Notes: generated by a model not told the origin, from the letters alone. Shown: positions 1 through 61,264, counted from the first letter of the stretch. The stretch: 61,264 nt of DNA from a bacterium (GCA_037138355.1 JBAXIL010000005.1:1-61264), one strand, 5' to 3'. Program-made: numbers and translations.

Positions 1-19
1 TCAACGACATTATTTTTTT

Positions 20-1264
20 TCATATTTTTTCAATGCCTCTTAAAAAGTGATACAAAGCAACATGTGTAGCTCTTATTCTGACATTTTCTCTGGATCCGAT
101 AAAGTTATTTTTATAGACCTCAACTTTACCTTTAATATCTATACCAATATATACTAACCCTACAGGTTTTTCTGCTGTGCCACCATCTGGTCCAGCAATT
201 CCCGTAACTGCTATAGCACAATCTGTCTTAAATATTTTCCTCGCAGCTTTTGCCATGGCCTCAGCACTCTCAGGACTTACCGCACCATATTGTTTTATTA
301 TATCTGCCTGAACTCCCAGTATATCTGTTTTGACTTCATTGGCATAAGAATTAATTCCACCAGTAAAATACGCCGAGCTGCCTGGAACATTAGTTAACCT
401 GTGAGCTACAAGCCCTGAGGTACAGGACTCTGCAGTTGAAACTTTCATTTTCTTTTTTAGCAATATCTCAGCGATTTTATTTTCAAGAGTTTCTTCATCT
501 TCTCCATAAATATATGTTCCAAGTCTTTCATATACTTGTTTTTTAAGTGCCTCAATTAACTTATGCGCCTCTGTCTCATTATTAGCTTTTGCTGTAAGTC
601 TTACTTCTACTTCATTTATATGTGCATAAACACCTATGGTAGGATTTTCCGATTTTTTAAACAAGTCCTGTATTTTATCATCTACTCTTGACTCGCCTAA
701 ACCTATTACTTTAAGTAATTTTGAAATTATAACTTGATGAGTGCCACCCATTTTTTTAATTAGATACGGCATTATTGCCGTTTCCATCATAGGATACATT
801 TCCGAAGGGACGCCAGGCATAACTGCTATTATTGTTGATTTATATTCAATGATAAAACCTGGAGCAGTGCCATTATTATTTTCTATACTGTTTGCACCTT
901 GAGGAATATATGCCTGAAGCTTATTGTTTTCAGTCATAGTTAATCCTCGACTGCTAAACATATGGTCTATCTTTTTTAATGCCTCTTTATCGAGTATAAG
1001 TGGACTATTTGCAAACTGCGCTACTGCCTCGCGCGTGATATCGTCAACCGTAGGACCCAAACCACCGGTAATTAAAACAAGGTCAGCCCTTTTGCAGGCT
1101 GTTTCCAAAACACTTTTAACTCTTTCTATATTATCTCCGGCAGTTGTTTTAAAATATAAGTTCACCCCTACCTCGGCAAGTTTTTTTCCGAGGTAGGCGG
1201 CATTAGTATCAATTATCTGGCCGAGCAAAAGCTCGGTTCCGATTGTTATTACTTCTGCATTCAC
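20..1264 (-). CDS. cinA: Competence/damage-inducible protein CinA (MoCF-like domain + PncC NMN deamidase domain)
   Basis: N-terminal IGTELLLGQIIDTN and TGGLGPTVDD motifs; C-terminal STAESCTSG and TGIAGPDGG motifs. Confidence 0.95.
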   Translation of the reverse strand: MNAEVITIGTELLLGQIIDTNAAYLGKKLAEVGVNLYFKTTAGDNIERVKSVLETACKRADLVLITGGLGPTVDDITREAVAQFANSPLILDKEALKKIDHMFSSRGLTMTENNKLQAYIPQGANSIENNNGTAPGFIIEYKSTIIAVMPGVPSEMYPMMETAIMPYLIKKMGGTHQVIISKLLKVIGLGESRVDDKIQDLFKKSENPTIGVYAHINEVEVRLTAKANNETEAHKLIEALKKQVYERLGTYIYGEDEETLENKIAEILLKKKMKVSTAESCTSGLVAHRLTNVPGSSAYFTGGINSYANEVKTDILGVQADIIKQYGAVSPESAEAMAKAARKIFKTDCAIAVTGIAGPDGGTAEKPVGLVYIGIDIKGKVEVYKNNFIGSRENVRIRATHVALYHFLRGIEKI

Positions 1265-2127
1265 TTCAAAGCTTCTTTCGCCTTACTAATGAGTGGTTCC
1301 ATCATAGATGTAAACTCCATAGGAATTATGTACTTTGTTGAAGCGCTGGTTCCAAGTGTTTTCAATGCTTCAAAATACTGAATAAGCATTGTCTTGGAAT
1401 CAATTTTTCCTGCCGCACTAAATATTTGTTCCAATGCCTGAGAATAACCCTGTGCGCGCAGTATCTGTGACTGTCTTTCTCCTTCTGCTTGAAGTATCTT
1501 TGACTGCTTATCACCTTCGGCCACTGTTATTGAGGCAGTTTTCTTTCCCTCCGCTTCAGTAACTAAAGCTCTTCTTGAACGCTCTGCAGACATTTGTTTA
1601 TTCATTGAATCTTGTATCTCGCGTGGCGGTGTTATCTCTCTTATTTCCACAGAAGTAACCTTGACTCCCCAACGCTCTGTCACTTCGTCCATTTTTGAAC
1701 GAAGTCTCATGTTTATCTCTTCTCTTTTTGCAAGGACATCATCAAGAATAATATCTCCAATTATTGAACGCAGGGTAGTAGTTGCAATACCCTGTGAGGC
1801 ACCAGCCATATTATTAACTTGAACAACGCTTTTTGTAGGATCAGTTACTTTCCAATAAATAAGAAAATCTATTGATATAGGAGCATTATCCTTCGTGATA
1901 CATGTCTGCTCTGGTATTTCCAAAAATGATTCACGCAGATCCACCCATACCGCCCTATCAACTGCAGGTATTAAAATCACAAGTCCTGGCCCTAATTCGC
2001 CAATACACCTGCCAAGACGAAAAACCACAAGACGCTGATACTCAGCCACAACTTTCACAAATGTTGAAACTGCAATTACAAGAACAACTATTATTGCTAT
2101 TACTATTCCCAGTAAGCTTCCACCCAT
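1261..2127 (-). CDS. SPFH/band-7 (stomatin-like) membrane protein
   Basis: N-terminal TM, VFRLGR, ITKDN, WGVKVTSVEI, AERSRRA coiled coil; follows nfeD. Confidence 0.93.
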   Translation of the reverse strand: MGGSLLGIVIAIIVVLVIAVSTFVKVVAEYQRLVVFRLGRCIGELGPGLVILIPAVDRAVWVDLRESFLEIPEQTCITKDNAPISIDFLIYWKVTDPTKSVVQVNNMAGASQGIATTTLRSIIGDIILDDVLAKREEINMRLRSKMDEVTERWGVKVTSVEIREITPPREIQDSMNKQMSAERSRRALVTEAEGKKTASITVAEGDKQSKILQAEGERQSQILRAQGYSQALEQIFSAAGKIDSKTMLIQYFEALKTLGTSASTKYIIPMEFTSMMEPLISKAKEALK

Positions 2128-2130
2128 TTT

Positions 2131-3468
2131 TTACCCTCCTGTTTTTCTTGGTATTTTTTTTACTTTAAGCTTCATTCCATTTACTTCAAGCACTTCCACT
2201 ATTTCTCTTATAGCGATTGGCTCTTCGGCTACTGCCTGCCATTCTTCACCACCAACATTTACTATCCCGGCAGTTTGTGTAATATCAGCAGAGACCACTC
2301 CTTTCAAACCTACTAAAATCTGAACACCTGTGATAGTTTTTTTCTTAAATGCTTTGATTACCGCAGCCACTATTAGTAAAAAGAAAGCCACAGTTATTAA
2401 AATCATTACAACCATTAACACGTATGACACCGCCCATTCCTCCCCAAGCCCACGACTTGGAAATAATAAAAGTGAACCTAATATCATAGACACCAATCCA
2501 CCCAAACTCAAAACACCATGAGTTGGATTCATGGTTTCAAGAAAGAAAAGAATTGCTGATAAACCGATTAATATAAGACCAGCCGTATTTATTGGTAAGC
2601 TATCAAAACCAATAAAAGCCAGCACTATCGCAATTGTTCCAGCAATCCCAGGTATCACAACTGTACCAGCATTTGCCAACTCAAAAATCAAACCGTATAT
2701 ACCTATTAAAAAAAGCACATAAACTATATTTGGATCAGATAATTGGTGCAAAAATTTATGTTTTTGTGACATACTCACTTTATTAAATTCATAATTTGTT
2801 GTATCAAGAACGATATTTTTTCCAGCAATATTAACTTTAAACTTATTGAGCTTTTTCATTAGTTCCTCTGTATCTTTCGCTGTCAAATCAATTACCTTTT
2901 CCTTCAAGGCGACTATTTCTGAAGAAGATATATTCTTTATTATTGCTTCCTCTGCCCATTTTTCATTTCTATTTTTTAAGCGTGCCAAATTTTTTATGTA
3001 TGCCACAGCATCATTGGTAATCTTTTCCGATGATATTTTTCCCTGAAAATCTACAGGATGTGCTGTTCCTATATTTGTACCATCTGCCATAGCAGCAATT
3101 GATGAGGACAGCAGGATAAATACTCCTGCCGAAGCCGCTCTCGCTCCTTTAGGCGTGATATATGTGATAACTGGAATTTTGGAACTGAGCATTTTATCGC
3201 AAATTTTTCTCATTGATTTGTCAAGACCGCCAGGAGTTTGTATAGTAAGAAGAACGCCTGAAGCATTTTCTTTTTCAGCAAGTGTGATTCCCTTTACCAC
3301 ATAGTCAGCTGTAGCGGCATCTATAATGCCTTCTACATCTAACTTAATATAAACAGTTTTTTTTAGAACTTGATTAGAGACCTTTTCTGCAGCCAATACT
3401 GCTGCCGAAAATAAAAGAGTTGTTAACAACATAATAAATATGATAAATTTTTTAGTCATAAATACCAC
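2131..3468 (-). CDS. nfeD: NfeD-family membrane-bound ClpP-class serine protease
   Basis: Signal peptide, TPGG, AASAG, NIGTAHP, TM region, C-terminal OB fold (GEEWQA). Confidence 0.92.
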   Translation of the reverse strand: MVFMTKKFIIFIMLLTTLLFSAAVLAAEKVSNQVLKKTVYIKLDVEGIIDAATADYVVKGITLAEKENASGVLLTIQTPGGLDKSMRKICDKMLSSKIPVITYITPKGARAASAGVFILLSSSIAAMADGTNIGTAHPVDFQGKISSEKITNDAVAYIKNLARLKNRNEKWAEEAIIKNISSSEIVALKEKVIDLTAKDTEELMKKLNKFKVNIAGKNIVLDTTNYEFNKVSMSQKHKFLHQLSDPNIVYVLFLIGIYGLIFELANAGTVVIPGIAGTIAIVLAFIGFDSLPINTAGLILIGLSAILFFLETMNPTHGVLSLGGLVSMILGSLLLFPSRGLGEEWAVSYVLMVVMILITVAFFLLIVAAVIKAFKKKTITGVQILVGLKGVVSADITQTAGIVNVGGEEWQAVAEEPIAIREIVEVLEVNGMKLKVKKIPRKTGG

Positions 3469-3488
3469 CTCGTTTTCGTTATAATGTA

Positions 3489-3517
3489 ATTGTAATATAG
3501 AAAAATGTAATAATCAA
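3489..3517 (-). promoter_or_regulatory. Sigma70-type promoter for nfeD-SPFH-cinA
   Basis: Minus strand TTGATT-17 nt-TACAAT upstream of nfeD. Confidence 0.55.
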
Positions 3518-3590
3518 GAGCATAAAAAGTTGATTAAAAAAGAGGCCAAATACTGATAATTATAATGAAAGAGCTTTGCTTATTCTCAAT

Positions 3591-4241
3591 TTAATTAAAA
3601 AGTGGATTTTTGATAAGAACAGCCACAAAACATTGTAAAATCAATATAATATAAATGACAAATACTATTTTAAAACCATTTTTTTCATCAGCATAATGCT
3701 GTGAACCTTTAGCATTTCTTACACATAAAAACAACGCTACCAATGCTGCTACTGGAACTGCAATCCACGCTTGCAAGTAATCCAGCATAAATAGCTTTAT
3801 CGTAAAAGCAGATGCAAGCACAAATAAATATGCATTCGTCAATCCAAACTTTCTTGTTATATCATTGTACATTTCAGCCGTAAATAAAACAAATACAAAT
3901 CCTGATGCTAAAAATATATAAGGAGTGAATATGTTATACGGTAAAATAAGGAACGAAAACATAGATAGCATAAAAGCAAAAAAGTAAGGCATAAGCAATG
4001 GTGTCTTTACTAAATCATTTGAATAAATTGTAATTACAGCCACTTGCCATGCCACTATAATAAACCATCTCGAATCAACAGCAATTATTTTAAGCAATAT
4101 GCCACCAACTGTAACAAGAAGCAGAACAATCATTACAATAATAGAGGTTTTATCAGGTCTCATGGCAGTTTTAAAGATTTTATCTCTAAAAGCCACTAAG
4201 AAAACACCAGTAACAATAATAAACAAAAACAGCTGGTCCAT
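3591..4241 (-). CDS. Hypothetical polytopic membrane protein (~7 TM)
   Basis: 216 aa, very hydrophobic; AAGGAG RBS before ATG. Confidence 0.75.
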   Translation of the reverse strand: MDQLFLFIIVTGVFLVAFRDKIFKTAMRPDKTSIIVMIVLLLVTVGGILLKIIAVDSRWFIIVAWQVAVITIYSNDLVKTPLLMPYFFAFMLSMFSFLILPYNIFTPYIFLASGFVFVLFTAEMYNDITRKFGLTNAYLFVLASAFTIKLFMLDYLQAWIAVPVAALVALFLCVRNAKGSQHYADEKNGFKIVFVIYIILILQCFVAVLIKNPLFN

Positions 4242-4243
4242 AA

Positions 4244-4402
4244 TTACTCCTTTGTGAAAGTATCCATAAACAGCAGTAAATTAATTACAAATGCGACTGC
4301 CATAAATATGGAAGTAAATGAAAATGGAGACATAATAAACGCTGTCACTGTAATACCTGCCATGCATAGCAGATATATTAAAATCATAGTTTTATTTTTC
4401 AT
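4244..4402 (-). CDS. Small 52-aa two-TM protein not in the ORF track (MKNKTMILIYLLCMAGITVTAFIMSPFSFTSIFMAVAFVINLLLFMDTFTKE)
   Basis: Translated by hand; fills the gap between the two flanking minus-strand genes (3 nt and 2 nt gaps). Confidence 0.7.
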   Translation of the reverse strand: MKNKTMILIYLLCMAGITVTAFIMSPFSFTSIFMAVAFVINLLLFMDTFTKE

Positions 4403-4405
4403 TTT

Positions 4406-5689
4406 TCACCATTTATATAGCATAACCAAAGCCATGCTAAAGAATAACAACATGATTAAAGAACTCAAATTAAAAATACTTTTAAAACTACCCTTAATTC
4501 TTTTTATCATTGAAAACAAAGTAAACAACTTATTTAATAGAGCAGGTGAATAAAGAGCCACTCCAATTAACAATACTGCATGAGTGATTGGATTTGGATT
4601 GATGTTTTTATATATCAGCAATATCATAAAACACTCTGCACATAAGCCTGCAATAACAGAAAGTAATAAGTTTAAATTATCAGGTATCTTTTCAAAAGAG
4701 TACTTAACACCATCCATAGTCTGCTTCGCAGAATTAGGTGTGCTAAGAGCCGCCAAACCAAATGCCACCTGCAAAATAAACAATCCACTATATGTGGCTA
4801 CTTGTATTTGTGTCAAAGAGGAGCTCACCACTCCGAGCAATCCTAAAAAAAACAATAAATATACATCTCTCAAAACAAATAGCGCATATTTTTCCTCTGT
4901 CACAGATTTAAAAGATGCTCCAAGCAATAAAAGAGTAAGCGCGAGTGACATAAACGGTACGAGCAAGATAGATTGATTTTGCATAATCATAAAAGTCAAT
5001 ATGACAAACTGTGCAAGTACAGTAAGGAAACTAATAAGTGGTCCAGTCGGCATAAAAAGCTGCTTTAATCGTGGCAATTCACGCTTTGTGGTAGTATAAA
5101 AACTCCCTACTGTTGTCAATAAAAGCAAAAATATCATGCCGTTAAATGCCAATTTCTGTATTTTTAAGTCCTGTGGATTCGACAAAAAAAGTATCATAAA
5201 AGCAACAGTTGGAATGAAATTAAGTATTTTATGGATAAGCAGTCCTTCGCTTAACCCTTTTTCTGCTTCTATCTCTTTTTCTTTAAAGAGTATAACAAAA
5301 ATATCAGCAACGAAAAAACCAACTATTTGTATTACAAGTTCACTACCGGATAAAGACAAGGCAAATATAAACATAAATGATGAAATACTTAAGAAAAAAT
5401 ATTCGCTAAATTTGTTAAATTTTAAAGAAAAAAGAACCAAGAAAGCCATCATAAAAAACACAAACAGCCCTACCCTTCGGGCAATAAGACCATTTGAGAA
5501 TGCTTCAGCATCCGCACTGTAAAGATATGTAAAGACCGCAGCAACAATGGCTACTATCGCTGCCACTGCTAATACTGTTTTATTGAGCCAGTCAATATTA
5601 ATTTTGAAAACATAAAAGACAAGAAAAATAAACGCCGCAAGTCCAAAAACAATTTGTGGAGCTGGAACAACTATATAATCCATATTCAC
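4406..5689 (-). CDS. Polytopic membrane protein, distantly NuoN/Mrp-antiporter-like and degenerate
   Basis: ~13-14 TM; N-terminal PQIVF, EYFFL...IEAEK and PTGPLISFL resemble NuoN spacing by eye; conserved Glu/Lys not seen. Confidence 0.55.
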   Translation of the reverse strand: MNMDYIVVPAPQIVFGLAAFIFLVFYVFKINIDWLNKTVLAVAAIVAIVAAVFTYLYSADAEAFSNGLIARRVGLFVFFMMAFLVLFSLKFNKFSEYFFLSISSFMFIFALSLSGSELVIQIVGFFVADIFVILFKEKEIEAEKGLSEGLLIHKILNFIPTVAFMILFLSNPQDLKIQKLAFNGMIFLLLLTTVGSFYTTTKRELPRLKQLFMPTGPLISFLTVLAQFVILTFMIMQNQSILLVPFMSLALTLLLLGASFKSVTEEKYALFVLRDVYLLFFLGLLGVVSSSLTQIQVATYSGLFILQVAFGLAALSTPNSAKQTMDGVKYSFEKIPDNLNLLLSVIAGLCAECFMILLIYKNINPNPITHAVLLIGVALYSPALLNKLFTLFSMIKRIKGSFKSIFNLSSLIMLLFFSMALVMLYKW

Positions 5690-6942
5690 TAAATCACGCC
5701 CCTTAAAGCAACTGTGAATATTTTTCCAGTATGCTGAGTTGCCACATACAGTGTCTTTTTATCTGTGGATAAAGCCAACCACCGTGGAGTGTCGTCTTTA
5801 AAATTCAATTCAAAGATGGTGCGTTTTTGTTTTAAATCTACAAAAATAACCTTGTCTTTCACTGGCACAGAAATATACATATATCTTTTACTTTTTGAAA
5901 GTACGGCATCAAAAATACCGCCTTCTACCATCATGTCATATTTAAGGTTATAATTAATCCTGTCAAAAACTAATATTGTGGACTGGTGGTTATAAGCATA
6001 TTCCCATTCGTTTATTATGGCTATATCACGGTTGGATATAGCGACCATTTCAGAAGGTGAAATGCCGGTATTAACTTTTGTCAATATAAGTTGTTCCTTT
6101 TCTACATCTATTACCTGTATTGTATTAGTATATTTGCAACAGACATATAAGTATCGATTATCAGGAGACAAATACAAATCAGAAGGCCACTTCCCTACTG
6201 CTATCTTATTTTCAACATTGACTTCTTTTGAACTAAGATCAAGGATTGAGACATTATTAGATCCCATATTAGCTACATAAAGTAGATTTTTTTTATGATT
6301 TACAGCAAGCGCACACGGAAACGAGCCTCCACTATATACAGTGACAGCTTTGGCATTTTCTAAATTATGAATTGTAATTGTATTTGAATTTTTATTAGCC
6401 GAAAACAATATGCCATTATTGACTATTATTCCTGTTGGCATTTTTCCAGTAGGAATTATAGTTTTTTTACTCTTTGTACTTAAATTAAATACCTCTATAA
6501 AATCGTTTCTCTCAGAAGCTACATATAATTCATTTTTCACTGGTGAGAGAATTTTAGATGGAATAAATCCAAGATTTAATTCGCCAGTTACACGAGGAAA
6601 GTTTGAAGTATTACCAGTACAACCCGAAGCAAATAATACAAGAAACACCAAAGCAACTATGATATATGCAAATCTTAATTTTGATTCATTTTTCAGGAAG
6701 TCATAATTAGAAAATACCAAAACTGCAATAAATGCAGTAATTATTCCAACAATCGCTGTTAATCCAAGAAGTGACATGGTCAAAATATTTCCAGCAATTA
6801 CCCATAATATCATTAATTTAAGGGCTATAATTACAGCAATTATAAACTTGTTTTTGTCCTGTTTCAAAAACAGAAAATAGCCAGAACTCAAAGAGAACAA
6901 CAAAACAAGCACAAAAAATATTTCATTCATTTTCAATTCCAC
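5689..6942 (-). CDS. N-terminal multi-TM domain fused to a YVTN/YncE-type beta-propeller
   Basis: Repeats LYVASE, LFSANK, LYVANMGSNNVSILD, LSPDNRYLYV, LSTDKKTLYVA; four hydrophobic segments ending in FASGC. Confidence 0.8.
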   Translation of the reverse strand: MELKMNEIFFVLVLLFSLSSGYFLFLKQDKNKFIIAVIIALKLMILWVIAGNILTMSLLGLTAIVGIITAFIAVLVFSNYDFLKNESKLRFAYIIVALVFLVLFASGCTGNTSNFPRVTGELNLGFIPSKILSPVKNELYVASERNDFIEVFNLSTKSKKTIIPTGKMPTGIIVNNGILFSANKNSNTITIHNLENAKAVTVYSGGSFPCALAVNHKKNLLYVANMGSNNVSILDLSSKEVNVENKIAVGKWPSDLYLSPDNRYLYVCCKYTNTIQVIDVEKEQLILTKVNTGISPSEMVAISNRDIAIINEWEYAYNHQSTILVFDRINYNLKYDMMVEGGIFDAVLSKSKRYMYISVPVKDKVIFVDLKQKRTIFELNFKDDTPRWLALSTDKKTLYVATQHTGKIFTVALRGVI

Positions 6943-7387
6943 CTGTTTTTTCCTTCAAAACAAAATATAAGGTAGTAAAAACTGTACAAAAAACAAAAAA
7001 CACTGCTGAATATGGTTTAACTGGATTGACCACCACAGTAGATTCACGATTCACAACAACAAATAAAATAGTATAAGCAATTATGGCGAAAATACCCGCT
7101 GCTATAAAAATATAATCAACAGTTTTTAATTTATAATTTATATTTACTTTGTTTGGAAGGAATATAATAAAAGAATTAAGTATGAATCCGAAAGCAGAAA
7201 ATAAGAAAAGCTTTACTTCTGGAACTCCACCAATGGCAAGAAGTGTGACAATAATTGCATCTAATACATACAAAGAAATTATTTTGGTAATTGTATTTTT
7301 AAAGAATAGGACAGCCATGTACATGACCGCGACGAACACGATGATATTAACAGCCACGGACACCTGCCCTTCCAGTCGATATGACAA
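6923..7387 (-). CDS. Hypothetical 5-TM membrane protein, possibly degenerate NuoJ-like (true start may be a GTG near 7360)
   Basis: TM pattern and FFKNTITKIISL resemble NuoJ by eye; overlaps the next gene. Confidence 0.55.
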   Translation of the reverse strand: MSYRLEGQVSVAVNIIVFVAVMYMAVLFFKNTITKIISLYVLDAIIVTLLAIGGVPEVKLFLFSAFGFILNSFIIFLPNKVNINYKLKTVDYIFIAAGIFAIIAYTILFVVVNRESTVVVNPVKPYSAVFFVFCTVFTTLYFVLKEKTGGIENE

Positions 7388-7441
7388 AAAACATTATGCC
7401 ATGTCTTACTTGGCAATAAAGCTAATATTACAAAAAGCTAT

Positions 7442-8368
7442 TTATTGTTTTGTATCTTTATTCTTTTTCTCATAATTTTCCCAGTCCACTATAAGAGGTG
7501 AAGCCAGAAAGTATGAAGAATATGTTCCTATGCATATACCAACTACCAATGCAAACGAAAATGTGTGAAGTATACTTCCACCAAAAAGCAACAATGACAG
7601 AGCAACCGCAAGTGTGGTGAATGAAGTTATGATAGTTCTGCTCAATACTTCATTAATGCTGTTATTGACAAGCTCCTGATAAGATATCTTCAAAATATGC
7701 TTCATATTTTCTCTGATTCTGTCAAATACTACGACAGTATCGGTAAGCGAGTAACCGCCTATAGTTAAAAGAGCCGTAATTACAAGAAGGTCTATCTCCT
7801 TGCCAAACAAAACCATGATTCCTAATACAGCCAAAACATCATGAAGTGTAGCAAGTGTGGCTGAGACAGCAAACTTAAACTTAAAACGAATCCATATATA
7901 AACAAGAATTCCAATAAGCGCCCAGAACACAGCCTGAAGTGCCTTTGATTTTAACTGAGAACTCACAACTCCGCCTATTTCATTTTGTTCAAGAACGATC
8001 ATGCCAGAATCACCTGTTTCTTTTTTCAATAATTCCGTTAAAACGCCCGAAGCATTATCATTTTTTAGTTCCTGAGTTCCTACCCTAATAATAAAAGTTT
8101 TATCCGAAAGTGGTCCTACTTGTTGTATGACAGCCTGCTTCATATCACTCTTGTCAAGAACGCTGCGAATAGCATTAACAGACACATCATTTGCAAACTT
8201 AAGAGTAACAGATATTCCACCAGTAAAATCAAGACCCATTTTTGCTTTGCCTGTGGCTACCTGAAATACAGCAAACAAACCATTTAATACCAATAGTAAA
8301 GAAATAAAATATGCTATTTTCCTTACCGCTAAAAAATTTAATTTTGGATTCTTAATTATTTCAATCAT
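7442..8368 (-). CDS. secF: Protein translocase subunit SecF
   Basis: GLDFTGG, LHDV, GYSLTDTVVVFDRIREN, SRTIITS. Confidence 0.97.
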   Translation of the reverse strand: MIEIIKNPKLNFLAVRKIAYFISLLLVLNGLFAVFQVATGKAKMGLDFTGGISVTLKFANDVSVNAIRSVLDKSDMKQAVIQQVGPLSDKTFIIRVGTQELKNDNASGVLTELLKKETGDSGMIVLEQNEIGGVVSSQLKSKALQAVFWALIGILVYIWIRFKFKFAVSATLATLHDVLAVLGIMVLFGKEIDLLVITALLTIGGYSLTDTVVVFDRIRENMKHILKISYQELVNNSINEVLSRTIITSFTTLAVALSLLLFGGSILHTFSFALVVGICIGTYSSYFLASPLIVDWENYEKKNKDTKQ

Positions 8369-8380
8369 TGTTTCCTCCAG

Positions 8381-9724
8381 TTATATACTTAATTTTTTAT
8401 ATTGTTTTCTCATATCAAAGATTGACTGAGTGATAAAATAAGCCGTAAAGAGAGAGATTGTTAAGCCCCAGAAAAGCGTAACAGCAAAACCGCGTATGGC
8501 ACCCGTTCCAAACTGGAACAAAATTGCCGCAGTTATAAGTGAAGTTACATGGGAGTCGATAATAGTCCAAAGCGCTCGATGATATCCAGAATCTATAGCA
8601 GCTCGAATAGTTTTTCCGCCACGCATTTCTTCCCTTATTCTTTCTAAAATAAGCACATTGGCATCAACTGCAATACCAAGTGTCAAAGTCATACCAGCTA
8701 TACCTGGCAATGTGAGTGTCGCATTTAAAGCCGCGAGTACACCAAGCACAAAGAGCACATTAAATAAAAGTGCCAAATCAGCCATAATGCCTGACAAGCC
8801 GTAATAAAATGCCATAAAGAATACAACAACCAGCGCACCTATTACTATTGACTTTTGTCCTTTTGCTATTGAATCAGCACCAAGTGATGGACCCACTACA
8901 TATTTATTAATTATTTTTACTGGTGCTGGTAATGCACCCGCGCGAAGTATTAAAGATAAATCTTTAGCATCTTCAAGCGTGAAGTTTCCTTCTATGATTC
9001 CTTCTCCACCGCTGATTCTTGTTTTTATCACTGGATCTGAATAAACTTTATCATCCAATATTATAGCAAGTCTTTTTCCGACATTGTCTCCAGTAATTTC
9101 TGCAAAACGCTGTCCGCCTTCAGGCGAGAACTTGAACCACACCACAGGCACGCCCGACTGCCCAAGCTGAACTTTTGAATCTACCAGGTCTGCACCTGTT
9201 AACATATCCTTATTTAATATTACGAGCCTTTCGCCTTCCCTGTTTGCAATAATTCTATCTTCGGCAGGGATTTTTGAAGCGACTGTGTTTCCTTTGGCGT
9301 CAGTCATTTCAGATATTTTATTTCTTTCATCTATCATTTTAAACTCAAGCAAAGCAGTTTTTCCTACAATAGAGAGCGCTCTTTCAGGATCTTTTACTCC
9401 TGGTAACTGTATGACAATATATTTATCACCTTCTCTTGTAATTAATGGTTCTGAAACGCCGAGCGCATCAATTCTATTTCTTAATATTTCAAGTGCTCTT
9501 GTTACTGCTTCTTCAAGTTTTACACTTGCTGGCATTTTATCAGTATCAATGGCAAGCTTTAAATACATGCCACCCTGAAGATCCAAGCCAAGCTTAATCT
9601 TACCCTTTTCAAGTACATTACCCTGTGCATCCTTAATGTCAAAAGGCGGGTAAATCTTCCAAACCGAAAAAATAACCATAATAATGGTAAGTATCAAAGT
9701 AATTTGCATCCTTCTTTGCATCAT
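8381..9724 (-). CDS. secD: Protein translocase subunit SecD
   Basis: LGLDLQGG, LRAGALPAP, VGPSLG, AVDANVLILERIREE. Confidence 0.97.
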   Translation of the reverse strand: MMQRRMQITLILTIIMVIFSVWKIYPPFDIKDAQGNVLEKGKIKLGLDLQGGMYLKLAIDTDKMPASVKLEEAVTRALEILRNRIDALGVSEPLITREGDKYIVIQLPGVKDPERALSIVGKTALLEFKMIDERNKISEMTDAKGNTVASKIPAEDRIIANREGERLVILNKDMLTGADLVDSKVQLGQSGVPVVWFKFSPEGGQRFAEITGDNVGKRLAIILDDKVYSDPVIKTRISGGEGIIEGNFTLEDAKDLSLILRAGALPAPVKIINKYVVGPSLGADSIAKGQKSIVIGALVVVFFMAFYYGLSGIMADLALLFNVLFVLGVLAALNATLTLPGIAGMTLTLGIAVDANVLILERIREEMRGGKTIRAAIDSGYHRALWTIIDSHVTSLITAAILFQFGTGAIRGFAVTLFWGLTISLFTAYFITQSIFDMRKQYKKLSI

Positions 9725-9880
9725 ATCCTCCTGAAAATGTAAGGGCTAAGACAAGCCCTTAGTTTTACAAAAAAAATGTCAACAAAACAATGAATAATAA
9801 TAACATATCTATACATCATATATCAACTGATTTTTTTGCTGTTTTCGCATAATTTCGTCATAAAACAGGCCATTTACAAC

Positions 9881-9907
9881 AAAAAAAGGCGGCCTTTCAG
9901 CCGCCTT
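9881..9907 (-). terminator. Intrinsic terminator of the transketolase operon
   Basis: AAGGCGGC-loop-GCCGCCTT stem followed by a T-run on the minus strand. Confidence 0.85.
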
Positions 9908-9927
9908 CCTATATAATAATGAAATAC

Positions 9928-10884
9928 TTATTTTTTTGATGCTTTTTTGACTGGTTTAAGCATAGCCAATGCTTCTTTAACTATATTTTTATCTGTTAAT
10001 CCATATTTTTCAAAAAGTGCCTCAGGTGTTCCTGACTCCGCAAAGATATCTCTAATGCCAAGTCTTTTGAGCAATACAGGCATTTTTTCAGAAAGTACTT
10101 CAGCCACAGCCGAACCCAATCCACCTATTATTGAATGCTCTTCTATAGTAAGTATCTTGCCTGTATTTTTTGCAGACTCAATTATTATTTTTTCATCAAT
10201 AGGTTTTATAGAAGGCATATGAATAACTTCAGCAGACACGCCTTTTGTTTTTAGTATTTCAGCAGCAGCAAGTGCAAGTGATAGCATTATGCCAGTGCTT
10301 ATTATGGTTATATCTTTACCTTTCTTCATCATAAGTCCTTTACCAAACTGAAATGTATATGAAGAATCAAAAATTACATCCGTAGTCATTCTGGTAAGTC
10401 GCACATAGACAGGCGAATCAGTATATGTCGCAAGGTATTCAATAATTTTTTCAGTTTCTACAGAATCAGCAGGTGCGATTACTTTCATATTTGGTATGGC
10501 TCTCATGATAGCCATATCTTCGCAGGCCTGATGTGTTGGACCATCTTCACCAACTGATATACCAGCATGCGTCACAACTATTTTTACAGGAAGATTTGGA
10601 TATGCTACAGAGTTTCTGATTTGTTCCCAAGGTCTGCCTGAACCAAACATAGCAAATGTGGAAGCAAAAGGAATCATACCAGCAGCAGCAAAACCAGCAG
10701 CTGTGCCTATCATATCTTGTTCTGCAATTCCCATATCAAAAAATCTGTCCGGATATACCTTTCCGAACTTTGCTGTCTGCGTTGATTTTGCAAGATCCGC
10801 ATCGAGCACAACTAAGTTTTTATATTTTGCACCAAGCTTTACTAAGGTCTCTCCGTAAACGCCTCTCATTGATGTTTTTGCCAT
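9928..10884 (-). CDS. Transketolase C-terminal subunit
   Basis: LDADL, GIAEQ, GEDGPTHQ, IEEHSIIGGLG. Confidence 0.95.
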   Translation of the reverse strand: MAKTSMRGVYGETLVKLGAKYKNLVVLDADLAKSTQTAKFGKVYPDRFFDMGIAEQDMIGTAAGFAAAGMIPFASTFAMFGSGRPWEQIRNSVAYPNLPVKIVVTHAGISVGEDGPTHQACEDMAIMRAIPNMKVIAPADSVETEKIIEYLATYTDSPVYVRLTRMTTDVIFDSSYTFQFGKGLMMKKGKDITIISTGIMLSLALAAAEILKTKGVSAEVIHMPSIKPIDEKIIIESAKNTGKILTIEEHSIIGGLGSAVAEVLSEKMPVLLKRLGIRDIFAESGTPEALFEKYGLTDKNIVKEALAMLKPVKKASKK

Positions 10885-10885
10885 A

Positions 10886-12667
10886 TTATTCTATACACCC
10901 GAGTTCTTTCAAAGCGCGCGCTTCTTCTTCAGGTGTGGGCGTTACGCCGTGATACTCGACTTTCCTTTCCATAAATGAAATACCCTTGCCTTTTATAGTT
11001 CTGGCAATTATTATGCTTGGGCTTCCTTTTGTATTTTTGGCAGTTTCAAATGCTTCTATTATTTGTTCATAATTGTGTCCATCTATTTCTATGACATTCC
11101 AGTTAAAGGCCTTCCATTTTTCTACAAGCGGTTCCAAACCTGATTTTACTTCACAGATAGAACCATCTATTTGCAAACCATTATAATCAAGGATAGCGCA
11201 GACATTATCAAGTCGTCTGTGATGAGAAGTCATAGCGGCTTCCCATATCTGCCCTTCCTGCATTTCTCCGTCACCCATCATGACATATACTCTCGTAGGT
11301 AATTTTTTTAATTTTGCTGCAAGCGCCATACCATTTGCCACTGACAAACCCTGTCCGAGTGAACCTGTTGTCATGTCCACTCCAGGAGTTTTTTTCATAT
11401 CAGGATGTCCTGATAAATCTTCGTCTATTTTTCTTAACTGCCAGAGTTTTGCTTCAGGAAAAAATCCCGCTTCTGCTAAGGCCGTATATAAAGCAGGTGC
11501 ACCGTGACCTTTTGACAAAACAAACTTATCGCGATTTTCCATTTTAGGATTTTTTGGATCTACATTCATAACCTTAAGATATAGGGTAGATATAATATCT
11601 ATCGCTGATAATGAACCACCTGGATGTCCTGACTTTGAACAACCCAACATTTTAATTATATTAATACGCATTTTGTTCGTGCGTTTTTCAAGCATTTTTA
11701 TTGTTTCATTATAATTTTTGTAGTGCCCGCCTTCCTTACTTCTTTCTACGAAAAATTTATCAAGAGCCAAACGAACTGGCATACCTTCCTGTGCTCCGAT
11801 TTTCATAGTGACCATAGCACCGGCAGCATTACCATACTCAACCGCTTCTTGTATGGACTTTCCTTCTGATAAAGCCACAGTTAAAGCGCCGCAAAATGCA
11901 TCGCCTCCACCGATTGTGTCTTCTACTTTCACTCCATAACCAGGAAATACCTCAGCACCTTTTTCAGTTACAAGCAGTGCTTCCCTGCCCATAGTAATGA
12001 CTACATTTTTTGTTCCATGCGCAAGAAGTTCTTTTCCAGTTAAATTTCCGGTTTCCATATGAGAGATTACGCGGTTTGAAAGGTAACCGCCTTCTTTTTC
12101 ATTCATGACTGTAACAAAAGTTCCGTCTAATAAAGCCATAATATCTTCGCGTTTTTTTCCAGTCAATGCGCCGACACTTAAAACAATCATTTTTCCTAAT
12201 TTTTTTGCTATGTCTATGGCCTTCTTTGCAGTTGCCACAGGAATTTCTGTACATACTACAACTACTGTTGAATCCTCAATTGCTTTTTTTGATTTTTCAA
12301 TATCTGCTGGAGATAAATCTTTATTTGCACCTGTGTACCAGGTAACTTTATTTCCTTTTTTTCCTGTGGTGTTAATTAAAGCTATACCTGTTTTTAATTT
12401 TTTGTCTTTGATTAAATAATCAAGATTTATGTTTGTATGTTTTAGATTTTTCATGGCATTACCAGGAACTTCTTCGATTCCAGTCCTTGCTACAAAGTTT
12501 ACTTTTTTTCCAAGTCTGGCTATTGCTACTGCTTGATTTGCACCCTTACCACCTGGAAGAAAATATACATCATCCCCAGGAATTGTTTCTCCGCGTTCTG
12601 GCATGGTCTCTGTTTTAACCAAAATATCAATATTAACACTACCTATGACAGCAATTTTAACAGCCAT
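10886..12667 (-). CDS. Fusion: PfkB/ribokinase domain + transketolase N-terminal (TPP-binding) subunit
   Basis: aa ~1-305 GGKGANQAVAIARLG, NEKE, DTIGGGDAF; aa ~320-593 SGHPGGSLS, LSKGH, GSLGQG, GDGE. Confidence 0.92.
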   Translation of the reverse strand: MAVKIAVIGSVNIDILVKTETMPERGETIPGDDVYFLPGGKGANQAVAIARLGKKVNFVARTGIEEVPGNAMKNLKHTNINLDYLIKDKKLKTGIALINTTGKKGNKVTWYTGANKDLSPADIEKSKKAIEDSTVVVVCTEIPVATAKKAIDIAKKLGKMIVLSVGALTGKKREDIMALLDGTFVTVMNEKEGGYLSNRVISHMETGNLTGKELLAHGTKNVVITMGREALLVTEKGAEVFPGYGVKVEDTIGGGDAFCGALTVALSEGKSIQEAVEYGNAAGAMVTMKIGAQEGMPVRLALDKFFVERSKEGGHYKNYNETIKMLEKRTNKMRINIIKMLGCSKSGHPGGSLSAIDIISTLYLKVMNVDPKNPKMENRDKFVLSKGHGAPALYTALAEAGFFPEAKLWQLRKIDEDLSGHPDMKKTPGVDMTTGSLGQGLSVANGMALAAKLKKLPTRVYVMMGDGEMQEGQIWEAAMTSHHRRLDNVCAILDYNGLQIDGSICEVKSGLEPLVEKWKAFNWNVIEIDGHNYEQIIEAFETAKNTKGSPSIIIARTIKGKGISFMERKVEYHGVTPTPEEEARALKELGCIE

Positions 12668-12713
12668 TAAAAACTCCTTTGTAATATAATAAGGAAGTAA
12701 AAATATGAATGAA

Positions 12714-12742
12714 ATTATATAATATCAGGCGAGATATGTCAA
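12714..12742 (-). promoter_or_regulatory. Consensus sigma70 promoter for the ribokinase-transketolase operon
   Basis: Minus strand TTGACA-17 nt-TATAAT. Confidence 0.8.
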
Positions 12743-12814
12743 ATGAAAGCGAGAGTCATAAACTTGCATATATAATCAGCAAAAATAGGCCGAATATTCG
12801 ATTTTTTATTAAAA

Positions 12815-15322
12815 CTATATCTTCTCTACAAACTTCCCAAGAAAGCTTTTATGTTTTTCAAGCAAAGCTTCGGCTTGTTGTTGTGTTTTTGCTTCCACAT
12901 ATATTTGAAATATAGGTCTATCATTGTCAGGAATTAACAACACTCTGGAATCGCCGTCTTTAAACTGTATCCCCTCTATATCTTCATCCGTATTATTGTC
13001 TTTTAATGCCACAAGCTCTTTCATTATATGTCCGCGCTTTTCCCACGGTACCACAACAGAATCTTCTATTTTTATATATGTTGGAATTAATGCTGACAAA
13101 GTAGAAAGCGGCTTTCCATAATATGCCAAGAACTCAAGAAACTTTACTGTGGACATCATAGCATCAAATGCCGGCTGAAAAGCCGAAAATATATATCCAC
13201 CTTTTTCTTCCATAACAAAGTCCGCTTTCTTACTATTTGCTGCTGTCATCATAGCCCTATAACTTGTCCCTACTCTTAATACTTTTCCACCTTCCTTTTC
13301 CACTGTCTTATCCACTATTGTGGCGACACTGACTGGTACAGCAATAGTCGCCCCTTTATTTTTTCCCAAAAACAATTTCGACATAACGATTAAGCTGTCA
13401 TCGTCCACAAGTACTTTTCCTGCATCATCCACTATAAATATTTTCTGCGCTCCTGCGTCAATCATAACACCAGCATCGGCTTTTAAAGTCTTTACCATTT
13501 CTCCAAGCTTTTCAAGTGATTCATCAAATTTATCACCGGTTTTTGTCAAACGCTTTTCATCATTGTATGCGTTTAGAGCGATTACTTCACAGTTTAGTTC
13601 TCCTAAAATAGACGGAAATATATTTAAAGCATTTGAAAAAGAATAATCAATAATAACACTAAACTTCCTCTGCTTGATTTTTTCAATATCAACTGCTTTC
13701 ATAAAACCTTCTTTATAATACTCAAGAGCGCGCGGTGGATATGAAATCACTCCCACAGAATCATTATCGGCTCTGCGATATTCTTCTCTAAAAAAAGAAT
13801 TTTCTACAGATTTTTCCTGACCTAAAGAAATATCCAGACCTTCTGCATCAAAGAATTTAATATCAATCATTTTTTCATCATAAGGTGATTTTCTTATGTG
13901 CAGTCCTCCCAAAACCTTCAGAGTTTTTGCCACATATTTTGTAACGCAAAGAGGCATAATACGAAAGTCATATATATTGATACCAGAAGATAATATTCCT
14001 GACATTATGGCGCGCTCTAACATAAAAGAGGTTCTGTGATAATCGCGTGATATAAGGACATATCCACCTTTTTTCAAGGTGGAACCATAAGCCGCACCTA
14101 TCTTCGCTCCAATCTCAGGAGTCAGTTCCACATTGGCCATAGAAGTAATACCATATATGTCAAAAAGCCGATTTGACCAGCGTTCTCCGTATATCAGCGA
14201 AGATGAAACAGTTGAAAAATCATCAACCTTTTTATTAGGCCAAAGTTTTACTTCAGGTTTAATTATAGTTTCTTTTCCTATAAAACAATTATCAGATATT
14301 ACTGCCCCCACACCTATATACGCTTTATATCTTATTTTATTATTCCTGCCTATGACCGCTTCCTTAATATCTACTTCTTTTTCTATAACATTGTTTTCCC
14401 AAATGATAGACCGCACAATTTTTACACCATTATCTATAAAACAGTTATCGCCTATAACCGAGCTTGATATTTCCGCGCCTTCTTCTATGGTCACATTATT
14501 TCCTATTACAACTGAATCTTTAAACTTTACCCTCGGACCTATTGTTACATTTTTGCCAACCCATACATCATTGCCAATCTTTCCTTTTCTTTCACCTTTT
14601 ATATCGCAATCTATTTCTCCGTGTAATATATCCTCATGTACTTGTCTATATTCGGCAAGTGTTCCAATATCTTTCCAATACCCTTCCCCAGTGAAGCCAA
14701 ATAATTTTTCTTTATTCTCAAGCAATGCTGGGAAAAGTTGTTTTGAAAAATCAAAATCAACTCCCATAGGAATAAAATCAAATATTTTTGGTGAGAAAAC
14801 ATATATTCCTGTATTAATAGTGTCTGAAAAAACTTCTCCCCAGGATGGTTTTTCTAATAGTTTTTTTACTCTGCCATCTTTTTCAGTTATGACTATGCCA
14901 TAACGCAAAGGGTCTGTGGTTTTTGTAAGGACTATGGTTCCTATGGCCTGATTTTTTTTATGAAACTCTATGGCTTCGGTTAAGTTAAAGTTAGTTAAAA
15001 CATCCCCTGAAACTATTATAAAATCATTATCTTTCAAATGTTCTTTGGCAAGAGTTACACAACCTGCTGTCCCCAAGTCGCTTTCAGAAATCAAATAATT
15101 AATTTTCACACCAAAATCAGCACCATCTCTAAAATATTTTGATATGACTTCTGGTTGGAAATATAACATCATAGTAATATCTGTGAGACCATGTTTTTTT
15201 AGGAGATTGATAATATGTTCGAGCATAGGAGCATTCATAACAGGAGCCATAGGTTTTGGTATATTGGATGTAAGCGGTCTAAGTCTGGTACCGAATCCGC
15301 CTGCGAGAATGACTGCTTTCAT
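12815..15322 (-). CDS. Mannose-1-phosphate guanylyltransferase-like NTP transferase + hexapeptide repeats + degenerate phosphohexomutase domain
   Basis: LAGGFGTRLRPLT, PKP, EKP, YWKDIG; LbH repeats; C-terminal PGM/PMM fold without the SHNP motif. Confidence 0.9.
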   Translation of the reverse strand: MKAVILAGGFGTRLRPLTSNIPKPMAPVMNAPMLEHIINLLKKHGLTDITMMLYFQPEVISKYFRDGADFGVKINYLISESDLGTAGCVTLAKEHLKDNDFIIVSGDVLTNFNLTEAIEFHKKNQAIGTIVLTKTTDPLRYGIVITEKDGRVKKLLEKPSWGEVFSDTINTGIYVFSPKIFDFIPMGVDFDFSKQLFPALLENKEKLFGFTGEGYWKDIGTLAEYRQVHEDILHGEIDCDIKGERKGKIGNDVWVGKNVTIGPRVKFKDSVVIGNNVTIEEGAEISSSVIGDNCFIDNGVKIVRSIIWENNVIEKEVDIKEAVIGRNNKIRYKAYIGVGAVISDNCFIGKETIIKPEVKLWPNKKVDDFSTVSSSLIYGERWSNRLFDIYGITSMANVELTPEIGAKIGAAYGSTLKKGGYVLISRDYHRTSFMLERAIMSGILSSGINIYDFRIMPLCVTKYVAKTLKVLGGLHIRKSPYDEKMIDIKFFDAEGLDISLGQEKSVENSFFREEYRRADNDSVGVISYPPRALEYYKEGFMKAVDIEKIKQRKFSVIIDYSFSNALNIFPSILGELNCEVIALNAYNDEKRLTKTGDKFDESLEKLGEMVKTLKADAGVMIDAGAQKIFIVDDAGKVLVDDDSLIVMSKLFLGKNKGATIAVPVSVATIVDKTVEKEGGKVLRVGTSYRAMMTAANSKKADFVMEEKGGYIFSAFQPAFDAMMSTVKFLEFLAYYGKPLSTLSALIPTYIKIEDSVVVPWEKRGHIMKELVALKDNNTDEDIEGIQFKDGDSRVLLIPDNDRPIFQIYVEAKTQQQAEALLEKHKSFLGKFVEKI

Positions 15323-15388
15323 GAAGCCCCCTCTGGATTTTTTATTTCACAATAAAAATATATAAATATAAATTAAATAATATATTTT

Positions 15389-15417
15389 ATTATAATACAG
15401 GGCAAGTTTAAAGTCAA
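15389..15417 (-). promoter_or_regulatory. Sigma70 promoter for the NTP-transferase fusion gene
   Basis: Minus strand TTGACT-17 nt-TATAAT. Confidence 0.7.
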
Positions 15418-15476
15418 GAAGCCTATACTTTCAAGCTATTTAATATGTGTGTTGTGCTTTTGTATTTATCTTAGAG

Positions 15477-17723
15477 TTACAGACACTTACTATATCCGCA
15501 TACTTTGCACACATTACAGCCACCCTCGTGTTCAAGTGTGGCTCCACACTCTGGGCAGGTATCGCCTAAAAACAACTGCTTTTGTTCTTTAAAAACAAAC
15601 TTTTCAGGCGAATCTTTTTTATCATGCAAATATTTTTCCAGCGCTATGCCTATGGCATCTGGACAAGAAAGTACTATACCACCTTCCTGCCAAGCTGGTG
15701 CAGGACATCTTGTACCACGCAAGTGTTTGGTTATTGATTCTGGTTTTACTCCAGCTCTTAGAGCTGTTGAAACCAATCTTGATATTGCTTCTGACTGAGC
15801 TGCTGCACAACCGCCAGATTTACCCATGGCAGTAAAAACTTCGCATAAGCCTGTAGCGTCTTCATTTATTGTCACATATAAGTTTCCACAACCTGTTTTC
15901 ATTTTTATTGTCTTGCCGTTAGTTATGTCCGGTCTTTTTCTCGGCTCTATCTCATGCTTGGAAGCATCAGCTACTGCTACCTTATTTTTAGATTTATCAA
16001 CTGTAGAAACTGTCAAAACCTGTTCATCTCTTGAACCGTCTCTATATATGGTAACGCCTTTGCAATCTAAATCGTATGCCAACATGTAAACTTCACGAAC
16101 ATCATCTTTTGTAGCATCATTATTAAAATTAACTGTTTTTGATACAGCATTATCTGTATATTTTTGGAAAGCTGCCTGCGTTTTGATATGCCACTCTGGT
16201 GCTATGTCATGACTTGTAACAAAAACTTTTTTCACTTCTTCTGGTATGCCATCCTGATGTGAGACATTTCCCGTCTCTCCTATTTTCATCATAAGTGAAT
16301 CAGTATAGAAACCTTTATCTCTTGCTACCTGTAAAAAATATTTATTAACTTCAGGCAGCTTAGTATTATCCATAACTGTTTTTGTATATGCGACTGCGAA
16401 CAATGGCTCAACTCCTGATGAACATGTAGCTATCATAGAGAGAGTACCTGTCGGAGCGATAGTTGTTAAAGTAGCATTACGAAGCTTCTTTCCCAATTTT
16501 TCTGGAACTGAACCTTTGTAGTTTGGAAAAACTCCGCGTTTTTTTGCAATTTCAATTGAAGCAGCTTCGGCTTCACTATGTATAAACTTCATTATTTCTT
16601 CTGCCAATTTAGTGGCTTCTTTAGATGAATAAGGTATTTCCATTTGTACTAATAAGTCAGCCCAGCCCATAAGCCCAAGCCCAATTTTTCTGTTTGAACG
16701 CACCATATCTGTAATTTTATCAAGTGGATACTTAGACATATCTATAACATTATCAAGGAAATGCACTGCTGTTCTAACCACGCTTCCAAGCTTTTTATAG
16801 TCCAGTTTTTTAGACGCATCCAACATTTGTGCCACATTGACAGACCCTAAATTACATGCCTCATAAGGTAAAAGTGGCTGTTCGCCACAAGGATTTGTTG
16901 ATTCCATTTCCCCTACATTAGGAGTCGGGTTTGACTTGTTTATTCTATCTATAAATACTATACCTGGATCTCCGTTTTTCCACGAGTATTCAACTATCAT
17001 GTCAAATATTTCGCGTGCGTCTTCTTGAGCAATTACTTCTTTGCTATGCGGATTTATAAGATTGTATTTTTCCCCTTTTTTTACTGCTTCCATAAAAGGT
17101 TCTGTTAAAGCCACTGAGATATTAAAATTATTTATTTCATGGTCATTGGCTTTACAAGTGATAAACTCTCTCACATCTGGATGATCTACGCGTAGTATAC
17201 CCATATTGGCACCGCGTCTTGTACCGCCCTGCTTTACAGCTTCTGTGGCAGCATTGAAAACTTTCATAAAAGAAACTGGACCTGAAGATATGCCTGAAGT
17301 AGTTTTTACTTTATCGCGGTTTGGTCTTAAACGAGAGAATGAGAATCCAGTTCCGCCACCTGATTTGTGTATGAGTGCTGCATTTTTTATTGCTTCAAAA
17401 ATACCTTCTATCGAATCTTCTACTGGCAGGACAAAACAGGCTGCCAACTGTTGAAGATCGCGACCTGCGTTCATTAAAGTAGGTGAATTTGGAAGAAAAT
17501 CAAGGTTTGCCATTACATTATAAAACTCAAGAGCCACTGCATCCGTATCTGCTTTTTTATCGTATAATGTATCAGCCTGAGCTATATTCTCCGCCACTCT
17601 CACTAATAGCCCAACAGCATCTTCAATGCTCTCGCCTTTATCGTTTTTTAAGAAATATCGCTTCTCAAGTACCTTGAGTGCGTTTTCAGTCAAATTTGGT
17701 TTAATAAGCTTCTTTTTATCCAT
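15477..17723 (-). CDS. nrdJ: Class II (adenosylcobalamin-dependent) ribonucleotide reductase with TSCPD domain and C-terminal Zn ribbon
   Basis: PNSPTLMNAG, ACFV, TNPCGEQ, CNLGS, TIAPTGT, LSCPD, CPECG...CKVCG. Confidence 0.95.
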   Translation of the reverse strand: MDKKKLIKPNLTENALKVLEKRYFLKNDKGESIEDAVGLLVRVAENIAQADTLYDKKADTDAVALEFYNVMANLDFLPNSPTLMNAGRDLQQLAACFVLPVEDSIEGIFEAIKNAALIHKSGGGTGFSFSRLRPNRDKVKTTSGISSGPVSFMKVFNAATEAVKQGGTRRGANMGILRVDHPDVREFITCKANDHEINNFNISVALTEPFMEAVKKGEKYNLINPHSKEVIAQEDAREIFDMIVEYSWKNGDPGIVFIDRINKSNPTPNVGEMESTNPCGEQPLLPYEACNLGSVNVAQMLDASKKLDYKKLGSVVRTAVHFLDNVIDMSKYPLDKITDMVRSNRKIGLGLMGWADLLVQMEIPYSSKEATKLAEEIMKFIHSEAEAASIEIAKKRGVFPNYKGSVPEKLGKKLRNATLTTIAPTGTLSMIATCSSGVEPLFAVAYTKTVMDNTKLPEVNKYFLQVARDKGFYTDSLMMKIGETGNVSHQDGIPEEVKKVFVTSHDIAPEWHIKTQAAFQKYTDNAVSKTVNFNNDATKDDVREVYMLAYDLDCKGVTIYRDGSRDEQVLTVSTVDKSKNKVAVADASKHEIEPRKRPDITNGKTIKMKTGCGNLYVTINEDATGLCEVFTAMGKSGGCAAAQSEAISRLVSTALRAGVKPESITKHLRGTRCPAPAWQEGGIVLSCPDAIGIALEKYLHDKKDSPEKFVFKEQKQLFLGDTCPECGATLEHEGGCNVCKVCGYSKCL

Positions 17724-17755
17724 GTTTTCTCTCCTGTTTTATTTTAAGTTCACCA

Positions 17756-17783
17756 ATTATAACCTATAAAGTTTTGTTGTCAA
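17756..17783 (-). promoter_or_regulatory. Sigma70 promoter for nrdJ
   Basis: Minus strand TTGACA-16 nt-TATAAT. Confidence 0.7.
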
Positions 17784-17944
17784 GAACGGATATTACAAAG
17801 AAATTTAGAAGTCTCTAAGTGTCAACAAAAACGAACAATTTAGTTCTTTTTAAAAACCAAGATTTCTATAGCCTCCCGTTTTTTACTCTTTACAATGCCC
17901 TCTGTTTCTATTATTATGTCTTAAAACATTATTAAAGGAGCGCT

Positions 17945-18661
17945 ATGGCACTTATTTCCATCGTAATACCGGCCTACAATGAAGAAAAACGCCTTCCTGA
18001 TACATTAAAGAAGTTACTAAAGTTTGTATCTTCAAAGAAAATAAATGCCGAGATTATAGTTGTAGATGATGGAAGTAAAGACGATACCGCTGCTGTAGTA
18101 TTGGCTTTAAAAAACCCAAAAATAAAACTCATCAAAAATACAAAGAATATGGGCAAGGGATTTTCTGTACAAAACGGCGTAAAAAATGCCAAGGGAGACA
18201 TAATCCTTTTTACAGATGCCGATATGTCCACTCCTATCAAACATCTTTCCGAATTTATTCAATATCATAAGGAGGGCTATGAAGTCGTAATCGCCTCCCG
18301 CGATTTAGTAGAATCCAAAGTCATTGTTCCTCAAAGTCCTTTTAGGGAAATAAGTGGAAAAGTATTTAACCTTATGGTTCGTCTTGTCACAGGATTGCCT
18401 ATACACGACACGCAGTGTGGCTTTAAAAGTTTTACAAAAAAAGCTTCCAAACTAATTTTTTCAAAACAGACCATAGTTGGTTTTGGTTTTGATGTTGAAA
18501 TACTTTTCATAGCCCATTCGCATAAACTATCCATAAAAGAAGCGGCAGTAGAGTGGTACAATGCCCCTGGCACAAAAGTAAGTTTTTTTAAGGACTCACT
18601 TAGAATGTTTGCCGAACTTTTTAAAATTCGTTTAAATGGACTCAAAGGTATTTATAAATGA
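17945..18661 (+). CDS. GT2 polyprenyl-phosphate glycosyltransferase (DPM/DPG-synthase-like)
   Basis: IPAYNEE, VDDGSKD, GKG, DAD, DTQCGFK, FDVE. Confidence 0.9.
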   Translation: MALISIVIPAYNEEKRLPDTLKKLLKFVSSKKINAEIIVVDDGSKDDTAAVVLALKNPKIKLIKNTKNMGKGFSVQNGVKNAKGDIILFTDADMSTPIKHLSEFIQYHKEGYEVVIASRDLVESKVIVPQSPFREISGKVFNLMVRLVTGLPIHDTQCGFKSFTKKASKLIFSKQTIVGFGFDVEILFIAHSHKLSIKEAAVEWYNAPGTKVSFFKDSLRMFAELFKIRLNGLKGIYK

Positions 18662-18689
18662 TTTTAATTCTTTCAAATCAGCTTAAGTT

Positions 18690-19478
18690 ATGACCTCTAT
18701 TTTATTCATCGCTGTTTTTGCAATTGCTGTCATTTTTTCTATGCTCGGCCTTGGCGGAGGCGTTCTTTATATTCCAATTCTTTTACAAGCTGGTTTGACT
18801 ATGCAGACGGCTGTACCTACTGGACTTGCGATTATGCTTATTATGAGCTTAACCGCTGCGGTTGTTTATCACACCAACTCCCTTATTGACTGGAAGCTAT
18901 TTTTAATTATGGAACCTGCTTCAGTAATAGGAGCGCTTGTAGGAAGCTATTTTTCAAGCAAGTTTCCTGATAAAGCTTTATACATATTTTTCGCTTTGTC
19001 TATGCTCGCGACAATTATTATAGGCCTCTTGCCCAAAAAAAATATTCATCCATTAACACCTAAAACTAAATTTCCAGGTATTTTTCATTTAACAAAAAAT
19101 GCTGATAATTATTCCATTAATTTATGGATAGCAGCACCTGTTTCAATGCTGGCAGGTTTTGTCTCCTCAATAATAGGTCTGGGCGGTGGATTTTTAAAGG
19201 TCCCGCTTATGACTGTAATCTTCGGAGTCCCCATAAAGATAGCAGCAGCAACATCTTCTGCAATGATAGTAGTGACGGCAAGCTCGGGTTTTTTAGGACA
19301 TGCTGCCGCTGGACATGTAGATTACAAGCTTGTGGGTTTGCTTTCAATTGCTGTATTTTTTGGAGCACTTGTTGGCACAAGAATATTGGTAAAAGCTGAT
19401 AAAAAGTTTTTGAATATGGCTCTTATGATATTGCAATTATCTGTCGCAGTTTGGATGATTTATAAGGCAGTGGTTTAA
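18690..19478 (+). CDS. TauE/SafE (TSUP) family permease
   Basis: Duplicated GLGGG motifs, ~8 TM. Confidence 0.88.
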   Translation: MTSILFIAVFAIAVIFSMLGLGGGVLYIPILLQAGLTMQTAVPTGLAIMLIMSLTAAVVYHTNSLIDWKLFLIMEPASVIGALVGSYFSSKFPDKALYIFFALSMLATIIIGLLPKKNIHPLTPKTKFPGIFHLTKNADNYSINLWIAAPVSMLAGFVSSIIGLGGGFLKVPLMTVIFGVPIKIAAATSSAMIVVTASSGFLGHAAAGHVDYKLVGLLSIAVFFGALVGTRILVKADKKFLNMALMILQLSVAVWMIYKAVV

Positions 19479-19482
19479 AGAC

Positions 19483-19610
19483 AGTTTAGAGTTTAGAGTT
19501 TAGAGTTCACAAGTTCAAGTTTGGAGTTCATAAGTTCAAGTTTGGAGTTTGGAGTTCATAAGTTAGAGTTTAGAGTTTAGAATTTGGAGTTCGGAGTTTT
19601 AAGATTCAAA
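19483..19610. repeat. Degenerate heptamer tandem repeat (AGTTTAG/AGTTTGG/AGTTCAN)
   Basis: Visible AGTT-based ~7-nt periodicity between convergent genes. Confidence 0.85.
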
Positions 19611-19656
19611 CCTTTACAAAACCAACCTCAGTGTTTATCAAACACTTTTAAAACAA

Positions 19657-20691
19657 TTATTTATTCTTTTTCGTAAAGATAAAAGGTAGTTTGAAATCTG
19701 CTATTTTTCTAACTGACAGCGCTTGGCTTGCTACAAAAAATATTATTCCCCACAATAACCACAAAGTATAATTTTCCTCATATTTCATTTCTTCTTTTTT
19801 TGTTTTATTTTCTTCCATATATCTTATATCGTCTTTTATTGCCTTAAAAGCATTAAAGTCAGTCACTCTGTAATACTTGCCACCTGTCAAACCTGAGATT
19901 TCTCTTAATTCTCTGTCGTCAAGTTTTGTAACAACTTCAGCACCTTCGTAAGTTTTAAAATATACTCGTCCAAACATATCTTTTCCTTCAGGTATTCGAC
20001 CGCCTTCTAAAGTTCCTACTCCAATAGTGTAAATTCTTATATCTTTTTCTTTTGCTATTTTTGCAGCAGCAATTGGAGCCATACCCATATTGCTTTCTCC
20101 ATCCGTTATTAAAATTAATATTTTGGACTTTGCCGCTTTTTCGACCATTCTTTCTACGGAAGCTTTTATTGCATCTCCTAAAGCTGTTCCGTCCTTAAAA
20201 AGCATTCCAGGATAAAGACTATCTATAATAAGGTCATACGCATCATAGTCATTTGTCAGCGGACATTGAATAAAATCCGTACCAGCGAAAGTCATCATAC
20301 CGATTCTGTCTCCTGCAAGCGAAGCTGTAAAATCTTTTAGTCCTTGTTTGATAACTTCCATTCTGCTGGGTTTTAAATCTCCTGCAGCCATTGAAGATGA
20401 AACATCCACCGCGACCATAATATCTATACCGCTTAAATTAATTTCTGATTTTATTGGCTTGCCCCAAGGTCTGGCAAGTGCTGTTATTATAAAAACAAAA
20501 GCTAATAATAAGAGAATATATTTGATTGCCACCATTATAGGTGAAACAGCACTAAGCATTTTTGGACCTGTTTTTTTATCAAAAAACACAATAGTATTTT
20601 TTGTAATTTTCCATGTTCTCCACGCAAGATAAATAAATAAAGGGAGAACAAGCCAGTAAAGCAAAAAAGCCGAAGCGTTACCAAAATGCAT
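19657..20691 (-). CDS. vWA-domain membrane protein, BatB-like
   Basis: ALARP, MIDAS DVSSS, PLTND, TDGE, terminal TM. Confidence 0.88.
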   Translation of the reverse strand: MHFGNASAFLLYWLVLPLFIYLAWRTWKITKNTIVFFDKKTGPKMLSAVSPIMVAIKYILLLLAFVFIITALARPWGKPIKSEINLSGIDIMVAVDVSSSMAAGDLKPSRMEVIKQGLKDFTASLAGDRIGMMTFAGTDFIQCPLTNDYDAYDLIIDSLYPGMLFKDGTALGDAIKASVERMVEKAAKSKILILITDGESNMGMAPIAAAKIAKEKDIRIYTIGVGTLEGGRIPEGKDMFGRVYFKTYEGAEVVTKLDDRELREISGLTGGKYYRVTDFNAFKAIKDDIRYMEENKTKKEEMKYEENYTLWLLWGIIFFVASQALSVRKIADFKLPFIFTKKNK

Positions 20692-20718
20692 TCTTTACTC
20701 CTTTTTTTTAAATTAAAC

Positions 20719-21726
20719 CTACGCCACTATACGAAGAAACTTCCATGCTTCCAGCCCAAGTGCGGCAAAAAGCAAAATAAAACCAGCCCATAAAAACCAA
20801 ATAAATTTATCTTCTCTTTTATCATAAGTCTTTACCTGTATGTCCTGTTTTTCAAGTTTTCCAATAATATCATATATCTCTTTTAATGAATGTTCATCCG
20901 TTGCACGGAAATAGCGTCCGCCACCAATAGCCGCGACTTGTTTTAAAGACGCTTCATCTGGTTCTTCCCAGCTCAATGGCTGTCCAGTAAAATTATTAAC
21001 AGCGCGCCTTTTTGTTCCAAAATTATCAGTATATAACATAGGAGAGCCACCTTTTTTCCCTATGCCTATTGTGTATATTTTGATTTTTTTAAAAGCCGCA
21101 ATTTTTGCCGCATCTATAGGGCTCATGCCTCTATTATTACCACCATCTGTAGCAAGAATTATAACTTTTGATGCACCTGACGACTCTAACCTGTTTGTCG
21201 CAGTAAGCAAAGCTTCACCTATAGCAGTTCCGTCTATCCTTATGGTCTGCAAATCCACTTGATCAATAAAGTTTTTTACTATTTCGTAATCAACAGTCAA
21301 AGGACACTGCGTAAAGGCCTTCCCAGCAAACACCACAAGCCCAGCCCTGTCATTGACAAGACCAGATACAAACTCCCTACACACTCGCTTAGCCGCTTCT
21401 AACCTGTTTGGTTGTAAATCCTCCGCCTGCATAGAACCTGAGATATCAAGTGCGAGTATTATATCTATCCCTTTTATTTTTTCCTGCATTTCTTTTTTCA
21501 CAAGTTGCGGACGCAACAGAGCAATTACCAAAAATATTATGGCAACAAGTTTTATAATATCCGGAATAAGATACAGGTATTGTTGTTTTGAAGTAGCTTT
21601 CAAAAGAGATGAGAAATTTGAATAATTAATTTTTATGAATTTTAAATCACGAAAAATTAATACTGCTAATAGAATAAGAGCCGCGGCTAAACCCCACGGA
21701 AGTAAAGCGGCGTTTTCAAATCTCAT
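20719..21726 (-). CDS. vWA-domain membrane protein, BatA-like
   Basis: ALLRPQ, GIDIILALDISGSM, GTAIG, TDG. Confidence 0.9.
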   Translation of the reverse strand: MRFENAALLPWGLAAALILLAVLIFRDLKFIKINYSNFSSLLKATSKQQYLYLIPDIIKLVAIIFLVIALLRPQLVKKEMQEKIKGIDIILALDISGSMQAEDLQPNRLEAAKRVCREFVSGLVNDRAGLVVFAGKAFTQCPLTVDYEIVKNFIDQVDLQTIRIDGTAIGEALLTATNRLESSGASKVIILATDGGNNRGMSPIDAAKIAAFKKIKIYTIGIGKKGGSPMLYTDNFGTKRRAVNNFTGQPLSWEEPDEASLKQVAAIGGGRYFRATDEHSLKEIYDIIGKLEKQDIQVKTYDKREDKFIWFLWAGFILLFAALGLEAWKFLRIVA

Positions 21727-22607
21727 TTGCCACGCCTTCCTTCACGCTTTTTAAAAAACAAAATAAGAGTTTTAATATATGCCTCTCCACAGTTTAATAC
21801 CAAATAATCTATTCCAAGAGATTTAAATGTCTTGAAAAGTTTTTTATCCGCTGCATCAGAATTTTTTTTCAGTTTATCTAAAGTATTTTTATCAGCAGTA
21901 TCTAACCATGCTATATTATTAGTTTCAGGATCAACAAAAGGAGCGTAGCCAATGTCTGCCATTTCATAATCGCGCCTGTCGCGCAATACTACTGCTATTA
22001 CATCGTGATGATATTTTAGTACCTTTAAGGAACTGTAATAATCCTTTTCATCATAAAAATCAGATATCACAAATACAGTACTGCGTCTTTTCAAAATGTG
22101 GCTTAGATAAAGTAATGATTCAGATAGATTTGTTTCTTTATTTTTTTGTTCATGATAGGCGAGTTCCCTTAATATCCTAAGTACATGTTTCTTTCCTTTT
22201 TTTGGTGGTACATATTTTTCAAGCCCAGATGAAAATCCGAGAAACCCTACCCTGTCATTATTTAAATTAGCAGTAAACCCCAAGGCAGCAACAAACTCAA
22301 ACATAAGTTCGCTTTTTAAGTTTTCTTTTGAACCAAATTCAAGAGAACCACTCAAATCTGCAGCAAAAATCACCTGTAGTTCTCTTTCTTCTATAAATAT
22401 TTTTATATATGGAGTATTCATTCTGGCAGTTACATTCCAGTCAATCGCCCTTATATCATCGCCTTCTTGATACTCACGCACCTCTGTAAATTCAATACCA
22501 CGGCCTTTAAATGAAGAAAGATATTCTCCCTGAAGGACGGTATCTACGAGATGTCTTGTGGTTATCTCTATGCGCTTTATCTTTTTTAGTATTTCTTTGG
22601 ATATCAT
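21723..22607 (-). CDS. DUF58 family protein
   Basis: GRGIEFTEVREY, DIRAIDWNVTAR, EERE, ISDF. Confidence 0.93.
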   Translation of the reverse strand: MISKEILKKIKRIEITTRHLVDTVLQGEYLSSFKGRGIEFTEVREYQEGDDIRAIDWNVTARMNTPYIKIFIEERELQVIFAADLSGSLEFGSKENLKSELMFEFVAALGFTANLNNDRVGFLGFSSGLEKYVPPKKGKKHVLRILRELAYHEQKNKETNLSESLLYLSHILKRRSTVFVISDFYDEKDYYSSLKVLKYHHDVIAVVLRDRRDYEMADIGYAPFVDPETNNIAWLDTADKNTLDKLKKNSDAADKKLFKTFKSLGIDYLVLNCGEAYIKTLILFFKKREGRRGK

Positions 22608-22644
22608 GTTATCTCCGTGTTTAAAATCTTCGGTTGTCGTAGAT

Positions 22645-22763
22645 TGTCATTGCGAGGAGGTGAACTTGTTTTATGCCGACGAAGCAATCTCAGATCCACC
22701 AATAAACCTTGGTCAGGTACATAGATTGCTTCGTCGCTGAAGAACTCGCTTCTCGCAATGACA
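22645..22763. repeat. Nested palindromic repeat element (TGTCATTGCGAG...CGACGAAGCAATCT / AGATTGCTTCGTCG...CTCGCAATGACA)
   Basis: Two perfect inverted-repeat pairs (12 bp and 14 bp), GC-richer than the flanks, between moxR and DUF58. Confidence 0.85.
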
Positions 22764-22796
22764 ACTCTGCCTAACAAACAAATATCAAAATTATAT

Positions 22797-23780
22797 TTAA
22801 GGAACCTTCACCTTATTAATAATCTGCATTATCACATTATCTGGTGTGACATCTTCTGCCTCTGCTTCGTATGATAAAATAAGCCTGTGCCTTAATACCT
22901 GATAAACTATGGCTTTCACATCATCAGGAGAAACATAACCATCTCCATTGATAAACGCATTCGCTTTCGCGGCGAGTATTAAGTTTATTGAAGCCCTCGG
23001 TGAACAACCATATTCTATAAGATGTCCTAATTGCAGCTTGTATTCCTCGGGATGTCTGGTAGCAAAAACGATATCCGTCACATATTGTTTTATTTTTTCA
23101 TCCACATATACCGCATCTACTATTTCTCTCATATCAATTATTTCTTTAGGTTTAAGCAATGTATCCACTTCTATTTCCTGCCCGACAGTCATTCTATTTA
23201 TTATTTCTATTTCCTGTTCCTTTGTTGGATAATCAATCACAACTTTCATAAGAAAACGATCCACCTGTGCCTCAGGTAGTGGATAGGTCCCTTCTGTTTC
23301 AATTGGGTTTTGTGTGGCAAGTACTATAAAAGGTTCTTCAAGCTTAAAAGTTTTATCCCCTATGGTCACTTGTTTTTCCTGCATGGCTTCTAAAAGTGCT
23401 GACTGAACTTTGGCTGGAGCCCTATTTATTTCATCAGCAAGAACTATATTTGCAAACACAGGTCCTGTGGCGATAGAAAATTCTCCTGTTTTGGCATTAT
23501 AAATTCTCGTACCGACCAAATCTGCGGGAAGCAAATCCGGAGTAAACTGTATGCGTGAAAATTTTGCCTGTATTGTCTTGCTTAATGTTTTGACAGCCAA
23601 AGTTTTCGCCAGTCCTGGCACACCTTCAAGCAATATATGTCCACGCGTTAAAAGTCCAGTAATAAGTCCGCGCACCATTCCTTCTTGCCCAACTATAACT
23701 TTCTCAACCTCATTAAAAACATCCTGAACTTTTTGTGACTTTTCTTTATCTTTTTCCGAAAGTCTTACTACTTTAGCCAT
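22797..23780 (-). CDS. moxR: MoxR-family AAA+ ATPase
   Basis: GVPGLAKT, RIQFTPDLLPAD, DEINRA, ATQNP, DRF, SPRA. Confidence 0.95.
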   Translation of the reverse strand: MAKVVRLSEKDKEKSQKVQDVFNEVEKVIVGQEGMVRGLITGLLTRGHILLEGVPGLAKTLAVKTLSKTIQAKFSRIQFTPDLLPADLVGTRIYNAKTGEFSIATGPVFANIVLADEINRAPAKVQSALLEAMQEKQVTIGDKTFKLEEPFIVLATQNPIETEGTYPLPEAQVDRFLMKVVIDYPTKEQEIEIINRMTVGQEIEVDTLLKPKEIIDMREIVDAVYVDEKIKQYVTDIVFATRHPEEYKLQLGHLIEYGCSPRASINLILAAKANAFINGDGYVSPDDVKAIVYQVLRHRLILSYEAEAEDVTPDNVIMQIINKVKVP

Positions 23781-23872
23781 TGCTTCACCTCACTGATTTA
23801 ATATTTAAATAATCAATATATGCAGACATACAGATATACATTCTATTGAAATAACAAAGATTTTTCATTATC

Positions 23873-24901
23873 TTAATCCAGAATATTTATTGTAAGGGGT
23901 GGCCTCTCCACAATTACAAACTCCACGCCTGCTTCCTTAAATAAATCTTCAAATTCTTTATCAGGATAGTATTTGGAAGTGACAAACTTCTTTATTTTTG
24001 AATTGACCACCATTTTAGCACAAATAATACATGGCGAATGTGTGCTGTATATTATTGAACCTTCTGTTGAAGTCCCTGTAAGTGAGGCCTGTATTATAGC
24101 GTTTTGCTCTGCATGTATGGCACGACATATTTCATGTCTTGTACCTGAAGCTATTCCCATTTGGTCACGCAAACAGCCGAGCTCTGTGCAATCTTTTATC
24201 CCTGCAGCAGCACCATTATATCCGGTACTTACCACTTTATTATTTTTTACAATTACTGCTCCCACATGATGTCTTAAACAAGTGGAACGCTCTGCTGCCA
24301 AATATGCCATTTTCATAAAATATTCTGTCCAATTAGGACGAACATAAGGTTTGTATTTTAAATCAACAAGAAGCTTATCAATTTGAGCAAAGAGTTGTGC
24401 TGGTGTTCCAGAATTATCTATTTTTATATCTGCCATATCAAAACATTTTGAAAGCTGTTGAGCATTTTTATCTGACGAGTTTTCTTTTTCTTCTTTTTTC
24501 TTGAACTCATCTAATGTTGCAGGATCGCCAGGTCTGGCGCGTTTTACAGCCCTATCAAATCTTACTTTTGGATCAGCATTAATACCTATCAATATAAAAT
24601 TTTTCAATGTTTTTTTAAGTTCTTCCACTTCAAAAGGATTGCGTATAGAATCTACCACTGCCTGTGGCATATTTTTGATTTTTGCTGCTGTCATTCTCGC
24701 CAAAACTGAAGGTCCTTCTTTTTCACGAAGGTCATTCCCTATTGTGATTAAATTATCCCTTATAGGTTCCAAATCTCTTTTTTTGGCTTCATGTCTTATA
24801 ATATCTGAAAGTGAAAATGCAGTAAATTTTTTATTGTCTACCAGATACTTTATGGCTTCGCCTTTTCCGGCCGCGTTTGGACCCGTAAACCCTAAAAACA
24901 T
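23873..24901 (-). CDS. P-loop nucleotide-kinase-like domain fused to dCMP deaminase (start at 24901)
   Basis: GPNAAGKG P-loop, DSIRNP; C-terminal RSTCLR, HAEQNA, PCIIC; GGAGG RBS before MFLGF. Confidence 0.88.
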   Translation of the reverse strand: MFLGFTGPNAAGKGEAIKYLVDNKKFTAFSLSDIIRHEAKKRDLEPIRDNLITIGNDLREKEGPSVLARMTAAKIKNMPQAVVDSIRNPFEVEELKKTLKNFILIGINADPKVRFDRAVKRARPGDPATLDEFKKKEEKENSSDKNAQQLSKCFDMADIKIDNSGTPAQLFAQIDKLLVDLKYKPYVRPNWTEYFMKMAYLAAERSTCLRHHVGAVIVKNNKVVSTGYNGAAAGIKDCTELGCLRDQMGIASGTRHEICRAIHAEQNAIIQASLTGTSTEGSIIYSTHSPCIICAKMVVNSKIKKFVTSKYYPDKEFEDLFKEAGVEFVIVERPPLTINILD

Positions 24902-25067
24902 ATGCACCTCCAATAAATTAGTTTTAGTGGTATTTATTATAATTGATTGGCTTATTTTTGCAAGATTTTTATTTGGGTTGGATTTATGCCAATCTCGCCC
25001 TCCAATACCTTGCACAATCTCTATGTTTTATGCTATTATTTATATATACTATTTCACGGAGGATTAA

Positions 25068-26009
25068 ATGACTTTTATACATATGTCAGAAAGTTGGCTT
25101 GAGTTTTGGCTTTTTAATGTCTTTATTATCATACTCCTCCTTTTAGACCTTGGTCTTTTCCAAAAGAAAAGTCATGAGATAAAAATGAAAGAAGCGCTTA
25201 TCATGTCAAGCATTTGGATAAGCATAGCCCTTCTTTTTAATGTATATGTTTTTTACGCACACGGTAGCACAAAAGCCATGGAGTTTTTTACTGGCTTTAT
25301 CATCGAAAAATCACTTAGTGTTGATAATCTTTTTGTATTTCTCACCATTTTCAGTTTTTTTGCGGTACCAAAAGCTTTTCAACAGAAAGTTCTTTTTTGG
25401 GGAATAATTATAGCCATGGTACTTCGTGGTATTTTTATATTTGCAGGAATAAGCTTAATCGAAAGGTTCAGCTGGTTAATATATATCTTTGGTGCTTTCC
25501 TCGTATATACAGGTATTAAGATTTATGCTCACAAAAACAAAGTAAAGGTACCTGGGGAGAGCATGTTTATACTATTTATACAGAAAGTTCTTCCATTTTC
25601 AAAAAACTATGACACTGACAAGTTCACAACAAAAGAAAATGGTAAAAGCTTATTTACAAAACTTTTCTTAGTTTTCATAGTAATTAACTTTGTAGATGTG
25701 ATTTTTGCCTTTGATTCTATTCCGGCCATCTTTTCCATAACACTTGACCCTTTCATTGTTTATTCATCAAACATATTTGCCATACTTGGTTTAAGAGCGC
25801 TTTATTTTGTTTTGGCTGGAGCAGCGGACTCTTTCCATTATATTAACCATGCTTTGGCTGTCATTTTGGTTTTCGTCGGTGGAAAAATGCTATTGGCAGA
25901 TGTGATAAAGATTGATTCATTCATATCTCTTTTATTTATAGCCTTAGTTTTGACAATTGCCATATTAGCATCAGTTGGCAGGAATAAAAGAATAAACAAA
26001 AAATCATAA
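25068..26009 (+). CDS. TerC/Alx-family membrane protein
   Basis: EKSLSVDNLFVF, DVIFAFDSIPA, SNIFAILGLRALY. Confidence 0.93.
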   Translation: MTFIHMSESWLEFWLFNVFIIILLLLDLGLFQKKSHEIKMKEALIMSSIWISIALLFNVYVFYAHGSTKAMEFFTGFIIEKSLSVDNLFVFLTIFSFFAVPKAFQQKVLFWGIIIAMVLRGIFIFAGISLIERFSWLIYIFGAFLVYTGIKIYAHKNKVKVPGESMFILFIQKVLPFSKNYDTDKFTTKENGKSLFTKLFLVFIVINFVDVIFAFDSIPAIFSITLDPFIVYSSNIFAILGLRALYFVLAGAADSFHYINHALAVILVFVGGKMLLADVIKIDSFISLLFIALVLTIAILASVGRNKRINKKS

Positions 26010-26052
26010 ATGAAAAGTTTAAAGTTTGGAGATTTTATAGTTAAAAAAAAAA

Positions 26053-26856
26053 TTACTTCCTCAACCTCGAAAAGGCAGTCACTCCAGCAAAAATCACAGT
26101 AGCAACCACCACTATAGCCGCACCTGAAGCTAAATTAAACGCATAGGAAATAGCAAACCCTGAAACTGTGGAAATAACACTAATAACAACTGCTAATATC
26201 ATAAGTTTTTTAAAATTATGAGTTAACAATAAAGCCGTAGATGCAGGAATTATCAAAAATGCCACGGCAAGTATTATCCCGATTATCTTTATGGAAACCA
26301 CTATAGTAAATGAAATAAGCGTCAGCAATAGAAAATAAATAAAGTTCGTATTCACACCTGATACTTTGGCACCTTCTTCATCAAAAGAAAAAAACAGCAG
26401 TTCCTTGAAAAATATATACACAGAAGCGAGCACCATAATACAAACTCCCCCTATGGCATAAAGGTCTTTGTCTGTCACTGCAAGAATATCCCCGAATAAA
26501 TATCCAAATATATCAGCATTATAAGTTTTATTAAAACCAATAAATATTACTCCCAAAGCCATAGTAAAAGCAAAAAATATTCCTATAAGTGCATCTTCAG
26601 ATGTTTTAGAGTTTTTCTTTGAAATTCCAATCAGCATAGCGATTATCCATGAAAATATAACCGCTGCAGCAGTTGTATTAAACCCCAGCAATAAACCGAG
26701 TGCCACACCACCAAAAGCAGAGTGTGCGATACCATCGCCTATAAATGACATTTTTTTCAAGACAACATATACACCAATCACAGCAAGCAATATGCCTGAT
26801 ATGATACCAGCAATAAGAGCTTTTTGGACAAAAGCGTAATGTAGTATGTCAGTCAT
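26053..26856 (-). CDS. Zn/Mn ABC transporter permease (ZnuB-like)
   Basis: GDGIAH, YLFGDIL, FDEE, IPA. Confidence 0.92.
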   Translation of the reverse strand: MTDILHYAFVQKALIAGIISGILLAVIGVYVVLKKMSFIGDGIAHSAFGGVALGLLLGFNTTAAAVIFSWIIAMLIGISKKNSKTSEDALIGIFFAFTMALGVIFIGFNKTYNADIFGYLFGDILAVTDKDLYAIGGVCIMVLASVYIFFKELLFFSFDEEGAKVSGVNTNFIYFLLLTLISFTIVVSIKIIGIILAVAFLIIPASTALLLTHNFKKLMILAVVISVISTVSGFAISYAFNLASGAAIVVVATVIFAGVTAFSRLRK

Positions 26857-27659
26857 TATAAATTTTCCTTTTCTTTATGCTCGTGCACATCTAATATCCT
26901 TATATTTTTATTACCATGAAAAATAAAATCCGTATCAATACCACAAACCTCACACGCTTGTTCATTTGTCAAAACACCTTCTGGCTCTCCATGCACATGT
27001 ATCTTATGATTTACACAGGACACTTTTGTCACTTGTTTTGCTATCATACTAATATCGTGCGAGACCATAATTATTGTAAGATTTAAATCTTTTTTTAATT
27101 CATAAAGCAAAGCATAAAAAGCAGACTGATTTTTTGCATCAATACCTGTTGTAGGTTCGTCAAGGATTAAAAGTTCTGGATTGTTAACTATGCCACGAGA
27201 GATAAAAACGCGTTGTTTTTGACCGCCTGATAAGGCATCAATATGTTTTAATGCTTCCCCATCCATGCCTGTTTTTTTCAAAGCAGCATATGCCTTTTCT
27301 ATGTGGGACTTTCCGATTCTTTTTGCTGGTCCTATGCCTGCATATAAGCCCATAAGTACTACATCCAAAACACTTACGGGAAATCCTGTATCTATATTTG
27401 TTTCTTGCTTTACATAAGCAATTCTTAACCTGTCAATGGTATTAAATTTCATAGGGTCTTTTCCAAAAACTTTTACTTCCCCTTTGGCTGGTTTCAATAA
27501 ACCTGCAATTAATTTTAACAAGGTGGTTTTTCCTCCGCCATTAGGACCGATAATACCGAGATAATCACCTTTCATCACATCTAAGGTGACATCCTCCACT
27601 ACAAATCTATTATCATAACCAGCAAATACATTTTTTAAAGAAATTATTATTTCGCTCAC
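26856..27659 (-). CDS. Zn/Mn ABC transporter ATPase (ZnuC-like)
   Basis: GPNGGGKT, LSGGQ, LDEPT, SHD. Confidence 0.93.
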   Translation of the reverse strand: MSEIIISLKNVFAGYDNRFVVEDVTLDVMKGDYLGIIGPNGGGKTTLLKLIAGLLKPAKGEVKVFGKDPMKFNTIDRLRIAYVKQETNIDTGFPVSVLDVVLMGLYAGIGPAKRIGKSHIEKAYAALKKTGMDGEALKHIDALSGGQKQRVFISRGIVNNPELLILDEPTTGIDAKNQSAFYALLYELKKDLNLTIIMVSHDISMIAKQVTKVSCVNHKIHVHGEPEGVLTNEQACEVCGIDTDFIFHGNKNIRILDVHEHKEKENL

Positions 27660-28528
27660 TTCATTGCCTCTTTTATGATTTCAAAATTCTTTTTCATAAA
27701 ACCAATATAATCCCCATCTGCTAAACCGTTAGGATCTATAATCAACACATTGACACTGGCTTCTTTTGCTATTACATCCGCGGCTTTTCTTGGTAATTGT
27801 GGCTCTGCAAAAATAGTTCTTATCCCGTATTTCTTTATCTGAGCTATTATAGTTTGAAGTTCTTTAGGAGTAGGTTCCTTACCAGGCACAGCTTCTATAA
27901 CGCCAACTTCCTTAAGTCCGTATCTTTTTTCAAAATATATCCACGCAGGATGAAAAGAAATTACTTCTTTAAGAGTTAATTTTTTTGTTTCCTTTGTAAA
28001 ATACATGTCTAACTTATCAAGCTCATTGCTGAACTTCTTATAATTGGCTTTGAAATAAGCTGCATCAACCGGTGCCAAAGCACAAAGAGCTCCACATATA
28101 CGCCATGAAAAATATTTTGTTATAATCGGATCAAGCCACACATGAGGATTTCCAGCTCTGCGTCCATTTTTTTCCAATAGCTCATCACTATCTCCTGCCA
28201 ATAAAGGAACCCCATCAGTTATAGTCAAAATTCTTAATTTTTTGTTTTCCGATGCCTTCACCAGTTTATCAGCCCAAAACTCCATACCTGCTCCAACTTG
28301 AATAAATAAATCAGCATCTGCCATTGCTTTTAACTGGGATGGTTTTGGTGAGAAGGTATGAGGACTTGACCCTGGAGGTACCAAAGACAATAGGTCTGCC
28401 TTATCTCCAGCTATGGCAGCTGTTATATTATATAGAGGGACAATACTTGTGACTACTTTGATTTTATCAGCCGCTAATAAGCATGTGCTTGAAAAAAACA
28501 AGAACATAAACACAAATAGCTTTCTCAT
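27656..28528 (-). CDS. Zn/Mn ABC transporter substrate-binding protein (ZnuA/TroA family; start at 28528)
   Basis: SPH, NPHVWLDP, FHPAW ligand motifs; AGGAGG RBS before MRKLF. Confidence 0.92.
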   Translation of the reverse strand: MRKLFVFMFLFFSSTCLLAADKIKVVTSIVPLYNITAAIAGDKADLLSLVPPGSSPHTFSPKPSQLKAMADADLFIQVGAGMEFWADKLVKASENKKLRILTITDGVPLLAGDSDELLEKNGRRAGNPHVWLDPIITKYFSWRICGALCALAPVDAAYFKANYKKFSNELDKLDMYFTKETKKLTLKEVISFHPAWIYFEKRYGLKEVGVIEAVPGKEPTPKELQTIIAQIKKYGIRTIFAEPQLPRKAADVIAKEASVNVLIIDPNGLADGDYIGFMKKNFEIIKEAMK

Positions 28529-28541
28529 ACGACTTGTCCTC

Positions 28542-29468
28542 CTACCTGTTATATTTGAAAAAATCCCTATCATTAAAATATTCTTTTTTCACAAAACCGC
28601 TTTGTACAAGCTTCCCCAAAGCCATTTCCACTTCTATCTTTGTTAAACCCATAGTATCTTCAAAATCCTTAGCAGTCATAGGCCTGCGTTTTAAGGCCTC
28701 CAGCATGGCATCTTCTTTTCCATCAATTGTATGAATACTACTTCCTGTAAATTTTCCTATGACTTCTGCCTTTGGACCAAGTAATATAGCGAGTTCCTTT
28801 AATCTTAAATCTGTAACTGGATCTGCATACTCTTCAGCGCGCGAACGCACTACAGTATTTATCTGAATTTTTTCTATGTTTGGTATGGTATCAAGTACTT
28901 TTTTTGCCTGTAACATATCATTATCAGAATCATTCATACCTTTCACTACCATTATCTCAAGCCAAATTTTCCCTTTATATTCAGAAGCAAAAGCCCTAAG
29001 TCCTTCTATCACTGTATTCATTTTTATTGAACCATGCGGTCTGTTCACTTTTATATATGTTTCACTACTAAAGGCATCCATAGACGGCATAATCACATCC
29101 GCCTTCATGAGTTCTTTTCTCACCTGCGGGTCTGATAAAAGCACTCCATTTGTAATAACAGCAACTGGCTTGGTTGTTATTTTTTTTATTTCATCGATTA
29201 GTTCACCGAGGTTTATAGCTAAAGTCGGCTCACCAGAACCTGAAATAGTTATATGGTCAGTAATACCGCCCTTATCAAGGAACTGTTTAAGCTCTTTTAT
29301 TATTGCAGAAGTTTCTACAAAAAGTTTTCTTTCATTAGTCAGTTTAAAGCTTCTGCCCAATTCGCAATACACGCAGTTTAGATTACAACTCTTGCTGGCT
29401 AAAGGATCAACTCCGAGAGACAACCCTAAGCGTCTGGATGGCACTGGTCCAAATATGTACATAAGCAC
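28542..29468 (-). CDS. Radical SAM protein (COG0731/TYW1-related) with a C-terminal HTH-like segment
   Basis: FGPVPSRRLG, CNLNCVYC, GEPTL, ITNG. Confidence 0.88.
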   Translation of the reverse strand: MLMYIFGPVPSRRLGLSLGVDPLASKSCNLNCVYCELGRSFKLTNERKLFVETSAIIKELKQFLDKGGITDHITISGSGEPTLAINLGELIDEIKKITTKPVAVITNGVLLSDPQVRKELMKADVIMPSMDAFSSETYIKVNRPHGSIKMNTVIEGLRAFASEYKGKIWLEIMVVKGMNDSDNDMLQAKKVLDTIPNIEKIQINTVVRSRAEEYADPVTDLRLKELAILLGPKAEVIGKFTGSSIHTIDGKEDAMLEALKRRPMTAKDFEDTMGLTKIEVEMALGKLVQSGFVKKEYFNDRDFFKYNR

Positions 29469-29506
29469 TCCGTTTTATTATTCTGATAATATCAATTAAC
29501 ATAATG

Positions 29507-29535
29507 ATTATATAGATATAAAACGACAATGTCAA
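29507..29535 (-). promoter_or_regulatory. Consensus sigma70 promoter for the radical SAM-znu operon
   Basis: Minus strand TTGACA-17 nt-TATAAT. Confidence 0.8.
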
Positions 29536-29573
29536 ATAAGGAATGAAAACCATATTACAATTTTGATAAAATA

Positions 29574-30716
29574 TTATACTTCAAATTCCTCAGCATCATC
29601 ATAAGGTATTGTTCTTCTGCCAAACAACGAAATGATTTTACCTACAATCAGTCCAGTAACAATAGCAATTACTAAAGTCATAAGTATTCCTATTAATTGA
29701 GCACTTTTATTAATACCACTCACAACTAATAATGCCGCTAAGCCGCCTAAAATACCTGGCAAACCATGGAGATTAATAACACCACAAGTATCTGTTTTTT
29801 TCAGAAGCCCTTCAAGTTTTGGCTGAAGAATTGCAAAGCCGTATGTCGATAAAACTCCTGCTAAAATACCCACAATAAATGCGCCCCCTGGTGCAATGGT
29901 GTCACAAGTAGAACCAATAGCGACTCCGCCTGCTAATGCTGCATTGGCAATATCTGCTGCTGATATTTTCTTTCGGAAACCAACTGTTGCAAAATATGTG
30001 GCAAGCGTTGAACCTGATAAGGCGAGAATTACATTGACCGCTGTTGCAGGCACATTTGCCGGCTCAACAAGTGCGGCACAAAAACTTGGCCAAAACATCC
30101 AAAGCACCATTGAACCAAGCAGAGAAAATTTATTACTGTTTTCATCTGATTGTATGGGTGTCTTATGTTCCTTTAATGTAGTCATAGAGATTGCCACAGC
30201 AAGACCGAAGACTGCACCGAAGGCATGTATTACTATAGAACCACCTGTGTCAACAAATGTTTTTATAAATCCAAATCCATTTTGAAGAATAACCCATTCA
30301 TTGAGTGCGTAAGCTGGAATAAAAAGTATGCCAAGTATAATATACTGTATCATTTTTAATCTTCCCAAAACCGCGCCCGCTGCAATAAGTAATGACGCTG
30401 CCGCGAACTCTGCCATAATCAGCTTATCAATAATTGAATTATTGCCGCCTAAAATACCCATTCCATCTTTTAACATATACAAAGGAATAGCAACACTCAC
30501 GAGCAAATATGTGGCTGTGGCTGCAGAACGGCCATACTTTTTTACAAAGACCATTAAAAAACCAAATCCTAATAATAACATAGCCATAATATGAATTGCC
30601 CTGCTGTATTTTTGAACATCTACTATTTGAACGATATTGGTTTCTGCTGCAAATAATGACACAGCCGATATGACATAAACTAAAATACACATTAATACCA
30701 ATTTAATTAACTTCAC
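29574..30716 (-). CDS. Rh50 (Rhesus)-type ammonium/gas channel of the Amt/Mep/Rh family (probable GTG start at 30716)
   Basis: IHIMAMLLLGFGFLMVFVKKYG, DTGGSIVIHAFGA, LWMFWPSF, DTCGVINLHGLPG; GGAGG RBS. Confidence 0.9.
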   Translation of the reverse strand: MKLIKLVLMCILVYVISAVSLFAAETNIVQIVDVQKYSRAIHIMAMLLLGFGFLMVFVKKYGRSAATATYLLVSVAIPLYMLKDGMGILGGNNSIIDKLIMAEFAAASLLIAAGAVLGRLKMIQYIILGILFIPAYALNEWVILQNGFGFIKTFVDTGGSIVIHAFGAVFGLAVAISMTTLKEHKTPIQSDENSNKFSLLGSMVLWMFWPSFCAALVEPANVPATAVNVILALSGSTLATYFATVGFRKKISAADIANAALAGGVAIGSTCDTIAPGGAFIVGILAGVLSTYGFAILQPKLEGLLKKTDTCGVINLHGLPGILGGLAALLVVSGINKSAQLIGILMTLVIAIVTGLIVGKIISLFGRRTIPYDDAEEFEV

Positions 30717-30855
30717 TATCCCACCTCCGACGATTTTTGAACTCATTTAAAAAAGAGTCAAATTAACAAACACCATTTTTCTTAAAAATAATTGTCCTAT
30801 AATATGTTATATAATACAAGTGCTTACTTTTATGCATATTCTTTCAATAATTTCC

Positions 30856-30883
30856 TTGAAATATCCCGTGATTAATTTATAAT
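30856..30883 (+). promoter_or_regulatory. Sigma70 promoter for serS
   Basis: TTGAAA-16 nt-TATAAT. Confidence 0.55.
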
Positions 30884-30929
30884 AAATAAATGAATATTAC
30901 CGATTAAATACGCTGAAAGGATAAACCAC

Positions 30930-32207
30930 ATGTTTGATATAAAGCTAATCAGGGAAAATCCAGACAAAGTAAAAGAAAGCCTTAAAACTAAGGGAGCTGA
31001 TTTAGCACTTATAGACGAGGCGCTTTTACTTGATAAAAAAAGACGAGAAATAATAGGCGAAGTAGAAAAACTCAAAGCCGAGAATAACAAGGTCTCTGGC
31101 GATATTGCCAAAATGAAAAAAGAAGGAAAAGATGCTTCTACTTTAATTTCAGAAATGAAAATTGTTTCTGACAAAATCAAAATACAAGATGAAGAACTTT
31201 CAAAAACAGAAACAGAACTCAATTCCAAATTATTGTATATTCCAAACCTCCCCCACGCATCTGTACCTGTAGGAAATAATGAACAAGCCAATGTTACTGT
31301 TAGATCATGGGGCAATAAACCTACTTTTGATTTCAAACCAAAACCACACTGGGATATAGCCGAGTATTTGGATATTTTGGACGACAAACGCGCTGTAAAA
31401 GTAACTGGTGCAAGATTTGTAATTTATAAAGGACTCGGAGCGCTTTTGGAAAGAGCCCTTATTAATTTTATGCTTGATGTACAAACAAGAGAAAATGGAT
31501 ATAAAGAAATTATGCCTCCTATATTAATTAACCGTGATTCCATGACAGGCACAGGACAATTACCAAAATTTGAAAATGATTCTTTTAAACTAACTGAACC
31601 TGATTATTTTCTGGCACCTACTGCAGAAGTACCTGTCACAAACATTCACAAAGATGAAGTTCTGCTTGATCGCGACCTACCTATATATTATACAGCTTAC
31701 ACTCCGTGCTTTCGTAAAGAGGCTGGTTCCTACGGTAAAGATATGAAAGGCATTGTTCGCATGCATCAGTTTAATAAAGTTGAACTTGTAAAATTTGTCA
31801 GACCAGAAGATTCTTATGATGAACTTGAAAAGCTTACACTCAATGCCGAATCTATACTCAAGAAACTTAATTTACATTACAGAGTGCTACTTTTATCCAC
31901 AGGAGACATGACTTTTGCCTCATCCAAAACTTATGATATAGAGGTCTGGCATCCTGGTGCCGATAGGTATTGGGAAACTTCTTCCTGCTCTAATTTTGAA
32001 GATTATCAGGCACGCAGAGCAAGAATACGCTTTAAAGATAAGGACAATAAAGTCCGTTTTGTTCACACCCTAAATGGTTCAGGACTTGCCACATCAAGAT
32101 TATTCCCTGCTATTTTGGAAGCCAACCAGACAAAAGATATGGAAGTAATAATTCCAGAGATTTTAAGGCCTTATATGGGTGGTATTGACAGGATAAGCAA
32201 AAAGTAG
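30930..32207 (+). CDS. serS: Serine--tRNA ligase
   Basis: TGQLPKF, PTAEVP, FRKEAG, RMHQF, SSCSN, HTLNGSG. Confidence 0.98.
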   Translation: MFDIKLIRENPDKVKESLKTKGADLALIDEALLLDKKRREIIGEVEKLKAENNKVSGDIAKMKKEGKDASTLISEMKIVSDKIKIQDEELSKTETELNSKLLYIPNLPHASVPVGNNEQANVTVRSWGNKPTFDFKPKPHWDIAEYLDILDDKRAVKVTGARFVIYKGLGALLERALINFMLDVQTRENGYKEIMPPILINRDSMTGTGQLPKFENDSFKLTEPDYFLAPTAEVPVTNIHKDEVLLDRDLPIYYTAYTPCFRKEAGSYGKDMKGIVRMHQFNKVELVKFVRPEDSYDELEKLTLNAESILKKLNLHYRVLLLSTGDMTFASSKTYDIEVWHPGADRYWETSSCSNFEDYQARRARIRFKDKDNKVRFVHTLNGSGLATSRLFPAILEANQTKDMEVIIPEILRPYMGGIDRISKK

Positions 32208-32246
32208 TATACTCACTTACTTTTTCATAATTTTTGGAGGTGTTTT

Positions 32247-32453
32247 ATGGCAAATAATCAGCCTCAAGCAAAGAAAAATATAACAGGATTATATATAGTT
32301 TTAGGTGCCTTAGTTGTTTTAGCACTTGGATATTTTGTTCTTACAAAAGTAAATGCAGATGCTTCTAACTGGGCTGGAGCCGTAGCACCTATTATGATAA
32401 TCGGTGGCTATGTCTTAGTTGCTGTTGGAATTCTTGTAGGTTGGGACGAATAA
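32247..32453 (+). CDS. Small two-TM membrane protein (DUF3098-like)
   Basis: 68 aa; LGYF...APIMIIGGY pattern; GGAGG RBS. Confidence 0.65.
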   Translation: MANNQPQAKKNITGLYIVLGALVVLALGYFVLTKVNADASNWAGAVAPIMIIGGYVLVAVGILVGWDE

Positions 32454-32457
32454 GAAC

Positions 32458-32528
32458 GAGTTTTAAGTTTTTAGTTAATGGCAGATCTGCCTTCAACTCC
32501 AAACTTTGAACTCAAAACTTCGAACTTA
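32458..32528. repeat. Inverted heptamer arrays around the palindrome GGCAGATCTGCC
   Basis: AGTTTT-type units, palindrome at 32480-32491, then complementary AACTCCA/AACTTTG units. Confidence 0.6.
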
Positions 32529-32555
32529 AAATATTGATAAATTATCCCGCATTGT

Positions 32556-32641
32556 GGAGGGCTAGTATAATTGGTAATGCGTCAGACTTGAAATCTGATG
32601 GGAGAAATCCCTTGGGGGTTCGAGTCCCTCGCCCTCCGCCA
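32556..32641 (+). tRNA. tRNA-Ser (anticodon UGA)
   Basis: GGAGGGC/GCCCTCC acceptor stem, TCAGA-CTTGAAA-TCTGA anticodon arm, long variable arm, GTTCGAG T-loop, encoded CCA. Confidence 0.95.
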
Positions 32642-32779
32642 ATTTTTTTCAAAAATTGGCGATAAAGTTGAGAGTAGAAAGTAGATAGTAGAAATACGAA
32701 AAATAAAGACATGGGTTAAAATCCAACTTTCGTTCTACTTTCCATTATCTGTTTTCATAAAGATTATTATTTTGCTCTT

Positions 32780-32805
32780 GTAGGGACAGCGCTCCTTCGC
32801 TGTCC
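32780..32805 (+). repeat. GTAG-type REP-like palindrome
   Basis: GTAG-GGACAGCG-ctcctt-CGCTGTCC. Confidence 0.65.
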
Positions 32806-32847
32806 GCATGTTGAGCAGTTGACCAGATTGAGCAGTAGATTAAAAAC

Positions 32848-32939
32848 GGAGAGGTGGCCGAGTGGCCGATGGCAGCTGACTGCTAATCAGTTGATCCGGG
32901 AAACTGGGTCCGAGGGTTCGAATCCCTCCTTCTCCGCCA
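32848..32939 (+). tRNA. tRNA-Ser (anticodon GCU)
   Basis: GGAGAGG/CTTCTCC acceptor stem, CTGA-CTGCTAA-TCAG anticodon arm, long variable arm, GTTCGAAT, CCA. Confidence 0.96.
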
Positions 32940-33042
32940 ATTTTTTTTATAACCCCATCATAAAATCCTTAAAAATATAAATAACATACAAAAATTTCAA
33001 AACTTTGGATTTTAAACGAGGAATCAAACAATCATATAAAAC

Positions 33043-33804
33043 CTAACTTTTTTTCTTTGCTTTCTTCCATAATGCTATCATATCTTTTTCTGACATACCT
33101 GGAACTAAACTTTTCTCAATTTTTTTAAACCTTTTTATGAACTTATCATTTGCTTTTTGTACAGAATCTTCTGCATTTATATTATTGTGGTATGCCAATG
33201 TGACAAGTGCAAACATAAGGTCTCCAAGCTCTTCACTTATATTTTTTTTATTTTTTGATTTAATTGCGGCTTTTACTTCACGAAACTCCTCTTCTACTTT
33301 TTCCAGTATGGACTCCTGTTTTTTCCACTTAAAACCTGTGCTTTGTGCCTTGCTCTGAAGCCGACGACTTCTTAATAGTGCAGGGAGTGCCTTTGGAACC
33401 CCATCTATAACCGAATCTCTTTTTTTACTTTCTTTCTTTTGTTTTTCCCAAAAATCCCTCACATGCCAATCTTTTGTGAGCCCTTTCTTGTCCCCAAACA
33501 CATGTGGATGCCTTATTATCAGCTTATTACTAATGGCTTTTATAACATCTTCTATTTCAAACTTATTATTACCAGAAGCTATCTGTGCATGAAATACAAC
33601 CTGCAAAAGTAGGTCTCCTAACTCTTCTTTCAAGTTTTCAGAATCATTATTGTTGATTGCTTCTATCACTTCATAAGCTTCTTCAAGTAGATATGGAGTT
33701 ATGCTCTTATGCGTTTGTTTTTTATCCCATGGACACCCATCTTTTGCCCTAAGGGTCTTCATTATGCTTACAAGTTGATTGAAATGGTCTTTACTTTTTT
33801 TCAT
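33043..33804 (-). CDS. mazG: Nucleoside triphosphate pyrophosphohydrolase MazG
   Basis: GCPWD, EEAYE, EELGDLL, RHPHVF, second EELGD. Confidence 0.95.
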   Translation of the reverse strand: MKKSKDHFNQLVSIMKTLRAKDGCPWDKKQTHKSITPYLLEEAYEVIEAINNNDSENLKEELGDLLLQVVFHAQIASGNNKFEIEDVIKAISNKLIIRHPHVFGDKKGLTKDWHVRDFWEKQKKESKKRDSVIDGVPKALPALLRSRRLQSKAQSTGFKWKKQESILEKVEEEFREVKAAIKSKNKKNISEELGDLMFALVTLAYHNNINAEDSVQKANDKFIKRFKKIEKSLVPGMSEKDMIALWKKAKKKS

Positions 33805-35014
33805 TAATTCCGCCGTAGATTATCTGTCCATCTTTTTCCAACATTTTATTCACAGCATTTAAAAATTCAGCCGAAGCATAATATTTACCCTCTATATGCC
33901 CTTGCAATCTTGGTATTATGATTATCGTATTAAACAAACCTTTGTCTTTAATTGCCATTGCTATCCCGCTTGTATTTTGAGCCGATATGTATTCAAGCTT
34001 ATTCTTAGTTTTAAAATTCCCATACATTTTACTAAGTACAAATGCTATATAAGGATCCGCTTCCACACAAACTATTTCTTTAACACTTTTATTATTTGAA
34101 AGCGCCTCAGTCATGCCAGCTAAACCACCATTGATAACAAGAACTCGTGGACCTTTTGCAGGACTTGCAATTATTTTAAACTTTTTGTCACCTAATATAT
34201 ATGCCAGTGTTCCGTTTTCATAGGCACGAGTTTCTTCGCCTTTTTTTACAAGACAAAAATTAACTGTTGGATATTCTTTCTGCGCTATTATTGTAAAATT
34301 TTTAAACAAAGCACGAGAGCTTGCCTCATCAACTTTTTGTTTCATACCTGCTATATTGAAACCGAGATAAATAATAAGTGTTCCAATAATTATCAGCATA
34401 AGCCAGCGGCCTTCCATGGTTTTATCCCTAAAGAATAAGTAAGCAATAGCAAGATTAAATACACCAAGCGTGTAAACCACATCTATATTGATATAATATT
34501 TAACAGCCCATAGTGTATAAAAAATTATTGCCGCAACTATACCAGCCACAACAGCCGCAATAGCAGTAAAAACAAATTGTTGAACTTTTCCTTTTTTTAA
34601 TGCCTCCACAAGTGAAAAAATTGAAATAAATATCATAAACGCAATCGGTACGAAAACAATTCCCAGCATTGCCAAAGCAGTCCAATCTGGGGCATTAACA
34701 TCAGGTCCTAATGTCAAAACAGGTTTAAAATATCTCACAAGTATAACCATTCCAGTAATATAAAAAGCATTAATTACTGGAACAATAGCAGCAATAAAAT
34801 TAAGCTTTTTTTCTGGAGCTTTCCCTGCTGCTATTTTCTTTATAGTCTGAAATGCTAAAATTGCCCCAAACACCCACGAAAGAATAGTAAAACCAATAAT
34901 GTCGTTTGTCAATAATACCTGATTTGTTATCTCTCTGGATAGAATTATCTGAGCGAGCGCGGCAGTAACTCCCTGTGCAAACAACAATATGGTAATTTTA
35001 TAAAATATATTCAT
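33791..35014 (-). CDS. Membrane protein with a degenerate spermidine-synthase/methyltransferase-like C-terminal domain
   Basis: ~7 N-terminal TM with AQIILSRE; RVLVINGG, CVEADP, SAEF...LEKDG resemble the membrane-anchored SpeE-like family. Confidence 0.65.
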   Translation of the reverse strand: MNIFYKITILLFAQGVTAALAQIILSREITNQVLLTNDIIGFTILSWVFGAILAFQTIKKIAAGKAPEKKLNFIAAIVPVINAFYITGMVILVRYFKPVLTLGPDVNAPDWTALAMLGIVFVPIAFMIFISIFSLVEALKKGKVQQFVFTAIAAVVAGIVAAIIFYTLWAVKYYINIDVVYTLGVFNLAIAYLFFRDKTMEGRWLMLIIIGTLIIYLGFNIAGMKQKVDEASSRALFKNFTIIAQKEYPTVNFCLVKKGEETRAYENGTLAYILGDKKFKIIASPAKGPRVLVINGGLAGMTEALSNNKSVKEIVCVEADPYIAFVLSKMYGNFKTKNKLEYISAQNTSGIAMAIKDKGLFNTIIIIPRLQGHIEGKYYASAEFLNAVNKMLEKDGQIIYGGINEKK

Positions 35015-35478
35015 TTTTTCTCCCTTGAAGTTTTTGTCTTTATTTTTTTTAGTTTCTGTCCTTTATTATAAAAGAACTCCGTCATAACAAACTTTTTATA
35101 TATTCTATATGTCATAAAATATCCAAATGTTTTTGTATTATTCATAAGCTGGTCAGGAAGCATATGACTTAGATAGGCCACAGTGAAAACAATAGAAAAA
35201 GTATAATTGTGAGTAAAAAATCCAACTATCCATGCTATTAATATGTATTCATAGGCATGAAAAATAACATAAAAGTGATGAAAGTCACCTAAATATGATT
35301 TTTTGAACAGCCCTTTCATGTTAAATGTTCCTTCTTCCCTTATATAATCGATTACATGATCAACATCCACAAGGAACCCAAGAAACAATGACATTGCGAC
35401 ATAGTACCAGTTATGTGTTGTAAACCAAACACCTACTGCAACTGGTACAGAAACGGCTATATGATGTTCCATTTTCAT
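35011..35478 (-). CDS. Membrane-bound metal-dependent hydrolase-like protein (YdjM/DUF457-like)
   Basis: HH, DVDH, FH and SHMLPD motifs within TM segments. Confidence 0.65.
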   Translation of the reverse strand: MKMEHHIAVSVPVAVGVWFTTHNWYYVAMSLFLGFLVDVDHVIDYIREEGTFNMKGLFKKSYLGDFHHFYVIFHAYEYILIAWIVGFFTHNYTFSIVFTVAYLSHMLPDQLMNNTKTFGYFMTYRIYKKFVMTEFFYNKGQKLKKIKTKTSREKK

Positions 35479-35520
35479 AATTTTACCGCCTTAACAAATA
35501 TATCCCAAAAGTTTAGGAAA

Positions 35521-36888
35521 TTATTTTTTTGTGAACTTTTTTACCGCTGCAATTTGTTTTTTTACTGAAGCAATAGAAGTAGAACCAGAAGTCCGTTTTG
35601 AATTGACTGATTTCATAGGATCAAAGATAGCATAATAATCTTCGCCAAACTTATTTGAAAACTTATTTAGTTCATGTTCTTCAAATTTCGGAAAAGATTT
35701 ATTATTGTCTATAGCATAGCTTACCATTTGCCCAACTATCTTATGACTGTCGCGGAAAGCTGTTCCTTTTTTTACCAAATAATCAGCCACATCTACTGCA
35801 TACATAAAATAATCATTTAGTTGCTCATCGAGTTTTTCCGTTTTAAAACTTATATTTGCCAATAATTTTTCTGCGATATTTAGTATGTCTTTTAATTCAT
35901 CAAGCCTACTAAAAACCAAAACCTTATCTTCCTGCATGTCCTTATTATATGCCAAAGGCAGTCCTTTAAGCATAGTGAAACCAGCCATAAGGCCTCCAAA
36001 AAACTTTCCAGCCTTACCACGAATAAGCTCTGCTATATCAGGATTTTTCTTATGCGGCATAATTGAAGAACCTGTTGCAAAGGTATCATCTATTTCCAAA
36101 AAATTAAACTCACTTGAATTATAAATGATTATTTCTTCCGCAAGCCTTGATAAGTGTACAGCCGACACGGAAGAAGCATAGAGAAAATCAAGGACAAAAT
36201 CCCTATCAGAAACTGCATCCATAGAGTTCTCTGCTACATTTTTAAACCCTGTCTCTTTTGCTAAAAGAGCACGATCTATATTATAGTTGCTTCCAGCAAG
36301 TGCTCCGCTTCCTATAGTAAGACGGTCAGTGCGTTTTAAAACAAATTCAAAAAGTTCATGATCTCGTTTTAACATGCTGCAATATGCCATGAGCCACTGG
36401 CCAGCAGATATTACCTGTGCGTGCTGCAAATGTGTAAAGCCAGGCATAAATACATTTATGTTTTTTTCTGCAAGTATAGTCATACGCGCCATTAATTTTT
36501 TTATCAAAGTCATAATATTTTTGATTTCAACCATCATATACATTCTTGTATCTGTCGCCACAAGGTCATTCCTGCTCCTACCTGTGTGAAGTTTTTTGCC
36601 TGTCTCTCCTATGGCTTTTGATAATTCCGTTTCAACCGCTGAGTGCACATCTTCATAAGCAGAAAAATTAATGGAACCTTCTTTTTTCAGAAGGTCTTTA
36701 AGTCCGCCTATAATCTTATTTGTTTCCTTAAGAGTAATAATACCTGCCTTATGCAGAGCTTTAGTATGGGCGATACCAGCTGCTACATCATACTTAAAAA
36801 GCCTTTTGTCAAAAGCTATTGACGCATTGAACTTATCGGCAGCAGGGTCAAGAGTCTTTTTAAAGCGTCCGTCCCAAGTTTTTTCCAT
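35521..36888 (-). CDS. argH: Argininosuccinate lyase
   Basis: WDGRF, HTGRSRND, TGSSIMPHKKNPD, YNKDMQEDK. Confidence 0.97.
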   Translation of the reverse strand: MEKTWDGRFKKTLDPAADKFNASIAFDKRLFKYDVAAGIAHTKALHKAGIITLKETNKIIGGLKDLLKKEGSINFSAYEDVHSAVETELSKAIGETGKKLHTGRSRNDLVATDTRMYMMVEIKNIMTLIKKLMARMTILAEKNINVFMPGFTHLQHAQVISAGQWLMAYCSMLKRDHELFEFVLKRTDRLTIGSGALAGSNYNIDRALLAKETGFKNVAENSMDAVSDRDFVLDFLYASSVSAVHLSRLAEEIIIYNSSEFNFLEIDDTFATGSSIMPHKKNPDIAELIRGKAGKFFGGLMAGFTMLKGLPLAYNKDMQEDKVLVFSRLDELKDILNIAEKLLANISFKTEKLDEQLNDYFMYAVDVADYLVKKGTAFRDSHKIVGQMVSYAIDNNKSFPKFEEHELNKFSNKFGEDYYAIFDPMKSVNSKRTSGSTSIASVKKQIAAVKKFTKK

Positions 36889-36898
36889 TTTTAGCTCC

Positions 36899-38122
36899 TT
36901 AAGTTTTATTCTTCTTCATTTTTTTCTGTATCTGATTATAAATCTTCAACTGAAGTCCATAAAGATTTATGAACCCTTCTGCATCTTTCTGATTATAAAC
37001 TTCCTCAGCTTCAAAAGTTGCCATAGCCTCACTATACATAGAGTAAGGTGAAGTCTTGCCTGCCGAGCGAATGTTTCCTTTATAAAGTTTTAGTTTTACT
37101 TTTCCAGTTACGGTTTCCTGCGTCTTGTCTATAAACACGCTTAAGGCCTCACGCAGTGGAGCAAACCACATACCATTATAAACCATTTCACCAAACTTCA
37201 TGGCTATCATTTGTTTATAATGAAAAGTGTCGCGGTCCAATGTAATTTCTTCAAGCTCTCTGTGTGCTGCATAAAGTATAGTACCGCCTGGTGTTTCGTA
37301 TGTCCCACGCGACTTAATTCCCACTAATCGATTTTCAACCATATCCACAAATCCTATGCCGTGTTTTCCGCCTATAGCATTTAGTTTATATACTATATCA
37401 AGCGCCGACATAGTCTTGCCATTTACAGCCACTGGTTCACCTTTCACAAAATCAATTGTCACATACTCTGCTTTATTTGGAGCTTTTTCAAGCGTACTTA
37501 TTTTGCTTAGTATATCGTCTATCGGTTCTTTTGCTGGATCCTCAAGTATGCCACCCTCGTGGGATATGTGCCATAAATTATCATCTTCCGAATAAGGTTT
37601 TTTCTTCGTGGCGACTATAGGAATATTATGAGCATGCGCATAAGCCATAGCTTCAGTACGCGACTTTATATTCCACTCGCGCCATGGTGCAATTATTTTT
37701 AAATGTGGAGCAAGAGCTTTATAAGTTAGTTCAAAACGCACTTGATCATTTCCCTTGCCTGTCGAACCGTGACATACTGCATCAGCGCCTTCTTTTAAAG
37801 CTATGTCAACTTGTGCTTTTGCGATTATAGGACGCGCTATTGAAGTTCCAAGAAAATATTTGCCTTCATATAAAGAACCTGATTTAAGCATAGGATATAT
37901 AAAATCTTTTACAAACGCAGCCCTTACATCCATAACATAAACTTTAGAAGCGCCGCTCGCGATTGCTTTTTTACGAACTTTTTCAAAATCTTCTTTTTGA
38001 CCGACATCCACTACGCATGCTATAACTTCACAGCCATAAGTATCCTTAAGCCATGGAACTATAATGGAAGTATCAAGTCCTCCAGAATACGCTAAGACAA
38101 CTTTCTTTGCTGATTTTGCCAT
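36899..38122 (-). CDS. argG: Argininosuccinate synthase
   Basis: [29 protein letters not shown]. Confidence 0.98.
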
Positions 38123-38163
38123 TTTCTTTCTCCTTATATAAGTTATTGATTGTCATTGCAACT

Positions 38164-39105
38164 TTACTTACCCATTAACATCGATAGTATTGCCTTCTGT
38201 GCGTGTAACCTGTTTTCCGCTTGATCAAAAACGACTGACTGCGGTCCGTCCATAACTTCGGCAGATATTTCCTCACCGCGATGCGCTGGCAAACAATGCA
38301 TTATTATGCAATCTTTTTTTGCCTTTTTCAAAAGTTCTGCATTTACCTGATAACGAGCAAATTCTTTTTTACGCTTTTCGCTTTCTTCTTCTTGTCCCAT
38401 ACTTGCCCAAACATCTGTATATATGACATCCGCATCCTTAACCGCTTCTTCTGGGGACTCCGTAATTAATATTTGTGTTTTTCCAGCCACAGCCAATTCT
38501 TTTGCCTTGTCCACAACATTTTTTACAGGAAGATATGCAGCTGGACTTGCTACTGCCATGTGCATATCAGCTTTAGGTGCAGCATACAACCACGAATTAC
38601 AAACATTATTACCATCGCCTATATATGCCACTTTAAGACCTTTAAGTGTTTCTTTCTTATCTTTTATTGTAAGCAGGTCAGCAATTATCTGACATGGGTG
38701 TTCATCATCAGTCAAGCCATTTATTACAGGCACTGTCGCATATTTAGCAAGTTCTGTAACATCACTGTGTTTATATGTACGAATCATTATGCCGTCAACA
38801 TACCGCGACAAAACTCGTGCTGTGTCAGCTATAGGTTCACCGCGACCGATTTGTGTATCTGTAGGATTAAGATAAAGCGCTGCGCCGCCTAATTGAAACA
38901 TACCTATCTCAAACGAGACCCTGGTACGAGTGGATGATTTAGTAAAAATCATGGCAAGCGATTTGCCTAAAAGCGGAAAAAACATTTCCCTGTTTTTATG
39001 CTTATGGCGAATCATATCCGAAACATTTAATATGGATTCGATTTCTTCTTTAGTTAAATCAAGAATAGAAATCAAATCTTTCTTTGCCAAATGAATCATA
39101 GACAT
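38164..39105 (-). CDS. argF: Ornithine carbamoyltransferase
   Basis: STRTR, HPCQ, DVWASMG, HCLP. Confidence 0.97.
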   Translation of the reverse strand: MSMIHLAKKDLISILDLTKEEIESILNVSDMIRHKHKNREMFFPLLGKSLAMIFTKSSTRTRVSFEIGMFQLGGAALYLNPTDTQIGRGEPIADTARVLSRYVDGIMIRTYKHSDVTELAKYATVPVINGLTDDEHPCQIIADLLTIKDKKETLKGLKVAYIGDGNNVCNSWLYAAPKADMHMAVASPAAYLPVKNVVDKAKELAVAGKTQILITESPEEAVKDADVIYTDVWASMGQEEESEKRKKEFARYQVNAELLKKAKKDCIIMHCLPAHRGEEISAEVMDGPQSVVFDQAENRLHAQKAILSMLMGK

Positions 39106-39130
39106 TTTAAAAACCTCCGCGAATAATTAA

Positions 39131-40318
39131 TCAAGCCATAATTTTTTTAAGTATGGCAAGTCCTTTATCTATTTCCGTTTTTTTAATATTCAAAGGTGGT
39201 TCCAAACGGATTGTTTCTTTTCCTGTAACATTTATTATAAGTCCTGCTTTTAAAGCAGCCGCCACAATATCCGCAGCCCCTTCTTTTAATTGCAGTCCTA
39301 TCAGAAGTCCTGTGCCTCGTATTTCTTGTATTTTTGGATTTTTCCATTTTTTAATTTGTTTAATAATATATTCACCCTTGCTATAAACTTCTTTTAAAAA
39401 AGCAGGTTTAAGAACTGTTTTTAATACCACAAGCCCAGCAGCACAAGCCGCTGGATTGCCACCCATAGTTGTACCGTGGTCGCCAAAAGTATAAACCTCT
39501 TCTAATTTTTTATCAATGACCACCGCTGACAAAGGCAGTCCACCACCTAAGGACTTTGCCAAAGTCATGATATCAGGTTTTACACCATAAACATCATAAC
39601 CAAACTTTTTACCCAACCGTCCCAAACCACTTTGCACTTCATCATATATAAGGAGAATATTATTCTTATCGCAAAGCTCCCTAAGTCCTTCTAAAAATCC
39701 TGGTTCAGGAGTGAAGATGCCGCCCTCTGCCTGCACTGGTTCAATCAACATAGCCACTGTCTCATTATCTATTTTGGCTTTCACATCATTTAAGTCATTG
39801 AATTTCGCATAAACAAATCCTGGAGAAACTGGATTCAAATACTTATGAAATTTTTCTTGTGCCGTTGCACTTAAGGCAGCCATAGTGCGTCCGTGAAAAG
39901 AATTGTAGAAAGTAATTATCTTATTAGCGCCTTTTTTGTGAAGTAAGCCCCATTTGCGCGCCATTTTCATAGCCACTTCATTAGCTTCAGCTCCAGTATT
40001 TACAAAAAACACTTTTGTACCAAAAGAATTATCCACTATCACTTTAGCAAGCTCAGCCTGTGCTTCAGTGTAAAACCAATTTGATAAATGTATATATTTT
40101 TTCAATTGTTTGATTATTGCAGTGTTTATTGCCTTATTATTGTGTCCTAAAGCATTCACAGCCACGCCAGCAAAGAAATCAAGATATTTTTTTCCACTTT
40201 TATCATAAAGATATGAACCCGCGCCTTTTTCAAATACCACATCATAGCGTTTATAGGTATTACCTATGTATTCTTTGTCCATAACTTTTACTTTTTTTGT
40301 ATCCATTTCAGTCTCCAA
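39131..40318 (-). CDS. argD: Acetylornithine aminotransferase
   Basis: SFHGRT, DEVQ, AKSLGGG, HGTTMGGN; located in the arg operon. Confidence 0.93.
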   Translation of the reverse strand: METEMDTKKVKVMDKEYIGNTYKRYDVVFEKGAGSYLYDKSGKKYLDFFAGVAVNALGHNNKAINTAIIKQLKKYIHLSNWFYTEAQAELAKVIVDNSFGTKVFFVNTGAEANEVAMKMARKWGLLHKKGANKIITFYNSFHGRTMAALSATAQEKFHKYLNPVSPGFVYAKFNDLNDVKAKIDNETVAMLIEPVQAEGGIFTPEPGFLEGLRELCDKNNILLIYDEVQSGLGRLGKKFGYDVYGVKPDIMTLAKSLGGGLPLSAVVIDKKLEEVYTFGDHGTTMGGNPAACAAGLVVLKTVLKPAFLKEVYSKGEYIIKQIKKWKNPKIQEIRGTGLLIGLQLKEGAADIVAAALKAGLIINVTGKETIRLEPPLNIKKTEIDKGLAILKKIMA

Positions 40319-40333
40319 TGTTTCCTTAAAGTA

Positions 40334-41182
40334 TTATTTTACTATCTCTGTACCTATGCCTTCATTTGTAAATATTTCAAGTAACATAGAATGTTCTTTT
40401 GTGCCATTTATTATGTGCACCTTTTTTACACCAGCTTCTATTGCCGTCTTTGCCGATAGTATTTTAGGAAGCATCCCACCTGTTATGTCTTTTGCCTTAA
40501 TATATTTTGTAACATCTTTTACTTTTATTGAATGAGTATATTTTCCGCCTATCTTTACTCCGTCAGTATCGGTTAAATAAATAAGCTTGTCCGCTTTCAT
40601 AGCTTCTGCTATTGCACCAGCCACCATGTCAGCATTTATATTATAACCATTGCCCAAAGCATCTACGCCTATTGGCGCTATAACCGGTATGTAACCTTCG
40701 CGGTCTAAAGTCGCAAGTAATTTTGTATTAACAGATGTAACCTCTCCCACAAAACCAATATCTTTTCCATTACTTTTTTTCTTTTTTGCCATAATCAGAT
40801 TTCCGTCTTTACCCGACATGCCCAAAGCCTGCAAGCCGTGCATATTAATATTTTTTACTATCTCTTTATTTACTTTTCCAACAAGCACCATCTCCACAAC
40901 TTCCAAAGTTTCCTTATCAGTCACACGATGCCCGTCCACAAACTTAGGAACTTTACCGAGTTTTTTCAGCATACCGCTGATATCATCCCCACCACCGTGT
41001 ACAAGCACAATCTTTACGCCTACCAAGCTCAGCAAAGCAATATCTTGTATAAAAAGCTTTTTATATTTTTCATCTGTCATAGCGCTTCCGCCATATTTTA
41101 TTACAAAAGTAGCACCATTAAACTTTTTAATAAATGGTAATGCCTCTACCAAAGTCCTGGCTTTCTCTATAATTTTTTCCAT
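40334..41182 (-). CDS. argB: Acetylglutamate kinase
   Basis: IKYGG, VHGGG, NINAD, GGMLPK. Confidence 0.96.
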   Translation of the reverse strand: MEKIIEKARTLVEALPFIKKFNGATFVIKYGGSAMTDEKYKKLFIQDIALLSLVGVKIVLVHGGGDDISGMLKKLGKVPKFVDGHRVTDKETLEVVEMVLVGKVNKEIVKNINMHGLQALGMSGKDGNLIMAKKKKSNGKDIGFVGEVTSVNTKLLATLDREGYIPVIAPIGVDALGNGYNINADMVAGAIAEAMKADKLIYLTDTDGVKIGGKYTHSIKVKDVTKYIKAKDITGGMLPKILSAKTAIEAGVKKVHIINGTKEHSMLLEIFTNEGIGTEIVK

Positions 41183-41273
41183 TTAGCAACTCCTTTTAAA
41201 TTTAGCTTTTATCTGTTTTTAAGAGTTGTTTTTACATTTCTAACTACTGTTATAAAAACACCCTTGAAAATAA

Positions 41274-41303
41274 ATTATATCATACTTTAAGCAGGTTTTT
41301 CAA
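41274..41303 (-). promoter_or_regulatory. Sigma70 promoter for argBDFGH
   Basis: Minus strand TTGAAA-18 nt-TATAAT with extended TG. Confidence 0.6.
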
Positions 41304-41380
41304 TGTTTTTGAAAATATCAATAAACTATTTTTTTTGCCTTAAATATAGAGACTTTAACCCAAGTCCCTATTAATATGGT

Positions 41381-41409
41381 TTGACTTCCTGTCTTTTGAC
41401 TGTTATAGT
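41381..41409 (+). promoter_or_regulatory. Sigma70 promoter of a putative small RNA
   Basis: TTGACT-17 nt-TATAGT with extended TG. Confidence 0.7.
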
Positions 41410-41415
41410 GTATTT

Positions 41416-41475
41416 ACAGGTGCCAAACTTGTGAGATTTACAGCTTCACGGCAGCAATGCCGTGGAGTTTTTTTT
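41416..41475 (+). ncRNA. Putative ~60-nt small RNA of unknown family
   Basis: Bounded by a near-consensus promoter and a strong intrinsic terminator; no credible RBS-led ORF inside. Confidence 0.55.
41444..41475 (+). terminator. Intrinsic terminator
   Basis: CTTCACGGCA-GCAA-TGCCGTGGAG followed by T8. Confidence 0.88.
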
Positions 41476-41579
41476 ATAATAAGCATACAATAATCCATTT
41501 TTAGATATCAAACTCCAAAATCACAACAAATAACCCTCGAATTTCACTCTTTCTCATTATTATATAGGGTTTTATGTGC

Positions 41580-41609
41580 TTGACTATAATCTTATAAATA
41601 TGTTATCAT
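41580..41609 (+). promoter_or_regulatory. Candidate promoter for 6S RNA/rny
   Basis: TTGACT-18 nt-TATCAT with extended TG. Confidence 0.5.
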
Positions 41610-41657
41610 TCTATAAGAAAAAGAAGTTATTTTGACACAATTTTAAAGTTGTATTTA

Positions 41658-41828
41658 TATCCTGGAGTGTTTGTGCTGAAGAGGTTTATTTGGTCCAACG
41701 CCTATTAATCAGGGAGCCGGAACCAGTCGCTGTGTGTATACCCGCTAACGCGGGAAACCTAAGGCACCTGTCAGGCACCCACCTGTTTAGTCGGTCCAAA
41801 TGGTTTCTTCTCACGGCACGCTGGGCAA
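41658..41828 (+). ncRNA. ssrS: 6S RNA
   Basis: ~170-nt rod with a central bubble; 5' CCTGG..GTGTTTGTG pairs with 3' CACGGCAC..CTGGG; characteristic AGGGAGCC...GGCACCCACCTG; lies upstream of rny. Confidence 0.85.
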
Positions 41829-41847
41829 TTATATCCGTAATATTTTA

Positions 41848-42075
41848 CGGTGGAGAACAACGGAATGTTAATAATTTATCTTGATAAAAAGGCAAATAGC
41901 GGCGAAAGCCCTGTTATATCAGCAGACACAAACCAAATGGTTTGTGATGATTTAATTTCTTCTCTGTTCATATTGCCTGATTGTATCTCAAAATAAATCT
42001 ATCCGTTTTTCTCCTCCGCCAAATAAGCGGGCACAGCTTTTAGTTATACTTATGTGCTTTTTACTTAAAGCTGCG
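41848..42075 (+). ncRNA. Putative structured 5' leader of rny
   Basis: 15/17-bp closing stem 41848-41864 with 42002-42018, internal GAAA-tetraloop hairpin and further stems; contains anti-SD CTCCTCC. Confidence 0.5.
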
Positions 42076-42109
42076 AAATACTAAAACAACAATTTAGAGG
42101 AGGTTTTTT

Positions 42110-43666
42110 ATGGTAGGAGCAATTATTGCAGCGGTAGTCGCGCTGTTGGCAGGAACAGGATTGGGATTTATTCTAAGGAAGTTCATTTCCGAACAGCGTA
42201 TCTCAGGTGCAAAAGTTTTTTCAGAACAGATTATTGAAAACGCCAAGAAAGAGGCGGGTTCATGGAAAAAAGAAGCCGAGCTCGAAGTAAAAGATAAGAT
42301 GTTAAAAGCACAATCAGAGTTTGATGTAAAAACCAGAGAAGAACGCCGGGAATTAGGCGACCTGGAAAAAAGATTAAGACAACGCGAAGAAAATTTTGAC
42401 AAAAAAATAGAAACAGTCGACAAAAAAGAAAAAGAACTTACTCAAAAAAGAACCGGCTTAGACGACTTAGAAAAGAAGCTCAAAAAGAATGAAGAAGATT
42501 TGGGACTATTAGTTGGCGAACAAAGACAAAAGCTCGAAGCCATATCTGGCTTATCAGCTGAAAACGCAAAGAACGAACTTATCAACTCTATGCTTAACGA
42601 AGCACGCCACGAATCACTTCTGCAGATAAAAAGAATAGAAGAAGAGACAAAAGAAAATGCAGATAAAAAAGCGCGCGAAATAATTGTTACAGCCATACAA
42701 CGCGTAGCTGCTGACCACACTTCAGAAGTCAGCGTATCTGTTGTTCCCCTTCCTAACGAAGAAATGAAGGGACGCATCATAGGCCGCGAAGGAAGAAATA
42801 TCAAAGCTTTAGAATCAGCAACAGGAGTTGACTTCATCATAGATGATACTCCAGAAGCCGTTACCATATCAGCGTTTGACCCAGTCAGAAGAGAAACAGC
42901 AAGACTCTCTTTAGAACGCCTCATACAAGATGGAAGAATACATCCAGGACGCATTGAAGAAATAGTAACTAAAACTAAACTGGATATGGAACAGCGCTTA
43001 AAAGAAATTGGAGAACGCACATGCATGGATGTCGGAATTGGCACCTTGCACCCTGAGCTCGTAAAACTGCTTGGTAAATTGCATTTTAGAACAAGTTACG
43101 GACAAAATGTTTTACAACATTCCATAGAAATGGCTTATATTACAGCCATAATAGCATCAGAACTTCACTTAGACCCTACCCTTGCTAAAAGGGCTGCTCT
43201 ACTTCACGACATAGGCAAAGCAATAGACCACGAACAGGAAGGCTCGCATGTACAGCTCGGAGTTGATGCTGCAAGGAAATACGGAGAATCAGAAAAAATT
43301 ATTCATGCTATAGAAGCACATCATAATGATGTGGAACCAAAATCAATAGAAGCAGTTTTAGTTCAGGCAGCTGATGGTATCTCCGCTGCAAGACCTGGTG
43401 CAAGACGCGAAACTCTTGAGAGCTATATCAAAAGACTTGAGAATTTGGAGAAAATTGCTTCTTCATTTGAAGGAGTACAGCGCGTATTTGCCATACAAGC
43501 AGGTCGTGAAGTCAGAATCATGGTAGAACCAGAAAATATGGATGACTTAAAAACCTACCAACTCTCAAAAGACATAGCAAAAAAAGTTGAATCAGAACTT
43601 CAATACCCAGGACAAATAAGAATAACAGTAATAAGAGAAGTCCGGGCTGTTGAATACGCTAAATAA
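42110..43666 (+). CDS. rny: Ribonuclease Y
   Basis: N-terminal TM, coiled coil, KH domain ([12 protein letters not shown]), HD domain (LLHDIGK). Confidence 0.98.
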
Positions 43667-43691
43667 GATTAAAATAGAAACAAGGTGATTT

Positions 43692-44486
43692 ATGATAAAT
43701 GTACTTTTCATTGGTGATGTAAACGGAAAACCTGGCAGGCGCGCCCTCGCGGCGCTTCTGCCAAACATTATAAAAGATAAAAAAATTGATTTTTGCATAG
43801 CTAACGGAGAAAACTCTGCCGGTGGTTTTGGTATTACAGTTAAAACATTTGAAGAGCTCCTACATTGTGGGGTTGATGCAATCACTCTCGGCAACCATAT
43901 TTGGGATAAAAAAGATGTCATTTCTATTTTAGAATCAGACCGTCGGCTTATTCGTCCAGCAAATCTTCCTGAAGGAAATCCTGGATTAGGACATGCCATA
44001 TACACCATAGAAAAATCTGGAAAAAAAATAAACATAGGCGTAATTAATCTCGTAGGTCGCGTTTTTATGCTTGCTGTGGACTGCCCTTTCCGTGCTGCTG
44101 ACAAAGCAATAAATGAAATTAAAAATAATGCTTCTGTTATCTTCGTGGATATTCATGCCGAAGCTACTTCTGAAAAACAAGCCATGGGCTTTTATCTTGA
44201 TGGCCGCGTATCAGGCGTTTTTGGCACACACACACATGTCCAAACAGCTGACGAAAGAATACTTGAAGGTGGTACTGCCTTTATATCCGATGCTGGCATG
44301 ACTGGTCCTTTTGACTCTGTCATAGGAGTAAAAAAAGAAATCATTATTAGAAGATTTTTAACTGCCTCTCCTGAAAAATTTGAAATAGCCGAAGGCAATA
44401 TACGCATAAATGCGGTCTTAACTACTGTCGATGAAAATACTGGAAAGGCTTCTGCTATAGAAAGGCTGAACATAGCATATGAGTAA
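43692..44486 (+). CDS. ymdB: YmdB-family metallophosphoesterase
   Basis: GDVNG, NGEN, GNH, DIHAEATSEK, GTHTH; adjacent to rny. Confidence 0.95.
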   Translation: MINVLFIGDVNGKPGRRALAALLPNIIKDKKIDFCIANGENSAGGFGITVKTFEELLHCGVDAITLGNHIWDKKDVISILESDRRLIRPANLPEGNPGLGHAIYTIEKSGKKINIGVINLVGRVFMLAVDCPFRAADKAINEIKNNASVIFVDIHAEATSEKQAMGFYLDGRVSGVFGTHTHVQTADERILEGGTAFISDAGMTGPFDSVIGVKKEIIIRRFLTASPEKFEIAEGNIRINAVLTTVDENTGKASAIERLNIAYE

Positions 44487-46809
44487 ACGCTTAATCACAC
44501 CGCTTTTATTTATTCTGGTGTTCTTAACTGCTCTCATGGTTTACCTAAACACACTGGCACCAACTTTTACTTTTGGAGATTCAGGCGAACTTATCAGTAT
44601 GATAAAAACGCTTGGCATAGCACACCCTACTGGTTTCCCGCTTTACATATTACTCGGTAAAGTTTTTTCACTTTTTCCACTGGCTAATCCTGCATTTAAA
44701 ATAAATTTTATGTCCGCAATTTTTGGGGCTTTAACTCCCGCTCTATTATTTCTTGCCTTATCTGTTTTCTTTAACAAAGAGAAAAACAAGCTTATCAGTG
44801 GCTTTATAGCCCTCACCTTATCGCTTCTATTTATTTTTACTTACACGCTTTGGTCACAAGCTGTTATGTCCAGAATATATACCTTAAATGCAGCATTTTG
44901 TGCGGCCATATTACTGCTGTTTTTTCTCTATAATGAACACCAGGAAGAGTCAAAATACCTATATTTATGGGCACTTTTAACAGGACTTGGCGTTGGGCTG
45001 CATCTCACACTCACAGCTTTTTCAGGGATTCTTTGGCTTCATTTGGCAATTACAAAGTTTGATTCAATTAAGAAAAATATTATTTGGCTCGTATTTTTTC
45101 TTGCCATCGGTTTAAGTGCCTTTGCCTATTTAGTAATTAGAGCAAATTCAGATGCTTTATTAAAATGGGCAGACATAAACACTATAAAGAATTTTTTAAG
45201 CTACATAACCCAAGAACAGTACAATATCAAAAAATTCGCCAGGGGCATAAGCGGAGTTCTTACATTCTTTAACTATGTCAAAGATGTACTTCTTCGTGAA
45301 ATATCACCACTCGCCTTAATACTTTTTATTGTTGGCGTAATAATGGCATTTATGAATAAATTCAAATACACAATCACTTTTTTACTTATATTCCTGTCCA
45401 GCATTACCATGCTACTATTTTATGGCAACTATACAGACTTAAAACTGGCTTTCCGTTATATGATTCCTTCTTATATAATTATGTTTTTTTTCATAGCTTA
45501 TTTTTTTCATTCATTATTTTCCTACATAAAGAATACTCCTGCCATGATAACTATAATAAGTCTTTTCATAATTTTCATATTTTCTTTAAGTATTAAGCTC
45601 AATTCTTATGAAGCTAACAAATCCAATAATTATGTTGCATATAACTACGCAACAGACATACTGACCTGCCTGCCTGATACCAAGTCAGGACTTTTTGCCA
45701 GTGGAGATAATAATATATATCCTCTGGCTTATTTTAAATTTGTTTTAAATAAGAAACCTGCGCTTTCAGTTTATGATAATATCTTAACTGTGTTTAAGGA
45801 TTCTTTGCCATTGCTCGAAAAATCAAAATCAACGCAAACTACCCACAATGTGCTCACAGCACTGTCTTTGGGCTATACCAACCTTTTCACTATCAGTGAA
45901 ATAGGTTCACAACTATTTACAGAGATTCCTTCTGGGCTTCTTTTTAAAATATCAGATAAATACGAAGAACCAAACAATAAATACTGGAAAATATTTTCAC
46001 TCAAGGGCATTACCTGGGGAGCTCCTCTATTTCACGATTTTGAAGAAAGAGAAATTATTGGTACTTACCTATACAGAGAAGCTAATTATTACAAAAGCAA
46101 ATCTATGTTTCCTATTTATGAATCACTTTTAAATAAAGCAATAATAGAAAGCTATGATTCTATTGCTGTTTTGGGTTCGGTAGCACTGATATATAGCTCT
46201 GACCCTTATATACAAAATTATTTTGAAAAAGCTGAAAAACTTTTTCTTAAGTGTTATTCAATAAATCCTGAAAATTTCAATTTAGTTTTTAATCTTGGCA
46301 GCTTTTATGGTCGTTTTAGCCAATACAAAAAAGCAGCATATTATTTTGAACTTGCTGGGAGACTTGATCCTTACAACTACAATGTTAAAAATTATTTGGC
46401 CTCAGCACTCTCAGAATACAGAAGACAGCTGGATAAAGAAGATCAGCTTCAGGAGCTCTCCGCACACTTTGAAAATGGCAGGAATCTCATCAAGACAAAC
46501 AAGTTTGACGAAGCTCTTATAGAATTCGAAAAGGACATTAAGCTCAATCCCAAATTAGGTAGATCCTTTTTTCATTTAGGACTTATATATTCTATGAAAG
46601 GCGACTATAAATTAGCCATACCAAAATATGAAATGGCTCTTAAGTTAGAGCCTACAAATGTTCCTGCTCTTGATAATTTAGGATTGGTTTACATCCGACT
46701 TAAAGATTATAAGAAAGCAAGGTTTTATTTTGAGAAATCACTTGCTATAGATCCTGCACAAGATAGATTGATAAAGGACCTTGCGAAGTTAAAACAGCTG
46801 GGTTATTAA
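44479..46809 (+). CDS. DUF2723 (TMEM260-like) membrane glycosyltransferase-like protein with C-terminal TPRs
   Basis: GDSGEL, GIAHPTGFPLY, multiple TM, GDNN, C-terminal TPR repeats. Confidence 0.85.
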   Translation: MSKRLITPLLFILVFLTALMVYLNTLAPTFTFGDSGELISMIKTLGIAHPTGFPLYILLGKVFSLFPLANPAFKINFMSAIFGALTPALLFLALSVFFNKEKNKLISGFIALTLSLLFIFTYTLWSQAVMSRIYTLNAAFCAAILLLFFLYNEHQEESKYLYLWALLTGLGVGLHLTLTAFSGILWLHLAITKFDSIKKNIIWLVFFLAIGLSAFAYLVIRANSDALLKWADINTIKNFLSYITQEQYNIKKFARGISGVLTFFNYVKDVLLREISPLALILFIVGVIMAFMNKFKYTITFLLIFLSSITMLLFYGNYTDLKLAFRYMIPSYIIMFFFIAYFFHSLFSYIKNTPAMITIISLFIIFIFSLSIKLNSYEANKSNNYVAYNYATDILTCLPDTKSGLFASGDNNIYPLAYFKFVLNKKPALSVYDNILTVFKDSLPLLEKSKSTQTTHNVLTALSLGYTNLFTISEIGSQLFTEIPSGLLFKISDKYEEPNNKYWKIFSLKGITWGAPLFHDFEEREIIGTYLYREANYYKSKSMFPIYESLLNKAIIESYDSIAVLGSVALIYSSDPYIQNYFEKAEKLFLKCYSINPENFNLVFNLGSFYGRFSQYKKAAYYFELAGRLDPYNYNVKNYLASALSEYRRQLDKEDQLQELSAHFENGRNLIKTNKFDEALIEFEKDIKLNPKLGRSFFHLGLIYSMKGDYKLAIPKYEMALKLEPTNVPALDNLGLVYIRLKDYKKARFYFEKSLAIDPAQDRLIKDLAKLKQLGY

Positions 46810-46836
46810 TCACACTCAAAACCATTAACTGCTATA

Positions 46837-48222
46837 TTAATCGACCAATTTCTTCCCAAATTCAAGATTTTCTTTAACTCTTTTTATTGTAGGTGCTTCT
46901 GTGTATATCCGCAATAACGCCTCAGTTCCTGAGAACCTAAATAAAATCCACTCATTATCTGATATTATGTATTTTACACCATCAAGACGGTTAACTGACT
47001 GTATGCTTTTACATGCAATACTACCAATTGATTCAAGTTTATTAACTTTTTCAACTATAGCTTTTCTATGCGCTTCCTTAAACTTTATATCTACCCTGTC
47101 ATATTCGTAAAAACCATATTTTTTATCCAGTGAAGCCAACACTTCAGATACTGACTTGCCTTCTTTAACTAAAAACTCAAGTAATAAAAGGTTTCCTAAG
47201 ATTCCATCTCGCTCTGGTATATAGTAACCAAAACCAACACCACCGCTTTCTTCACCACCTATGGTAGCTTTATCCTTTATTATGTGATTGCCTATATATT
47301 TAAACCCTACAGGAGTTTCAAGCAATTCTATGCCATATTCTTTAGCTATGGTATTTAAAAGTGCTGTGCCTGCAATTGTCTTAACAAATTTAAACTTCAT
47401 TTTTCTATTTTTCAAGTGATGCAAAAAATGTAAGACCAAAGCTTTGTGTGTTGGTATATACTTTCCTTTATCATCCACAAAAGCCATTCTATCCCCATCA
47501 CCATCTATTGCTATACCTATGGAGGCTTTCATTACTTTAACCTTGTTCTCAAGTTCCAAAAGATTTTTTCTTATTGGCTCTGGGTTAATTCCTCCAAATA
47601 AAGGATCACGCTTGCCATGAATTACTGTTAAACCTGAGTAATTGCCAAATACTTTTTCCATATATCCTGCGCCTGAACCATACATATTATCCAATACTAT
47701 CTTAATTCCACTTTTCTTAATTGCATTTACATTCACATTTCGTCTCAATTCATTTACATATTCATTGTCCATATTAATACTAATAATATTTCCTGTTTTT
47801 TGTTTTGGAATTGTTCCCTTTTTAATTAGCTTTTCCACAGCTTTTGTTTCTTCTTTTGTTGCTCCAGCCCCATATTTATTTTTAATTTTAAACCCGTTAA
47901 AAGTATATGGGTTATGACTTGAAGTTATCATTATTCCTGAGTCAAGTTTTTTCTTTACAATTGTAAATGATACCATTGGAGTATGTACTGCCTTATCAAA
48001 TAAATAAACAGAAAAACCATAACTTTGAAGTAATGTTGCAGTAAAAGCAGCATATTTGTCTGAAAGAAAGCGAAAATCATATCCCAAAGCTATTTTTGGA
48101 TTTGGATTGAGTAAAAGAGTATGTACTGCATACGCGTCCACTACTCTTTTAAGATTTTCAAAAGTGAAGTCCTCAGCTATTTTAGCACGCCAGCCGTCTG
48201 TCCCAAATTTTATTTCGTGCAT
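46837..48222 (-). CDS. Phosphomannomutase/phosphoglucomutase
   Basis: FGTDGWR, TSSHNP, DGDGDR, GEESGG. Confidence 0.95.
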   Translation of the reverse strand: MHEIKFGTDGWRAKIAEDFTFENLKRVVDAYAVHTLLLNPNPKIALGYDFRFLSDKYAAFTATLLQSYGFSVYLFDKAVHTPMVSFTIVKKKLDSGIMITSSHNPYTFNGFKIKNKYGAGATKEETKAVEKLIKKGTIPKQKTGNIISINMDNEYVNELRRNVNVNAIKKSGIKIVLDNMYGSGAGYMEKVFGNYSGLTVIHGKRDPLFGGINPEPIRKNLLELENKVKVMKASIGIAIDGDGDRMAFVDDKGKYIPTHKALVLHFLHHLKNRKMKFKFVKTIAGTALLNTIAKEYGIELLETPVGFKYIGNHIIKDKATIGGEESGGVGFGYYIPERDGILGNLLLLEFLVKEGKSVSEVLASLDKKYGFYEYDRVDIKFKEAHRKAIVEKVNKLESIGSIACKSIQSVNRLDGVKYIISDNEWILFRFSGTEALLRIYTEAPTIKRVKENLEFGKKLVD

Positions 48223-49203
48223 TTAAACCCCTTGTTTTGAGTATTTTTTTACAATAGTTCTATCACCTAAAACCATATTCATAACAGAAGAGTGTTCGTT
48301 TATCAGACAATCATTACATATTACACTATTTTTTATTGTGCAACCGTCTCTTATAACTGTATTATCAAAAATCACACTATTTTCTATGAAAACACCATTA
48401 CCTATAGTCACAGAGTTCCCAAGAATCGTGTTGGTATTAATAATCGCTTTACCTATAGTACATTTTTTTCCGTATGCTTTGACCTTAATGCCATTATATT
48501 TTCCTTTTATCAAATCAAAATTAGCTTTTTTAAAGTTATCAATTCTGCCTATATCAAGCCAATAGTAAGCCGCCTTATATGCCTGAATGACTTTATCTGC
48601 AGCTATTATACTCGGAAAAGTTTCTCTTTCTATAGAAACCTTTCTGCCTGCAGGTATATACTTGAGTGCTTGTTTATCAAAAACATATATTCCTGCATTT
48701 ATCCAACTTGATTTGATATCAGCACCAACTGGTTTTTCAGTAAACTTAATTATTCTGCCTTTTACCGAAGTTTCTACCACCCCATAAGATGATGGGTCTG
48801 CAACTTTATGCAGAGCCATAGTAACTAATGCTTTTGAGGTTTTATGAACTTTAATAAGTGAATCTATATTAATATCTGTTAAAATATCTCCATTTAAAAC
48901 TAAAGTTGTATCGTCCAAAAGTTTTTCGCAATTTTTTATTGCTCCGCCTGTACCTAATGGACTTTTTTCATTTGCATATTTTATCTTCACGCCATATTTC
49001 TTGCCATTTCCAATAACTTTTTTTAACTTTTCAGGCATATGGCAGATACTTAAAATAATATCTTTTATTTTATATTTTTTTAATAGCTCTATTTGATATT
49101 CTATAAATGGCTTATTGGCAATAGGAACCATACACTTAAGTGTATTAAGTGTAATCGGCCTAAGCCTGGTACCTTCACCACCTATAAGTATTAATGCTTT
49201 CAT
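48223..49203 (-). CDS. Sugar-1-phosphate nucleotidyltransferase (mannose-1-P guanylyltransferase-like)
   Basis: GGEGTRLRP, PLGTGG, EKP, WLDIG, LbH tail. Confidence 0.9.
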   Translation of the reverse strand: MKALILIGGEGTRLRPITLNTLKCMVPIANKPFIEYQIELLKKYKIKDIILSICHMPEKLKKVIGNGKKYGVKIKYANEKSPLGTGGAIKNCEKLLDDTTLVLNGDILTDINIDSLIKVHKTSKALVTMALHKVADPSSYGVVETSVKGRIIKFTEKPVGADIKSSWINAGIYVFDKQALKYIPAGRKVSIERETFPSIIAADKVIQAYKAAYYWLDIGRIDNFKKANFDLIKGKYNGIKVKAYGKKCTIGKAIINTNTILGNSVTIGNGVFIENSVIFDNTVIRDGCTIKNSVICNDCLINEHSSVMNMVLGDRTIVKKYSKQGV

Positions 49204-49220
49204 TAGTTCTCCTGATTATA

Positions 49221-50138
49221 TTATAGTGATTTAAAATAATCGTAGGTCTTTTGTATTCCTATTTCAAGTTTTATTTCTGGTTTCCAGCCAAGTATTCTTT
49301 TGGCTTTATCATTTTGTAGATAATTTGCCTTTAAATCGCCTTCTCTATATGGTCCTTCTCCAGCTTTTTGATTAAAACCAGTCGCTTTTTGAATAGCAGA
49401 ATAAAGTTGATTTACATTTGTTTTAATACCAGTACCTATGTTAAAAGCTTCATTATCACCCTTATTTAAAGCCATTACACTTGCCCTTGCCACATCTCCT
49501 ACATACACATAGTCACGCACACATGTGCCTCCACCAAAAATAACTGGAGTTGTTTTAGCCATTATTTTTTCTATAAAAATTGCAACAACTCCTGCTTCTC
49601 CATGAGGAATCTGCCTTGGACCATAAACATTTGAATATCTAAGTATTGTATGTTTTATACCATATTGAGCGGTATAAAAACGGACATAATGCTCGCCTGT
49701 GACCTTACTAATTCCATATGGACTCTCAGCAGTTAAAGGATTATTTTCCGTTGCTGGCAACTTAACATTTGAACCATAAACTGTGCCACCACTTGATATA
49801 AAAATAAACTTCTTTATTGCATTTGTTCTGGCTGCTTCGAGCAGATTTAATGTTCCCAAGATATTTATCTGGGCATCAGCCACTGGATCTTTCACAGAAT
49901 CAGGAACAGATATCTGAGCCGCATGATGATTTATCACTTCAATTTTTTCTTTTTTTATTATCGAAGCTATTTTTGAATCTCTCACATCCATTTTGTAAAA
50001 CTTTGCTTTTTTATTGACATTTTTCATATTGCCCATAAAAAGATTGTCAACAATCACCACCTTATGCCCTGCAGCAATATACGCATCCGCTACATTTGAA
50101 GCTATAAACCCAGCACCACCAGTTACTAATATGTTCAT
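49221..50138 (-). CDS. NAD-dependent epimerase (UDP-glucose 4-epimerase-like SDR)
   Basis: TGGAGFIAS, YGISK, NVYGPRQ. Confidence 0.92.
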   Translation of the reverse strand: MNILVTGGAGFIASNVADAYIAAGHKVVIVDNLFMGNMKNVNKKAKFYKMDVRDSKIASIIKKEKIEVINHHAAQISVPDSVKDPVADAQINILGTLNLLEAARTNAIKKFIFISSGGTVYGSNVKLPATENNPLTAESPYGISKVTGEHYVRFYTAQYGIKHTILRYSNVYGPRQIPHGEAGVVAIFIEKIMAKTTPVIFGGGTCVRDYVYVGDVARASVMALNKGDNEAFNIGTGIKTNVNQLYSAIQKATGFNQKAGEGPYREGDLKANYLQNDKAKRILGWKPEIKLEIGIQKTYDYFKSL

Positions 50139-50202
50139 AACAAACCTCCTGTATTTGATATCTTAATAAGCTTTTGCTTTATTGTTAAATATCTATAGTT
50201 GT

Positions 50203-51603
50203 TTAGTATGCTGTCTTATGGTGAAAAATTTCTAAAGCCGTCTTGATTATTATTTTAACATCAAACCATAATGTCCAATTTTCAATATAATAAAGATCGT
50301 ATTTTATGCGTTCTGAAAGCGAAGTATCCCCACGCAAACCATTTACCTGCGCCCAACCTGAAATGCCACCTTTTACTTTATGTCTTTCCGTATAGCGAGG
50401 TATTTCTTTCTTAAATTTTTCTATAAAATGTGGTCGCTCAGGTCTCGGTCCCACTATGCTTATATCACCTTTTATTACATTTAAAAACTGAGGGAGTTCA
50501 TCTATGCTTGTCTTTCTGAGAAAAGTACCAATTGCTGTTCTGCGTGGATCGTTTTCTTTTGCCCACACTGGGCCACTCTTATTTTCCGCATCAACCTTCA
50601 TAGTCCTAAATTTAAGCATTAAAAATTTTTTATTGTCGCGACTCACTCTTTCCTGTGCATAAAAAACTGGTCCCTTTGAACTAAATTTAACAAGTATAGC
50701 TGTTAGTACCAAAATTGGAGATAACACTAATATTATTACCAAAGAAACAACTAAATCAAATACCCTTTTAACCATTCTATTAAAAGTAATGTTAAGTGGT
50801 AATTCCCTAACCTCAAATACAGGTATGCCAAACATTTCATCATAATCAATTGACTTAGTGATAATACCAAGCACATCTGAAGCAATCATAAATTTGATAT
50901 TTTCATTTTCAAGAATTAAATCAGCAACTTCTTTTCTATTATAATCAGATAATCCTATGAACGCCTCGTCCATATTGTATTTACCAGCGATATTATTAAA
51001 ATCTTTTATTTTTCCAAGAATTGTCAAACCACAAAACTTGCTATTTTTTTTCAATTTATTATCAATCACGCCTATAACTTTATATCCTGTGTCATGTTGT
51101 CTGGCTAAACGGTCTATGAGAATCTTTGATATATCTGTTGCTCCTACGATTAATATTTTTTGTATAATAGCTCCACTGTGGCTCACAGAATTGAAAATCG
51201 ACCTATAAGTGAACCTCCATATAGCGAGCATTATTACCGAAATCAACCACATATGCATTATTACAACTCGCGAATATGAAACATGCCTAAAAAAGAAAGT
51301 AATTGAAACTAATATTATTATGGATGCGCTTGAAGCTGTAAGAACTGACACCAGTTCATCAAATCGAGACCTGCCATGTTCGAGCCTGTATAAACCAGAA
51401 TAATTAAAAGCAAGCAAAAAAACTACTAATATTACTGGTATAGCATACAGATATTCAGTTGCTACTGGAATTCCATACTTAACAGGAATAAAATGAATAT
51501 AAAAGCGGATATAATAAGATAATACCGCTGCTGCTGCTATTATCACAGCATCCCCAGTGAATAATCCTGTTTTTAACAACCTTAAGAACATTCTTTTGTT
51601 CAA
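50203..51603 (-). CDS. Undecaprenyl-phosphate glucose phosphotransferase (WcaJ/CpsE-like)
   Basis: KRVFD, KFRTM, DELPQ, VGPRPE, GWAQVNG. Confidence 0.93.
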   Translation of the reverse strand: MNKRMFLRLLKTGLFTGDAVIIAAAAVLSYYIRFYIHFIPVKYGIPVATEYLYAIPVILVVFLLAFNYSGLYRLEHGRSRFDELVSVLTASSASIIILVSITFFFRHVSYSRVVIMHMWLISVIMLAIWRFTYRSIFNSVSHSGAIIQKILIVGATDISKILIDRLARQHDTGYKVIGVIDNKLKKNSKFCGLTILGKIKDFNNIAGKYNMDEAFIGLSDYNRKEVADLILENENIKFMIASDVLGIITKSIDYDEMFGIPVFEVRELPLNITFNRMVKRVFDLVVSLVIILVLSPILVLTAILVKFSSKGPVFYAQERVSRDNKKFLMLKFRTMKVDAENKSGPVWAKENDPRRTAIGTFLRKTSIDELPQFLNVIKGDISIVGPRPERPHFIEKFKKEIPRYTERHKVKGGISGWAQVNGLRGDTSLSERIKYDLYYIENWTLWFDVKIIIKTALEIFHHKTAY

Positions 51604-51614
51604 AAAAACTCCTT

Positions 51615-52694
51615 TTAACCTTGTTTAACAAAAGCCATAAAATTTTCTCTAAACTTATCTTTAGAAAAGTTTAAAGCAGCTTGCCTCATTTTTTTATCAT
51701 CATATCGTTTATTGCTTATTTTCTCAAGACTTTTTATAAAGCTTTCGTCTGTCCCGTCATAAAACTCACCTGTCACACCTTCGGTGACTATATCCCTTGA
51801 CCCACCCTTGTGAAAAGCTAAGACAGGTGTCCCACAAGCAAGAGCTTCTGCCATAGTAATTCCAAAATCTTCTTCTCCTGGAAATATAAATGCTTTTGCT
51901 TTCTGGTAATGACTCTTTATTTCTTCATCACTTTTATAGTCAAGCAAAGTGATATTATTTCCTGCCATAGACCTTATTTTTTGCAGCAGCGGACCACCGC
52001 CTATCACTACCAGTTTTTTGTCAGGGAACCTGTTAAATAAGCTTACAGCATAGTCCACTTTTTTGTATTCTGTTAAAGCCGAAACCATTAAATAATAATC
52101 TTCTTTTATATTACCCAATGTATAAAAATCAGTATCCACAGGAGGGTGAACCACTTTACTTTCTCTATTATAATATTTACTAATCCTGTCTTTTACAGTA
52201 TTTGAGTTTGCCATAAAGCTACTTACTCTTGGGGATGATTTGACATCCCATGTTCTAAGAAATGGCATTATAGCTGCTATGAGAGAATATTTAGCAATGC
52301 CATTTCTTTTTACTGAAAAATAATTTGGAAACTGATCCCAAGCATATCTCATAGGAGTATGACAATAGCAAATGTGCCTTGTATCTTTATAAGGTTTTAT
52401 CCCTTTAGCCACACAATGACTTGAAGATATTATTAGGTCAAAACCCTTCATATCAAAACTTTCTATTGCCGCTGGAAATATAGGCAAAAAGTTCCTGTAT
52501 GTTTTAAATATCCCAGGAATTGCCTGAAGAAAAGATGTGTGAATTTTATGCTTTAATATCGCTGGCGTTAACTTACTTTTATCACAAATCAATGTAAATA
52601 TTTCAGCCTCTGGATACAGCAAGAGAATCTGTTCCAAAACTTTTTCTCCACCTCTGATACCTGTAAGCCAATCGTGGACTACAGCTACCTTCAA
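51615..52694 (-). CDS. GT4 glycosyltransferase
   Basis: HDWLTGIRGGEKV, YCHTPMRY, EDFGITMAEA. Confidence 0.92.
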   Translation of the reverse strand: MKVAVVHDWLTGIRGGEKVLEQILLLYPEAEIFTLICDKSKLTPAILKHKIHTSFLQAIPGIFKTYRNFLPIFPAAIESFDMKGFDLIISSSHCVAKGIKPYKDTRHICYCHTPMRYAWDQFPNYFSVKRNGIAKYSLIAAIMPFLRTWDVKSSPRVSSFMANSNTVKDRISKYYNRESKVVHPPVDTDFYTLGNIKEDYYLMVSALTEYKKVDYAVSLFNRFPDKKLVVIGGGPLLQKIRSMAGNNITLLDYKSDEEIKSHYQKAKAFIFPGEEDFGITMAEALACGTPVLAFHKGGSRDIVTEGVTGEFYDGTDESFIKSLEKISNKRYDDKKMRQAALNFSKDKFRENFMAFVKQG

Positions 52695-52788
52695 GTAAAC
52701 CTCCTGATAATTCAGATAAATACAGTTCTAAGTTTTTAGTTTAACTACAAAACTACTATTTTCATCTAAAAACTCAAAACCACCCCAT

Positions 52789-53793
52789 TTACTTTAGCAT
52801 ATCCTTTGCCACTTTATATACCTGTTCCACTGTTATTTTTTTCATACACACATTATCCCCACACTTCAAAAATTCCCTATTAAAAACAGTTGCTGGTTCA
52901 TAACATGGAGCGCATGGTATTTTTTCCCATATATTTACCGTGTGCTTTCCCATAGCACCAAATATGGCTGGTGATGACGGACCAAAAAGGCCAATTGTTT
53001 TTGTTCCAAGCGCGGCCGCCATATGTAGTGGACCAGTATCACAAGCAATAAACAAATTCATTTTTGAAATATAAAAAGCCATATCAGTCAGACCGCTTAT
53101 TATCACTTCTGCAGAGGTATCTTTTGTCGCTTCAGCAATTACATTAGCATCAAAGCCAGCTCCAAAAACGCATACAGCCATACCATCTTTTTCAAATTTT
53201 TTTATCAATTCATTAAATTTTTCAACAGGCCAGCGCTTAGTAGCCATTACTGTTCCAGGATTATTACCCCCAGCTGGGAAAATACCAATGGAAATTCTAT
53301 TTTCATCCACCTTAAAATTAAGACTTGTCTGTGCAGGAGCTTTTAATTCTGTATATATTCCTTTGTCAGCCACACCTAAGCCTCGAGTCACAGCTAAATA
53401 TCTCTGTGTTTCATGAAGTTTGGTATCAAATTCAAAACTATTATCCAAAAAGTTTTTACCTTTACCCCAATTGAAACCTACTTTATGTTTTACCCCAATC
53501 ACAGAAATAAATAAATATGATTTCAAATCTCTATGATAATTAATAACCAAATCATATCTTTCTAACTGTAATTTGAATATAGCCGCAGCTATCCCAAAAG
53601 GATTGTTCAAATTCACCACATGTATTTTATCAATAAATGGAACCATTTGGGCTATTTGCTTAACCCATTTAGTACAAACTATATCTACCTCATTACCAGC
53701 AGCTTTTAGAGCCCGCAAAGCTGGTGTTAGCTGTATAATGTCACCAATACAGCACAACTTAACTATAAGCACTTTTTTATTCGTAATTTGCAT
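52789..53793 (-). CDS. GT9 LPS heptosyltransferase family protein
   Basis: IGD, KRWP, DTGPLHMAAA, LFGP. Confidence 0.9.
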   Translation of the reverse strand: MQITNKKVLIVKLCCIGDIIQLTPALRALKAAGNEVDIVCTKWVKQIAQMVPFIDKIHVVNLNNPFGIAAAIFKLQLERYDLVINYHRDLKSYLFISVIGVKHKVGFNWGKGKNFLDNSFEFDTKLHETQRYLAVTRGLGVADKGIYTELKAPAQTSLNFKVDENRISIGIFPAGGNNPGTVMATKRWPVEKFNELIKKFEKDGMAVCVFGAGFDANVIAEATKDTSAEVIISGLTDMAFYISKMNLFIACDTGPLHMAAALGTKTIGLFGPSSPAIFGAMGKHTVNIWEKIPCAPCYEPATVFNREFLKCGDNVCMKKITVEQVYKVAKDMLK

Positions 53794-53844
53794 TGTGACT
53801 CCGTTCTGAATTTACTAATGAACTATAATTCAATTACAAGCTAA

Positions 53845-54978
53845 CTATAACCACTTTTCAACAGCATGATAAACATCATCCACTGATATTATATCCATAC
53901 ATACATGAGTTTTCTGATTGCAAAGCGAAAGTTCACAAGGTCCACAATCTGTAGGTTTACTCAAAGGCATCAAATTGCCTTCTTTAACCATAGGCTGCCA
54001 TCTTTTATAATTAACTGTATTTCCATATATTACACAAGTTTTTAAGCCACTATAAGCGGCAAAATACTGCGGTCCTGAATCATTTCCTATAAATACATGG
54101 CTCAATCTCATTAATTCCACAGTAAAACCGAAGCCAAACTTACCTATGCAATTAACTACTCTATTATTCCAAATAAAAGACTTTTCATGAAGAATGTCGT
54201 CTTTTCCTCCAATAATAAATATTCTAATATTATCATTTTTCAATAATTTTTCTACTAAAGCAGTATATTTTTCAATACCCCACATTTTCGATTTTGCTCT
54301 GGTAAATGGATGGATTATGACATTTTTTAACTTATGACCACCTGTCTCTTCTATAAATGTTTGTGCGGCTTTCTCATCAGAAACAGATTTTGAAAAATCA
54401 ATTATAACTTCTTTTTCAGCTTTTACATTTAACAACTTAAGATTCTTATTTATTTCATGTTCATTTCTATCATAGGTGGTCTTTTCATCAATCAAAAATC
54501 CACCACCAGCGCAATCATACCCTTTTATTTTTTTTGCTCCGCAAAACTTTAATAATAATAGATTTCTTATATCTCCACGCAAATCATACGCCTCATCAAT
54601 GCCAATAAGCTTCAGAGTCTTTGCAAGCTCATTATATTCCTTTAACTTAAGCTTTCTTTCAGAATAAAACCATGACGATGTCATAGAATATAATCTGTCC
54701 ACATTTCTGTTTTTTCCAAGAAGGAATGCACAATCTTTCACACATACAACATGAACTACACTCTGCGGATATTTTTTTTTCAAAGCTTCAAAAAATGGTA
54801 GTGCCTGTATCATATCGCCAATCTGATCAAGCCTAACAACAAGAATATTGCGAGGTTCCTTTTTCACTGTAAGTTTTTTTCTTATAAATGAAAAAGGCGC
54901 GAAGATTATTGTTCCAACCAAATCCGCCGCGCCCATAATTACTTTCATTTTGTTTTTTTTGAAAACATATTTAAACAT
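53845..54978 (-). CDS. GT9 LPS heptosyltransferase family protein
   Basis: RLDQIGD, IHP, KMW, NDSGP. Confidence 0.88.
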   Translation of the reverse strand: MFKYVFKKNKMKVIMGAADLVGTIIFAPFSFIRKKLTVKKEPRNILVVRLDQIGDMIQALPFFEALKKKYPQSVVHVVCVKDCAFLLGKNRNVDRLYSMTSSWFYSERKLKLKEYNELAKTLKLIGIDEAYDLRGDIRNLLLLKFCGAKKIKGYDCAGGGFLIDEKTTYDRNEHEINKNLKLLNVKAEKEVIIDFSKSVSDEKAAQTFIEETGGHKLKNVIIHPFTRAKSKMWGIEKYTALVEKLLKNDNIRIFIIGGKDDILHEKSFIWNNRVVNCIGKFGFGFTVELMRLSHVFIGNDSGPQYFAAYSGLKTCVIYGNTVNYKRWQPMVKEGNLMPLSKPTDCGPCELSLCNQKTHVCMDIISVDDVYHAVEKWL

Positions 54979-57384
54979 TTATTTCTTTTTCCCGCCGATA
55001 TTTATTCCGAGGGCTATTTTTATCACCTCGTCCATTGTTTTCACAAAATAAAATTTCATATCGTTTCTTACATAATCTGGCAATTCTGTATAATCTTTTT
55101 TATTGTAAAAAGGAATTATTACATCTTTTATTCCATTACGCTGTGCGGCAAGTGTTTTTTCTTTTAATCCACCAATAGGAAGTACCCTTCCACGGAGTGT
55201 GATTTCTCCAGTCATAGAAAGAAGCTTTTTAACTGGTTTACCAGTAAAAGCTGAAATAATTGCTGTAGCCATGGTAATACCTGCAGAAGGTCCGTCCTTT
55301 GGTATAGCACCTTCAGGGACATGCACATGTATATCTGTTTTTGCAAAAACAGTTTCCTTAATTCCAAGTTGTTTTGCCTTTGCTCTTGTATAACTTAAAG
55401 CTGCCTGTGCTGATTCTTTCATAACATCCCCAAGCTTTCCTGTTAAAAGCAATTGCCCTTTACCCTTCATAGTTGTTACTTCTATAACAAGTACATCTCC
55501 ACCTACTTCAGTCCACGCCATACCTGTTGCCGTTCCAACTCCATTTACATCTTTTGTAGGTACATCCATAAACCTCGGGACTCCAAGAAACTTATGTATA
55601 TTGTCAGAATCAATTATTATTTTTTTATATTTCTTTTCTTCAGTAACTTTGGCTTTTGCTATTTTTCTGCATATGGTTTTTACTTCTCTTTCCATATTGC
55701 GAACTCCAGCTTCTTTTGTATAGCTATTGATTATATCCTTCACTGCACTATCTTTTACTTCTACATCATCTATAGTCAAACCATGTAGTTTTAACTGCTT
55801 GGGAATAATAAACTTTTTAACAATGTTTAGCTTTTCGTTTTCAGTGTAGCTATTTATCTCAATTACTTCCATTCTGTCCTGCAATGGAAGAGGTATTCCA
55901 TATAAAGTGTTTGCCGTAGTAATAAACATAACATCCGATAGGTCAAACTCAGTATCCAAGTAGTGATCCATAAAAGTATTATTCTGCTCTGGATCAAGAA
56001 CTTCCAAAAGCGCCGCAGCTGGATCGCCACGAAAATCAGCTGACATTTTATCCACTTCATCCATAAGAAATATCGGATTTTTTGTCTTAGCCTTTCTCAA
56101 GGATTGTATGATACGACCAGGAAGTGCTCCTATATATGTCCTTCTATGGCCTCGTATTTCAGCTTCATCCCTCACTCCGCCTAAAGATAACCTAACAAAA
56201 CTCCTACCCATAGCACGCGCAATCGATTTTGCTAAAGATGTTTTTCCAACTCCAGGAGGACCAACAAAACAGATTATTGGGTCTTGTGCTTTTTCTGGCT
56301 TATCTTTCATGTTTTTCTTAACTGCAAGATACTCGATAATTCTTTCTTTTGGTTTTTCCAATCCATAATGGTCCTCGTCAAGAATTGTCTGGACATTTTT
56401 CATATCTATTTTATCTTTAGTTTTTGTATTCCAAGGAAGTGCAATTAACCAATCTAAATATGTTCTTATTACCGTTGCTTCAGCTGACATAGGCATCATT
56501 TTTTCCAAGCGCGATAATTCTTTCAAAGCTTTTTCTTCGCCTTCTTTTGGCATTTTAGCTTTTTTAATTTTTGCCCTTACCTCTTCAAGTTCATTATAAG
56601 AAGCGTCCCCTTTTCCAAGCTCTTTTTGTATAACCTTTAACTGTTCCGACAAATAATATTCTTTTTGTGATTTATCAAGCTGATTTTTTACTTTTACCTG
56701 TAATCTTTTTTCTATTTCAAGAATTTCATTTTCACGCTGTATTATATCTGATAGCTTTCTTAACCTTTTTTTTGGGTCTTCCATTTCCAAAATTTTCTGC
56801 TTCTCTTCATGTTTCAAAAATATATGTGTCGCAATTATATCCGATAATTTTCCAGCATTGTCTATCTCAGAGACAGACATAATAGTCTCAGGTGGTATTT
56901 TTTTATTCATTTTTACATGTTTTAAAAATTCATCCATAACAATTCTCATCATGGCTTCTGTTTCTTTATCCTTCTGTTCATTTTCAGCGAGTTCTATTAC
57001 TGACACTTCAAAGAAAGGATCTTCCTGTAGATATTGATTTATCTTTACTCTCTTTTGGCCTTCAACTAAAACACGCATTGCCCCATCAGGAAGTTTTAAT
57101 ATCTGTAAAATTTCACATAGAGTACCCATATTATATATTTCATTTTTTGAAGGATTATCAGTGCGAGCGTCTTTTTGGGCCACAAGAAATATCATTCTGT
57201 CTCGTTCCATAGCAGCATCTAATGATTTAACAGATTTTTCTCTTCCCACAAAAAGAGGTATAACCATACTTGGAAATATCACGAGATCCCTTAGTGCAAG
57301 AAGCGGTACCTTACCAGTAACTTTATATGATTTTGTTTCGTCGTCTTGTTTCTTTATGTCTTTCTTTATTTCTTTATCAGCCAT
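54979..57384 (-). CDS. lon: Lon protease
   Basis: LON N-domain, [22 protein letters not shown]. Confidence 0.98.
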
Positions 57385-57394
57385 AAATCACCCC

Positions 57395-58600
57395 TTATGC
57401 GCTTTTTTCCTTAATAATAGCAGAAAGCTTGTCTTTCGTTCCTTTTATGATGTCCCTATCTATGACAACTTCCTTTACACCTTTCATAGAAGGAATTTCA
57501 TACATTATATCTATCATTATATTTTCGATAATACCCCTAAGGCCTCTTGCTCCGATTTCTTTTTTTACTGCTTCTTGTGCAACTTCATCTTTTGCATCAT
57601 TTTCAAATTCAAGCCTTACGCCTTCCATTTTAAGCATTTTCTCATATTGTTTAATAATAGCATTTTTAGGCGTATCCAAAATATGTATCATATCTTCCTT
57701 TGATAATTCCGACAAGGAAGTTACTATTGGTATTCTTCCAACAAATTCCGGTATCATACCATATTTTATTAAATCCACTGGAAGTGTCTGCGTCAATATT
57801 TCATATTTTGTCATTTTTCCTGTTTCAACTTCACTTTTATAACCGAAAACTTTTTTCTCAATTCTTTTTTTAACTATTTTATCTAAACCCACAAAAGCCC
57901 CACCAATAATAAAAAGGATATTTTTTGTGTCTAACTTAATATATTCCTGATAAGGATGTTTGCGTCCACCTTTAGGTGGAACATTGGCTATGGTGCCTTC
58001 AATTATTTTAAGAAGTGCTTGCTGTACCCCTTCTCCAGAAACATCTCTGGTAATTGAAACATTCTCTGATTTTTTTGCTATTTTATCTATCTCATCTATA
58101 TATATGATTCCACGCTGTGCAGCTTCCACATCAAAGTTTGCGTTTTCCAAAAGTCTCAACAATATATTTTCTACATCTTCTCCTACATACCCAGCTTCGG
58201 TCAATGTAGTCGCGTCCGATATCGCAAAAGGAACTTGCAAGATTCGAGCTAAGGTCTGGGCCAGCAAGGTCTTTCCAGAACCAGTAGGACCAATCATCAT
58301 AATATTGCTCTTTTGTACTTCTATACCGTCTTCTACTTTATCATCAATTCTTTTATAGTGGTTATATACAGCCACCGCGAGAGCTTTCTTTGCTTTGTCC
58401 TGAGAAATCACATATTCATCAAGGGTCTGCTTTATTTCTTTTGGAACTGGAAGTTTAACAGAGGTCTTTTTTGTATTAGTTTGTTTTTTTCCCATTTCAA
58501 AAAATACCTCTACACATTCATTACATATAGCAACCCCATCAGACACTATAAGGTTTTGAACCTCTTTTTCCTTTTTTCCACAATAAGAACACTTATTCAT
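57395..58600 (-). CDS. clpX: ATP-dependent Clp protease ATP-binding subunit ClpX
   Basis: C4 Zn finger, [19 protein letters not shown]. Confidence 0.98.
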
Positions 58601-58621
58601 ACTAACCTCTTTAATATATTA

Positions 58622-59254
58622 TTATTTAATATCTTTTCTGGTTTCTATTATCTGATCCACTATGCCGTAAGCTTTTGCTTCTTCAGCGCTCATATAATAA
58701 TCTCGGTCTGTGTCTTTTTCTATTTTTTTCAAACTTTGGCCTGTATGTTTTGCCAATATTTTATTTAACCGTTCACGCAGCTTTAAAATTTCCTTTGCTT
58801 GTATATCTATGTCAGAAGCCTGCCCTTGCGCTCCTCCCATAGGTTGATGAATCAATACTCTTGAATTAGGTAAAGAATATCTTTTACCTTTCGCTCCTGC
58901 TCCTAAAAGCACAGCCGCCATGCTGGCTGCCTGTCCTACGCATATGGTGGTACAGGGTGACTTTATATACTGCATAGTATCATATATAGCAAGTCCCGCA
59001 CTCACTACTCCTCCTGGACTGTTTACATAAATTGATATCTCTTTTCCAGGTTCCTCTCCATCTAAAAAGAGAAGTTGAGCTATGATAAGATTTGCTACAT
59101 CATCATCAATCGGCGTACCAATAAATATAATGCGTTCTTTTAAAAGCCTTGAATATATGTCATAAGCTCTCTCGCCTCTGTCGCTTTGTTCTACAACCAT
59201 AGGTATCAGATTCATTCTAACTTCACTTTTGCTTCTCATTTTATTATCCTCCAA
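58622..59254 (-). CDS. clpP: Clp protease proteolytic subunit
   Basis: [23 protein letters not shown]. Confidence 0.98.
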
Positions 59255-59274
59255 TATTTATTTCTTATATAATC

Positions 59275-60543
59275 TTATTTTATTGCAGCCATTAAGCTTG
59301 CTACTGTCTTATCTTCAAGAAGTTTTGCTTTTAAAGCTTCCCAGCTACCGCGGGCCTTTGCCTGTTTTATCATATTTTCGGCATTGTCTTTGGTCTCTTC
59401 AGCTATTCTTTTAATTTCAATTTCTACATCTGCATCTAATACATCTATTTTTTCTGCTTCTGCAATTTTTCTTAATATGTAAATACTTTTAAGATTATCT
59501 TCTGCTTGTTTTTTACTTTTTGTGCGTAAATCTTCCATAGTCATTCCAAGTGCCTGAAGAGTAAGTCCCTGCTGTTGAAGATTTTTTTGGTAGCGATTAA
59601 TAATATTAGTTATTTCTTCATCTACCAGACCTTGTGGAAGTTCAAAACTATGCATTTCATTAAGCTTCTTAATTATCTGATCCACTTTAAAGCTTCTTAT
59701 ATCTTCTTCTGCTTGTTTTGACATATTGTCTTTTATTAAGTTTTTTAGCTCAGCAACTGTTTCTTTGCCGCTTATTTCTTTTGCAAAAGCGTCAGTCATT
59801 TCTGGCATTTCAAGTTCTTTTATTGAGTTCAATTTTGCTTTAATAACTGCATGTTTTCCTGCAAATGCTTTTTCAAAATAATCAGCTGGGAAAGTCACGC
59901 TTATATCTTTTTCCTGTCCAAGTTTCATGCCTATCAATCCACTTTCCAAATCTTTTATCATAGACCCTGCACCAATTTGTAAAAACTGTGATTCAGATGT
60001 CATAGAAGCTTCAGCTTTACCATCAACAAAGCCTGCCATTGCTATAGTCACATAGTAGCCGTCTTTTGCTGTGTCTGACAAAGAATCTTTCAACTTGCCG
60101 CGATATTGTCTCAAACGATCCAATTCCTTATTTACATCTAAATCCGTTACTTCTTTGAGTTTCTTATCTTCTACTTTTATTTTTTTATATTCTTTAAGCT
60201 CAAACTCTGGATTCACTTCAACTACGATTTTATAGCTTATGCCATCCTCGGTTGGTGTTACTTCTTGTAACATAGGATATGTTACAACATTAAGATTTAA
60301 TGCTTTCATAACCTCATTATATGTTTCTGGAACAAGTTCTTTCGTTACTTCTTCATCTATGTCTTTTTTAAATTTAGATAAAATCATAGCTTCAGGAGCT
60401 TTCCCTTTTCTGAATCCTTCAATTCTGGCATTTTCCTTAAAAGAATTAAAAACTTTTGTATAAACCGTATCAACTCTTTCTTTTTCTACTTTCACTTCTA
60501 TTACTTTTCTGCAATTCTTTTCGTCTTTGACTTCCCACTTCAT
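59275..60543 (-). CDS. tig: Trigger factor
   Basis: GFRKGKAP ribosome-binding motif, FKBP-like domain; upstream of clpP. Confidence 0.96.
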   Translation of the reverse strand: MKWEVKDEKNCRKVIEVKVEKERVDTVYTKVFNSFKENARIEGFRKGKAPEAMILSKFKKDIDEEVTKELVPETYNEVMKALNLNVVTYPMLQEVTPTEDGISYKIVVEVNPEFELKEYKKIKVEDKKLKEVTDLDVNKELDRLRQYRGKLKDSLSDTAKDGYYVTIAMAGFVDGKAEASMTSESQFLQIGAGSMIKDLESGLIGMKLGQEKDISVTFPADYFEKAFAGKHAVIKAKLNSIKELEMPEMTDAFAKEISGKETVAELKNLIKDNMSKQAEEDIRSFKVDQIIKKLNEMHSFELPQGLVDEEITNIINRYQKNLQQQGLTLQALGMTMEDLRTKSKKQAEDNLKSIYILRKIAEAEKIDVLDADVEIEIKRIAEETKDNAENMIKQAKARGSWEALKAKLLEDKTVASLMAAIK

Positions 60544-60594
60544 TTAATCGTTCCTCCTTAGAATGTGTTGGACCATAAGGTCCATTAATTTTCT

Positions 60595-60783
60595 GAGTTT
60601 CTTGTTCTGTTTTTTTCTCTACTGTCTACTTTCTACTATTTCAAAATTTTGCTTTTCAAGTTCTGATTTTTTTCCTCTACTATCTACTGTCTACTTTCTA
60701 CTATCTCAAAATTTCGCTTTTCAAGTTCTGATTTTTTTCCTCTACTATCTACTGTCTACTTTCTACTATCTCAAAATTTCGCT
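60595..60783. repeat. 65-bp tandem repeat (two identical copies + one degenerate copy) built on TCTACTN heptamers
   Basis: 60651-60715 is identical to 60716-60780; partial copy before 60651. Confidence 0.9.
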
Positions 60784-60796
60784 AAGCGAAATTTTG

Positions 60797-60881
60797 TGGT
60801 GCGAGTAGAGGGACTTGAACCCCCACGCCTTTCGGCACCAGATCCTAAGTCTGGCGTGTCTGCCAATTTCACCATACTCGC
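60797..60881 (-). tRNA. tRNA-Leu (anticodon UAG)
   Basis: GCGAGTA/TACTCGC acceptor stem, CCAGA-CTTAGGA-TCTGG anticodon arm, variable arm, CCA. Confidence 0.96.
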
Positions 60882-61208
60882 CCATAAAAATAGAAAAAAT
60901 TAGCCATACAGCCGTTAAGCTGCTTTTACAGCTAATTTTTCAAGCCATATTATACTTCATTTTACTACAAATTGCGAATTTTTCCATATATATATACAAT
61001 TATTTTTTGATTTATGGAATATGTGCTATTAACTTATTACAACATTACCTTTATATTCAATCCAAATAACAACTATATTTTATTGATGTTTTATCATATA
61101 TGTTTATTCTCGAAATCATTTTATCAGAATGTGAACCGTTGGTTAACATAGATTATCAGATTTCATTGACTTTTCATTTTGTTGACTAAATATCTTTCAA
61201 AAATATTT

Positions 61209-61264
61209 TGGTGGGCAGTGAGGGAGTCGAACCCTCGGCCAATTGATTAAGAGTCAACTGCTCT
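61209..61264 (-). tRNA. tRNA-Lys (anticodon CUU), 5' end outside the window
   Basis: GTTGA-CTCTTAA-TCAAT anticodon arm, GGTTCGACTCC T-arm, CCA end. Confidence 0.9.

Follow-up and report, generated by a model that had tools for sequence, protein, structure and literature searches.

A conserved gene set behind secDF with a predicted orphan antiporter-fold protein and a periplasmic beta-propeller in an order of uncultured bacteria

In a 61,264-nt stretch of bacterial DNA (the window, meaning the whole stretch that was analysed), secF is followed after a 54-nt gap by five minus-strand hydrophobic ORFs of 154, 417, 427, 52 and 216 aa. Are these genes a displaced piece of complex I, a different system built on the same fold, or unrelated membrane proteins, and what might they do beside secDF? 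An earlier note, made from the sequence alone, had described five packed hydrophobic genes of these sizes behind secF with no obvious terminator between. The ORF listing matches that description exactly, with all five on the minus strand.

A conserved gene set behind secDF

The features of the locus are as follows.

8381..9724, minus strand: secD, probable first gene of the transcription unit
7442..8368, minus strand: secF (Pfam SecD_SecF_C, 8e-60)
6923..7387, minus strand: p154, 5-TM small subunit with buried Asp43 in TM2 (ORF, alignment and AF2 model)
5689..6942, minus strand: p417, whole ORF, 417 aa
6670..6942, minus strand: p417 N-terminal anchor, three TM helices, Lys42 in TM2 (alignment)
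6619..6666, minus strand: p417 putative internal lipoprotein signal peptide, h-region and lipobox (translation and alignment)
5689..6570, minus strand: p417 YVTN beta-propeller, seven blades, periplasmic (Pfam, TIGR02276, PDB 1l0q)
4406..5689, minus strand: p427, predicted 14-TM antiporter-like (NuoL/M/N-MrpD fold) subunit (AF2, Foldseek, VIA, ESM Atlas)
4244..4402, minus strand: p52, 2-TM hairpin subunit (alignment)
3591..4241, minus strand: p216, about 7-8 TM (alignment and hydropathy profile)

The p154 and p417 ORFs overlap by 20 nt (8 nt with a p417 start at ATG 6930), p417 and p427 have 1 nt in common, and the remaining gaps are 3 nt (p427-p52) and 2 nt (p52-p216). The true start of p154 is probably GTG 7363 rather than that of the longest ORF, because relatives begin MAV... 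and GGAAGGG lies upstream; for p417 the likely start is ATG 6930, since gene calls in databases make it 413 aa long. A consensus scan places a strong terminator-like hairpin of 12 pairs (9910-9883) and a promoter-like site (9826-9797) upstream of secD, and finds no terminator-like site in the secF-p154 gap, in agreement with the earlier note. A weak terminator-like match of 8 pairs (7330-7311) lies within the p154 coding sequence. SecD itself is recognised by SecDF_P1_head (4.7e-34), SecD_1st (3.6e-26) and SecD_SecF_C (5.2e-19), with weak MMPL and ACR_tran matches besides.

Intact orthologues are present within the same order (47 loci fetched, 41 distinct p417 sequences), and judged by sequence the five ORFs are real genes, not chance ORFs. 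Within one order of uncultured FCPU426/Goldbacteria-type bacteria, 22 of 24 genomes have the cluster, 21 by profile search and one (G018) in a reduced form, while the profile search gave nothing better than 1e-5 in 75 other genomes of the phylum. Wherever a locus leaves room to see, secF lies directly upstream of the cluster (34/34) and p427 follows p417 (43/43); p154 precedes p417 in 36 of 37 loci. p216 was found in 18 of 47 loci, and both p52 and p216 were undetected in part of the order. Set against the possibility of decay in relatives, which the earlier note had raised, the set is conserved and not decaying. Its most conserved part is the propeller, at 34-65% identity vs about 20-25% for p427. 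The entire region from the kinase-transketolase genes through secF is collinear across the order, so the place beside secDF may be a matter of frozen synteny rather than of a common function. At two loci (L016 and L017) the operon has an inserted Na+/Ca2+ exchanger gene (Na_Ca_ex), and 5 of 34 loci have a gene of about the same size at this position; this ion theme, present in some lineages, was counted for ion coupling.

The predicted fold and buried charges of p427

p427 is an orphan by sequence. It has no Pfam or NCBIfam match at E<=1, a PDB profile search returns 0 matches at E<=10, and PF00361 matches none of 25 family members at E<=1; a PF00361 scan of the 24 order genomes never reported the p427 loci. 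Against NuoN and NuoL of the same lineage, hhalign gives a probability below 1% and no alignment, and the family profile matches only 36 clusters of 1.84 billion. Structure comparison, however, gives a clear answer. The AlphaFold2 model (pLDDT 77, pTM 0.81), which rests on a shallow alignment (16 sequences), aligns by VIA to E. coli NuoN (7nyh_N) with Z 28.4 and rmsd 3.9 A over 403 of 427 residues at 10% identity, to MbsH with Z 27.0 and to MrpD with Z 25.3 and 24.9, against a stated helical background of about 14. Foldseek (E 3e-5) returns 42 PDB matches at E<=1e-3, and among the matches listed all are complex I or Mrp antiporter-like subunits. An independent ESM Atlas model scores TM 0.72-0.80 to PF00361 clusters. 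Positive-inside counts place the N-terminus out and the odd loops inside (K+R 14.0 vs 3.2). TM7 is broken at residue 193 of the AF2 model; TM12 is continuous by DSSP, so the TM12 break of the antiporter-like fold is not seen. Going by these models, p427 is a protein of the NuoL/M/N-MrpD antiporter-like fold that is invisible to sequence searches, and would be a very diverged, sequence-orphan relative of the complex I NuoL/M/N and Mrp MrpA/D class. The NuoN-likeness that the earlier note had seen by eye is thus borne out in structure but not in sequence profiles.

Canonical antiporter-like subunits conserve an axis of Glu (TM5), Lys (TM7), Lys/His (TM8) and Lys/Glu (TM12), in which the TM7 and TM8 lysines are central to the proton relay; the lineage's own NuoN has E128, K211, K241 and K384. 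Among 25 p427 family members, which share about 20% identity overall, the full axis is absent when the TM5, TM8 and TM12 residues are matched to NuoN simply from the order of the helices and the sequence index. TM7 has no conserved charge and no FK..PFH.W-type motif, and neither TM7 nor TM8 has a lysine, the TM8 position being Gln in 9/25 and Glu in 5/25 (Gln/Glu227). Acidic residues are kept elsewhere: TM5 Asp129 is acidic in 16/25 (non-acidic in 9/25, Gly in 3/25), TM10 Asp275 in 23/25 and TM12 Glu352 in 22/25 (Glu or Asp). Glu266 and Asn386 are each found in 24/25, and the family has motifs of its own, Thr-Glu-Glu before TM10 at the cytoplasmic mouth, Asp275, and LNK.F in TM13. The earlier note had called the pumping positions uncharged. 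That is half right, for the TM7 motif and the TM7/TM8 lysines are indeed missing, but acidic residues are kept in TM5, TM10 and TM12; the string it took for an uncharged TM5, IVGFFVA, ends one residue short of Asp129.

p427 resembles the antiporter-like subunits of complex I and its relatives (NuoL/M/N, NdhB/D/F, MbhH/MbsH; PF00361) in its 14-helix fold, which aligns with theirs at Z 25-28 along some 400 residues, its inferred topology, the broken TM7 of its model and its mid-membrane acidic residues in TM5 and TM12. It differs from them in its identity of about 10%, the missing profile match, the absence of a TM7/TM8 lysine and the Gln/Glu of TM8.

The propeller protein and the small subunits

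p417 combines a membrane anchor with a propeller. Its N-terminus has three TM helices with a Lys at position 42 of TM2 in 36 of 37 sequences covering the column. The earlier note took this part for NuoK-like, whereas hhalign gives 0.1% for NuoK and 60% (E 8.7e-5) for the first three helices of the lineage's NuoJ, with a score of 31.3 vs 8.8-18.4 for other TM-to-TM comparisons. That account of three helices also missed a fourth hydrophobic segment (residues about 85-108), which is an internal lipoprotein signal peptide by its sequence features. A K/R-rich stretch is followed by 12-15 hydrophobic residues and [FLS][SQGTN]G-C, in p417 the lipobox ...LFASGC with Cys108 at codon 6621-6619 (translation YIIVALVFLVLFASGC), and Cys is present in 38/38 and Gly-1 in 37/38 sequences covering the columns. 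The segment has the charged n-region, h-region and lipobox Cys by which lipoprotein signals are recognised in sequence, and it is not N-terminal, lying behind three TM helices. The same genome encodes lgt, two lspA genes and BamA. Since this signal stands ahead of the propeller, the propeller is probably lipid-anchored, and it is possibly cut off its anchor by signal peptidase II.

The propeller is recognised by Pfam Lactonase (6.7e-18), by the TIGR02276 YVTN repeat (69.3 bits vs a cut-off of 27.85) and by seven YV.N-type strands read off the p417 alignment. Positive-inside counts place it outside, as expected from the extracytoplasmic beta-propeller of the earlier note. It is like other YVTN propellers, matching the Methanosarcina S-layer propeller (PDB 1l0q), Leptospira Lp49 and YncE at 3.7e-42, 6.9e-19 and 1.9e-11. 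It is unlike them in its 3-TM anchor with internal lipobox, in invariant motifs of its own (KWP, CKYTN, EWEY..N and GG) and in the sharp separation of its orthologue group, in which 43 clusters at E<=1e-66 are all 240-417 aa long and the next match stands at 9e-24.

The small subunits are less readily placed. p154 has no Pfam or NCBIfam match, is modelled by AF2 with five helices (pLDDT 66) and has an N-out/C-in topology by positive-inside counts; its buried TM2 residue Asp43 is kept in 11 of 12 orthologues. The NuoJ-likeness that had been proposed for it is not supported, as hhalign gives 0.4% vs the lineage's own NuoJ (0.1% vs NuoK) and no match in the fold searches rises above noise (best Z 8.3, NuoJ-type chains Z 6.0-6.7). 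MrpF and the MrpA C-terminus appear among its weak fold rows at Z 6.6. p52 is the best conserved small subunit (PFSFTSIFMA.AFV.NLLLF, 57% mean column identity, dN/dS = 0.06 vs the relative L011); it carries a conserved Asn and aligns by hhalign with p154 TM2-3 at 55%. p216 is poorly conserved, and its ESM Atlas model (pLDDT 0.47) makes the structure result uninformative.

What the set may do

Is the set a piece of complex I? A canonical nuo operon elsewhere, for which the earlier note had proposed a search, exists as a nuoABCDHIJKLM set on another contig. The five genes stand apart from complex I in being without redox module, NuoH or NuoA, and none of these, nor any Fe-S or hydrogenase module, was found at positions 1-30746 of the window, which agrees with what had been noted by eye.

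The Mrp Na+/H+ antiporter (MrpA-G) is similar in outline, a free-standing membrane complex in which antiporter-like and several small TM subunits come together with no redox arm. Mrp systems known so far need two antiporter-like subunits together with MrpB, C, E, F and G, whereas here there is a single one, and none of the five proteins matches MnhB, MrpF, MnhG, MNHE or Oxidored_q2 at E<=1. We know of no fused periplasmic propeller lipoprotein in descriptions of Mrp.

A single antiporter-like subunit outside a respiratory complex, coupled to a soluble domain, is described for DAB1 in a recent preprint (bioRxiv 10.64898/2026.05.01.722082). There DabB plainly belongs to PF00361 and has intact transport residues, its partner acting on the cytoplasmic side as judged from cytosolic bicarbonate accumulation, and DabC is a Pfam-less, degenerate NuoM-like protein with hydrophobic transport positions that is still required (bioRxiv 10.64898/2026.05.01.722082). 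As far as that source describes them, the vectorial carbonic anhydrases DAB1/DAB2 (DabA-DabB, DabC) share with our set the coupling of one antiporter-like subunit to a non-membrane domain, and differ in that the partner here is a periplasmic YVTN propeller and p427 is unrecognisable by sequence. No DabA carbonic-anhydrase-like partner or PF00361 DabB is matched in the five proteins or their neighbours.

SecDF belongs with the RND superfamily. In mycobacteria the RND-superfamily transporter MmpL3 is accompanied by a seven-bladed propeller in the MmpL3-TtfA-MSMEG_5308 system (PMC6593404). The likeness is an RND-superfamily transporter with a seven-bladed propeller as companion; that system, as described there, is without an antiporter-like partner, and here the tie to SecDF is known from gene order. 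The match to the NCBIfam MmpL3/TtfA stabiliser model reaches 14.5 bits, the cut-off being 600.

Our best reading, held tentatively, is that the products of the five genes form one order-specific, ion-coupled inner-membrane complex that is produced along with SecDF. At the core would be p427, with the TM7/TM8 lysines lost and buried acids in TM5, TM10 and TM12 plus the Thr-Glu-Glu mouth, surrounded by p154 (buried Asp), the p417 anchor (buried Lys), p52 (conserved Asn) and p216. Most likely such a complex would still move or sense cations or protons along the acidic track of p427, and by analogy with DAB this ion step may be coupled to a periplasmic ligand on the conserved face of the propeller. 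The setting would most likely be an envelope or protein-export task beside SecDF, synteny being what suggests the export role. Against ion coupling stand the absent TM7/TM8 lysines, the non-acidic Asp129 position in 9/25, and DabC, a precedent for a purely structural antiporter-like remnant (bioRxiv 10.64898/2026.05.01.722082). A combination of an orphan antiporter-fold protein and a probably lipid-anchored periplasmic propeller has not been described before.

An unlikely but serious alternative, the one put forward in the earlier note, is a repurposed, non-pumping scaffold that holds the propeller beside Sec as an accessory to export or membrane assembly; its buried charges would then serve assembly rather than the movement of ions. 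The missing lysines and FK..PFH.W-type motif would fit, the buried Asp of p154 and Lys of the p417 anchor could merely pair, and the set stands behind secDF in all 34 loci. DabC, NuoM-like, Pfam-less, without transport residues and required, would be a precedent (bioRxiv 10.64898/2026.05.01.722082), and MmpL3 also has its seven-bladed propeller (PMC6593404). However, the transport positions of DabC are described there as hydrophobic, whereas p427 keeps three buried acids at 64-92% despite about 20% identity, along with its acidic cytoplasmic mouth; there is also no sign of SecDF contact, and the stabiliser match is far below its cut-off. A minimal self-standing cation/proton transporter serving ion homeostasis, a stripped-down Mrp analogue with the propeller as cap or regulator and an incidental position behind secDF, seems improbable to us: the antiporter-like fold, the TM5/TM10/TM12 acids, the Thr-Glu-Glu mouth and the exchanger gene in some operons speak for it, but it has one antiporter-like subunit and no match at E<=1 to MrpB, C, E, F or G, and a propeller conserved better than p427 is odd for a mere cap. 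That these are unrelated lineage-specific membrane proteins forming no complex, with predictors defaulting to a familiar 14-helix fold, is very improbable, for all the missing profile signal, shallow alignment and poor p154 and p216 models, given that two predictors reach the same fold, that Z 28 covers 94% of the chain, that the topology fits independently and that overlapping or abutting genes stay together across 40-odd loci.

The ion-coupled complex that we prefer can be taken further, to an energised envelope machine with an all-acidic cation track, an Asp-Lys relay, and the propeller and SecDF acting on exported or outer-membrane proteins, though in this specific form we consider it quite unlikely. 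In a single lysine-less antiporter-like subunit, cations would enter a track running from the Thr-Glu-Glu mouth through Asp275, Glu352 and Gln/Glu227 to Asp129, and the resulting charge or conformational change would pass through the buried Asp-Lys pair of the small subunits to the lipid-anchored propeller. If true, such a machine would be a functional counterpart of the Tol/Ton-type motors, made of complex I parts.

Gene layout and conservation behind secDF

Throughout the window's first 12.7 kb, genes run on the minus strand only:

10886-12667, minus strand, PfkB-kinase::transketolase-N fusion, a single ORF
9928-10884, minus strand, transketolase C-half
8381-9724, minus strand, secD
7442-8368, minus strand, secF
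3591-7387, minus strand, five hydrophobic ORFs of 154, 417, 427, 52 and 216 aa (p154, p417, p427, p52 and p216)
2131-3468, minus strand, NfeD
1261-2127, minus strand, SPFH/Band 7 protein
20-1264, minus strand, CinA

The five hydrophobic ORFs have exactly the sizes and coordinates reported in the earlier note, which had also seen no obvious terminator between them and secF. Their junctions are overlaps or 2-3 nt spacings, the gap from secF to the first ORF is 54 nt, and a consensus scan found no terminator-like site in that gap. In the interval separating secD from the transketolase gene, the same scan placed a terminator-like hairpin (12 pairs) and a promoter-like site; it also gave one weak 8-pair terminator-like match within the p154 coding sequence. 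The true start of p154 is likely GTG 7363, shorter than the longest ORF, and that of p417 likely ATG 6930, giving 413 aa and matching database gene calls. Two neighboring features are recorded here in their own right. The PfkB-family sugar kinase (4e-54) fused to a transketolase N-half (8.9e-55; 10886-12667, minus strand), with the separate C-half gene next to it, has been retained ahead of secD throughout the order of Oederibacteriota to which the source genome belongs. A row of genes at 19657-23780 (minus strand) encodes a MoxR-type AAA ATPase (AAA_3 2.5e-66, bpMoxR 1.7e-16), a DUF58 protein and two VWA-domain proteins, and is unrelated to the five-gene cluster.

Among 47 loci fetched from relatives, 41 distinct p417 sequences are represented; because the two collections share several contigs, these loci do not count as independent. 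Wherever a locus has room, p427 follows p417 (43 of 43); p154 comes before p417 in 36 of 37 (locus L038 lacks it), and secF lies upstream in 34 of 34. In five of these 34, secF and p154 are separated by a gene of about 1 kb. At two loci (L016:6385-7380 and L017:10781-11785) a Na+/Ca2+ exchanger gene (PF01699, 331-334 aa; 1.7e-17 and 3.5e-7) occupies this position. p52 was detected in 29 loci and p216 in 18. Orthologues of p417 stand sharply apart (43 clusters at E<=1e-66, the next match at 9e-24) and carry only generic names in public sources. A p427 family profile matches 21 of the 24 genomes of the order at E<=2e-36, and none of 75 genomes of the phylum outside the order matches better than 1e-5; in four outgroup genomes, unrelated soluble-protein genes lie behind secDF. 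The 100% complete genome G018 carries a shrunken cluster (L100 = G018:C12:33000-47000, 7217-10018), a natural minimal version with an 88-aa protein, p417 (4.5e-95), a 348-aa p427-like protein (6.6e-5) and a 94-aa protein. The two remaining genomes, 82% and 61% complete, gave no profile match.

Synonymous sites are saturated between congeners (comparisons with loci L011 and L012), leaving dN/dS numbers for p154 (0.26) and p52 (0.06) only; the metagenome contig L071 belongs to the same population as the window in this comparison. dN is 0.23-0.47 for the five cluster genes versus 0.03-0.09 for secD and secF. The cluster genes are thus fast-evolving yet intact, and the synteny and dN/dS analyses that the earlier note had proposed reveal retention behind secDF across the order and no decay. 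A canonical nuo operon, for which the note had also suggested searching, exists elsewhere in the source genome: nuoA-B-C-D-H-I-J-K-L-M lies on contig C16, cut by the contig end.

The source genome has only two PF00361 matches, both in nuo. Relatives (L105, G001:C31:16000-34000) carry two tandem Hyf/Hyc-like clusters (PF00361, NADHdh, 49 kDa and 20 kDa/Fer4 subunits), both preceded by an HTH + PTS_EIIA_2 protein; the extra PF00361 clusters of relatives are of the Hyf/Hyc type rather than Mrp, and so gave no Mrp small subunits for comparison. DNA near-identical to window positions 3500-9800 occurs in runs labeled freshwater or lake-water metagenome. Apart from the possible source, six runs contain at least half of the sampled words; they fall under five study codes, one of them the possible source's own, and the runs listed include no RNA run.

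p427, an antiporter-like fold and its conserved residues

The largest protein of the cluster, p427, gave no Pfam or NCBIfam match at E<=1. A profile of 16 orthologues (alignment A1) had no match among PDB sequences at E<=10, and a PDB profile search with a second alignment (A2) returned just three potassium-channel matches at E>3. hhalign, run locally and globally against NuoN (7 sequences) and NuoL (19 sequences) of the same lineage, stayed below 1% probability. None of the 25 members of the p427 family matches PF00361, and a PF00361 scan of the 24 genomes of the order picked up nuoL/M/N and Hyf-like genes and missed the p427 loci every time. The family is tiny: its profile matches 36 of 1.84 billion representative proteins at E<=1e-3.

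The predicted structure has a clear likeness. The AlphaFold2 model, built from a shallow alignment of 16 sequences (the family alignment, A5, holds 25), has pLDDT 77.2, pTM 0.81 and 14 helices, with TM7 broken at residue 193. Foldseek returned 42 PDB matches at E<=1e-3, and those shown are all complex I or Mrp antiporter-like chains. With VIA-align the model superposes on E. coli NuoN (7nyh_N) at Z 28.4 and rmsd 3.9 A over 403/427 residues with 10% identity, followed by Thermus Nqo14 (28.2), MbsH (27.0), NuoL (26.9) and MrpD (25.3 and 24.9). An independent ESM Atlas model has TM 0.72-0.80 to PF00361 clusters over 382-410 residues. As modeled, p427 is antiporter-like in fold alone, not in sequence. 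The earlier note's NuoN-like protein of about 14 TM helices is therefore borne out by fold; of the similarity to Nuo and Mrp subunits that it proposed checking, the structural part stands (Foldseek, VIA-align) and the sequence-profile part does not (PDB, PF00361, hhalign).

Conserved residues of p427. Counts are from the 25-sequence family alignment A5; helix limits are from the AlphaFold2 model.
Asp129, TM5: D 13, E 3, G 3 of 25
TM7: no conserved charge (A5)
Gln227, TM8: Q 9, E 5 of 25
Thr264-Glu265-Glu266, directly before TM10: Glu266 24/25
Asp275, TM10: D 21, E 2 of 25
Glu352, TM12: E 21, D 1 of 25
Asn386, Lys387, Phe389 and Arg397, TM13 and its end: 24, 23 (K+R), 23 and 21 of 25

In hydrophobic surroundings, the canonical NuoN of the lineage has E128, K153, K211, K241 and K384. 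Matching by helix order and sequence index, not by superposition, we infer that Asp129 and Lys154 of p427 would correspond to E128 and K153, Gln227 to K241 and Glu352 to K384. The earlier note had aligned only uncharged residues to the proton-pumping positions. This holds for TVLAQ at the lysine (Gln227 in the place of K241) and for the missing FK..PFH.W motif (TM7 being without conserved charge). It fails for IVGFFVA at the TM5 glutamate, a segment that ends one residue before the mostly conserved Asp129. Lysine and arginine counts (14.0 in odd loops versus 3.2 in even loops) place the p427 N-terminus outside by the positive-inside rule, which would put the Thr-Glu-Glu motif, the TM11-12 loop and Arg397 at the cytoplasmic face.

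The p417 propeller and the small subunits

p417 begins with three TM helices, the second of which carries Lys42 in 36 of 37 sequences. After this anchor come a K/R-rich stretch and a hydrophobic segment of 12-15 residues ending in [FLS][SQGTN]-Gly-Cys, the Cys present in 38/38 and the Gly in 37/38 sequences; judged by its residues, the segment is a lipoprotein signal peptide in all but position. A linker rich in Ser, Gly, Asn and Lys leads to a seven-bladed YVTN propeller (Pfam Lactonase 6.7e-18; TIGR02276 69.3 bits versus a cut-off of 27.85; PDB 1l0q 3.7e-42), which topology counts would put outside the cytoplasm, in agreement with the extracytoplasmic beta-propeller first proposed. The source genome has lgt, two lspA genes and one Omp85/BamA gene, and is therefore that of a diderm making lipoproteins. 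Nothing else in the cluster is as well conserved as the propeller (34-65% identity). Its invariant motifs (KWP, C-K-Y-T-N, E-W-E-Y..N and GG) stand at YV.N positions of different blades, a placement that suggests one conserved face for binding or catalysis. Since the propeller has no invariant His, a NosZ-like metal site was rejected. The metagenome contig L071 (91-1329, against window 5692-6930) is identical to the window over p427, p52, p216, NfeD and p417 residues 135-413, and all 46 amino-acid differences in its p417 fall within residues 1-134 (TM anchor, lipobox and linker), which points to a strain mosaic or else to a chimeric assembly whose breakpoint lies inside the p417 gene.

The five-helix model of p154 (pLDDT 66) has a buried Asp43, present in 11 of 12 orthologues. 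By hhalign p154 did not match the lineage's NuoJ (0.4%) or NuoK (0.1%), and Foldseek found nothing below E 3. In a wide VIA search the best hit, Z 8.3, was an unrelated Cry5B helix bundle; about 11 of 50 rows were NuoJ-type three-helix units (NdhG, Nqo10, ND6, MbhD, MbsD, the MrpA C-terminus and MrpF) at Z 6.0-6.7, within the stated helical noise. The p417 anchor scored 0.1% against NuoK and 31.3 (60%, E 8.7e-5) against NuoJ TM1-3, versus 8.8-18.4 for other TM-to-TM comparisons; none of 70 column shuffles reached the observed score, a weak control since shuffling destroys TM segments. Given these scores, the NuoJ and NuoK labels of the earlier note, and with them its J-K-N gene order, are not established.

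p52 is a strongly conserved 2-TM hairpin. It aligns weakly (4244-4402; hhalign 55%, E 1.2e-4, conserved Asn on Asn) with TM2-3 of p154 (6923-7387), a possible trace of an old internal duplication. Some 7-8 hydrophobic segments make up p216, for which no match was informative; its ESM Atlas model is poor (pLDDT 0.47), and the single row from that model to a PF00361 cluster (TM 0.48) is no more than a lead.

Possible working of the cluster and its significance

In complex I, Mrp, membrane-bound hydrogenases and DAB CO2 pumps, ions are moved by antiporter-like subunits. To our knowledge, all of these subunits are recognizable by sequence and carry a lysine/glutamate relay. p427 shares their fold but lacks detectable sequence similarity and the relay lysines, having acidic residues instead, and its cluster differs from these systems in that the partner, a propeller lipoprotein with an internal lipobox ahead of it, is periplasmic. 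The cluster combines an antiporter-like fold, conserved charges buried within three subunits, a propeller in the periplasm preceded by a conserved lipobox, a compact operon with secDF and near-universal presence in one order.

Gene junctions and co-occurrence suggest that the five products form one complex. We tentatively favor a model in which an acidic track, from the Thr-Glu-Glu mouth to Asp275 and Glu352, with Gln/Glu227 and Asp129 beyond, would still bind or conduct cations or protons, coupled to the propeller; such an ion-coupled machine has a little under an even chance of being correct. The nearest working analogy is DAB1, in which, according to a preprint (bioRxiv 10.64898/2026.05.01.722082), a lone NuoL-like subunit, DabB, powers a soluble enzyme domain, and the Pfam-less, NuoM-like DabC is structural. 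DabC is also a precedent for the non-pumping scaffold that the earlier note proposed; however, its transport positions are described there as hydrophobic, whereas those of p427 are acidic and conserved, and on this ground we consider a scaffold less likely and favor ion coupling. A plain transporter is less likely still. Replacement of Tol-Pal was dropped as an idea: MotA/ExbB is present twice in the source genome (94% complete), in which TolB_N was not found, a search whose control was positive in just 2/14 genomes. The possible link to protein export derives solely from position behind secDF, in a region collinear across the order.

We conclude that the cluster is genuine and conserved, and that the literature searched does not describe it. 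Antiporter-like subunits and YVTN occurred together in no one paper, and titles and abstract openings of the antiporter-like, beta-propeller and SecDF literature do not describe this layout, as the earlier note had supposed. The main text of the Goldbacteria paper (PMC7031533) lacks 'nadh', 'antiporter' and 'outer membrane', and in the passages viewed its two occurrences of 'sec' do not refer to SecDF. If p427 is active, its family would broaden the coupling partners of the fold and provide a natural test of the residues that the fold needs. If it is inert, it would be a second, independent case, after DabC, of an antiporter-like fold reused as a scaffold. The cluster is also an example of how fold searches can uncover relatives of complex I missed by Pfam-based surveys.
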